Position numbers and translations under genes: made by a program. The notes below the pieces were generated by a model that saw only the letters and a list, made by a program, of their open reading frames with translations, was not told where the DNA came from and did no database searches. Below, piece after piece: positions 1-32,000 of a DNA stretch of 32,000 nucleotides (position 1 is the stretch's first letter; each line of letters begins with the position of its first letter). Source of the DNA: Kiritimatiella glycovorans (lineage in GTDB: Bacteria; Verrucomicrobiota; Kiritimatiellia; Kiritimatiellales; Kiritimatiellaceae); assembly GCF_001017655.1 (NCBI RefSeq), contig NZ_CP010904.1, forward strand, positions 1,320,001 through 1,352,000. Direction: 5' to 3'.

Positions 1-35
1 CCAGGACCGCCCCGGCCGTCTCGCCCGATATTGAA

Positions 36-542
36 GTGACGATCGAGGGCGTGAGGGTCTCCATTGAGAAAAACGATAATGACGCTCGTTTCTGGGATCT
101 GAACTCCAAATACAGTTTCAAGACCGATCGCGACGTCGCCACGCGCCTGATCCGCAAACCGGTTATGGTCGTGCACGTGCTGGCCACGCGCAGGGACGGG
201 ACTTTTGTATTTCTCACCTTTCATGCCGATCAGTTCAACAACTTTATCCCCTCGTCCTATGAAGCGGCCAGAAAGGCTTCCCGGGAGGCGGGGGTTTGTC
301 TCGCCGGCAGTCTGGGCCACGTCGAAGTCGAATCACGACCGGTTAAGACCATGAGGATCCCTGATCACATCGGCCGGATCGTACTCCATCACGCCGAACT
401 GCTGTTCGCGGGCCATCCGATCGCAACCCGGAAGTCGTATGAAGAGGAAAAACGCGCCGAACTGGGGCTTCCCGTTTACTGGTACGATCCGCGGGTGCGT
501 TCGACAGAACTGAACGTGGACGACATCGAGCTGTTCGAGTAA
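36..542 (+). CDS. hypothetical protein (168 aa from GTG; possibly 5'-truncated by the window edge)
   Basis: Only ORF here with coding-like amino-acid composition, unlike the R/P/G-rich antisense frames. The frame has no stop between nt 3 and 36, so the true start may lie upstream of the window. No family recognised by eye. Confidence 0.5.
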   Translation: MTIEGVRVSIEKNDNDARFWDLNSKYSFKTDRDVATRLIRKPVMVVHVLATRRDGTFVFLTFHADQFNNFIPSSYEAARKASREAGVCLAGSLGHVEVESRPVKTMRIPDHIGRIVLHHAELLFAGHPIATRKSYEEEKRAELGLPVYWYDPRVRSTELNVDDIELFE

Positions 543-553
543 GCCGGCCGGGC

Positions 554-1618
554 TCAGTGCCAGCTCATCACCAGTCGGGCGAAATACGAGATGTCCAGTT
601 CGTCGGTATCGGGCGGCGCGCTGCTGTTATATTCATTGGCAATGCCCATCCGCAGCTTCCAGATTTCTGAATCCCCGAGCGGCGTCTCGACACTTGATTC
701 GTGATCAATCCGGTAGTCGCCGAAGTTATCAATCGCCGGCGTATAGGTGACGTCGTTCACCAGGCTGAGCCAGTCGTTGATCTCTGAGCGGTGATGCAGA
801 CCGAAGTCGACGCCGACGGTCTGTTCACTCACCTGATTTTCATACGATTCATGCCGCAGGAGCAGACCGGTACGTCCGCGCAGCTCGTGTTTCGGCCGGC
901 GGACGAAATAGTACCCGTAGCCGGCCGCGGCCACGGTGGAGAGGTCGAGTTTTTCGACGTCGTCTCGTTCGAGCTCGAGCCGGGTGTACCATGAATGCCG
1001 TCTCGCGATGTCGCGCTCGTAATCCATGCTGCCTTTCATTTCGTCCACCGTCTCGTTCCCCTCGTCCTCGACCCTTTGGAAAGAAGCACGGAATTCGAGC
1101 CGGTCGTCGGGACGGCTGAGGGCCGCCTGCGCGCCCACCTCCGTGCCGAAACGATCCGAGTTTCCGCTCTTGCCGTTCAGATCCCCGTACAGTTCGTACT
1201 CCCATGTTCCGCGGTGCGCTTCGATGCGTCGTTGCAGTTGTTCGACCTCCGGACGGGTTCCGTCCACAGCCCATACGGCGGCGATCTTCTCGGACGTGAG
1301 ATCGAAGGTCCCCAGCGAGGTCTCGATCACGGTTTTGCCGTCTTCGGCCTTCAGCGTGCCGACCAGAGCATGACCGCTCTCCAGGGCCACTTTGCGCGCG
1401 TCGTCCGTGGCGACGGCGGCGACTTTCTCCATCGGCACCGACAATTCGCCGGCGAAGGAGGTGTCGATGATTACGGTCTCCTCTTCAACGCTCCTGATCT
1501 CGCCGACCAGTTTCGACCCGTCCTCGAGTTCGATCGAACCCGCCCGGGCGGATAAGCCCGACATCAGGCCGAGACTGCATACGGAGACGAACAGCATCGT
1601 TAATCGACGTTTTTTCAT
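554..1618 (-). CDS. DUF481 (YdiY-like) outer-membrane beta-barrel protein with signal peptide
   Basis: N-terminal signal peptide MKKRRLTMLFVSVCSLGLMSGLSARA. The C-terminal two thirds show alternating beta-strand patterns and YdiY-like motifs (LNGKSGNS..., AAAGYGYYF, ...NEYNSSAPPDTDELD..., aromatic C-terminus). GGGAGG Shine-Dalgarno sits 5 nt upstream of the ATG at 1618. Confidence 0.65.
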   Translation of the reverse strand: MKKRRLTMLFVSVCSLGLMSGLSARAGSIELEDGSKLVGEIRSVEEETVIIDTSFAGELSVPMEKVAAVATDDARKVALESGHALVGTLKAEDGKTVIETSLGTFDLTSEKIAAVWAVDGTRPEVEQLQRRIEAHRGTWEYELYGDLNGKSGNSDRFGTEVGAQAALSRPDDRLEFRASFQRVEDEGNETVDEMKGSMDYERDIARRHSWYTRLELERDDVEKLDLSTVAAAGYGYYFVRRPKHELRGRTGLLLRHESYENQVSEQTVGVDFGLHHRSEINDWLSLVNDVTYTPAIDNFGDYRIDHESSVETPLGDSEIWKLRMGIANEYNSSAPPDTDELDISYFARLVMSWH

Positions 1619-1687
1619 GAAACCTCCCGGTTCATCACCCGGTTACCGTACCGTGGCATCCTTATATCATCTGCCGCTGATGGAAAA

Positions 1688-2000
1688 AAGGGGAACTACT
1701 GGAATCCTGGCGGCTGCTGTAAAACAGAATCCCTGCCTTCACGCATGGGTTCGGCCTGCGTCTCTTGGGTAGGGCGCGATCTCCGGGTTCTTTTTAGATT
1801 TTTGTGGAACTACTGAAATCGTAGCGGCTGGATTAGAAATCCGCTCGCCTCACAACGTACGCGTACTCGGAGCGCCGAAGGCGCGAGTCCATCCCCCGAT
1901 TCAAGGAATTCGAGCATGAGAACCGCTTCGCTGAATACGAGTACGATATTTCGATATTCCCCCGGGTGTCCCGATGTGGAACTCAGGCGAATAACCCACC
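1688..2000. repeat. Composite intergenic repeat, copy A (modules X1-M1, X2-degenerate M1, M2)
   Basis: M1 (1739-1778, tcacgcatgggttcggcctgcgtctcttgggtagggcgcg) matches 25130-25169 at 37/40 and 25222-25261 at 38/40. M2 (1880-1987, ggcgcgagtccatcccccgattcaaggaattcgag...cccgatgtggaactcagg) matches 25256-25334 at about 95% outside a 21-nt and an 8-nt insertion. Internal 25-mer GGAACTACTGrAATCsTrGCGGCTG occurs at 1692-1716 and 1806-1830 (22/25). Small hairpin GCGCC-gaa-GGCGC at 1872-1884. Confidence 0.85.
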
Positions 2001-2001
2001 A

Positions 2002-2745
2002 TCAGGACGGAGCGTGCAAATCTCTATACTTTGAGGGGGCCGTACCCATAATGCGGCGGAATGTGCGCGAGAGGTGGCTGTGATCGTAAAACCCGCAACT
2101 CATCGCGATATCTGTGATCGTGCGATCAGCATCCTCGAGCATCCGGCAGGCGGCGTTGACCCGGACACGGAGCAGGTACTCACGGGGGGTGGTGCCGAAC
2201 AGCTTTCGGAACCGGCGATCGAACTGACTGGTCGAAAGGCCCGCGATTCCGGCCAGTTCCCTCGTCTTTATCGGCTCCCGGTACCGTTCGTGGATCGCCT
2301 GCACGGCCCGATTGATCTGGTCGTAGGATGCCGGCGTATGGCGCCCTTCGATCTCACGGTGGATGCCCGCCACGCCGATCACCCGACCCCGTCGATCGCG
2401 CACAGGCACTTTGCTGTAAATAATCAGCCGGTCCGACCCCGCCTCCTCGGGCGCGAGCGCGATCGCGTTGATGATCGGCGTGCCGGTCTCCATGACCCGG
2501 CGATCGCCCTCCACATAGGACCGGGCGCGATCTTCGTCCCAGAAGTCGAAATCCGTCCTGCCCAGCGTCTCCTGCTCCGACGCCGCGCGGCAATACTCAC
2601 AGGCGCGGCGGTTGTGCATCACGAATCGTCCTTTACGGTCTTTCATAAAGAAGGCCACATCCGGAAGCAGATCGAGCAGCGCATGAAACGTACGATATCC
2701 GTCCATTCGCCTTATGAAGTCATGTTGTAATTTGTCGGTATTCAT
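2002..2745 (-). CDS. PAS-domain / AraC-family (HTH_18) transcriptional regulator, 247 aa
   Basis: C-terminal AraC HTH (LAGIAGLSTSQFDRRFRKLFGTTPREYLLRVRVNAACRML...ITDIAMSCGFYDHSHLSRTFRR). N-terminal PAS-like sensor (FFMKDRKGRFVMHNRRACEYC...GRTDFDFW...VMETG...YSKVPVRDRRGRVIGVAGI). The start is taken at ATG 2745; the 741-aa track ORF upstream of this is antisense read-through of the URO-D-like gene. Paralog of 13154..13891. Confidence 0.85.
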   Translation of the reverse strand: MNTDKLQHDFIRRMDGYRTFHALLDLLPDVAFFMKDRKGRFVMHNRRACEYCRAASEQETLGRTDFDFWDEDRARSYVEGDRRVMETGTPIINAIALAPEEAGSDRLIIYSKVPVRDRRGRVIGVAGIHREIEGRHTPASYDQINRAVQAIHERYREPIKTRELAGIAGLSTSQFDRRFRKLFGTTPREYLLRVRVNAACRMLEDADRTITDIAMSCGFYDHSHLSRTFRRIMGTAPSKYRDLHAPS

Positions 2746-2817
2746 GCGCGTATTATACACGAATACGGCATACGAATACAAGCCTGCGACACGACGGGAG
2801 TCTAAGTTCGGTCCATA
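2746..2817. promoter_or_regulatory. Divergent promoter/operator region between the PAS-AraC gene and the URO-D-like operon
   Basis: 72-bp AT-richer divergent intergenic region. Direct repeat ACGAATAC at 2759-2766 and 2772-2779 (13-bp spacing), next to the TATTATAC -10-like box at 2751-2758. Confidence 0.35.
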
Positions 2818-4245
2818 ATGGATACACCCAATACACCGGATCCGGCGATTTACGAGGAGCGGCTCAACCGTTACCGCACGGCCATGGCCAATGGCCGGCC
2901 GGATCGAATCCCGATTCGGCCTTTTGCCGCCGAGTTCACGGCGAACGTCGCCGGCATGACCTGCCAGGAGATCACCCAGGATTACGAGAAGGCCTTTGAG
3001 GCCGTCCGGCTCACGGCCCGGGAATTCGACTGGGACGCGATGGGGCCGACCATGGTCTACATCTGGGGCGGTATCCCTCAGATGCTCGGCACGCGTTACT
3101 ATGCGATCCCCGGCGTGGGTCTCCCGCCGGACGTGGGATTTCAGTATCTCGAACCTCCGGGAGACGAGGCCTGGATGCCGCCTGAGGACTATCCGGCCCT
3201 TATCGCGGATCCGACGGCGTATCTGATCGATTCCTGGCTTCCGCGGACCCAGTCCCGCGTCGTCGCCCCGGGCGAACCCGTCACGCGCGAAAACCAGATG
3301 GCCTGGCTCAAGGGCGGCATCGCCATGTCCCAATACTTCAACGCGCTCGGCAGCGCCGTCGAGCGACTGCGCGTGGAATGTGCGATGCCTTCGTCCATCT
3401 GCGGCATTCTGAAGAGTCCGTTCGATATCATCGCCGACAAGTTTCGCGGTTACGTGGGCCTGACTATGGATCTGTTCGAGCGCCCGGACGAGGTCATGGC
3501 GGCCGCGGAGGCGATGATGCCGCACATGCTTTCGGTTGCGATGGCGTCCTCGGACCCCACGGGCACCCTCCCCCTCTCGATCTGGATGCATCGCGGATGC
3601 GTCCCGTTTATTACACCGGAACAGTTCGACCGTTACTATTGGCCGACGCTCAAGCCGATCATCGAGGAACTCTGGGCCGCCGGGCGCCGGACGATTTTCT
3701 ACATGGAAGGCAAGTGGGAACACCACTGGGACGCATTCCTCGAGCTTCCCGAGGGGAGCATTATCGTCCATTGCGACCGCGACGACGTGTTCGCGGCCCA
3801 AAAGAAACTGGGGCACCGTTTTGCAATCAGCGGCGGCATCCCCAATGTGCTGCTCAGTTACGGGAAACCCGACCAGGTGCGCGCCTTCTGCCGCAGGGTC
3901 ATCGATGAGGTGGCCGTCGACGGCGGGTATATCGCGGACGCCGGTGCCATTCTGCAGAACGACGCCTCCATCGAAAACATGCGGGTGATGACCGAGACCT
4001 TCCGCGAGTACGGCGTCTATTCGCAGTCGACGCCGCGGCCGGATGCGCCCGCCTTTTCGCTCAAGACGTCCGATCCGCGGCGCGCCCCGCACCCGGAACG
4101 GCCGACCGGGACGGTCGAACCGTGGGATGATATCAAGCCCACCTTCCCGTCGATCGTCGGCGACGAGGCCCTCGTTAAAACGACGTGGAACGCTTACGAC
4201 GCCTGGGCGAACACGTTTCTCTGGCACATGGTCGTCTCGTTCTAA
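2818..4245 (+). CDS. uroporphyrinogen-decarboxylase (URO-D)-like family protein with about 90-aa C-terminal extension
   Basis: 475-aa ORF. URO-D/MtaA-like TIM-barrel pattern (PIRPFAAEF..., SPFDIIADKFRGYVGLTMDLFERPDEVMAA..., IFYMEGKW..., IIVHCDRDD..., ISGGIPN...). Extra Pro/Arg-rich tail ending WNAYDAWANTFLWHMVVSF. Confidence 0.6.
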   Translation: MDTPNTPDPAIYEERLNRYRTAMANGRPDRIPIRPFAAEFTANVAGMTCQEITQDYEKAFEAVRLTAREFDWDAMGPTMVYIWGGIPQMLGTRYYAIPGVGLPPDVGFQYLEPPGDEAWMPPEDYPALIADPTAYLIDSWLPRTQSRVVAPGEPVTRENQMAWLKGGIAMSQYFNALGSAVERLRVECAMPSSICGILKSPFDIIADKFRGYVGLTMDLFERPDEVMAAAEAMMPHMLSVAMASSDPTGTLPLSIWMHRGCVPFITPEQFDRYYWPTLKPIIEELWAAGRRTIFYMEGKWEHHWDAFLELPEGSIIVHCDRDDVFAAQKKLGHRFAISGGIPNVLLSYGKPDQVRAFCRRVIDEVAVDGGYIADAGAILQNDASIENMRVMTETFREYGVYSQSTPRPDAPAFSLKTSDPRRAPHPERPTGTVEPWDDIKPTFPSIVGDEALVKTTWNAYDAWANTFLWHMVVSF

Positions 4246-4264
4246 CCGCAGGAGGGCCTACCCT

Positions 4265-5437
4265 ATGACCGTTCATGACGTCACGAGACCAGGGTTTCTG
4301 GCAGGGCTTCTCCTGATTTCAGGAAACCCGGTCGCGGCGGATGCGGAGCTTACCTATCGGGAAGCGCGCGCGATGATCATGAGCCATCGGGTGGAGCGCA
4401 TTCCGTCGGTCGATCCCTCGGTCGCTCCGGATGCGGGGTTCGAGGGCTCAGAACAGTACGGCGACTACGAGGGGTCGATCGTCATGGAGGGCGGCGCCCG
4501 GCAGACGGTGGCTGTCCGGATTCAGCATCGGGGCGCAACGCGTGTGGCCCACATCCTTCCCGAGTTTGATCGTCGGGTCGAGCCCCTCGCCGTCTTGTAC
4601 GAATCAGGCACGGGCGACGGGATCGTCTTTACGGGCCGGAGTACCGGCGGCGCGATGCCGGGGGGTTCGTGGTCCCTGACGCTTCGGAACGGTCGGCTGG
4701 AGGGTCAGCTGTCCGCGCGGGATGAGCACGGCCGGCTCGAGGCCGCGCGCGTCATCCGACCCTCCCCCACCCTCGGACTGGCCGCGCCGGAGGGAGCTGA
4801 CGTGCTCCTCGGTCCGGACACCGAAACCTGGCGCGCGAGCTGGTCGGACTTTCCGCACGAACCCGAATCCCCGGACCCATGGGAGCCGGCGGGTCCCGGC
4901 GTCATGCGTATCGTTCCCAAAACCCGCTGGGTCCTTTCGCGCGACCGGTATCGCGACCAGCTCGTGCATCTCGAATTTCGCACCCCGTTCAATCCCGACG
5001 ATACGGGACGGTTCCCCGGCAACAGCGGGATTTATCTGAAGGGGTTTTACGAAATACAGATCCTCGAAAGCTACGCCGTCGAACCCACGTATCAGGATTG
5101 CGGGGCGATCTATCACCATTACGCTCCGCAGATCAATGCCTGTGCCCCGCCGCGTCAGTGGCAAACGTTCGATCTTCTCTTTCGCGATGCCCGATACGAC
5201 CGATGGGGGCGGAAGGTCGAACCCGCCAGGATGACGGTCCTGCACAACGGGCTCCTGGTGCACGACGAGCGTCGCATGACCGGCACCACCGGCGGCAACC
5301 GCCGTGAAGGCGGACCGCACTCCGCCGAGATCTTTTTGCAGAATCACGGTCATCCCGTCGAATTCAGGAATATCTGGGTGATAAAACTCCTCGCCTCAAA
5401 CCCGTCTGCCGGAGACCCCAACACGGAGGAAAAATGA
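4265..5437 (+). CDS. secreted protein with C-terminal DUF1080 (3-keto-disaccharide hydrolase-like, ConA-like) domain
   Basis: Start chosen at ATG 4265, which has AGGAGG 11 nt upstream; the track start at 4043 would overlap the previous gene by 200 nt. Weak signal peptide RPGFLAGLLLISGNPVAADA. DUF1080 signature in the C-terminal third: LVHLEFR...NSGIYLKGFYEIQILES...CGAIY...PPRQWQTFDLLF...LHNGLLVHD...EIFLQNHGHPVEFRNIWV. Confidence 0.8.
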   Translation: MTVHDVTRPGFLAGLLLISGNPVAADAELTYREARAMIMSHRVERIPSVDPSVAPDAGFEGSEQYGDYEGSIVMEGGARQTVAVRIQHRGATRVAHILPEFDRRVEPLAVLYESGTGDGIVFTGRSTGGAMPGGSWSLTLRNGRLEGQLSARDEHGRLEAARVIRPSPTLGLAAPEGADVLLGPDTETWRASWSDFPHEPESPDPWEPAGPGVMRIVPKTRWVLSRDRYRDQLVHLEFRTPFNPDDTGRFPGNSGIYLKGFYEIQILESYAVEPTYQDCGAIYHHYAPQINACAPPRQWQTFDLLFRDARYDRWGRKVEPARMTVLHNGLLVHDERRMTGTTGGNRREGGPHSAEIFLQNHGHPVEFRNIWVIKLLASNPSAGDPNTEEK

Positions 5438-6771
5438 AGAAGAGAAGAACCGGGACCAACGGACTCGCACGCCGGGCCTTTCTACGGAGCGCGGCGGCCC
5501 TGTCCTCTCCGCTTATACTGCCGCGTGGCGTGCGCGGTATGCCCGCACCCTCCAACCGGATTACCGTGGGCTTTATCGGACTCGGCCGGCACGGCTTCGG
5601 CGTAAACCTGAAATCCATGCTCGCCCAGCCGGACATGGAACCGGTCGCGCTGTGCGATGTGGATACCGACTATCTGAAACGGGCTATGGATCACGTGAAG
5701 TCCACGCGGGAGATCACTCTGGACCGGAAGGCGGTCACTACAGACTGGCGCGAGGTTATTGCCCGATCGGATATCGATGCGGTGATGATCTCGACGCCGG
5801 ATCACTGGCATGTACCGATCGCGCTGGCCGCGCTGCGGGCCGGGAAGGATGTCATCTGCGAAAAGCCGACGCTGACCATTGAAGAGGGTCAGGTGCTGCG
5901 CAGGACGGTGCGCGAGTACGGCCGCGTGTTCCAAGGTTCGATGGAGGACCGCGCCATGCCGATGTACCACCGCATGGCCGAGCTGGTCCGCAACGGCCAT
6001 ATCGGCAAGCTCCGGCACATCGGGATCACGGTGCCGGGCGCGCCGTGGTCGGAAACCCCACCCCGGGGACAGCCGCCCCAGTTCGAGGTGAAGTCCGTTC
6101 CTGTTCCGGCCACGCTCGACTACGACATGTGGCTCGGTCCCGCGCCCGAAGCCCCCTATCAGCCCGAGCGCGTCCATTACATGAATCCCGCCGGAGGATG
6201 GCGCTTCATCCGCGATTATTCCGGGGGGATGCTCAGCGACTGGGGTGTTCACATGGGGGATACCGCACAGTGGGCCAGCAACACGGAATCGACCGGTCCG
6301 ATCGACGTCTCCGGCCGGGGCTATTTCTTCAGGGACGGGCTCTACAACACGGCCCATCAGTTCCAGGTCCGCTACCGGTATGCCGAAGGCTTCGATATGA
6401 CGATCGAGTCCGGAGGGACCGGAATTCGGTTTGAGGGCACCGATGGTTGGCTGGAAGTTTCGGCCTGGGCCCGCCCGATTCAGGCATCGGATCCCACGGT
6501 CCTGCGCCATATCACCGGTCCGAACGAGGTCCGCCTCTACACGGATTACAGCCGCGAGCACCGCAATTTTCTCGATTGCGTCAAGTCCAGGCGCGATCCC
6601 TACTTTCCGGTCGAGGCCCTTCACCGGGTCAGCACCATCGTTCACCTGGGCAACATCGCCCTCCAGCTCGAGCGGCCGCTGACATGGGATCCGCAGCAGG
6701 AGCGTTTTCCCGACGATGCCCGGGCCTGCTCGATGATGTCGCGCGAAATGCGCGCCCCTTGGACCCTGTAA
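5434..6771 (+). CDS. Gfo/Idh/MocA-family oxidoreductase with twin-arginine (Tat) signal
   Basis: Tat motif ARRAFLRSAAALSSP. Rossmann ITVGFIGLGRHG. Family motif ICEKPTLTIEEG. The ATGA start/stop overlaps the preceding DUF1080 gene, and a GGAGGA RBS is present. Confidence 0.9.
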   Translation: MKKRRTGTNGLARRAFLRSAAALSSPLILPRGVRGMPAPSNRITVGFIGLGRHGFGVNLKSMLAQPDMEPVALCDVDTDYLKRAMDHVKSTREITLDRKAVTTDWREVIARSDIDAVMISTPDHWHVPIALAALRAGKDVICEKPTLTIEEGQVLRRTVREYGRVFQGSMEDRAMPMYHRMAELVRNGHIGKLRHIGITVPGAPWSETPPRGQPPQFEVKSVPVPATLDYDMWLGPAPEAPYQPERVHYMNPAGGWRFIRDYSGGMLSDWGVHMGDTAQWASNTESTGPIDVSGRGYFFRDGLYNTAHQFQVRYRYAEGFDMTIESGGTGIRFEGTDGWLEVSAWARPIQASDPTVLRHITGPNEVRLYTDYSREHRNFLDCVKSRRDPYFPVEALHRVSTIVHLGNIALQLERPLTWDPQQERFPDDARACSMMSREMRAPWTL

Positions 6772-6799
6772 TTCTCTTAGCGTAGAAAAGGAGTCATTC

Positions 6800-8587
6800 A
6801 TGCACCCCATCGATCGGATCCCAAATCTGTGTCTCACGGTCGTTCTGTCCGTCCTCTTCGGCCTATGCCTCATCCCCTCGAGTCCGGCGGAGTACGCCGC
6901 CGACCCCGCGGCGCAGCTCATCGAACGGGGACATCGCGGCGCGTTGAGCGATACGGACTGGATCGAGGCTCTTCAAGCGAAGGACCCGCTTATCTGCGAG
7001 GCGGCCCTCTCCCTCGCCCTCCGCGGCGGGGAGCGCGAGGTGTTCCTGCCCACGGCGAAAGACATGGCTTCGCTCACGCCCGAGGTTCGAACCCGGCTGA
7101 TCTCGGTGCTGGGGATGCGGGGAAACGCCGCGGCCCTTCCCGCTATCCGTCCGTCGCTTCAGGCCGACCACGCCGCGGAGCGCATCGCCGCCGTCCGCAC
7201 GCTGGGCGAGCTGAAAGATACCGCCTCGAAAGGTCGCCTCATCGAACTGGCGGTAAGCGAAGATCCGGCCGCGGAGGCCGCGCGTGAAGCGCTCTCACGC
7301 ATACCCGGCTCCGATATTGACGAGACCCTGAGAGTCCTGTTTGTGAACGGACCCGAGACTCGTCGCATCCGGGCCCTGAAGACGCTCGTCCTGCGGGGGT
7401 GCCGCACCGTGGTGCCCACCCTGCTCTCGTCGGAGTGGATGGAAGGCGAGGCGCGGATTTCCGCGGCGGCGGAGGCCCTCGCCGCCCTGGGGACGGACCG
7501 TGAATTCGGCGAGATCCTCGAATACGCCCTGGGCCTGCCCGGCTCGTCCGGAAAGGATCTCCAGGATCCCCTCGCACGGATTATTCTTACGTCCGCGGAT
7601 CCTCATGCCCTGCTGGACACGCTCAAAAACCGGATCGCCCGCGAGGATGTCGAAACCCGGATCTCCTATATCGGCTTTCTCAGCCGGGCCCAGTGCGAGG
7701 CGACGATCGAGCTGCTCGCGGAGTATGCCCGCGGCGACCATCCCGACCTCGCGCAAAGGGCCGTGCGAACCCTGGCCGCGTGGGACGATACGGGAAGTGT
7801 CGACCTTCTTTTCGAACTCGCCGATTCCTCCGACGCGGTCCTGAGGCGATCGTCGCTCGAAGCGCTGTCCATTCTCGTGAACAGGCGGAAGATCCGAAAC
7901 GGCGCGTGGATCAACCGCATCAACGAAGCGCTCGCGGAAGAGACCCGGGCCGAAAGCCGCGCCGCCGATTCGCCCGGCCATACAGAGGCGGCCAACCCCG
8001 CCGATGACCGCGAGCCTTCCGAGGCCGACGCGGGCACATGGGTTCCGCTGTTCAATGGAGAGAATCTCGACGGATGGCACGCCCTGCCCGGCGGGACGTG
8101 GTTCGTTCTCGATGGACAGATCATCGGGATCGGGACGCATGAATCCAAATCTCACGCGTTGTTGATCAGTGATAAACGATATCGCGATTTTCACCTCCGC
8201 GTGGAATTCATGTCCGTACTCGGCAACAGCGGCCTCTACTTTCGTACCGAGCGGGTCGACCACCCGGTCGCGGTCAAGGGCTTTCAGGCCGAGATCTGTC
8301 CCGCGGGGTTCCCGGTCGGAGGTCTCTATGAAACACTCGGGCGCGCATGGGTCGCCCATTCCGACCGGGAAGAGGTCAATGCCGTCTTCAAAAAATACGA
8401 CTGGAATGTCATGGAAGTCCGCGCCGTCGGGGGCGATATCCAGGTCGTGCTCAACGGCAAAAAGGTTTGCGAAGTGAAGGACGATCCCGGGCTGCCGGAG
8501 GGGTATATCGGTCTTCAACTGCACGGAAACGCGGATCTCGATGTCCGGTTCCGCACGATCGAGATTATGGAAATCCCGCAATCATAA
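6800..8587 (+). CDS. secreted HEAT-repeat protein fused to C-terminal DUF1080 domain
   Basis: Signal-peptide-like N-terminus (LCLTVVLSVLFGLCLIPSSPA). About 380 aa of HEAT/PBS-lyase-like repeats (...VLGMRGNAAALPAIRPSLQADHAAERIAAVRTLGELKD...). C-terminal DUF1080: WVPLFNGENLDGWH...FHLRVEF...GNSGLYFRT...GFQAEI...DWNVMEVRAVGGDIQVVLNGKKV...GYIGLQLHG...VRFRTIEI. AAGGAG RBS. Confidence 0.85.
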   Translation: MHPIDRIPNLCLTVVLSVLFGLCLIPSSPAEYAADPAAQLIERGHRGALSDTDWIEALQAKDPLICEAALSLALRGGEREVFLPTAKDMASLTPEVRTRLISVLGMRGNAAALPAIRPSLQADHAAERIAAVRTLGELKDTASKGRLIELAVSEDPAAEAAREALSRIPGSDIDETLRVLFVNGPETRRIRALKTLVLRGCRTVVPTLLSSEWMEGEARISAAAEALAALGTDREFGEILEYALGLPGSSGKDLQDPLARIILTSADPHALLDTLKNRIAREDVETRISYIGFLSRAQCEATIELLAEYARGDHPDLAQRAVRTLAAWDDTGSVDLLFELADSSDAVLRRSSLEALSILVNRRKIRNGAWINRINEALAEETRAESRAADSPGHTEAANPADDREPSEADAGTWVPLFNGENLDGWHALPGGTWFVLDGQIIGIGTHESKSHALLISDKRYRDFHLRVEFMSVLGNSGLYFRTERVDHPVAVKGFQAEICPAGFPVGGLYETLGRAWVAHSDREEVNAVFKKYDWNVMEVRAVGGDIQVVLNGKKVCEVKDDPGLPEGYIGLQLHGNADLDVRFRTIEIMEIPQS

Positions 8588-8666
8588 GCCGGTCGGCCCT
8601 CTTCACGCGTTCGCGGCGCTACGACCCACTTAATAACGCGCCTTGGCCTTCGGCCCTGCGGCGCTA

Positions 8667-9488
8667 CTACGAACTCGGTTCTTTCAACGGCGTGATCACC
8701 CCCGGCTCGTATTCCGCAAAACCGAACCAGTCCCGATCCTCTTCAAGAAGGCGGATCGCATCCTCGCGGGGCAGCAACATCAACGCCGTCGACAACCCGT
8801 CGGCGGTGGCCGCCCCCGGCGCGCCCGCCCAGGCCCGGCGGCACATGATCTCAGCTTCGGGTTGAATATGCTCCCCCTGAACGTTCACGCCTGAAGCGCT
8901 GAACGCACGGTCACGCAGGAGGACGGGGCCGGGAAAGACCGCTCCCTCCACCAGCGGGCGCCAGCCCGCTTCTCCGGGCGGGGCGCCGATTCCGAGAATC
9001 GTGCTCGTACCGCCGCAGAGGAGGGCGTTTTCGAGGTCCCAGTCCTCTCGCAGCACCGCGGCCGCGCGATCCAGCGCCGCGCCCTTTCCGATCCCGCCCG
9101 CGTCGAGAACCGGCCCGTCGGCGAGCACCCGCACGCACAGTCCGCCTTCCTCCAATGCGATCAGATCGGTCAGAGGAATACGGGGACGTTGCCGACATCC
9201 GATATCGAACGCTCCGCCGCTCGCCTCGTAGAGTTTGAGCGACACGCGCAGCACCTCGAACGTGATCGGATCGACCCGGAGAACCTCCCCCGTCCCCGCC
9301 GCGGCGATCCGCCCGAGATCACTCGACTCCAGGAAACGGCTCAGCCGCTCTTCGGCCCAGGCGACCTCCTCCATCGCCGCAGTCAGGGCGTGGCGCGCAT
9401 AGGCCGGGCGATCGTGATACGCGTGGAATGCGAACACGGTGTTCATCGCCTCGCGGCGGATCTCGACGGGCTGGAGTTCAGTGGACAT
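8667..9488 (-). CDS. apbE: ApbE-family FAD:protein FMN transferase (no signal peptide)
   Basis: ApbE motifs in order: AMNTVFAF (MGT-box variant), SRFLESSDLGRI, GGAFDI, LDAGGIGKGAALD, CGGTS, SASG...GEHIQP, ATADGLSTAL. The start overlaps the upstream gene's 3' end by 11 nt. Confidence 0.8.
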   Translation of the reverse strand: MSTELQPVEIRREAMNTVFAFHAYHDRPAYARHALTAAMEEVAWAEERLSRFLESSDLGRIAAAGTGEVLRVDPITFEVLRVSLKLYEASGGAFDIGCRQRPRIPLTDLIALEEGGLCVRVLADGPVLDAGGIGKGAALDRAAAVLREDWDLENALLCGGTSTILGIGAPPGEAGWRPLVEGAVFPGPVLLRDRAFSASGVNVQGEHIQPEAEIMCRRAWAGAPGAATADGLSTALMLLPREDAIRLLEEDRDWFGFAEYEPGVITPLKEPSS

Positions 9489-11118
9489 GCGAAAGGGAAG
9501 AGAAGCTGGAAACCGAGTCAGAGGGAGGAGGAGAATCAGAATCAGAGTCAGAATCAGAGTGAGAGTCAGAGTGAGAAGCAGGGTCGGAGTGGGAGCCGGG
9601 GGGAGTGATGATTTTCTGCCAGAGATCGTTACGGTAGAGAAACTGCAGGATCACGCCGGCGCGGAGGCCGACGAGTTCGGCGGTATGCGTGTCGTCGAAT
9701 TGCGGGCCGAGCGTCTCCGCGGTGTCCATATCGAGTATGACTACGGGGGCGGCGGGATCGGCGGGCGGCTGTTTCCAGTAGCCCGTGCGTTCAAACCCGC
9801 GCAGGTACCAGGGGATCGGCCAGTATTCGCCGGAGATCACTTTGACGGTCATGGCGCGTCCTTCGGGATGGTGCCTTGCTGCGGTCTGCACGTGTTCGAT
9901 GCCGCGCAGCAGGTCGGCGCTGGTGTGCGAGTAGACGTAGGGATTGCGCGGCGCCGAGGCATAACGGGTACGGACGAGCGCGGACTGACGGGCGAGATGC
10001 AGGGTTGCCCCGAGGAGGAGCACGGCCGCGAGCGCGGTCCATACCCGGCGTCCGCGCAGATCCCGGAAGAGCGCCACGACCCCCCACCCCGCCACCACGG
10101 CGGCGATATGGATAAAGGAGAGCATCAGCCAGGGAATCTTGTACGGAATGGCGGAGTAGACGATCAGCAGGATCAGGGCGTACAGTCCGAAGAAGCGCAC
10201 CAGCGCACTCCCGCGCATCCCGCCTTCCCGCCGCGGCCGGCATGCGCGGATCGTGCCGAAGACGGCCATTCCCAGGATCAGCCCCTCGCTCCAGAAGACC
10301 CCGCCCCGGCTGTGGCCGCCGAACAGGACGAGGTAATAGTACCAGGGCTTCTCGTGGCCCTCCCCGCCCGCGCGGGGAAGGTAGTGCGTCACGGACCGCA
10401 CGGCCGCAGCCAGACCTTCCGGGTTGGTGAAGAAAGACGTGTAGAAGACGACGGTCACCGCCAGGGCGCTGCCGAGCGCCAGGGCGCCATGCACCGGGTG
10501 ATCGCGCAGAGCGGCAAAGACGCGCCCGCGGTAGAGGATGAGTCCCGCTGCGGCGATGGAGAAATACGAGAGCACCGCCGTTTCCTTGGTCGCGATCATC
10601 CACCCGGCCGCCACCCCGGCCAGCACGGCGGCGGAAACGGTGCGTGTTCGCGCCCAGCGGCCCAGCGCGATCAGGAGCAGAAACGTGCCGAACACCAGCA
10701 GCGTCTCGTGGATGTAGTAGCGGTTGTAATACAGAAACGCCGGCGAGACCGCCGCGAGCAGCGCGCCCGTCCAGGCCGCGGGAAAAGACAGCGGCCGTAT
10801 CAGCGCCGCGGAGAGCAGCAGGCAGAGCAGTCCGAACACGACGGGCACGACGCGCAACGGGATCTCATCGAGCGAGGCCAGCCCCTCCGCGCCGGCGAGC
10901 CGGGCGGCGGGCAGTGTCGCGTACATCAGCGTCGGACCGTGATACTCGTAGGGATCGTAGGTGTAGTCACCCTCCTCGAGCAGATCCCCGAAGATCACCG
11001 CCTGCACTGCCTCGTCCGTGTGCATCGGGCGGTGATCCAGGCCAGCCAGCCGCGCCCAGCCCGCCCCCGCGAGCAGGAGGAGAAACAGGAGCGCGGCGAA
11101 CCCGCAGCGGTTGATCAC
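9478..11118 (-). CDS. polytopic GT-C-fold membrane protein (TIGR03663/Agl23-like, PMT/ArnT-related) with His/Ser/Asp-repeat C-terminal tail
   Basis: 546 aa with many TM segments. N-terminal motif LDHRPMHTDEAVQA...YTYDPYEYHGPTLMY is typical of the TIGR03663/GT39-like family as I remember it. The GTG start overlaps the upstream stop (GTGA). The tail is SHSDPASHSDSHSDSDSDSDSPPPSDS. Confidence 0.7.
   Translation of the reverse strand: MINRCGFAALLFLLLLAGAGWARLAGLDHRPMHTDEAVQAVIFGDLLEEGDYTYDPYEYHGPTLMYATLPAARLAGAEGLASLDEIPLRVVPVVFGLLCLLLSAALIRPLSFPAAWTGALLAAVSPAFLYYNRYYIHETLLVFGTFLLLIALGRWARTRTVSAAVLAGVAAGWMIATKETAVLSYFSIAAAGLILYRGRVFAALRDHPVHGALALGSALAVTVVFYTSFFTNPEGLAAAVRSVTHYLPRAGGEGHEKPWYYYLVLFGGHSRGGVFWSEGLILGMAVFGTIRACRPRREGGMRGSALVRFFGLYALILLIVYSAIPYKIPWLMLSFIHIAAVVAGWGVVALFRDLRGRRVWTALAAVLLLGATLHLARQSALVRTRYASAPRNPYVYSHTSADLLRGIEHVQTAARHHPEGRAMTVKVISGEYWPIPWYLRGFERTGYWKQPPADPAAPVVILDMDTAETLGPQFDDTHTAELVGLRAGVILQFLYRNDLWQKIITPPGSHSDPASHSDSHSDSDSDSDSPPPSDSVSSFSSLSHVH
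9533..9592. repeat. Imperfect hexanucleotide tandem repeat (about 10 units of GArTCA/GAGTGA) encoding the (H)SD repeat tail
   Basis: Read directly: gaatca gaatca gagtca gaatca gagtga gagtca gagtga gaagca gggtcg gagtgg. On the minus strand this translates to HSDSHSDSDSDSDS. Confidence 0.8.
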
Positions 11119-11828
11119 GGAATGCCGTATACCGAGACCTCCACATAGTGGTTCATTTCGTCCGAGGTATTGCCGTTCGAATACAGCCGCACGTAACGGC
11201 CCTCGACGCCCATCGGGTCGATCATGCGCCCCTCGTACGTTTCGATGTAGGCGGGGTCGGTTCCGGCACCCATTCCGGCCGAATTGTCGTGGTCGTTATT
11301 AAAGATCGTCTGCACGCCTTCGATGAAATCCGGGTCGTCCGATACCTGCACGATCACATCGTGGTACGCGCGGGCCTGGCGGTGAAAGTGCCAGAGCAGG
11401 ATCGCGTGCAGTTCCGCCTTCTGCTCGAGATCGATCTGCACCCACTGCACCCCCGGGCCCAGCTCGACGAAATGGCCCGCGTCGCCGCTCTTGTCGTCGT
11501 CGGTCACCATCTCCAGTTCACCGATTACCGGAAACGGATCGCTGGCCGACACGGGCTTGTTTTTCGAAAGCAGTTCCGTACCTTCGGGCACCATGATTTC
11601 TCCGCGCGGTTCGTCGCGGTTTTCGAGGTTGGGAAGTTTGACCGGCACCGGCGTGCCGGCAAAGAGCGGCTTGGGCAGTTCCGGTTTCAGCGGAACCATC
11701 TCCGGAGCGGTGACTTCACCTGCCGGCGTTTCGCCCCCGCTCTGGCCGGTATTTCCGCCCGCCATTGCGTACGCGCCCGCCGCGCCGCACATGACCGCCA
11801 CAAGTACAAATCGTGTCTTCTTTTTCAT
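11115..11828 (-). CDS. secreted (possibly lipoprotein) discoidin / F5-8 type C domain protein
   Basis: Signal peptide MKKKTRFVLVAVMCGAAGAYA, then a Pro-rich linker. Discoidin-like core: ...VTDDDKSGDAGHFVELGPGVQWVQIDLEQKAELHAILLWHF...YHDVIVQVSDDPDF...GRYVRLYSNGNTS...YVEVSVYG. GGGAGGAA RBS. Confidence 0.75.
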   Translation of the reverse strand: MKKKTRFVLVAVMCGAAGAYAMAGGNTGQSGGETPAGEVTAPEMVPLKPELPKPLFAGTPVPVKLPNLENRDEPRGEIMVPEGTELLSKNKPVSASDPFPVIGELEMVTDDDKSGDAGHFVELGPGVQWVQIDLEQKAELHAILLWHFHRQARAYHDVIVQVSDDPDFIEGVQTIFNNDHDNSAGMGAGTDPAYIETYEGRMIDPMGVEGRYVRLYSNGNTSDEMNHYVEVSVYGIP

Positions 11829-11853
11829 AGGATTCCTCCCGGCTCACGCCCGG

Positions 11854-13020
11854 TTAGTCGTTTTCCAGTTTTACCCACACGGCCCCGTCCTGTGACGATT
11901 TCACGACCGCCTCAATGAATCGCATGCCGCGAACCCCTTCGTCGACGGACGGGAAATCCGACCCGTCCGCGGAAGGGTTCCGGCCTTCCGCGTGGGCGCG
12001 GATCGCTTCCGCAAAGTTGACGTAGTGATTGGCGAAGGACTCGATGAACCCTTCCGGATGGCCGAACGGGATTCGCGTACACTTCGCGGCCGCCTCGCAT
12101 TTTTCGCCGACGTAGTCGTTGCCGCGCCGCCATATCTCCTCGGGCGCATTCAACTTGCGCACGTGCAGTGCATTCGGGTTTTCCTGGTGCCATTCCAGGC
12201 TCGCGTTTTCGCCGTGCACCCGAATCGCCAGGTTGTTCTCTTCTCCGATCGAGATCTGGCTGGCGTGGAGCAGCCCCTTCGCCCCGTTATCGAAGCGCAG
12301 CAGCATCTGGCCGTCGTCGTCGAGCGGCCGTCCCTCCACGAACGTCGAAAGATCCGCACACAATTCAGTGATCCCGATCCCGGCCACATATTCGGCGAGG
12401 TTCGCCGCATGGGTGCCGATATCGCCGATACAACCCGCAGCTCCGCTCTGTTTCGGATCCGTCCGCCAGCTCGCCTGCTGCACGCCTTCGCGCTCGATCG
12501 CCCGGGCCAGCCACCCCTGCGGGTACTGAACCACAATCTTGCGGATCTCCCCGAGATCACCCTGCCGAACCATTTCGCGGGCCAGTTTCACCATCGGATA
12601 GCCCGTATACACATGCATCAGGCCGAACACGAGTCCGCTCTCCCGCACCAGGTCGCGCAGTTCCACCGCCTCCGCCGACGTCATCGTCATCGGCTTCTCG
12701 CACATCACGTGAAAACCCGCTTCAAGCGCCGCCTTCGCGATCGGAAAATGCCAGTTGTTCGGCGTCGTCACGGAAACGAAGGATATGCGCTCGTCGGCGG
12801 AGCGCGCCGATTCGGAGGCCAGCATCGCCTTATAATCGTCATACACCCGCTCAGGATCCAGATCCAGCTCTCGCCCCATCGCCTGACTCTTTTCCGGGTC
12901 GATATCGAAAGCCCCGGCCGTAACTTCAATGTGGCCGTCCATGCGTGCCGCCTTCCGGTGCACTTCCCCGATGAATGCTCCGGGGCCGCCGCCGACCATC
13001 CCCATCTTCAAACGCTTCAT
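11854..13020 (-). CDS. Gfo/Idh/MocA-family oxidoreductase (cytoplasmic, no signal peptide)
   Basis: Start chosen at ATG 13020 (MKRLKMGMVGGGPGAFIGEVHR...) with an AAGGAG RBS; the track start at 13062 adds 14 unlikely residues. Family motifs include VSVTTPNNWHFPIAKAALEAGFHVMCEKPMT. Confidence 0.9.
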   Translation of the reverse strand: MKRLKMGMVGGGPGAFIGEVHRKAARMDGHIEVTAGAFDIDPEKSQAMGRELDLDPERVYDDYKAMLASESARSADERISFVSVTTPNNWHFPIAKAALEAGFHVMCEKPMTMTSAEAVELRDLVRESGLVFGLMHVYTGYPMVKLAREMVRQGDLGEIRKIVVQYPQGWLARAIEREGVQQASWRTDPKQSGAAGCIGDIGTHAANLAEYVAGIGITELCADLSTFVEGRPLDDDGQMLLRFDNGAKGLLHASQISIGEENNLAIRVHGENASLEWHQENPNALHVRKLNAPEEIWRRGNDYVGEKCEAAAKCTRIPFGHPEGFIESFANHYVNFAEAIRAHAEGRNPSADGSDFPSVDEGVRGMRFIEAVVKSSQDGAVWVKLEND

Positions 13021-13153
13021 GCCCGCTCTCCTTTTCAATGCCCGGTTCCGGTTTCCGACCACCGGCTGCTCCTATCGTCGCCTGTATACTGGTTTCGCCT
13101 GAGTCCTGCTTGTACAAATCTGCTTTATATTTGGACTTTTTCGTCATGCCTGC

Positions 13154-13891
13154 TCAATGAATCCGACGATACTCCTGCGGGGTGACCCCCTTCATCCGCT
13201 TGAACTGGCGGGTGAGGTGGCTGTGATCGTAGAACCCGGAGTCCTGCGCGATCCGGGAGATCGTATCGGCGGTTTCGAGCAGCGCGCGGCAGGCGTGGTT
13301 GACGCGGACCTGGATCAGGTAGTGGCGCGGCGTCATCTGGAACAGCCTGCGGAACTTCCGTTCGAACTGGCTGACGGACATGCCCGCCATTCTCGCCAGC
13401 ACCGGGACGTCGAGGGGCTCGGCGAAGTGCCGGTTGATGTATTCCACCACGGTGGTAAACACGGAATACGGCTCTAGGTTCGATTTGGATTCGTTGAGGT
13501 CGCGCGCGATGCCCGCGAGGCCGATCACTCCACCCTCGCGGTCGAACAGCGGAACTTTTGAGGTCACGAACAGGTTGTTGCGGCCGTCCATTTCCGGGGC
13601 GGGTTCGATGCGGTTCACGATGCGGTTGCCGGTCCGCATCACATAGGTGTCGTCCTTGATGTACCGCTCCGCCCGGTCCGGCGGAAAGAAGTCGTGGTCC
13701 GTCCGGCCGAGCAGCTCCTCCAGGCGGCTCAGTCCGCATTTTTCGAAAAACAACCGGTTCGCCATCACGAAGCGGCCCTCGCGGTTTTTGGCGAAGAAAA
13801 AAACGTCCGGAAGAAATTCGAACAGGGATCCCACCTGCGGATCGCTCGCCAGCCGCACCATAAAGGCCTGTTGATATTCAAGGGCGTCCAT
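13154..13891 (-). CDS. PAS-domain / AraC-family transcriptional regulator, 245 aa (paralog of 2002..2745)
   Basis: Same architecture as 2002..2745 and roughly 45% identity to it by eye (FFFAKNREGRFVMANR..., GRTDHDFF, SKVPLFDREGGVIGLAGIARD, GMSVSQFERKFRRLF..., GFYDHSHLTRQFKR). A 24-nt stretch at 13214-13237 is 23/24 identical to 2071-2094. Confidence 0.85.
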   Translation of the reverse strand: MDALEYQQAFMVRLASDPQVGSLFEFLPDVFFFAKNREGRFVMANRLFFEKCGLSRLEELLGRTDHDFFPPDRAERYIKDDTYVMRTGNRIVNRIEPAPEMDGRNNLFVTSKVPLFDREGGVIGLAGIARDLNESKSNLEPYSVFTTVVEYINRHFAEPLDVPVLARMAGMSVSQFERKFRRLFQMTPRHYLIQVRVNHACRALLETADTISRIAQDSGFYDHSHLTRQFKRMKGVTPQEYRRIH

Positions 13892-14001
13892 GCCGAAAAA
13901 TTACAAGAAATTGGCGAACGATTACAAGCACAGTATTGATGGAAGAGGCATACTTTTGAAATATTGCTGGCGTTTGGAATCCTTAATCCAGGGAGCGCAT
14001 C
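13892..14001. promoter_or_regulatory. Divergent promoter/operator region between PAS-AraC paralog 2 and the xylose-isomerase-like operon
   Basis: 110-bp AT-richer divergent intergenic region. Direct repeat ATTACAAG at 13900-13907 and 13921-13928, spaced 21 bp (two helical turns), the spacing typical of AraC-family direct-repeat half-sites. Confidence 0.4.
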
Positions 14002-14994
14002 ATGAGCCGACCGGTAACACTGTTCACGGGCCAATGGGCCGACATGGGGATCGATGAACTCGCGCGGAAGGCCGCGAAGTGGGGCTACGACGGGCTTGAG
14101 CTGGCCTGCTGGGGGGATCACTGCGATCCCGACCGCGGGGCGCAGGATGCCGCGTACGCGAGGGGGCGCCACGAGCTTCTGGCGAAGCATGGGCTGAAGT
14201 GTTTTGCGATCAGCAATCATCTCGCCGGTCAGCTTGTATGTGACCCGAACGACGATGCACGCACGGACGCCTTCGCGCCGGAGGACTGCGCGGGCGACGC
14301 GGAAAAGAAGCGCGAATGGGCCATCGAAACGACCAAGAACGCGGCGCGCACCGCAAAGAACATGGGCCTGTCCGTGGTCAACGGTTTCACCGGATCGCCG
14401 GTCTGGCACATGCTGTATTCGTTTCCGCCGCTGCCGCCGTCGGCGATCGACGACGGATTCGGGCGCTTCGCGGAACTCTGGAACCCCATCCTGGACGTCT
14501 TTGACGAGTGCGGCGTTAAGTTCGCGCTGGAAGTGCATCCCACGGAGATCGCCTTCGACCTCTACACCGCGAAGCGCGCCCTCGAGGCCCTGAATCACCG
14601 GGAAGCTTTCGGATTCAATTTCGATCCGAGCCATCTCGAGTGGCAGGGCATGGACCCGGTCAAGTTCATCGAAGCCTTTCCCGATCGGATCTATCACGTG
14701 CACATGAAGGACTGCGCGACGACGCTCGACGGCGTATCCGGCATCCTGGCCTCGCACCTCGATTTCGGCGACCCGCGGCGCGGATGGGATTTCCGCAGCG
14801 TGGGGCGCGGCGATGTCGACTTCGAGGCGATCATCCGGGCGCTGAACGCCATCGGCTACGACGGTCCGCTCTCGGTTGAATGGGAGGATGCCGCCATGGA
14901 TCGTGAACACGGTGCCGAGGAGGCCTGTCAGTATGTAAAGAACATCGACTTCCCGAAATCCGGCCGGGCCTTCGATGCCGCCTTCGGGGACTGA
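14002..14994 (+). CDS. xylose-isomerase-like TIM-barrel protein (sugar phosphate isomerase/epimerase family)
   Basis: 330 aa. Motifs: YDGLELACWGDH, NHLAGQLVCD, GFTGSPVW, ALEVHPTEIAFD, FNFDPSHL, HVHMKD, SVEWED. GGGAG RBS. Confidence 0.85.
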   Translation: MSRPVTLFTGQWADMGIDELARKAAKWGYDGLELACWGDHCDPDRGAQDAAYARGRHELLAKHGLKCFAISNHLAGQLVCDPNDDARTDAFAPEDCAGDAEKKREWAIETTKNAARTAKNMGLSVVNGFTGSPVWHMLYSFPPLPPSAIDDGFGRFAELWNPILDVFDECGVKFALEVHPTEIAFDLYTAKRALEALNHREAFGFNFDPSHLEWQGMDPVKFIEAFPDRIYHVHMKDCATTLDGVSGILASHLDFGDPRRGWDFRSVGRGDVDFEAIIRALNAIGYDGPLSVEWEDAAMDREHGAEEACQYVKNIDFPKSGRAFDAAFGD

Positions 14995-15028
14995 CGATGC
15001 GGGACGCGGGAGGTGAAGGAGGTGAGCG

Positions 15029-16327
15029 ATGAAAACGGGTAGTGTGAACCGCCGCGGGTTTGTTCGCGCCGGGGCGGCCGTGATCGGCGCACCGGCGATC
15101 ATCCCCGCTTACGTCCTGGGTGCTGAGGCCCCGAGTAACGACATCGTGATCGCCGCGATCGGCCAGGGCGGGATGGGCCGCGGAAATACGGCGAACCTGA
15201 TGCGTCGGAGAGACTGCCGCGTCGTGGCGGTCTGCGACGTCGATCCGCGCCGCCGGGCGGCGGGCAAGACGATGGTCGACAACTATTACGGCAACAAGGA
15301 CTGCCTGGCGACGGAAGACTACCTCGAGATCGTGGCCCGCGAGGATATCGATGCGGTCATGATCGCCCTGCCCGATCACTGGCACGCGCGGGCGGCGATT
15401 GATGTGCTTCGCTCGGGCAAGGATGTCTACGGCGAGAAGCCGGTCGCGCGCACCATTCGCGAGGGGCGCGCCATCTGTGACGCCGTCGAGCGGTATGGAC
15501 GAATCTGGCAGACGGGAAGCTGGCAGCGATCCCAGCGCAACTTCCTGATCGGGGCCGAAATGGTACACAACGGTGTTCTGGGTGAAATCCAGCGGGTGGA
15601 GGTCGGTATCCCCGGCGGCGTCCACGACAGTCCGCTCGTGCCGGTCACGCCCCCGCCGGAAGGATTCAACTACGAGCGATGGCTCGGTCCCGCCCCGTGG
15701 CGTCCCCACCGCGCGCTTGGCCGCGAGGGACGAACCATGCACTGGAACTGGCGCTGGATTCGCGATTACGGCGCGGGTTATCTCTCGGACTGGTGTCCGC
15801 ACCACCTCGACATCGCCCACTGGGGCATGGGTTACGACCGGACCGGGCCGGTGAAAATCACCGAGGCCCGGGGGATCTTCCCCGAAAGGGGGCTCTTCAA
15901 CACACCGGGGCAGTTCTACTTCAAGGCCCATTACGCCGATGGTCACATCATTGAAGTCGGCTGCCCGCCGGGCATGAATATGGGCACAAAATGGATCGGC
16001 GAACGGGGATCGATCCGTGTCAACCGCGGGGGACTGCTGGAAATCGATCCGCCTGAACTTCGTCACGAATACGGCCGGGGCAATTGGAAGGCACTGACCC
16101 GTTCCGTCAATCACCACGAGAACTTTGTCCGCTGTATCCGGTCGCGCCGAACGACCGTCGCCCCCGCCGAAGTCGGCCATCGCACGGCGTCGGTGGCCCT
16201 GCTTTGTGAAATCTCACTGCTGCTCGGCCGCGACGTGCACTGGGATCCTGAGCGCGAGAGTATTCTTAACGATCCGACGGCCAACGCCATGCTGGGCCGC
16301 ACGTATCGGGAACCCTGGAGCCTGTGA
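15029..16327 (+). CDS. Gfo/Idh/MocA-family oxidoreductase with Tat signal
   Basis: Tat motif NRRGFVRAGAAVIGAPA. Rossmann IVIAAIGQGGMGR. YGEKPVA motif. AGGAGG RBS. Confidence 0.9.
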   Translation: MKTGSVNRRGFVRAGAAVIGAPAIIPAYVLGAEAPSNDIVIAAIGQGGMGRGNTANLMRRRDCRVVAVCDVDPRRRAAGKTMVDNYYGNKDCLATEDYLEIVAREDIDAVMIALPDHWHARAAIDVLRSGKDVYGEKPVARTIREGRAICDAVERYGRIWQTGSWQRSQRNFLIGAEMVHNGVLGEIQRVEVGIPGGVHDSPLVPVTPPPEGFNYERWLGPAPWRPHRALGREGRTMHWNWRWIRDYGAGYLSDWCPHHLDIAHWGMGYDRTGPVKITEARGIFPERGLFNTPGQFYFKAHYADGHIIEVGCPPGMNMGTKWIGERGSIRVNRGGLLEIDPPELRHEYGRGNWKALTRSVNHHENFVRCIRSRRTTVAPAEVGHRTASVALLCEISLLLGRDVHWDPERESILNDPTANAMLGRTYREPWSL

Positions 16328-19275
16328 TGCGCATGAATCCCCGTGTCTTCTTTTTCACAGCCCTGTTCGTGGCCGTCCTGACGAGCCCCCCCGTCCCTTC
16401 CGTGGCCGCCCCGGCCCCCGACGTCCTGCCGGAGGTTCCCGCGGACCACGTCGCGAAGATCCGCGCCGCCCTCCCCTCCCCGGCCCCGGCCCCCGAAACC
16501 CCGCGCCGTATCCTGCTCTTTTGGCGTTGCGAGGGCTTCTATCACTCCGCCATTCCCTGGGCGAACCGGGCGATTCAGGAAATGGGGGCCATGAACAAGG
16601 CGTGGACCTGCGCGGTGAGTAAAGACATGGCGGTGTTCACGCCGGAACGTCTCGCCGAATACGATGTCGTCGTGTTCAACAGCACGACCCGTCTGCAGCC
16701 CACGGACGAACAGCTCCAAGCCCTGCTCGATTTCGTGCGCGGCGGAGGCGGAATCGTCGGCATTCATGCCGCCACGGACAATTTCTATTCCGATCCCGAA
16801 GCGGCGCAGATGATGGGCGGGCTGTTCAATAAACATCCCTGGCACTTCAAAGGGATGTGGTCATTCGTCCTCGACGATCCAGGCCACCGGCTCAACCAGG
16901 CCTTTGAAGAACTGACGTTTGAAGCGAGCGATGAAATCTACCAGTTCAAGGATCCCTACAGCCGGGAACGAGTCCGCGTGCTGACCCGGGTCGATCTCAG
17001 CCAGGCGTCCAATCTCGAGGTCCAGGGCCGCGAACGCGATGATCTCGATCACGCCATCACCTGGGTGCGCTCCGAGGGCTCAGGCCGCGTCTTTTACTTC
17101 GGATTCGGTCACAACAACGCCATCTACTGGAACAGGCCCCTGATGCGTCATCTTTATGACGGTCTTCGTTTTGCCGCCGGCGACCTCGAGGTCGATACGA
17201 CGCCGAGCGCGCAACGCGACGATCTGGACCGCATCGCCGGCTGGGCCTATGAACAGTCCCGGATGCCCTTCGAGCGCTTGCGAATCCGCTGGAATGAAGC
17301 CGACGATGCGGGACGCGCGAAACTCGAAGACCAGTTCACCGAGGCCCTGCGCAACACGCGATCCACCCTCGACGGCCGGCGCGAGATCTGTCGGCTGCTC
17401 GGCCACTCGGGTTCGGAGCGGGCCTGTGCCGCCCTCGCGGAAGCGCTGCGCCACCCGGATCTGCGCGACGAAGCCTGTATCGCACTCGGCGTTCATCCGA
17501 GTGCCGAGGCGGATGCGGCCCTCGTCGATTTTCTGGCCGATTCCGGGGACGCTCATGCGATCAGTGTGATCAACGCCGCGGGACGGCGACGGGTGAACGC
17601 GGCCGTACCGCAGCTCGCCCGGAGACTCGCGTCTGAAGACGAAGCCCTTGTCAAGGCATCAAGCTACGCGCTGGCTACCATCGCCAGCCCGCCGGCGATC
17701 GAGACGCTCATGGAGGCCTACACCGCCGAGGAAAATTCCATCCTTGAGCCGGCTTTGCTGGATGCGGCCTATCGCCTCGCAGAAGCGGGATCTGCGGAGA
17801 ACGCCCGCCGTCTGTTCGAGGGGCTGACAGGCCGGGGCTCCCCGCAGAGCCGCGCGGCCGCACTCCCCGGACTGGTTTCCCTCCGCGGCCGGGAAATGAT
17901 CCCCGACCTTTTCAAGGCCCTGCGAGAAGGTTCCGACCCCGTGGCGGAAACGGCCGCCCGGATCTTGCCCGAACTCCTCACCCCGTCCACGGTGCGCCCG
18001 CTGGCCCGTACCCTGGATTCGCTGCCGGACGACCGCGTCCCGATGGCGCTGGAGGTGCTTGCGCGGGTGGCGCCTGACGAAACCCTGCCGATCCTCCGTT
18101 CGATGCTGGACACAGACGAGCCGTCCTCGGCCTCTATGGCCCTGGCAATCATCGGCCGGTTCGGCGAACGTGAGGACCTCGCCCGCTGTTTTGACTGGGC
18201 GGCCCACGAGGATGAAGGGGCCTCCGGCCCGGCCCGCGAAGTCCTGAGTTATGATCATCTTCCGGGGACGGATAAGTTTCTGCTGAAGAAACTCGATCCC
18301 GACACCGCACCCGAAGATACCGCCCTGGCGATCGAACTGCTCTCCAAACGCGAACACCCCGAGCTGCTGGACCGTCTGCGCGACCCGGCCTGGTATGATG
18401 ACCACATCACCGCTTCCGCGGCGTTGAACGCTCTCAAGGAACACGCGACCCGGGATGATCTCGGTCCGGTTATTCAGCTTTTCTTTGCGGTGAACAATCG
18501 CACGGCGCCCAAACTGGCGGGCGTTATTCGCAAAATTGCCCAGGAATACAAGGATCAGAAAGCCGTGCTCGACGGATACCGGCGCGCCCTGGACCATGCA
18601 CGGGAAATGCATTCCACGGCCCGCATGCGGATTTTGATGCAGTTGGTCGACTATCTCGATATCCCCGCTCACCTCAAAGGCGAGGCATGGATGGCGCTCA
18701 TCCGGGAGTGCGAGGACAAGGCCCTTCGCCTCGAGGCGATCCAACTGCTGGCCCGCTCGGCTCCTTCCGCGAGTGCCCTCGATTTTATCTCCGGCCTCCA
18801 CGGTGACGCCGACTTGACCGCCGTCATTGAACGGGCCCACCGCTCCATTGAGAAGGCCCTCTCCGGACCGCCTGAACTCACGGCATCCCATGGGGGCGGC
18901 ACCCTTAAGGCCCTCTTCACCCCCGAAACCGAGGACCGATGGACCAGCCACCAGTCGCGGGAACCGGGCATGTGGCTGCTCATCGATTTCCGGGTGCCCC
19001 GCCGGGTGGGATCGATCACCCTGGATGCGTCCGGCTCGAAAAATGATTTTCCGAATCAATATGAGGTGTATACCGACGACGAGCAGGAGGCTTCGGCCGC
19101 CCCGCGGCTGAGGGGTGAGGGATCCACGGTGACAAAAATCGATCTCGGCGGCGTGGAAACGCAGTTCGTCAAGATTGTCAACCAGTCCGAGGCCCACCAG
19201 TGGTGGTCCATTCACGACCTGCGCATCGACGGCGAATCGCTCTCCTCCATGAAGAACCACGATGCCGGGAAGTAG
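16324..19275 (+). CDS. secreted ThuA-like domain / HEAT-repeat / discoidin (F5-8 type C) fusion protein, 983 aa
   Basis: Signal peptide (VFFFTALFVAVLTSPPVPSVAA). ThuA-like class-I amidotransferase-like fold (RILLFWRCEGFYHS...YDVVVFNSTT...GGGGIVGIHAATD...FNKHPWH...ITWVRSEGSGRVFYFGFGH). Central HEAT-like repeats. C-terminal discoidin (MWLLIDFRVPRRVGSITLDASGS...QYEVYTDD...FVKIVNQSEAHQWWSIHDLRIDG). The start is either GTG 16324 or ATG 16327, and both overlap the upstream stop. Confidence 0.85.
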   Translation: MMRMNPRVFFFTALFVAVLTSPPVPSVAAPAPDVLPEVPADHVAKIRAALPSPAPAPETPRRILLFWRCEGFYHSAIPWANRAIQEMGAMNKAWTCAVSKDMAVFTPERLAEYDVVVFNSTTRLQPTDEQLQALLDFVRGGGGIVGIHAATDNFYSDPEAAQMMGGLFNKHPWHFKGMWSFVLDDPGHRLNQAFEELTFEASDEIYQFKDPYSRERVRVLTRVDLSQASNLEVQGRERDDLDHAITWVRSEGSGRVFYFGFGHNNAIYWNRPLMRHLYDGLRFAAGDLEVDTTPSAQRDDLDRIAGWAYEQSRMPFERLRIRWNEADDAGRAKLEDQFTEALRNTRSTLDGRREICRLLGHSGSERACAALAEALRHPDLRDEACIALGVHPSAEADAALVDFLADSGDAHAISVINAAGRRRVNAAVPQLARRLASEDEALVKASSYALATIASPPAIETLMEAYTAEENSILEPALLDAAYRLAEAGSAENARRLFEGLTGRGSPQSRAAALPGLVSLRGREMIPDLFKALREGSDPVAETAARILPELLTPSTVRPLARTLDSLPDDRVPMALEVLARVAPDETLPILRSMLDTDEPSSASMALAIIGRFGEREDLARCFDWAAHEDEGASGPAREVLSYDHLPGTDKFLLKKLDPDTAPEDTALAIELLSKREHPELLDRLRDPAWYDDHITASAALNALKEHATRDDLGPVIQLFFAVNNRTAPKLAGVIRKIAQEYKDQKAVLDGYRRALDHAREMHSTARMRILMQLVDYLDIPAHLKGEAWMALIRECEDKALRLEAIQLLARSAPSASALDFISGLHGDADLTAVIERAHRSIEKALSGPPELTASHGGGTLKALFTPETEDRWTSHQSREPGMWLLIDFRVPRRVGSITLDASGSKNDFPNQYEVYTDDEQEASAAPRLRGEGSTVTKIDLGGVETQFVKIVNQSEAHQWWSIHDLRIDGESLSSMKNHDAGK

Positions 19276-19304
19276 TATCCATCATTAACCGAAAGGGTGT
19301 GCCG

Positions 19305-19823
19305 ATGAAGAAAAGATTTATGAGCGACTGGACCGGGAAAACCTGGGCCTTTCTCACGCTTCGCATCTGGCTGGCGATGCGCGCCATCGTCACCGGCATC
19401 GAGAAGTTTACCGGCACAAAGATTGAAGAACAGCCGCTGCTCGACGAATTCGGCGAACCCGACATCAGCGGCGCTATGGTCGAGGTCAAGACCAAGGTCT
19501 ACGGATTCGAGCACTACCACGCGGTCGATCCGTCCCTGGCCGAAGCCCTGGGCAAGGAGCCCCTGCTGCCGGACTTCTTTCTCACCCCCTACTACGCCGT
19601 GCTCGGTTACGCGCTGATCGGACTGGGCCTGATGCTGCTCGTCGGACTGTTCACGCGCACGTCGCTCTTTCTGATGGGCCTTCTGTACACCTCGCTCACC
19701 TTCGGCCTCATCCTGATCCAGCAGGACGGCGGCGTGGCCTGGCTGGGCATTCACATCCTCATGATCGCCCTGGCCCTCTCCTGGGCGGACGACAACCGAC
19801 TGGCCCTGACGCAAAAGGGATAA
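19305..19823 (+). CDS. small 4-TM membrane protein, DoxX-like (tentative)
   Basis: Start chosen at ATG 19305 (MKKRFMSDW...); the track start at 19200 overlaps the previous gene. One N-terminal TM (FLTLRIWLAMRAIVTGIEKF, DoxX-like), a loop of about 60 aa, then three C-terminal TMs. Confidence 0.45.
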   Translation: MKKRFMSDWTGKTWAFLTLRIWLAMRAIVTGIEKFTGTKIEEQPLLDEFGEPDISGAMVEVKTKVYGFEHYHAVDPSLAEALGKEPLLPDFFLTPYYAVLGYALIGLGLMLLVGLFTRTSLFLMGLLYTSLTFGLILIQQDGGVAWLGIHILMIALALSWADDNRLALTQKG

Positions 19824-19848
19824 ACCCGCAACCATACGGAGCGAAACC

Positions 19849-21183
19849 ATGACGAATGAAACCACGAGACGCGAATTCATGCAGAAGAGCGGTACGGCCG
19901 CGGCCGGACTCTGGCTGGCGGCGTCGCACGCCGCGCGGGTTCGGGCGGCGGAGACCTCCAGCGCCGGCCAGATCAATGTCGGCCTCGTCGGGGTCGGCGA
20001 ACAGGGCCGCGTGCTGCTCAACGCGGCCAAGGACCTCCCCGGACTGAACTTCACGGCGGTCTGCGATATCTGGGAGTACAGTCAAAAATACGGGCGCAAC
20101 TACCTGCGCAAATTCGGACACGATCCCGCCGTCTACACCGACTACCGCGAAATGCTCGAGAAACAGACCGACCTCGACGCCGTGATCGTCGCCACGCCCG
20201 ACTTCGTGCATCACGAAATTACGATCGCCGCGCTGGAGGCCGGCAAAGACGTCTACTGCGAAAAGGCGATGTCCAACGACATCGAGAAGGCGCGCGCCAT
20301 GGTCCGGGCGATGAAATCGACCGGGCGCCTGCTGCAGATCGGCCATCAGCGCCGCAGCAACCCGCGCTACATCCACACCTACCACAATCTTCTGAAGAAG
20401 GCGCGGATTACCGGCACGATGACCAACGCCAACGCGCAGTGGAATCGCGCCAAAGTCGAACCGCGCGGGTGGCCGGATAAGTACACGATCCCGCAGGATG
20501 TGCTTACAAAATTCGGATATGCCGACATGCAGCAGTTCCGCAACTGGCGCTGGTACAGGAAATACGGCGGCGGACCCATCTTTGATCTCGGCGCCCACCA
20601 GATCGACATCTTCAACTGGTTCTTCGGCGGAGCCCCCAGGACCGTGACCGCCGACGGGGGCAACGACTTCTACAAGGACTGGGAGTGGTACGACAACGTC
20701 ATGGCCATCTTCGAGTACGATACGCCCGACGGGACGGCCCGCGCCTTCTACCAGACCCTCAACACCACCAGCGCCGGGGGCGGCTACTGGGAGATGTTCA
20801 TGGGCACCGAGGGCACCGTCAAAATCGCCGAGAATCCGAAGTGGACGCGGGTCTACCGCGAAGCGCACGCGCCGGACTGGGAGAAGTGGTTCAAGCTGCA
20901 CTATCTCGAAAAGATGGACATGCCCGGACCGCAGCAGGCCGAGGCCGGCAAGGTCGATGTGCGCGAGACCGCGCCGCTCGTGGCCTTCAAAATCCCGGTC
21001 ACGCTGAGTAAGCCGATCCACCAGCCGCACCTGGAAAACTTCTTCGCGGCCATGCGCGGCGAAGAGGAACTGAACTGCCCGGCCGACCACGCCTTCGAGA
21101 GCGAAGTCGCGGTGTTCAAGGTCAACCCGGCCATCGAAGCCGGACGCAAGATGACCATCACGGACGAGGATCTGGCGGTCTAG
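19849..21183 (+). CDS. Gfo/Idh/MocA-family oxidoreductase with Tat signal
   Basis: Tat motif TRREFMQKSGTAAAGLWLAAS. Rossmann INVGLVGVGEQGR. YCEKAMS motif. Confidence 0.9.
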   Translation: MTNETTRREFMQKSGTAAAGLWLAASHAARVRAAETSSAGQINVGLVGVGEQGRVLLNAAKDLPGLNFTAVCDIWEYSQKYGRNYLRKFGHDPAVYTDYREMLEKQTDLDAVIVATPDFVHHEITIAALEAGKDVYCEKAMSNDIEKARAMVRAMKSTGRLLQIGHQRRSNPRYIHTYHNLLKKARITGTMTNANAQWNRAKVEPRGWPDKYTIPQDVLTKFGYADMQQFRNWRWYRKYGGGPIFDLGAHQIDIFNWFFGGAPRTVTADGGNDFYKDWEWYDNVMAIFEYDTPDGTARAFYQTLNTTSAGGGYWEMFMGTEGTVKIAENPKWTRVYREAHAPDWEKWFKLHYLEKMDMPGPQQAEAGKVDVRETAPLVAFKIPVTLSKPIHQPHLENFFAAMRGEEELNCPADHAFESEVAVFKVNPAIEAGRKMTITDEDLAV

Positions 21184-21216
21184 CGGGCGCTGTTCCGGGA
21201 TCAAGGAAGGGCACGA

Positions 21217-23835
21217 ATGGCATCCACGAAGCTGGAATTCACTACCGGCATATCAGGACTGGATCGAATGCTCCACGGGCTGCGGCCCGGGGACAATGTC
21301 GTCCTGCAGGTCGGTCGCATGGACGAGTATTCGCCGCTGGTGGAACCGTTCTACCGCGCGAACCTCGCCGAGGGTAAAAAGCTCATCTACTTCCGCTTCG
21401 CGCGTCACCGGCCGCTGATCCCCGACGACGCCGGCGCCGAGGTGCACCACCTCCATCCCGAGGCGGGGTTCGAGCGGTTCATCACCGAGACGCTCGATAT
21501 CATCGAGCGGGCGGGGCCCGGCGCCTGTTACGTCTTCGACTGCCTCTCGGATCTGGCGGTCGACTGGTACAGCGACCGGATGCTGGGCAACTTCTTCATG
21601 CTCGCCTGCCCCTACCTCTACCGGCTGGACACGATCGCCTACTTCGCGCTGCTGCGTAACAATCACTCCTCGCTGGCCATCGACGCGATCCGCCGGACCG
21701 CGCAGGTCGTGATGACGGTCTACCGCAACCACCGCGAGCTGTACGTGCACCCCCAGAAGGTCGACCAGCGCTACTCGCCGACCATGTACGTCCTGAACCA
21801 CTGGAAGGGCGAGGCGTTCCAGCCGGTGACCGACAGCGCCGTGACCGCGGACATCCTCAGCGACACGACGCAGCCGTGGCTGGAATTCGCCAACCGCCGC
21901 CCCGAAGTGTGGACCCGCACGGTGATGCGTGCGCAGGAGGTCTGCGAGCAGCTGACCTCGCAGGACGCGGAGCCCGGGGACGACGAGGAACTCTACCTGC
22001 GGCTGTTGCGTATGGCGGTCTCGCGCGATGAACGGTTCATCGATCTCTGCCGGCGCTATTTCTCGCTCAGGGATCTGCTGGCGATCGTGCAGCGCATGAT
22101 CGGCACGGGGCTGATCGGCGGCAAATCGCTGGGCATGCTCCTGGCCCGCGCCATGCTCTGCGCGAAAAACCCGGCCTGGCAGGCGAAGCTCGAAGTCCAC
22201 GATTCCTTCTTCGTGGGCTCGGATGTCTTCTACACCTATCTCGTGCAGAACAAATGCTGGTGGCTGCGGCGGCGCAAGGCCGACAGCACCATGGAAGAGG
22301 TTCTCGACAATGCGGGCGCCGCCCGGGAGAAAATCCTCGCCGGCGCGTTTCCCGAGGACATCCGCAACCAGTTCATGGAGATGCTGAACTACTTCGGACA
22401 GTCGCCGATCATCGTCCGCTCCAGCAGCCTGCTCGAGGACAACTACGGCAATTCCTTCTCGGGCAAGTACGATAGCGTGTTCTGCACGAATCAGGGTACG
22501 CCGGAGGAGCGGTTCGAGGAGCTGCTCTCCGCCATCCGGACCGTCTATGCCAGCACCATGAACCGGGAGACGCTGACGTATCGCTCCGACCGCGGGCTGC
22601 TGGACCGGGACGAGCAGATGGCGCTGCTGATTCAGCGCGTTTCGGGGAACGCCCACGAAGGCCTCTTCTTCCCCCATATGGCCGGCACGGCGTTTTCGTT
22701 CAATCCCTACGTCTGGAACCGGGACATCGATCCCGAGACCGGCATCGTGCGGCTGGTCGCCGGTCTGGGGACGCGGGCGGTCGACCGCACCGAGGACGAC
22801 TACACCCGGCTCGTGGCTCTGAACGCCCCGATGAAGCAGCCGTTCGACGACGAGGACGCGCGCCGTTTCTCTCAACGGCGCATGGACGTACTCGACCTGG
22901 AGAACAATCAGCTCGACAGTTTTCCGGTCGAAGACATCATGCGCCGGCTGCCCGAACGCCTCCTGCCGCATCTCGCGGTCCGCGACAGCCGGGTCGAGGA
23001 GTTCGCGCGTCAGCGCGGTGAAATGCGCACCGCCTGGCGGCTGAGCTTCGATCGCACCCTGAGCGAAGATACGTTCGTGAAAGACCTGCGCGACATGCTG
23101 CACATACTGCACGAGGCCTACCGCTACCCGGTCGATGTCGAATTCACGGCCAACATCACCGGCGACCGCAAACTGCTTTACAACCTGGTCCAGTGCCGTC
23201 CGTTCCAGGTCCAGGTCAGCGCCCAGGGGCACCTCGTCCAGTGGCCGGAGTCCCTCACCGCCGAGGACACGCTGCTCGAGAGCAGCGGCCCCGTGATCGG
23301 CCCCGGCCTGGCGGGCGAGATCGACCGCATTCTCTACGTGGTCCCGGAAGCCTACTCGAAGCTGTCGACCCAGGACCGCTACGGCGTGGCCCGGCTGATC
23401 GGCCGGATCACCCATCTCGAGACGGAGGAACGCCGCAAGACCCTGATGCTGATCGGACCCGGCCGCTGGGGTACGCGATCGCCGTCGCTGGGGGTGCCGG
23501 TCACCTTCGCCGAGATCAACCGCACGTCCGTGTTGTGCGAACTGGCGATGATGCACGAGGGCCTGGTGCCGGACGTCTCACTGGGCACGCATTTCTTCAA
23601 CGACATGGTCGAGGCCGGACTGATCTGCCTGGCCGTGTTCCCGGGCCGGGAGGGGAACAGCTTCTCGCCGGAATTCCTGAAGTCCTCCCCCAATCGACTG
23701 GTCGAGGTGCTTCCGGACGCCCTGCGCTGGCAGGAGGTGCTGCGGGTGGTCGACGGGGATCAGTTCGGCAAACATCAGCGGCTGTATTTCCGCGCCGACC
23801 CGATGAAACAGCGCGCGGTCTGTTACAAGGCCTGA
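21217..23835 (+). CDS. fusion protein: degenerate KaiC/RecA-like N-domain (no Walker A) + PPS/PPDK-type ATP-binding (PPDK_N) domain + uncharacterised C-terminal domain, 872 aa
   Basis: The N-terminus FTTGISGLDRMLHGLRPGDNVVLQVG resembles the KaiC-family opening TGIPGLDxxLGGGLPxGxxxLIxG, but GRMDEYS replaces GxxGxGKT. The central region carries PPDK_N motifs: LIGGKSLGMLLA, PIIVRSSSLLEDNYGNSFSGKYDS, MALLIQRV, GTAFSFNP, VAGLGTRAVD, YPVDVEFT...LVQCRP. No GGxTSHAA phosphohistidine signature was seen by eye. Confidence 0.7.
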   Translation: MASTKLEFTTGISGLDRMLHGLRPGDNVVLQVGRMDEYSPLVEPFYRANLAEGKKLIYFRFARHRPLIPDDAGAEVHHLHPEAGFERFITETLDIIERAGPGACYVFDCLSDLAVDWYSDRMLGNFFMLACPYLYRLDTIAYFALLRNNHSSLAIDAIRRTAQVVMTVYRNHRELYVHPQKVDQRYSPTMYVLNHWKGEAFQPVTDSAVTADILSDTTQPWLEFANRRPEVWTRTVMRAQEVCEQLTSQDAEPGDDEELYLRLLRMAVSRDERFIDLCRRYFSLRDLLAIVQRMIGTGLIGGKSLGMLLARAMLCAKNPAWQAKLEVHDSFFVGSDVFYTYLVQNKCWWLRRRKADSTMEEVLDNAGAAREKILAGAFPEDIRNQFMEMLNYFGQSPIIVRSSSLLEDNYGNSFSGKYDSVFCTNQGTPEERFEELLSAIRTVYASTMNRETLTYRSDRGLLDRDEQMALLIQRVSGNAHEGLFFPHMAGTAFSFNPYVWNRDIDPETGIVRLVAGLGTRAVDRTEDDYTRLVALNAPMKQPFDDEDARRFSQRRMDVLDLENNQLDSFPVEDIMRRLPERLLPHLAVRDSRVEEFARQRGEMRTAWRLSFDRTLSEDTFVKDLRDMLHILHEAYRYPVDVEFTANITGDRKLLYNLVQCRPFQVQVSAQGHLVQWPESLTAEDTLLESSGPVIGPGLAGEIDRILYVVPEAYSKLSTQDRYGVARLIGRITHLETEERRKTLMLIGPGRWGTRSPSLGVPVTFAEINRTSVLCELAMMHEGLVPDVSLGTHFFNDMVEAGLICLAVFPGREGNSFSPEFLKSSPNRLVEVLPDALRWQEVLRVVDGDQFGKHQRLYFRADPMKQRAVCYKA

Positions 23836-23849
23836 AGTAGGAGCGACGC

Positions 23850-25106
23850 TTGAGCCTGTTGATTCACAATGTGCGGCTGGACGGGAACCCGACCGATATA
23901 CGCATTGACCGGAACCGGTTTACCCGGATCGCACCCGGGCAGGATGAACCTGCGGACACCGTGATCGACGGCGCGGGCTTCGCGATTCTTCCGACCTTTC
24001 ACAACGGCCACACGCATGCGGCGATGACGCTGCTGCGCGGGTATGCGGACGACATGGATCTCGAGACCTGGCTGAACCGGCACATCTGGCCGCTGGAATC
24101 GAAGTTGCGCGAAGAGGACGTATACAACGGGGCGCGGCTCGCATGCGCGGAAATGATCCGTTCCGGAACCACGTTTTTCAATGACATGTACTGGCATCCG
24201 CACGGCACGGCGCGCGCGGCGGACGCCATGGGCCTGCGCGCCGATATCTCGGCGGTGTTCATCGATTTTCACGATCCCGACAAGGCGGATGAGGAGCGAC
24301 GAAACAACGACGCGCTGCTGCGCGCTGCGGACCGGTACCCGGACCGGATCCGCATCACGCTCGGACCTCACGCCGTGTACACGGTATCCGAAGCTTCATT
24401 GCGCTGGGCGGCCGAAGTCTCGGAGTCGCGGGCATGCGACATCCACATCCACCTCGCGGAGACGGAAGAAGAGTGCCGGAACGCGCAGGAGTCCTTCGGC
24501 TGCTCGCCGGTCGCCCATCTCGACCGCAACGGCGTGCTGGGACCGAGGACGGTCGCGGCGCATGTGAACTGGGTGGATGAAAAAGAGATGGATCTGCTCG
24601 CCGAGCGCGGGGTACGCGTGGCCCACAATCCCGCCTCCAACATGAAACTGGCTTCGGGGTCATTCCCCTACGCCGACCTGGCGGGGCGCGGCATAAAGGT
24701 CTGCCTCGGGACGGACGGTGCCTCGTCCAACAACAATCTGGACATGGGCGAAACGATGAAACTGGCCGCGCTGCACGCCAAGCTGCGCTACCGCGACCCG
24801 ACGGTGCTCGGTGCCGAAGAGGTGTTCGAGCTGGCCACCGGCGGCGCTGCGAACCTCTTCGCCCGCGAGTCGGGACGGATCCGCGAAGGCATGCTCGCCG
24901 ACGCGATGCTCGTCAACCTGGGCCACCCCCGCCTCAATCCCGGGTACAACCTTATCTCAGACATGGTCTACGCGGCCGACAGCTCCTGCATCGATACCGT
25001 CATCTGCGACGGCCGCATCCTGATGCGCGGGGGGGTCATCGAGGGAGAAGAGGAAATCGTCGCCAAGGCGCGCGAGAGCCGGGACTACCTTCTGGGCCGG
25101 CCATGA
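23850..25106 (+). CDS. mtaD: amidohydrolase of the MtaD / 5'-methylthioadenosine-S-adenosylhomocysteine deaminase family
   Basis: TTG start with an AGGAG RBS. Motifs: FHNGHTHAAMTLLRGYADDMDLETWL...IWPLE, EMIRSGTTFFNDMY, HIHLAETEEE, AAHVNWV, VAHNPASNMKLASG, LGTDGASSNNNLDM. Confidence 0.75.
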   Translation: MSLLIHNVRLDGNPTDIRIDRNRFTRIAPGQDEPADTVIDGAGFAILPTFHNGHTHAAMTLLRGYADDMDLETWLNRHIWPLESKLREEDVYNGARLACAEMIRSGTTFFNDMYWHPHGTARAADAMGLRADISAVFIDFHDPDKADEERRNNDALLRAADRYPDRIRITLGPHAVYTVSEASLRWAAEVSESRACDIHIHLAETEEECRNAQESFGCSPVAHLDRNGVLGPRTVAAHVNWVDEKEMDLLAERGVRVAHNPASNMKLASGSFPYADLAGRGIKVCLGTDGASSNNNLDMGETMKLAALHAKLRYRDPTVLGAEEVFELATGGAANLFARESGRIREGMLADAMLVNLGHPRLNPGYNLISDMVYAADSSCIDTVICDGRILMRGGVIEGEEEIVAKARESRDYLLGRP

Positions 25107-25113
25107 AAAAGGA

Positions 25114-25440
25114 TCGCGCCTTCGGCGCTTCACGCGCGGGTTCGGCCTGCGTCTCTTGGGTAGGGCGTGCTCTCCGAGCGCGCCGCTCGTTTGCGGACGG
25201 CCCGGAGGTCCGCCCCTACCCTCACGCACGGGTTCGACCTGCGTCTCTTGGGTAGGGCGCGATTCCATCCCCCGATTCAAGGAATTCGAGTACGGGTACG
25301 ATATTCCCCCGGGGGTCCCCATGTGGAACTCAGGTTCCTCCCCCCTCAACCCACCTTCATGCTCTTCATGTCCTTCATGGTTAATCCCTATCCCCCCCCG
25401 ATCTCCCGCATCCCACCTTTTCCGGGAAACCTTCCATAAA
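25114..25440. repeat. Composite intergenic repeat, copy B (hairpin, M1, inverted M1 fragment, M1, M2, pyrimidine-rich tail with 3x CTTCATG)
   Basis: Hairpin GCGCC-ttc-GGCGC at 25116-25128. M1 at 25130-25169 and 25222-25261. Near-perfect inverted pair GGGTAGGGCG (25158-25167) / CGCCCCTACCC (25211-25221). M2 at 25256-25334. CTTCATG at 25355, 25364 and 25373 (9-bp period). Same orientation as copy A. Confidence 0.85.
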
Positions 25441-25479
25441 CATCCACGAAGAACCATGAACCCTGGGGCGCGGCGTGCT

Positions 25480-26757
25480 TCAGCCACCGCCGCCGGCGAC
25501 AAAGTACAGCACGAGGCCCGTCGCTATTACGCTCGCCACGCAGGGCCACAGATAGCGATAGATCCGGTGAAAACGCGCCTCGAAGTGATTGCGCGTAAGC
25601 ACGAAGCACAGATGCATCGGGGAGAGCATCATGCCTGCGTACCCGAAGGCGAAGGCCAGCGCCAGTACCGGCAGGGGAAACGAGTCGCTGCCGCCGTACA
25701 GGCCGATCACCAGCGGAAAGGCGGTGCCGGCGAAGCCCACGGCGATGCCGGTAACGAGCCCCGCGATGAACGGCAGCGCAGCCGACACGACCAGGGCCGG
25801 GACCCCGCCGGTCATCATCTCCTCCGCCGCCCGCGGCAGCAGACCCGAGACCGAGAGCATATGCTTGAAGATCAGCACGCCCGTAAGGGTGCCGAGAATG
25901 CCGCGGGCCTTGCGTGTCCTGAGTTGAGCAAACAGCCTGCGGCGCGATTCGCGGGGTTCGCGCAGCACGACCGGTACGCCGACCGCCGCAAGCGCGATCA
26001 GCACGCCGGTCATCTGGACGGCCCCCGTATCCCCCGCCGGTAACACCGCCTGCAGCAGTTCCGGTATGAGCAGGGCGCCCGCCATCACCAGCCCCAGCAT
26101 CAGGAGCAGAAAAACCGCGCGCTGCGTGTTCGCCGCAAGCCCCGGAACCGGTGCATTTAACTGGCCCCGGTGCGGGCGGACGAGAAACAGGTACCCCGCC
26201 CCGAACGACACGAGCGTAAACGGCGCCTGGAGGAGAAAGAAACGCCAGTACTCGACCGAGGTCACGGAAAGGGTGACCATGATGACCGGGTAGAGCGGCC
26301 ACCAGTATTCCCAGACGTGGCGGAACCAGTAGTTGACGGCGGATTTCCACTCCGGCGTCCAGTGGTCTTCGGACGCCGTCTGCCCCACGAGGGGAGCTGA
26401 AAACAGTGCGCCGCCCGGCATCGGCACCAGGCCGATCGCCGCGGGCGCGATCATCACGCCGACTTCGCGGCCGCCCCATTTGCGCGTGAGCGCCATCAGC
26501 GATTCCGCGTTATGCGGCTCGGTCATGATTCTCCCGAACTCGGTGATGAGTACGGTGATCGCCAGGAGAAGCCAGAGTTCGGGAAGCGCAAACGTCCCGG
26601 CGAAATCGAGCGGCACGCGCGTCCCGCGCCCCGCGAGCAAAGCCAGTGCGACCCCTCCGGCCGCGAGCGCCGCGCCCAGGGAGAGACCCGCCCGGGTTGC
26701 GGCCAGCACGGCCGCGAAAACCCCGAGGATGATCAAAGTCGAGCCGAACGGCATCAC
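25480..26757 (-). CDS. polytopic membrane protein, DUF401-like (putative transporter, function unknown)
   Basis: 425 aa with at least 10 hydrophobic segments. The overall pattern and the C-terminal SPMHLCFVLT motif match my recollection of DUF401/TIGR00529. The start (GTG 26757 or ATG 26754) overlaps the lipB stop. Confidence 0.55.
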   Translation of the reverse strand: MMPFGSTLIILGVFAAVLAATRAGLSLGAALAAGGVALALLAGRGTRVPLDFAGTFALPELWLLLAITVLITEFGRIMTEPHNAESLMALTRKWGGREVGVMIAPAAIGLVPMPGGALFSAPLVGQTASEDHWTPEWKSAVNYWFRHVWEYWWPLYPVIMVTLSVTSVEYWRFFLLQAPFTLVSFGAGYLFLVRPHRGQLNAPVPGLAANTQRAVFLLLMLGLVMAGALLIPELLQAVLPAGDTGAVQMTGVLIALAAVGVPVVLREPRESRRRLFAQLRTRKARGILGTLTGVLIFKHMLSVSGLLPRAAEEMMTGGVPALVVSAALPFIAGLVTGIAVGFAGTAFPLVIGLYGGSDSFPLPVLALAFAFGYAGMMLSPMHLCFVLTRNHFEARFHRIYRYLWPCVASVIATGLVLYFVAGGGG

Positions 26758-27455
26758 GTCCCCCGATCCGGCTGCAGACCGGCCGGGAGCGCGTCGCCCT
26801 CGCGGAACCGCGTCAGCGTGCGGTCGAACACACCTTCAAAGTTCTCCAGCAGCGCGTCACCGGCGCGGTCCATCGAGGGGGTGGCGGACCCCAGCAGCGT
26901 TTCGATTGACGCCACCTTTTCTCCCTCAAGACCGCACGGGACAATGGTGTCGAACCCCGAGAGATCGGGCATGACATTGAAGCTCATTCCGTGGAACGTG
27001 ACCCAGCGCCGCAGCCGGAATCCGATCGCCGCGATCTTGCCGGCCTCCGTCCACGCGCCGTTTTTACCTTCTCGCCGCCACGCCCGCACGCCGAGGTCGC
27101 CGGCGGTCCGGACCGCGACCTCTTCGAGATTGTAGAGGTATCCGTGAGAATCGGCGCCGCGTCCGCCGAGGTGGAGGATCGGATAGAGAACCCACTGGCC
27201 GGGGCCGTGCCAGGTGACATCCCCTCCCCGCTCGGCCTTATGAACCTCGATGCCCCGTTCCCGGTATTCCGCAGGCGTTTTGAGCAGATAGTGATCACGG
27301 CCGCGCTGCCCGAGGGTGATCGTAGGGGGATGCTGCAGCAGGAGCACCGTGTCGGGAATGCGTTCGCGCCGTCTCTCTTCGAGCAGACGAAGCTGAATAT
27401 CACGGGCTTCGGAGTACGGAACCGGCCGCTCGAATCTGAGACACCAGGATTTCAC
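26754..27455 (-). CDS. lipB: octanoyltransferase (lipoyl(octanoyl) transferase) LipB
   Basis: Start chosen at GTG 27455 ((M)KSWCLRFERPVPYSEA...); the longer track ORF overlaps gcvH. LipB motifs: LLLQHPPTITLGQ, ERGGDVTWHGPGQWVLYPIL, KIAAIGFRLRRWVTFHGMSFNV, PCGL. Confidence 0.9.
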   Translation of the reverse strand: MKSWCLRFERPVPYSEARDIQLRLLEERRRERIPDTVLLLQHPPTITLGQRGRDHYLLKTPAEYRERGIEVHKAERGGDVTWHGPGQWVLYPILHLGGRGADSHGYLYNLEEVAVRTAGDLGVRAWRREGKNGAWTEAGKIAAIGFRLRRWVTFHGMSFNVMPDLSGFDTIVPCGLEGEKVASIETLLGSATPSMDRAGDALLENFEGVFDRTLTRFREGDALPAGLQPDRGT

Positions 27456-27841
27456 TATTCTTCGGGCAGCATGTCCGCATATTCGTTCACGCTGAGCAGT
27501 TCCTCGAACTGCTCGGGATCGTCGACCTTCATGCGGAAGATCCAGCCCTCCCCGAAGGGATCCTCGTTGATCAGTTCCGGGCGATCGTCGAGCACGTCGT
27601 TCACCTCGCTCACCTCGCCCGTAAGTGGCGCGTAGATGTCCGAGGCCGCCTTGACCGATTCCACCACCGCGCACTCGTCCTCGGCATCGAAGCGGTCCCC
27701 CGGCTCGGGCAGCTCGACGAACGTGACGTCATTGAGCTGCCTCTGGGCGAAATCCGTCAGGCCCACGGTGATCACACCCTCGGACATCTTCACCCATTCG
27801 TGGTTCTCCGTGTATTTCAGGTCTGTAGGAATCGAGTCCAT
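27455..27841 (-). CDS. gcvH: glycine cleavage system H protein
   Basis: 128 aa from ATG 27841. Near-canonical GcvH: YTENHEWV...VGLTDFAQ...FVELPE...ESVKAASDIYAPLTGEV..N......PELIN.DP...GWIF, including the lipoyl-lysine motif ESVKAAS. Confidence 0.95.
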   Translation of the reverse strand: MDSIPTDLKYTENHEWVKMSEGVITVGLTDFAQRQLNDVTFVELPEPGDRFDAEDECAVVESVKAASDIYAPLTGEVSEVNDVLDDRPELINEDPFGEGWIFRMKVDDPEQFEELLSVNEYADMLPEE

Positions 27842-27914
27842 CTTTCTGCTCCGCAGGTTCTTATTCGGGTGAAACGGCCGATTCACACCGGAGGGGCCGT
27901 ATTCGTAAACAGGT

Positions 27915-27989
27915 TGGAGGCGCGGACCGGATTCGAACCGGTGATACATGGATTTGCAATCCACCGCCTTACCACTTGGCTACCGCGCC
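27915..27989 (-). tRNA. tRNA-Cys (anticodon GCA)
   Basis: Folded by hand as a cloverleaf: acceptor GGCGCGG/CCGCGCC; 3-bp D stem with an A13:A22 mismatch; anticodon stem GTGGA/TCCAT with loop TTGCAAA; T arm ACCGG-TTCGAAT-CCGGT; discriminator U73 (a CysRS identity element); encoded CCA. Confidence 0.92.
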
Positions 27990-28072
27990 ATGGGATCGTC
28001 AGGTTCAAACTACAGTGTATGAATCGTGTCTCAGCGCATTCCAGAAAAAAGTCTAAAAAAGCGCACCCGGGA

Positions 28073-29245
28073 TCATTCGACACCCAGCGTTTCGGCCCCG
28101 GCGGAGGGCACGATCACCCGCGCCACCGGACGCGCACCGTCCTGGTACTCGCATCGTTCCCGGACGAAGGCGCTGATCCGGTCCGCCTCCGCTTCCCGTA
28201 CGAGGGCCAGCGCGCTGCCGCCGAACCCCCCGCCTGAAAGACGCGCCCCCAGCGCCCCCGCGTTGCGGCACTCCCGCACCACGGCATCCAGCTCATCGCA
28301 GGAGTTCTCAAACAGATCCCGCGAACTCTGATGGGATTCATACATGAGTTCGCCGAACGGCTCGATGTCTCCACGTCCCAGATACGTCCACGCCCGCAGA
28401 ACGCGGTCGCATTCCCGGATCACGTGTTCCGCGCGGCGCGCGTCGGTTTCGTCGATCCCGCTTTTCACCTCGTCCCATTCGTCGACAGAGATATCGCGCA
28501 GGGCGTGGACGGGATGGTCGAGTCGTGCGGCCACCTGTTCGACCACCCGCTCGCAGGCCTCGCGCCGGGCGTTATAGTCCGAGTCGCCCAGCGAGTGCGA
28601 AACATTGGTGTCGAACAGGAGAAAGACGTACCCGTCCGGGATCGCATCCGATTGAAGGTCAAGCGACCGGAAGTCCGTCATGATCATCCCGTGCTCCCTG
28701 CCGCAGAGACTGGTGAGCGGGTCGAGCAGACCGCAGCGCACACCGGCGAATTCCTCCTCGGCCCTGCGGCAGAGGCGCGCCAGTTCCTCCGGTTCGATCT
28801 GCCCGCCGGCCAGGTCCGCCGCCGCCAGTCCGGCGGCGACCTCGTACGCCGCGGAGCTGGAGAGTCCGGCGCCGCGCTCGATACTCCCCTGCACGGTACC
28901 GCAGACCGGGGGCACCTCGATTCCCCGCTCGCGGAGCAGATAAAGCACGCCCTTCGCATAATTGATCCATGTTTCGCCGGACTCGGGACGGTCATTGAGT
29001 TCATCGATCCGCGCGCGGCGGTTCATGTTAACGGCATACCACTCCATGCCGGGGCGGTCCGACTTCGAGAGCGTGACGCAGATCCCGCGGTCGACGGCCG
29101 CCGAGATCACGTAACCTTCATTGTAGTCGGTATGATTGCCCAGCACCTCGATCCTTCCGGGGGCATAGGCCGCGGCCTGCGGCTTCACGCCGAAATGACA
29201 TTCATGGCGGTGGGCGGTGTCTTTAATCAGGGCTTTCTTCTTCAT
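28073..29245 (-). CDS. galK: galactokinase-family GHMP sugar kinase
   Basis: Galactokinase signature APGRIEVLGNHTDYNEGYV. GHMP ATP motif GAGLSSSAA. C-terminal ARLSGGGFGGSALAL. Confidence 0.85.
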   Translation of the reverse strand: MKKKALIKDTAHRHECHFGVKPQAAAYAPGRIEVLGNHTDYNEGYVISAAVDRGICVTLSKSDRPGMEWYAVNMNRRARIDELNDRPESGETWINYAKGVLYLLRERGIEVPPVCGTVQGSIERGAGLSSSAAYEVAAGLAAADLAGGQIEPEELARLCRRAEEEFAGVRCGLLDPLTSLCGREHGMIMTDFRSLDLQSDAIPDGYVFLLFDTNVSHSLGDSDYNARREACERVVEQVAARLDHPVHALRDISVDEWDEVKSGIDETDARRAEHVIRECDRVLRAWTYLGRGDIEPFGELMYESHQSSRDLFENSCDELDAVVRECRNAGALGARLSGGGFGGSALALVREAEADRISAFVRERCEYQDGARPVARVIVPSAGAETLGVE

Positions 29246-30107
29246 CCGGTGTCAGCTCCTCGCTGTCGATCAGTCTCGTTCCCGCGATCCGCACCGCGAG
29301 GGCGGCGAGTACCGTCCCTTCGATCCGGTCCACGGATTCCAGTGTCTCTCCATCCACGATTTCCGCGTATTCCAGGGCGGCGTCGGGCTCTTCTCCAATC
29401 ACGCCTGTCATCAGGATCTTCAGCGCTTCGGCATCCCGCTGCCCCTGCCGCACTGCTTCGGCGGCGCGATCGAGCGCGCGCCGCAGGCAACGCGCCTGAC
29501 GTCGTGCGGACGGGTCGAGGTACCGGTTCCGCGAACTCATGGCGAGACCGTCTTGTTCACGGACGATCGGTGCGCCGATCACTTCGACGGGCATATTGAG
29601 GTCGCGGACCATCCGCCGGATCACCCGCAGCTGCTGGGCGTCCTTACGACCGAATACGGCGAGGTCGGGCGCGCAGATATGGAACAGTTTTGCGACCACC
29701 GTACAGACGCCGCGGAAGTGGCCCGGCCGTCCGGATCCGCACAGGGGGGCGGAAACGGAGGTCTCGTCCACCCACGTGCTGTGGTCCGGCGCGTAGAGGG
29801 TTCCGGGGTCGGGATGGAAAACGAGATCGGTTCCCTCTTCGGCGCACGCGGCCATATCCCGTTCGAAATCACGGGGATAGTGCTCGTAGTCTTCGTCCGG
29901 ACCGAACTGCGTCGGATTGACGAAGATGCTGACCACGACCGTATCCGCCCGCTGCCGGGCGAGGCGGATCAGGGATCGATGTCCCTCGTGCAGGGCGCCC
30001 ATCGTAGGCACCAGGCCGACCGTCCGTCCTGCACGCCGTTCTTCAGCGACGCGACGCTGCATCGGCGCCGGTTCGTCGATCACCTCGGGTTCGCTCCGTA
30101 CCGTCAT
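29223..30107 (-). CDS. panC: pantoate--beta-alanine ligase
   Basis: Start at ATG 30107, an ATGA overlap with the panB stop. Motifs: VGLVPTMGALHEGH, VVSIFVNPTQF, RPGHFRGVCTVV, FGRKDAQQ, GLAMSSRN. The 3' end overlaps the galK start by 23 nt. Confidence 0.92.
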   Translation of the reverse strand: MTVRSEPEVIDEPAPMQRRVAEERRAGRTVGLVPTMGALHEGHRSLIRLARQRADTVVVSIFVNPTQFGPDEDYEHYPRDFERDMAACAEEGTDLVFHPDPGTLYAPDHSTWVDETSVSAPLCGSGRPGHFRGVCTVVAKLFHICAPDLAVFGRKDAQQLRVIRRMVRDLNMPVEVIGAPIVREQDGLAMSSRNRYLDPSARRQARCLRRALDRAAEAVRQGQRDAEALKILMTGVIGEEPDAALEYAEIVDGETLESVDRIEGTVLAALAVRIAGTRLIDSEELTPDEEESPD

Positions 30108-30910
30108 CGGGCGTCCCCGCCGTAGCAGTGTTCTGAGGAGGGGAACCGGCGCGACCCGACTTCGTCGCGGAAGGCTTCGACCGCACGCTGGGCTTCCGAC
30201 GCGAAATCGGCATAGCGTTTTACAAACCGCGGCGCCCTGCCCCGGTTCATTCCCAGCAGATCGGAGATCACGAGCACCTGCCCGTCGCAGTCCGGGCCCG
30301 CGCCGATCCCGATCGTGGGGATCGTGAGCGCCTCGGTGATCTTCGCACCCAACGAAGCGGGCATACACTCGAGCACCACCGCGAACGCGCCCGCCTGCTC
30401 CACGGCCATCGCGTCGTCGAGCAGACGCCGCACCTCTTCGGGCTCGCGTCCCTGGATCCTGTAGCCTCCGATCTCGCGCACACTCTGCGGCGTGAGCCCG
30501 ATATGGCCCAGCACGGGAATCCCGTTCTCCCGGCAGGCCGAGATCAGCTCCGCGCGATGCGCCCCGCCCTCGATTTTCACGGCGTCGGAACGCGCCTGTT
30601 TCAGGAATCGTCCGGCGCTGCGCAGGCCGTCGGCCACGGAGGGCTGATAGGACATGAACGGCATATCGGCCACGATCAGGGCCGAGGTCACCACGCGGCC
30701 TACCGCCGCGGCGTGGTGCAGCATCTCGTCCATCGTCACGGGCAGCGTGTCGTCATACCCCAGCACCGTGCCGGCGAGCGAATCGCCGACCAGACACAGC
30801 GGAAGGCCCGCCTCGTCGGCGATGCGACCCGTGAAGGCGTCGTACGCCGTGAGGGCCGCAAACGGGTCGCCTCCCTTGAGTTCCCTCAATTTTCGTGCCG
30901 TCCACTTCAT
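30104..30910 (-). CDS. panB: 3-methyl-2-oxobutanoate hydroxymethyltransferase
   Basis: Motifs: LTAYDAFTGRIADEAG, LVGDSLAGTVLGYDDT, ADMPFMSY, VKIEGG, GHIGLTPQS. Confidence 0.92.
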   Translation of the reverse strand: MKWTARKLRELKGGDPFAALTAYDAFTGRIADEAGLPLCLVGDSLAGTVLGYDDTLPVTMDEMLHHAAAVGRVVTSALIVADMPFMSYQPSVADGLRSAGRFLKQARSDAVKIEGGAHRAELISACRENGIPVLGHIGLTPQSVREIGGYRIQGREPEEVRRLLDDAMAVEQAGAFAVVLECMPASLGAKITEALTIPTIGIGAGPDCDGQVLVISDLLGMNRGRAPRFVKRYADFASEAQRAVEAFRDEVGSRRFPSSEHCYGGDAR

Positions 30911-30919
30911 GGGGACATC

Positions 30920-31423
30920 CTACCACTTTTCGGCGAAGAGTTCGATCCCCGCGGGGTCTTCGAGTTCCTCGAGCACGCGGGCCACGCGGCGCGTCTCTCC
31001 GGGCAGTACAGCATCCGGGCGCACATCGCAGAGCGGACGCACCACGAACTTTCGCTCGCGCCAGCGCGGGTGCGGCACCGTCAAATCCGCCGAAGAGCGC
31101 ACGAGATCGTCCACGTAGAGGAGATCGACGTCTACATTACGCGGTGCGTAGCGGTCGTCTGAACGAACCCGTCCCAGGGCGTCTTCGATCTCGCCGATCC
31201 GCGCCTTCCAGCGCTCCGGACCGTATTCGCTTTCGACAATCACCACGGCATTCAGGAAGAACAGATGGGAGAACTCAGGCCGGACGCCCACCGGTTCCGT
31301 TTCGTACACCCGGGACTGTGCGGCGAGCGCAGCGCCCTCCGTGGCGGCGAGCAGATCGCGGGCCCGCGACAGATGGGCGAGCCGGTCGCCGCGATTCGAT
31401 CCAAGGCTGAACGCCGCTTCCAT
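30920..31423 (-). CDS. folK: 2-amino-4-hydroxy-6-hydroxymethyldihydropteridine diphosphokinase (HPPK)
   Basis: 167 aa from ATG 31423, an ATGA overlap with the murB stop. Motifs: FSLGSNRGDR, SRVYETEPVG, RYAPRNVDVDLL, LTVPHPRWRERKFVVRPL. Confidence 0.88.
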   Translation of the reverse strand: MEAAFSLGSNRGDRLAHLSRARDLLAATEGAALAAQSRVYETEPVGVRPEFSHLFFLNAVVIVESEYGPERWKARIGEIEDALGRVRSDDRYAPRNVDVDLLYVDDLVRSSADLTVPHPRWRERKFVVRPLCDVRPDAVLPGETRRVARVLEELEDPAGIELFAEKW

Positions 31424-32000
31424 CAGTCCTGCTGCTCCTCCCGGGATCCCGTCTCGAAAAGACCCATGAGCCTGATTTCGCGCTGCAGTTCGATCTCGAA
31501 TCGGTCGTATACCGCCCTCTCCATCCGGCGCATCAGCGTGAGGACGTCTTCCGCGCGGCAGCCGGGTTCGGCGACAATGATATTGGCGTGTCGCTCGTAG
31601 ACCTTCGCCCGGCCGGAATGCGCTCCCTTCATCCCCGCCTGTTCGAGGAACCAGCCGGCGGACTGCCTGCGCCGGACGGCCGATCCCGGCTCGACATTGC
31701 GGAAGACGCTGCCCGCGCACGCCGTCGTCCGCCAGTCCGGATGCCGCTCGCGGCGGTACTGCAGGATACGCTCGCGTTCGCGGCGGGGTTCCTCCGGGTC
31801 CTGTTCGGGAAGAAAGAGGTCGGCCTCCAGCACGATCTCACCCGAGCGCCGCAGGCGCGAGTCCCGGTACTCGAAATGGAGTCGCTCACCGTCGGCGCGG
31901 TACGTGTCGCCCTCCAGCCCGAGCAGGCGCACGCTGCGCACCAGATCGCCGATCTGGCGGCCGAACGCCCCCGCATTACCGGCAATCGCGCCCCCCACCG
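31423..32000 (-). CDS. murB: UDP-N-acetylenolpyruvoylglucosamine reductase, C-terminal part (5' end outside the window)
   Basis: Motifs: GGAIAGNAGAFG, FEYRDSRL, AGSVFRN, AGWFLEQAGMKG...GRAKVYERHANIIV. The ORF runs off the right edge. Confidence 0.88.
   Translation of the reverse strand, partial: VGGAIAGNAGAFGRQIGDLVRSVRLLGLEGDTYRADGERLHFEYRDSRLRRSGEIVLEADLFLPEQDPEEPRRERERILQYRRERHPDWRTTACAGSVFRNVEPGSAVRRRQSAGWFLEQAGMKGAHSGRAKVYERHANIIVAEPGCRAEDVLTLMRRMERAVYDRFEIELQREIRLMGLFETGSREEQQD

Follow-up and report, generated by a model that had tools for sequence, protein, structure and literature searches.

The window analysed here, a 32,000-nucleotide stretch of the Kiritimatiella glycovorans genome, contains five co-directional plus-strand genes (A to E) at positions 14002-21183, separated by intergenic gaps of 34, -4, 29 and 25 nt. 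The string begins with a gene for a cytoplasmic xylose-isomerase-like TIM barrel (A, 14002-14994; Pfam AP_endonuc_2, 146 bits), a candidate 2-hydroxy-3-keto-glycal hydratase. It is followed by B (15029-16327), a predicted Tat-exported Gfo/Idh/MocA oxidoreductase distantly related to the BT2158 family (Pfam GFO_IDH_MocA and GFO_IDH_MocA_C2), and by C (16324-19275), a secreted protein whose gene shares 4 nt with the end of B and which joins Pfam ThuA (141.5 bits), HEAT_2 (81.9 bits) and C-terminal F5_F8_type_C discoidin (30.5 bits) domains. A DoxX-like four-helix membrane protein (D, 19305-19823, with its ATG at 19305 rather than 19302) precedes its constant partner E (19849-21183), a second predicted Tat-exported Gfo/Idh/MocA oxidoreductase with both the N- and C-terminal Pfam domains of this family. 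The initial annotation had described five such genes, spaced by -4 to 34 nt, and the open reading frames lie where it placed them. Pfam bears out its identification of the TIM barrel, the two Gfo proteins and the ThuA domain, whereas the matches of D to DoxX (19.5 bits) and MauE (16.9 bits) are both below the gathering score. As had also been reported, no transporter or sugar kinase is encoded within the five genes; nor is a candidate lyase, and the 32 kb window has no MFS gene.

The divergent PAS-AraC regulator noted beside the string is present on the minus strand at 13154-13891 (Pfam PAS_4 and HTH_18) and shares 46% identity with a second copy at 2014-2745. The AT-rich region between the regulator and A (13892-14001) is shared by both sides and holds two exact copies of ATTACAAG 21 bp apart. 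No other exact copy of this sequence occurs in the 32 kb window, and the pair may act as an operator. Promoter and terminator scans gave no signal above chance. The minus strand from 8667 to 13020 encodes partners of the string that the initial annotation missed: a cytoplasmic Gfo/Idh/MocA protein (R2, 11854-13020), a secreted stand-alone discoidin/CBM32-like protein (R3, 11115-11828), a polytopic Agl23-like, GT-C-like membrane protein (u7, 9478-11118) and an ApbE-family protein (u6, 8667-9488). Adjacent to these genes is a paralogous plus-strand module (4265-8587) that has its own PAS-AraC gene, the copy at 2014-2745, and encodes a DUF1080 protein (4265-5437; Pfam 3keto-disac_hyd, 92.5 bits), a Tat-Gfo protein (5434-6771; GFO_IDH_MocA_C2, 103.8 bits) and a HEAT-DUF1080 protein (6800-8587; 3keto-disac_hyd, 131.4 bits). 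The DUF1080 proteins are candidates for the 3-keto-glycoside lyase or hydrolase, which places the candidate lyase outside the originally delimited 14002-21183.

Synteny was analysed in 80 related loci. Among the 76 with enough flank, E comes after D in 74, and the run of AraC, B, ThuA-HEAT, D and E genes recurs in about a dozen genomes; thus, the gene arrangement is not due to chance. The five genes had been taken as one unit, and the related loci instead reveal parts of three conserved modules: the B-C pair, the D-E front of a five-gene module, and A with its partner R2. The five genes make up one half of a set of ten that is conserved across Verrucomicrobia and that most probably cleaves sugar linkages through oxidation of the sugar and not through hydrolysis. 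The gene families of the window form one co-directional run in loci L040, L062 and L064, and in the window itself the whole set is kept around one divergent promoter despite rearrangement. PAS-AraC orthologs precede B in L019, L021, L039, L040, L062 and L064, and free-standing pairs of exported Gfo and ThuA proteins also occur in L064. Directly before D, a BT2158-like Gfo, DUF1080, TIM-DUF1080, ThuA or B-like gene is found in 41 of 59 loci with upstream flank, and a secreted TIM-DUF1080 fusion is among the usual genes at this position; in contrast, the DUF1080 genes of the window lie in the neighbouring module. The genes at 21217-25106 are conserved with the cluster in none of the 80 loci.

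Protein A matches the Agrobacterium 2-hydroxy-3-keto-glucal hydratase (PDB 8RO4, E = 1.2e-49) and PDB 2ZDS (E = 1e-118) over its full length, and its EVHP, FDPSH, HVHMKD and VEWE motifs align with 8RO4. The match to the IolE model (50 bits, E = 2e-13) is far weaker, and the parallel to YcjR drawn earlier is not borne out for A, since a sequence comparison of the two detected no similarity. A lacks a signal peptide and is 55-59% identical to cytoplasmic Deinococcus and Arthrobacter homologs (58% and 56%) encoded beside Gfo genes; in related loci it usually lies with a signal-less Gfo gene and an MFS importer. This Gfo partner is represented in the window by R2, a candidate 3-keto-sugar reductase whose gene adjoins an A-like gene in all 12 loci that have A. 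R2 shares 52% identity with the Deinococcus Gfo protein encoded next to the A-like gene there and matches PDB 3V5N (E = 2e-115). With A signal-less, its relatives cytoplasmic and its usual Gfo partner also without a signal, the system is not, as had been proposed, wholly periplasmic. The link to oxidative, 3-keto processing in that proposal is supported by the match of A to 8RO4, by the BT_2158_fam scores described below and by synteny, and 3-keto-glycoside processing by the cluster, divided between periplasm and cytoplasm, is likely.

The twin-arginine motifs ascribed to B and E, NRRGFVR and TRREFMQ, occur in exactly these forms and are conserved: RRxF followed by a hydrophobic stretch occurs in 76 of 76 E orthologs and 15 of 15 B orthologs, versus 0 of 10 R2 orthologs. 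The Pfam TAT_signal model does not match E and, at 17.6 bits, falls short of its cut-off (22.7) on B. For B, E and the third Tat-Gfo paralog mentioned in the initial annotation (5434-6771; 36% identical to B), the best curated family is BT_2158_fam, glycoside 3-dehydrogenase, with scores of 128.6 bits for B and 114 bits for the third paralog. The Gfo proteins of the window all stay below the curated family cut-offs, with no more than 129 bits against the 750 required, and they score 58-88 bits with IolG and UDP-GlcNAc 3-dehydrogenase models too, so their substrate class is not fixed. A BT2158-like Tat-Gfo protein in the related locus L005 matches the full-length BT_2158_fam model at 479.5 bits, and B is 28% identical over its full length to this protein. 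EKP and DxxxH motifs are visible in B, and residues E138, K139, D246 and H250 of E are invariant. The AlphaFold model of E (pLDDT 86.8) has as its nearest folds pyranoside C3/C4 oxidoreductases (RgNanOx, glucuronide 3-dehydrogenase 8TDI, WlbA, levoglucosan dehydrogenase and DgpA). Its fold neighbours are mostly pyranoside C3 dehydrogenases, and they also include GFOR, scyllo-inositol dehydrogenase, GenD2 and KanD2. C orthologs in L064 and L002 retain the ThuA and HEAT domains; the CxxCH motif is absent from C.

D and E begin a module with the conserved order DoxX-like protein, Tat-Gfo, CBM32-like discoidin, Agl23-like membrane protein and cytoplasmic ApbE, the last three genes of which lie in the window at 8667-11828 on the minus strand, apart from D-E. 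D has more than 750 homologs. DoxX or MauE matches occur among them, some are called 'thiosulfate dehydrogenase [quinone] large subunit' by JGI, and an alignment of homologs reveals a conserved loop of about 55-60 residues (PLLDxFGxPDxSGAMVEV) that presumably faces the periplasm. D has the four-helix layout and the first-transmembrane-helix motif of the DoxD/DoxX family, which comprises the large subunit of thiosulfate:quinone oxidoreductase and the DoxX proteins, and its homologs are annotated as DoxD or DoxX; unlike DoxD/DoxX, it is below the Pfam threshold, has the additional loop and always accompanies a Gfo protein instead of DoxA or sulfur enzymes. R3 follows E in 68 of 71 loci, and over 8000 homologs, annotated as discoidin domain-containing protein, share roughly 65-70% identity with it; the best folds for its model (pLDDT 77.8) are CBM32 modules, pointing to a carbohydrate-binding fold. 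u7 follows R3 in 51 of 65 loci, scores 173.4 bits against NCBIfam TIGR03663 (cut-off 126) and 29 bits against Pfam PMT_2, and has conserved HxDE and HGP motifs. A u6-like ApbE gene (Pfam ApbE, 81.5 bits for u6) lies downstream in 39 of 53 loci; u6 has no signal peptide, and none of 46 orthologs has room for one. Neither haem motifs nor a conserved [ST]GA[ST] flavinylation motif was found in any protein of the module, which appears to be an undescribed DoxX/ApbE membrane module.

One close parallel is the 3-keto-disaccharide pathway BT2156-BT2160 of Bacteroides thetaiotaomicron, in which a Tat-Gfo protein presumed to hold NAD(P) is combined with DUF1080 3-keto-disaccharide hydrolase proteins, a TIM barrel of the xylose-isomerase-like type and a regulator of its own, and to which this locus is linked by the 479-bit BT2158-like gene of its relatives. 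There, BT2157 (DUF1080) acts on 3-keto-trehalose, and Tat-exported BT2158 has been proposed to bind NAD(P) tightly and to require a second oxidant (Liu et al. 2021, PMC8121099). The window differs in that its Gfo proteins reach only 103-129 bits against 750, over the N-terminal half, its TIM barrel is cytoplasmic and of another subfamily, it has no BT2159-family (BT_2159_fam) member, and its regulator is PAS-AraC rather than SusR; it adds the ThuA-HEAT fusion and the DoxX-like, CBM32-like, Agl23-like and ApbE proteins. In Agrobacterium tumefaciens, a hydratase gene adjoins that of a Gfo reductase in an oxidation-elimination-hydration-reduction operon (Bitter et al. 2023, PMC10628242). The GlycDH/OGE/HYD/Gfo operon follows the same four-step logic, with A a full-length homolog of AtHYD that is normally found beside a signal-less Gfo protein. 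Neither a GMC FAD dehydrogenase nor a Tat small subunit was found among the Pfam-scanned open reading frames of the window, and since a single TIM barrel is present there is no OGE-type eliminase; oxidation would instead fall to exported NAD-type Gfo enzymes. The glucose-fructose oxidoreductase (GFOR) of Zymomonas mobilis likewise combines a Gfo fold and a twin-arginine signal, a pairing that implies that the cofactor is already bound on export, although it resembles the window proteins in sequence only over the Rossmann domain and recycles NADP with a second soluble substrate and no membrane partner. Rhizobial ThuA and ThuB (thuEFGKAB) form 3-keto-disaccharides. B-C resembles this pair in the translational coupling of a ThuA-domain protein to a Gfo/Idh/MocA dehydrogenase, and departs from it in that the ThuA domain is fused to a HEAT-repeat and discoidin portion of some 550 residues, both proteins bear export signals and no ABC transporter is present. 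By their RefSeq names, E. coli YcjQ/YcjR/YcjS similarly place a Gfo glucoside 3-dehydrogenase beside a TIM-barrel enzyme for the 3-keto product; they are cytoplasmic and phosphorylase-linked, unlike the window cluster, and YcjS is 27% identical to B and E and 33% to R2, over the N-terminal part only.

We propose, with a probability of roughly 55%, that 8667-21183, of which the string is the plus-strand half, is a two-operon regulon for oxidation-initiated 3-keto-glycoside processing across the inner membrane, including an electron outlet. B, presumably exported folded around NAD(P), would cooperate with secreted C in the manner of ThuB and ThuA to oxidise a sugar ring, most likely at C3, and the DUF1080 proteins of 4265-8587 would cut the activated glycosidic bond in the periplasm. 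E would be a second periplasmic pyranoside oxidoreductase, tied to D and the CBM32-like, Agl23-like and ApbE-like proteins. The keto-sugar or keto-glycal product would be imported, as by the MFS carrier of relatives, hydrated in the cytoplasm by A and then reduced by R2; this division is consistent with the export signals kept in B and E and missing in A and R2. Since the reductive step would not lie in the periplasm, a membrane outlet would be needed, and we favour the five-gene module as a membrane-anchored route from enzyme-bound periplasmic NAD(P)H to the quinone pool, possibly via flavin. If so, the module may pass electrons to the respiratory chain. Against this path, the module shows no haem or conserved flavinylation motif that would mark an electron carrier, and its ApbE is cytoplasmic. 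Also counting against the mechanism are the scores of the Gfo proteins, all below the family cut-offs, the subthreshold DoxX assignment of D, the Agl23-like protein, which points to lipid-linked sugars rather than catabolism, and a string without transporter, kinase or lyase in a window without MFS.

It is rather unlikely that only B, C, A, R2 and the DUF1080 proteins process 3-keto-glycosides, while the D-E-discoidin-Agl23-ApbE module acts on a lipid-linked sugar or envelope glycan. By analogy with DprE1/DprE2, u7 would then flip a polyprenyl-phosphate sugar and E would oxidise or epimerise it at the outer face. u7 does exceed the cut-off of the 'flippase activity-associated protein Agl23' family with its DE and HGP motifs conserved, purified archaeal Agl23 translocates lipid-linked oligosaccharide (PMC11182771), R3 has a predicted sugar-binding fold, and the biosynthetic sugar dehydrogenases WlbA, GenD2 and KanD2 are among the fold neighbours of E. 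Against these points, the module directly follows catabolic-type genes (BT2158-like, DUF1080 or TIM-DUF1080) in 41 of 59 loci, is interrupted in L040 and L050 by the genes MFS-A-R2, for import and salvage, which lie between its Agl23-like and ApbE members, and is under sugar-type PAS-AraC regulators; no genes for nucleotide-sugar or polyprenyl-phosphate glycosyltransferases were seen in the loci inspected. We regard as unlikely a role of the exported Gfo proteins as respiratory dehydrogenases for free sugars or cyclitols (inositols), delivering electrons to the membrane with no glycosidic cleavage. The IolG scores of B and E (70-88 bits), the IolE score of A, the scyllo-inositol dehydrogenase and GFOR folds near E and the quinone link suggested by the DoxX-like partner would fit such a role, but all inositol models are far under their cut-offs (290-355 bits) and below BT_2158_fam, A matches the keto-glucal hydratase far better than IolE (E = 1e-49 versus 2e-13), and the cluster is accompanied by DUF1080 3-keto-disaccharide hydrolase genes and CBM32-like modules.

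Enzymes of family GH109 are likewise exported, have the Gfo fold and are comparable in length, and B matches the GH109 structures 2IXA (E = 6e-7) and 6T2B (E = 1e-6) over the N-terminal domain. That B, E or both are NAD-dependent glycosidases of this kind, acting by transient oxidation and elimination with unrelated helpers as neighbours, is nevertheless improbable: both matches are weak and extend over the Rossmann domain only, neither the 60 listed PDB sequence matches of E nor its top 50 folds include GH109, and this reading offers no explanation for the conservation of the hydratase, reductase, DUF1080 and ThuA partners. Gfo/Idh/MocA, TIM-barrel and ThuA genes might simply be abundant in Verrucomicrobia and adjoin here without a shared function, as the several paralogs of each family per locus and the uninformative promoter and terminator scans would allow. 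We consider this very improbable, as the same neighbours accompany orthologs of 50-60% identity across dozens of species-level genomes, and the same ten families are found in the window after rearrangement.

The genes between 14002 and 21183 form a plus-strand string of five that ORF calling and Pfam comparison place, in agreement with the initial annotation, at spacings of -4 to 34 nt and divergent from a PAS-AraC regulator gene (13154-13891, minus strand). Gene A (14002-14994) encodes a xylose-isomerase-like TIM barrel; B (15029-16327) and E (19849-21183) each encode N- and C-terminal Gfo/Idh/MocA domains; C (16324-19275) combines ThuA (PF06283, 141.5 bits), HEAT repeats and an F5/8 type C domain; and D (19305-19823) has only sub-threshold Pfam matches, to DoxX and MauE. 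The successive gaps are 34, -4, 29 and 25 nt, with the 3' end of B overlapping the 5' end of C by 4 nt, in a window of about 63% G+C. On the minus strand, 3' of the regulator gene, four genes spaced at 25, -4 and -11 nt make up a tight operon, namely R2 (11854-13020), a Gfo protein without a signal peptide; R3 (11115-11828), a secreted discoidin-like protein; u7 (9478-11118), a polytopic membrane protein assigned to NCBIfam TIGR03663, 'flippase activity-associated protein Agl23' (173 bits, cut-off 126); and u6 (8667-9488), a member of the ApbE family. A second, paralogous module (2014-8587) is headed by a URO-D-like gene (2818-4245) and holds another PAS-AraC gene (2014-2745, minus strand), whose product is 46% identical to that encoded at 13154-13891, a DUF1080 protein gene (4265-5437; PF06439, 92.5 bits), a third twin-arginine Gfo paralog (5434-6771) and a HEAT-DUF1080 protein gene (6800-8587; PF06439, 131.4 bits). 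By Pfam, these two DUF1080 genes lie in the adjacent module and none lies within 14002-21183.

In the AT-rich stretch from which the regulator and A diverge, two exact copies of ATTACAAG (13900-13907 and 13921-13928) lie 21 bp apart, with no further exact copies anywhere in the window; the pair is a putative AraC-type operator. A scan for promoter- and terminator-like sites was uninformative, its counts being no higher than expected from shuffled sequence.

A profile scan with an alignment of D, using one genome per GTDB species, yielded 80 related loci, onto which the window proteins were placed by tblastn. At loci with enough flank, D is followed by an E ortholog in 74 of 76 cases, by an R3-like gene in 68 of 71, by a u7-like gene in 51 of 65 and by a u6-like gene in 39 of 53. 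Since orthologs of E, R3, u7 and u6 thus lie downstream of D across loci, D and E open a conserved module of five genes, which is split across two strands in the window. Directly before D and co-directional with it, the 59 loci with upstream flank carry a BT2158-like Gfo gene (X, 25 loci), a gene for a secreted TIM-barrel-DUF1080 fusion (16), a C-type ThuA-HEAT protein gene (11) or a free DUF1080 protein gene (8), and 18 have neither any of these nor a B-like Gfo; Pfam confirmed the fused as well as the free DUF1080 genes. A run of AraC, B, (DUF1080), C, D, E, R3 and u7 occurs at about 12 loci. It extends into (MFS), A and R2 at L040, L062 and L064, MFS-A-R2 stands between u7 and u6 at L040 and L050, and L064 has a DUF1080 gene between B and C and also a free pair of exported Gfo and ThuA genes. 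The gene order in these relatives identifies the window as holding the same ten families, rearranged as two divergent operons around 13892-14001. D stands on its own at L033 and L001, the latter being uninformative because of a masked run 3' of D.

The fusion of a secreted xylose-isomerase-like TIM barrel to DUF1080, found at L002 (3643-5145) and 15 other loci, is usually placed between the BT2158-like gene and the DoxX-like gene, and would unite in one chain the equivalents of the BT2156 and BT2157 functions. An extension of the unit to 25106 was considered and rejected, since neither of the two genes downstream of E is matched at any of the 80 loci. They encode an 872-residue protein whose sole domain is the PEP/pyruvate-binding PPDK_N (21217-23835, plus strand, 33 nt past E) and an amidohydrolase of the MTA/SAH-deaminase type (23850-25106, plus strand).

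Tat export of B and E was judged from motif conservation across orthologs. The twin-arginine motifs quoted earlier for these proteins are present, as in exported holoenzymes of the GFOR type, and RRxF followed by a hydrophobic stretch is retained in 76 of 76 orthologs of E, 15 of 15 of B and 6 of 6 of the third paralog, as opposed to 0 of 10 orthologs of the cytoplasmic paralog R2. When the N-terminal peptides were compared with the Pfam TAT_signal model, B alone was matched (17.6 bits, cut-off 22.7). The exported Gfo proteins have invariant GxGxxG and EK(P/A/M) motifs, and the catalytic Lys-Asp-His residues of E are invariant as well. The top curated family for all three is BT_2158_fam, at 128.6 bits for B, 103.1 for E and 114.2 for the third paralog against a cut-off of 750, with matches that begin at position 1 of the 487-position model and stop near 257; the X protein of L005 scores 479.5 bits across the whole model. 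Over its full length B is 28% identical to this X protein; its identity to the third paralog is 36%. The similarity of E to X is confined to the N-terminal 260 residues. For E, an exact-sequence look-up returned no record; its structural model (pLDDT 86.8) has as fold neighbours pyranoside C3/C4 oxidoreductases, plus GFOR, the list being a flat one that includes RgNanOx, the glucuronide 3-dehydrogenase 8TDI, WlbA, levoglucosan dehydrogenase, GenD2/KanD2 and DgpA. Orthologs of C retain ThuA and HEAT, and the B-C pair resembles rhizobial ThuAB in placing a ThuA domain gene beside a Gfo/Idh/MocA gene.

The TIM barrel A aligns over its full length with 2ZDS (E = 1e-118) and with 8RO4 (E = 1.2e-49; residues 9-325 against 15-331, about 35% identity), the solved structure named '2-hydroxy-3-keto-glucal hydratase'. 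The metal-site motifs of A are conserved and align with those of 8RO4; A is a homolog of the HYD-type hydratases, with a predicted activity of this kind. It is 55-59% identical to proteins from Arthrobacter and Deinococcus, encoded there in cytoplasmic TIM/Gfo/Gfo/TIM clusters with LacI regulators and sugar transporters, and R2 is 52% identical to a Deinococcus Gfo encoded next to an A-like gene; the MFS carriers beside A-like genes in Deinococcus and in the Verrucomicrobial loci are not orthologous. A has no signal peptide, and the hydratase and reductase both appear to be cytoplasmic. The proposal that the locus processes 3-keto-glycosides thus gains from the links to 8RO4, BT_2158_fam and DUF1080, and its wholly periplasmic setting has to be given up, as A lacks a signal. 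The suggested analogy to YcjS/YcjR also fell away, and assignment to these families was rejected: BLASTP gave no match of A to YcjR at E <= 1e-3, and the Gfo proteins reach only the N-terminal part of YcjS.

Two characterized pathways bracket the arrangement. The Bacteroides 3-keto-disaccharide pathway (BT2156-BT2160) shares its DUF1080 genes with the adjacent module of the window, but the Gfo proteins of the window fall below the BT_2158_fam cut-off and also below the 650 bits set for BT_2159_fam, the family of the second Gfo, where B reaches 31.4, E 37.0 and R2 16.4 bits. With the GlycDH/OGE/HYD/Gfo pathway of A. tumefaciens the window shares the HYD-type TIM barrel; its Pfam-scanned ORFs include no GMC oxidoreductase that could stand for the FAD-dependent GlycDH, and a single xylose-isomerase-like barrel, with none left for the OGE eliminase. 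Liu et al. 2021 (PMC8121099) showed that BT2157, a DUF1080 protein, acts on 3-keto-trehalose, and proposed that Tat-exported BT2158 oxidises disaccharides via bound NAD(P), for which a second substrate or oxidant had to be postulated. Bitter et al. 2023 (PMC10628242) described operons for oxidation, elimination, hydration and reduction, in which the hydration of keto-glucal falls to AtHYD and the reduction of 3-keto-glucose to a Gfo enzyme. On the basis of these studies, B together with C, and probably also E, would oxidise C3 in the periplasm; the DUF1080 proteins would then cleave the bond, the product would be imported, A would hydrate it in the cytoplasm and R2 would reduce it. Because the reductive step is cytoplasmic in this layout, the exported enzymes are left without an obvious oxidant, a role for which the conserved module containing the DoxX-like and ApbE proteins is the proposed candidate.

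D scores 19.5 bits against Pfam DoxX (PF07681; gathering score 23.6); some of its homologs have precomputed matches to PF07681 or PF07291 and are named DoxD by JGI. The loop after its first transmembrane helix is strongly conserved (PLLDxFGxPDxSGAMVEV...Y..HYH, alignment A1), is absent from DoxX proteins of the canonical kind and might be where the Gfo partner docks. R3 was placed by fold search alone, its model (pLDDT 77.8) having a CBM32/discoidin fold and a PDB sequence search returning no matches. In the window u7, which is GT-C-like, has a C-terminal tail of low complexity that is not conserved (SHSDSHSDSDSDSDS...). A signal peptide is absent from all 46 orthologs of u6. The acceptor motif for ApbE-dependent flavinylation, [S/T]GA[S/T] (PMC8238504), occurs in 0 of 76 E, 0 of 75 R3, 0 of 57 u7 and 4 of 81 D orthologs and is not conserved in those of B or C; u6 is therefore an orphan ApbE, as the co-encoded proteins do not carry the canonical motif. 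The 'PDxSGAM/V' of the D loop, although similar to the motif, was rejected as a flavinylation site, since it has no acceptor hydroxyl and since the loop is periplasmic by inferred topology and ApbE cytoplasmic. No haem motif (CxxCH) occurs in C, D, E, R3 or u7.

An apparently cytoplasmic hydratase and reductase, together with exported dehydrogenases tied to DoxX-like and ApbE proteins, make the module a candidate for the redox link that is missing. It might be a complex in the membrane by which periplasmic sugar dehydrogenases with non-dissociable NAD(P)H are re-oxidised and the electrons passed to the quinone pool, with a non-canonical flavinylation preceding Tat export, a tentative reading to which we give a probability of roughly 0.2. 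The module may instead act on lipid-linked sugars or an envelope glycan, as the Agl23-like u7 would indicate; u7 is conserved alongside a cluster of catabolic appearance. Respiration of cyclitols or free sugars would also employ exported Gfo dehydrogenases, but on these proteins the IolG models, like the others, score below BT_2158_fam. In favour of GH109-like glycosidases is a match of B to the GH109 structures 2IXA and 6T2B, but it is limited to residues 27-200 (E ~1e-6), and the listed PDB matches of E include no GH109 protein. Chance adjacency of the genes is a further, improbable alternative, against which stands the gene order kept in the related loci.

Oxidative, hydrolase-independent glycoside cleavage has recently been worked out in Bacteroides, in Agrobacterium and in degraders of levoglucosan and C-glycosides. 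This class of pathway is established; for its layout in Verrucomicrobia and for the five-gene module no description was met in the literature searched, nor any paper combining DoxX with Gfo/Idh/MocA, or ApbE with DoxX. The tie of exported dehydrogenases to a DoxX-like protein and an ApbE flavin transferase recurs in dozens of Verrucomicrobial species, and the locus offers a concrete and testable candidate link for the re-oxidation of exported enzymes whose nicotinamide cofactor is trapped. Were re-oxidation by the module to prove true, an otherwise redox-neutral oxidative cleavage of glycosides would become respiratory in Verrucomicrobia. These loci also give a first genomic context to three very large families, namely the E-type Gfo proteins (more than 7000 homologs), the 220-residue discoidin proteins (more than 8000) and the DoxX-like proteins (more than 750, nearly all from Verrucomicrobiota), and suggest that Verrucomicrobia, major polysaccharide degraders of soil, water and gut, depend heavily on the oxidative route.

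Among the ORFs compared with Pfam between 554 and 26757, none encodes an ABC transporter. The sole sugar kinase candidate seen in the window is a galactokinase-like gene (28073-29245, minus strand), recognised by sequence inspection alone, which lies 7 kb downstream, is unlinked to the cluster and adjoins lipB-, panC-, panB- and folK-like genes. A tRNA-Ser called by ARAGORN only (911-991, plus strand) lies inside the ORF of a DUF481 outer-membrane protein (554-1618) and is probably false; for a tRNA-Cys(GCA) at 27915-27989 on the minus strand, Rfam and ARAGORN agree.

Follow-up and report, generated by a model that had tools for sequence, protein, structure and literature searches.

An 872-aa protein of Kiritimatiella glycovorans, encoded in the window (the whole 32,000-nt stretch of DNA analysed here), joins a catalytically dead KaiC-like domain to a PPDK_N ATP-grasp domain and a novel C-terminal domain. 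Judging from sequence, structural models and gene neighbourhood, we give about even chances to its being a sensor or modifier in nitrogen (glutamate) assimilation that is driven by ATP and probably works through a phospho-His. Its family is very large, highly conserved, very widespread and uncharacterised; an earlier note on this DNA knew of no characterised member, and our literature search found no paper on one.

Domain architecture and conserved motifs

The ORF starts with ATG and encodes 872 residues followed by a stop codon (Table 1). The RefSeq/NCBI model has 855 aa and starts at codon 18, which is 17 codons too late and removes the invariant residues G11 and D16. The long start is supported by the Shine-Dalgarno sequence preceding it. 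Pfam, Foldseek and AF2 models together confirm the three-part architecture described in the earlier note, namely a degenerate KaiC-like domain, PPDK_N and an unplaced C-domain.

Table 1. Features of the 872-aa ORF and its flanks, in window positions
Feature	Position	Strand	Remarks
Gfo/Idh/MocA oxidoreductase	19849..21183	+	33 nt 5' of ORF start
Shine-Dalgarno AAGGAAGG	21204..21211	+	6 nt 5' of ATG 21217
Whole ORF	21217..23835	+	iKaiC-like domain, helical linker, PPDK_N ATP-grasp, novel C-domain
RecA/KaiC-fold core, catalytically degenerate	21217..21831	+	residues 1-205; AF2, Foldseek, PDB profile search
NVVLQVGRMDEYS, Walker A position (GxxxxGKT/S)	21295..21333	+	PH0284 alignment; without Gly-Lys-Thr
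YFRFARH, KaiC catalytic EE position	21388..21408	+	A-R instead; PH0284 reads YVALEEH
Walker-B-like strand ACYVFDCLS, then DWYSDRMLGNFF	21523..21597	+	invariant columns
Helical linker	21832..22101	+	residues 206-295; AF2 model
PPDK_N ATP-grasp nucleotide-binding domain	22111..23226	+	residues 299-670; Pfam PF01326, E 6.6e-49
GGK motif	22117-22125	+	GGK303; invariant columns
RSSSLLED motif	22417-22440	+	R401-SSS-x-x-E407-D408; invariant columns
VDVEFT motif	23131-23148	+	E642; invariant columns
QCRP motif	23191-23202	+	Q659-x-R661; invariant columns
Family-specific alpha/beta C-domain	23230..23832	+	residues 672-872; AF2 model; own profile
PGRWGT loop	23458..23475	+	G749 280/280, R750 279/280 domain instances
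SLGTHFFND motif	23578..23604	+	His792 codon CAT 23590-23592
Amidohydrolase (TRZ/ATZ, MtaD-like)	23850..25106	+	14 nt 3' of ORF stop

The first ~200 residues had been read as KaiC/RecA-like without a Walker A motif, which our searches bear out. The AF2 model of this domain (pLDDT 85.3) gives 822 PDB matches at E<=1e-3 in Foldseek, including KaiC (7s65_B, E 8.5e-12, probability 1.0) and FlaH (4yds, E 5.9e-10), and the top match of the PDB profile search is the KaiC-like PH0284 (E 0.027). In the PH0284 alignment, VVLQVGRMDEY faces the P-loop GGPGTGKT and FARH faces the catalytic LEEH. Therefore, the domain is KaiC-like by fold, but it has lost Walker A as well as the catalytic pair of Glu residues. 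A Pfam scan for KaiC, suggested previously, returned no match to it even at E<=10. In the family alignment, D108 is invariant in the Walker-B-like strand, and DWYSDRMLGNFF is the most highly conserved motif of the N-domain. Weak matches of the N-domains of family members to PAXNEB (4/22, best 6.6e-4) and MEDS (3/22) point to a degenerate, sensor-type KaiC branch. The last helices of the linker also occur N-terminally in standalone core proteins (e.g. P0148), and therefore belong to the core module.

PPDK_N, expected at residues ~300-660, is the sole Pfam match of the protein, with no match to PEP-utilizers or PEP-utilizers_C. Against E. coli PpsA, hhalign aligns the ATP-grasp alone (PpsA 45-341, probability 95.9), and its invariant motifs line up with VRSS..ED, DIEW and QARP of PpsA. 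Neither Pfam nor this alignment detects the phosphohistidine swivel or the TIM barrel, and inspection by eye had shown neither before. The ATP-grasp is intact, retaining recognisable nucleotide-binding motifs. Since these are among the family-invariant residues, the ATP-dependent phosphotransferase class proposed earlier is plausible.

The C-domain is predicted with high confidence scores (pLDDT 90.9, pTM 0.90), and its lack of placement persists: Pfam and the PDB profile search match nothing, Foldseek finds no significant match in PDB (best E 0.1) or BFVD (0.36), with TM<=0.26, and hhalign aligns no part of it with PpsA. Similarity to a swivel domain is thus undetectable by Foldseek against PDB or by hhalign against PpsA. 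In all 1947 representatives of its profile, each module ends or nearly ends with the domain. Across 280 instances, conservation is complete or almost complete at G749, R750, G759, E775, S788 and H792; within SLGTHFFND, His792 is found in 278 of 279, S788 in 279 of 280 and T/S791 in 265 of 279. PGRWGT is a candidate phosphate-binding loop. His792, the first residue (N-cap) of helix 121-128 in the AF2 model, is a candidate phospho-carrier or catalytic histidine, and the G-(T/S)-H motif could replace the canonical phosphohistidine site.

Genomic neighbourhood of the family

At least 7998 homologues share 54-63% identity with the protein over their full length, and across bacterial and archaeal phyla the identity is 51-63%. 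From at least 561 genome loci, 80 species-level loci were sampled, covering Verrucomicrobiota, Planctomycetota, Omnitrophota, Fibrobacterota, Spirochaetes, Elusimicrobiota, Deltaproteobacteria, Gemmatimonadota and Binatia among bacteria, and Methanomassiliicoccales and Bathyarchaeia among archaea. GdhA, GltB, GltD or GS-III is encoded in the flank of 52 of the 80, spread over more than 10 phyla of bacteria and archaea. Among loci with a flank of 12 kb or more, the proportion is 39 of 52. In at least 21 loci, such a gene is co-directional with the family gene and lies within 300 bp of it. The gene order in Omnitrophota is GS3-NadE-GltB-GltD-[family gene]-CarA-CarB-PurF, and further loci add amtB, PII, carAB, purF, nadE, nrpR or GAF-ANTAR genes. 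The nitrogen-linked loci include those of the closest relatives of the K. glycovorans protein (L001-L008) and that of a Kiritimatiellia MAG (L026), with gdhA and nrpR near the family gene.

The nitrogen context is missing from about one third of the 80 loci and from the short-form P0028, and the window of K. glycovorans holds no nitrogen-assimilation neighbours. The neighbours of a double-module clade are alpha-amylase/PGI, PFK or nothing informative; the family may therefore be linked more broadly to central C/N metabolism. On gene neighbourhood alone, either a regulator or a metabolic enzyme would fit.

The pair of ATP-grasp and C-domain is the evolutionary core, occurring standalone, duplicated, or fused to REC, to a Pol-beta-type nucleotidyltransferase (NTase) or to the dead-KaiC domain. 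A REC-fused protein matches the C-domain HMM (E 6e-21) and carries GVGRWGS and SQGTHFF motifs. Sister families lie directly 3' of GDH genes in 7 of 7 contexts, which stem from metagenomes of a similar kind (probably Acidobacteriota) and are non-independent samples: GDH is followed by a 580-aa core and a 1060-aa core+NTase protein in 5/5, with one further case in L090, and by a REC-core protein in 2/2. The earlier note had passed over the glutamate/glutamine-assimilation loci of the family, as well as the G-(T/S)-H motif.

Proposed mode of action and known relatives

We tentatively propose that the ATP-grasp binds ATP and that a phosphoryl or pyrophosphoryl group would be transferred to His792, located in the G-T-H motif at the helix N-terminus, with the invariant R750 and T753 of PGRWGT helping to hold the phosphate. 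The C-domain would thereby take over from the absent swivel domain. The dead-KaiC domain may provide the input, by sensing a ligand and/or forming a ring, at the place where the sister family has REC. From His792, the putative phospho-His, the phosphoryl group would pass to a nitrogen-assimilation target; GDH, GOGAT, GS or another protein is the most likely one. In this way the 872-aa protein would adjust glutamate synthesis according to the carbon/nitrogen or energy state.

In EI-Ntr (PtsP), an N-terminal sensory domain controls His autophosphorylation, and the enzyme is tied to glutamine and 2-oxoglutarate as signals of nitrogen status. The 872-aa protein may be its ATP-driven counterpart, resembling it in presumed working mode by functional analogy and not by homology. 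It differs in having neither GAF nor PEP-utilizers domains in Pfam, no relevant homology was found, and its donor would be ATP via the ATP-grasp instead of PEP. REC-'pyruvate phosphate dikinase' response regulators, catalogued as signalling parts together with the 'iKaiC' domain (Galperin et al. 2018, PMC5847659), have the same ATP-grasp and C-domain core and also adjoin GDH genes, whereas their input is REC; they form a separate, likewise uncharacterised subfamily.

KaiC-like ATPases (PH0284, FlaH/ArlH) share the fold of residues 1-205, with profile-level similarity to PH0284 at the N-terminal 'TGIPGLD...G-hhhh' strand. Unlike KaiC, a double-domain hexameric clock ATPase, the protein has a single such domain fused to an ATP-grasp, without Walker A, the catalytic Glu pair or any Pfam KaiC/ATPase match. 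iKaiC (Makarova et al. 2017), Elp4/PAXNEB and MEDS are inactivated KaiC relatives, and the N-domain may correspond to iKaiC.

Rifampicin phosphotransferase (RPH), the L-glutamine kinase Cj1418, PigC/RedH and glucan-water dikinase employ the PPDK_N ATP-grasp on substrates other than pyruvate. To our knowledge, all of them retain the canonical His swivel and a dedicated substrate domain, neither of which is detectable in the 872-aa protein. Among PDB sequences, the protein matches RPH best (5hv6, E 0.083). The NCBIfam matches to RPH and PigC/RedH are confined to the ATP-grasp, and scores fall far short of the cut-offs (for RPH, 36 against 999).

Alternative explanations

A possible, though doubtful, alternative is that the protein acts in nitrogen metabolism as a dikinase or kinase for a small molecule (ATP -> AMP + Pi + X-P, X being e.g. 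glutamine, glutamate or 2-oxoglutarate), with dead-KaiC serving allosteric control or oligomerisation. Cj1418, once labelled PEP synthase/PPDK, targets the amide N of L-glutamine, which shows that a nitrogen metabolite is within reach of the PPDK_N fold (PMC10971088). The operon partners gltBD, carAB, purF and nadE are all glutamine users, and the ~200-aa C-domain has room for a substrate pocket and the histidine. Cj1418-type enzymes, however, retain a canonical C-terminal His domain, which Pfam and hhalign do not find here, and the NCBIfam PRK05849 match reaches only E 1.7e-5 across 60 residues. We know of no core pathway that requires such a phosphorylated intermediate. Fusions to REC, dead KaiC and NTase, together with the 1:1 pairing with GDH paralogues, resemble signalling more than a pathway step.

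That the protein is a non-catalytic scaffold, using both nucleotide-binding modules solely to sense ligands or to assemble with GDH/GOGAT, seems improbable. The KaiC-like domain is clearly inactivated, and very conserved surface-type motifs such as DWYSDRMLGNFF could be protein-protein interfaces, but the nucleotide-binding motifs of the ATP-grasp are kept as invariant residues, and the C-domain has a His, an Arg and a Glu that are (near-)invariant across 280 instances, as is typical of catalysis.

About as improbable is the phosphotransferase acting on a glycan or nucleoside-like molecule that the earlier note deduced from the local neighbours. The ORF does lie closely between a Gfo/Idh/MocA gene and the amidohydrolase (33 and 14 nt, the latter as the note had it), and no terminator-like site was seen in the gaps. 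The amidohydrolase (Pfam Amidohydro_1, 4.3e-63; every NCBIfam match under its curated cut-off) starts with TTG, 7 nt 3' of AGGAG, and is probably co-transcribed with the ORF here. Glucan-water dikinase is a PPDK_N precedent, and a double-module relative in Geobacter is flanked by an alpha-amylase-family gene and PGI, while another lies near PFK. Among the 80 related loci, however, a deaminase occurs within 10 kb in none, so the deaminase link has no conserved synteny, and a Gfo/Idh/MocA gene in one; even the Kiritimatiellia MAG has gdhA and nrpR instead, and Pfam shows no carbohydrate-binding module or other extra domain. This substrate assignment is largely refuted by the synteny, and the placement behind a sugar-oxidoreductase string and before a deaminase is a relocation specific to the K. 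glycovorans lineage.

The public annotation as phosphoenolpyruvate synthase (NCBI and JGI), i.e. pyruvate, water dikinase, is scarcely credible. PpsA/PPDK have the homologous N-terminal ATP-grasp PF01326, with GGK, VRSS..ED, D-x-E-F/W and Q-x-R-P, and would be alike in ATP-driven phosphorylation via an enzyme-bound His. The domain tests, however, find neither the swivel phosphohistidine domain (GGxTSHAA; PEP-utilizers) nor the PEP/pyruvate TIM barrel, and PpsA identity was therefore rejected; the protein instead adds the dead-KaiC and the 200-aa C-domain. Its NCBIfam scores are ~7% of the equivalog cut-off (TIGR01418, 50.9 against 739.75).

An anti-phage defence component, conceivable as such systems contain KaiC-like and ATP-grasp parts, has a negligible chance: a marginal PDB sequence match to a TIR-domain protein (E 0.18) is all that favours it, PADLOC and BFVD Foldseek (viral structures) give no match, and the neighbours in related loci are housekeeping nitrogen genes, with a very high cross-phylum sequence conservation that is atypical of defence genes.

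Domain architecture of the window protein

The sole Pfam match of the 872-aa window protein is the ATP-grasp domain PPDK_N (PF01326, residues 299-670, E 6.6e-49). Residues 1-295 have no Pfam match at E<=10, and the KaiC/ATPase model PF06745, which the earlier note had named beside PF01326, is absent from the window protein (Pfam, E<=10) and from 22 members of its family (E<=1). In a profile search of PDB sequences with the N-domain (residues 1-205), the KaiC-like PH0284 ranks at the top (E 0.027), followed by KaiC (0.32 and 0.92). The AF2 model of the N-domain (pLDDT 85.3) gives 822 Foldseek matches at E<=1e-3, including KaiC (E 8.5e-12, prob 1.0, TMq 0.56) and FlaH (E 5.9e-10, TMt 0.68). Since PH0284 heads the profile search and Foldseek matches KaiC and FlaH, the modelled N-domain adopts the KaiC/RecA fold with a RecA-like α/β core. 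These matches, together with a C-terminal domain that has none, bear out the earlier note, which had described a KaiC-like domain fused to PPDK_N and to a C-terminal domain that it could not place.

Although the N-domain shares the fold of KaiC/RecA ATPases, it lacks the ATPase hallmarks Walker A and catalytic glutamate as well as a match to PF06745. The Walker A position (GxxxxGK[T/S]) reads VVLQVGRMDEYS in the window protein, with VVLQVGRMDEY aligned opposite the P-loop GGPGTGKT of PH0284 in the profile alignment. By consensus, none of 30 aligned homologues has G-K-T/S there, consistent with the absence of Walker A noticed earlier. At the catalytic-glutamate position after strand 2, FARH stands opposite LEEH of PH0284. 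Judging from these alignments, Walker A and the catalytic glutamates have been lost from the N-domain, which we therefore call dead KaiC. YVFD108 is invariant and, from the strand order in the model, may be Walker-B-like (hhhhD). Weak matches to PAXNEB (Elp4) in 4/22 members and to MEDS in 3/22 would fit a degenerate, sensor-type RecA domain. An inactivated KaiC-like signalling domain, iKaiC, reportedly goes back to Makarova et al. 2017. Galperin et al. also count 'iKaiC' as a signalling part (PMC5847659).

The family profile aligns with E. coli PpsA over PpsA 45-341 only (hhalign, prob 95.9), and the alignment retains VRSS..ED, D-x-E-F and Q-x-R-P. These motifs and GGK303, which we take to be nucleotide/Mg site residues in PPDK, are invariant among 30 homologues. 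Because the invariant motifs belong to that site, the ATP-grasp of the window protein looks catalytically competent. The mobile phosphohistidine domain (PEP-utilizers, GGxTSHAA) and the PEP/pyruvate-binding TIM barrel (PEP-utilizers_C), neither of which had been found by eye in the earlier note, have no Pfam match in the window protein either, and the protein ends about 200 aa past the ATP-grasp. In its use of ATP it is similar to PPDK, PEPS and RPH, while swivel-His and TIM-barrel domains are missing. In NCBIfam, TIGR01418 scores 50.9 bits against an equivalog cut-off of 739.75, and all PRK06241/PRK06464 models score far under their cut-offs. The PEP-synthase, RPH (NF041857, 36 bits vs 999) and PigC/RedH models cover the ATP-grasp only, at 3-7% of their cut-offs; PRK05849 matches residues 388-448 (E 1.7e-5). 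An ordinary PpsA is ruled out by Pfam, NCBIfam and hhalign. The gene is misnamed 'PEP synthase / pyruvate, water dikinase' in thousands of genomes, a name that makes metabolic reconstructions overrate the gluconeogenic capacity of MAGs from PVC, Omnitrophota, Fibrobacterota and methanogens.

Right after the ATP-grasp, the C-domain (residues 672-872) carries the motifs PGR(W)G(T/S)...GVPV...E...SxG(T/S)HFF, written here on the window protein as reference sequence. G749, R750, G759, E775, S788 and H792 are fully or almost fully conserved across 280 domain instances, and T or S occupies position 791 in 265/279. In the C-domain model, a helix begins at His792. The C-domain has no Pfam match in the window protein and no Foldseek match in the PDB at E<=0.001, with no PPDK, PEPS or EI among the 50 matches listed. 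It is a 200-aa domain without a Pfam model or a detectable solved structural relative. A divergent swivel-His domain is supported neither by hhalign, in which the C-domain profile reaches prob 0.2 against PpsA, nor by Foldseek, leaving functional convergence as the only option of that kind. Weak PurE-type signals were also seen (PDB profile match 6o55, E 0.57; AIRC in 2/30 members, E~0.1). A PurE/AIRC-like flavodoxin fold was rejected, as hhalign against E. coli PurE gives prob 13% over 31 columns and no PurE is among the Foldseek matches listed.

Family distribution and genomic context

The window protein has at least 7998 homologues, 54-63% identical over full length, and at least 561 loci were located when each species was represented by a single genome. 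Over 10 phyla are represented among the 80 loci analysed, Methanomassiliicoccales and Bathyarchaeia included, with identities of 51-58% throughout. The family is unusually conserved, with >50% identity between Bacteria and Archaea. Out of 1.84 billion cluster representatives, the C-domain profile retrieves 1947, with the domain always at the C-terminal end of the module. Standalone proteins of about 580-640 aa are among them, as is a 1654-aa protein with a Pol-beta nucleotidyltransferase at its C-terminus. The same C-domain is found in two sister families without dead KaiC, one of about 580 aa (at least 6957 matches) and one of about 1000 aa fused to REC (at least 7942 matches). Double-module forms of about 1470-1510 aa are composed of [ATP-grasp+C-domain] followed by [dead KaiC + ATP-grasp + C-domain]. 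The domain swaps around the core, i.e. PPDK_N with the C-domain, are of the signalling type, and Galperin et al. list REC+'pyruvate phosphate dikinase' response regulators among signalling parts (PMC5847659). The core defines a new family; within the PPDK_N phosphotransferase superfamily, we rate the C-domain and the input module of the window protein as new.

Flanking ORFs of the 80 loci were clustered de novo, and neighbour identities were confirmed by Pfam. The recurrent neighbours are GdhA (33/80 loci), GltB (27/80), GltD (24/80), a GlnQ-like ABC ATPase (9/80), GS type III (8/80), NrpR (7/80), GAF-ANTAR, CarB and NadE (5/80 each), CarA, PurF and AmtB (4/80 each) and PII (3/80). At least one of GdhA, GltB, GltD and GS-III occurs in 52/80 loci, mostly as the direct neighbour; among loci whose flank extends over at least 12 kb the figure is 39/52. 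This neighbour is co-directional and within 300 bp in at least 21 loci. Chance adjacency within 10 kb would be expected at <1% for a single-copy gene in a few-Mb genome. Two Omnitrophota loci have the gene order GS3-NadE-GltB-GltD-[gene]-CarA-CarB-PurF. The family is consistently tied to gdhA, gltBD, glnA(III), amtB and nrpR loci. The loci of the closest relatives of the window protein (L001-L008) and of a Kiritimatiellia MAG (L026) are nitrogen-linked; the window itself contains no nitrogen-assimilation gene, nor is one near the short-form P0028. In the sister families, where the contexts stem from similar samples and so lack independence, GDH precedes the 580-aa core and the 1060-aa core with NTase in 5/5 examined, and the REC-core in 2/2 examined.

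Searches of the related loci with the window neighbours (tblastn) did not recover the synteny proposed earlier: the MtaD-like deaminase turns up in 0/80 loci and a Gfo/Idh/MocA gene in 1/80. An ATP-dependent phosphotransferase, as the earlier note had proposed, is still plausible as a class given the invariant ATP-grasp motifs; its glycan or nucleoside-like substrate is unsupported, since the synteny is not conserved.

A uniform context was rejected for the double-module clade, which has alpha-amylase/PGI, PurLQF/PFK or nothing informative nearby. In Geobacter sp. OR-1 (L092) the double-module gene has a 1149-aa alpha-amylase-family gene on one side and glucose-6-phosphate isomerase on the other, and a further locus reads PAS histidine kinase, double-module gene, phosphofructokinase. 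This clade (L092, L094) lies outside nitrogen loci and may be linked to carbohydrate flux.

Several further arrangements were observed. A conserved operon (L084, L086-L090), with start and stop codons abutting or overlapping, runs from a GDH-family gene (~428 aa) to a ~580-aa PPDK_N+C-domain protein and a ~1060-aa protein composed of an N-terminal region, PPDK_N, the C-domain and a Pol-beta-type nucleotidyltransferase. P0188 is a single-chain fusion of the last two, and a calcineurin-like phosphoesterase (Metallophos) gene adjoins the GDH-core operon in 4 loci. REC-PPDK_N proteins are annotated 'CheY-like' or 'histidine kinase'; their gene lies ~60-150 bp directly 3' of a GDH gene in L088, L090 and L091, with GDH nearby in L084. 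Of the three GDH paralogues in L090, two are each paired with PPDK_N-core genes. A Fic/DOC-domain gene, possibly for an AMPylase, converges on the KaiC-PPDK gene, the two ends nearly touching, in deltaproteobacterial, Deferrimicrobia, Gemmatimonadota and Binatia loci (L048, L054, L055, L064, L068, L071, L077, L078, L080), mostly with gdhA next and aconitase a few kb beyond.

Proposed function

We favor a regulator or protein modifier over a small-molecule kinase for the window protein, with our confidence evenly balanced. In the proposed mechanism, the ATP-grasp would phosphorylate His792 of the C-domain, the PGRWGT loop may help to bind phosphate, and the phosphoryl group would be handed on to a target that belongs to glutamate/glutamine metabolism. 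The dead-KaiC domain, at the position of REC in the sister family, could be an input or oligomerisation module. The G-T-H motif of the C-domain, placed at a helix N-cap, is similar to the PPDK T-S-H site, and phosphohistidines, HPr His15 among them, are known from helix N-termini. More tentatively, the core could be an unrecognised ATP-driven phosphohistidine signalling/protein-modification system with swappable inputs (dead KaiC, REC, GAF-like/NTase), directly controlling glutamate dehydrogenase, GOGAT and/or glutamine synthetase, with the C-domain as a new phosphocarrier fold. If so, nitrogen regulation would depend on it to a major extent in PVC bacteria, Acidobacteriota, Fibrobacterota, Spirochaetes, Deltaproteobacteria, Omnitrophota and several archaeal lineages. 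How ammonium assimilation is controlled post-translationally is, to our knowledge, essentially uncharted in these lineages, and we know of no mechanism for the reversible in-vivo inactivation of Bacteroides GDH. Full-text literature searches, one of them on that inactivation, turned up no paper that describes this architecture or links GDH to a dikinase. If it proved to be the missing GDH/GOGAT regulator or modifier, the family would add a new branch to nitrogen regulation and put the PPDK ATP-grasp to a new use.

A small-molecule kinase seems rather unlikely to us, although it has a real precedent in the L-glutamine kinase Cj1418, a PPDK_N enzyme formerly mis-annotated as PEP synthase (PMC10971088). 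In the rifampicin phosphotransferase/Cj1418 type, the ATP-grasp is followed by a central substrate domain and a C-terminal swivel His, whereas the window protein matches the ATP-grasp only. A defence system was rejected, with no match in PADLOC or BFVD.

Gene start and surroundings in the window

AAGGAAGG is a strong Shine-Dalgarno sequence before the ATG at 21217. The window protein is 100% identical to P0001 (855 aa), the Kiritimatiella glycovorans protein named 'phosphoenolpyruvate synthase' by NCBI, whose gene model begins at codon 18 (Met18, window 21268 vs 21217). The late start drops G11 and D16, both invariant among 30 aligned homologues, and TGxxGLD (residues 10-16) is kept family-wide. 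Because of the Shine-Dalgarno sequence and the conservation of residues 10-16, the deposited start is 17 codons too late and the longer one is correct.

A Gfo/Idh/MocA gene ends 33 nt upstream of the ORF, and an amidohydrolase gene follows it. A promoter/terminator scan, in itself uninformative, gives no terminator-like site between the three genes, and they are therefore probably co-transcribed. Matches to sigma-54 promoters upstream in the window are at chance level (24 vs 25.2 expected), and Rfam gives no riboswitch in the window. The amidohydrolase matches Amidohydro_1 at 4.3e-63 (Pfam), its best NCBIfam match is PRK06038 (442 vs cut-off 609), and it scores 282.6 against the 5'-deoxyadenosine deaminase model (cut-off 522). 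By these scores, its superfamily is certain, unlike its MtaD / 5'-deoxyadenosine deaminase specificity.

Coordinates of features in the window and of REC-PPDK_N proteins in related loci
Feature	Sequence	Position	Strand	Remark
Window-protein ORF	window	21217..23835	+	872 codons, ATG start
Amidohydrolase ORF	window	TTG start 23850	+	14 nt downstream of window-protein ORF; AGGAG upstream of TTG
Gfo/Idh/MocA set	window	5434-8587 and 11854-21183		dense; partial matches to glycoside 3-dehydrogenase (BT_2158) model
Gfo/Idh/MocA oxidoreductase	window	5434-6771		Tat-like N-terminus
Putative 569-aa ORF	window	9439-11148	+	no Pfam match; Arg-rich low-complexity N-terminus
(AGAATC)n tandem repeat	window	9532-9585		short
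tRNA-Ser(CGA)	window	911-991	+	ARAGORN
tRNA-Cys(GCA)	window	27915-27989	-	ARAGORN and Rfam
Convergent gap	window	25106-25480
GC-rich hairpin and T-run	window	25116-25128	-	in convergent gap
REC-PPDK_N protein	L084	14024-17050	-	~1000 aa, same C-domain
REC-PPDK_N protein	L088	905-3841		~1000 aa, same C-domain
REC-PPDK_N protein	L090	7001-10000		~1000 aa, same C-domain
REC-PPDK_N protein	L091	7001-9979		~1000 aa, same C-domain

The Gfo/Idh/MocA set, at least one of whose members has a Tat-like N-terminus, is accompanied by a ThuA-HEAT-F5/8C protein, a HEAT + 3-keto-disaccharide-hydrolase protein, a xylose-isomerase-like TIM barrel and two PAS-AraC regulators, and looks like a periplasmic 3-keto-glycoside sugar-oxidation locus. 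The tandem repeat overlaps the putative 569-aa ORF, in the part of the window where AT skew peaks (0.176). The tRNA-Ser(CGA) call, a probable false positive, is without Rfam support at gathering score and lies inside an opposite-strand DUF481 ORF. The deaminase is the last gene of the plus-strand string, and the minus-strand genes beyond the convergent gap encode DUF401, an LplA/B-like protein, tRNA-Cys, GalK, PanC, PanB and HPPK.
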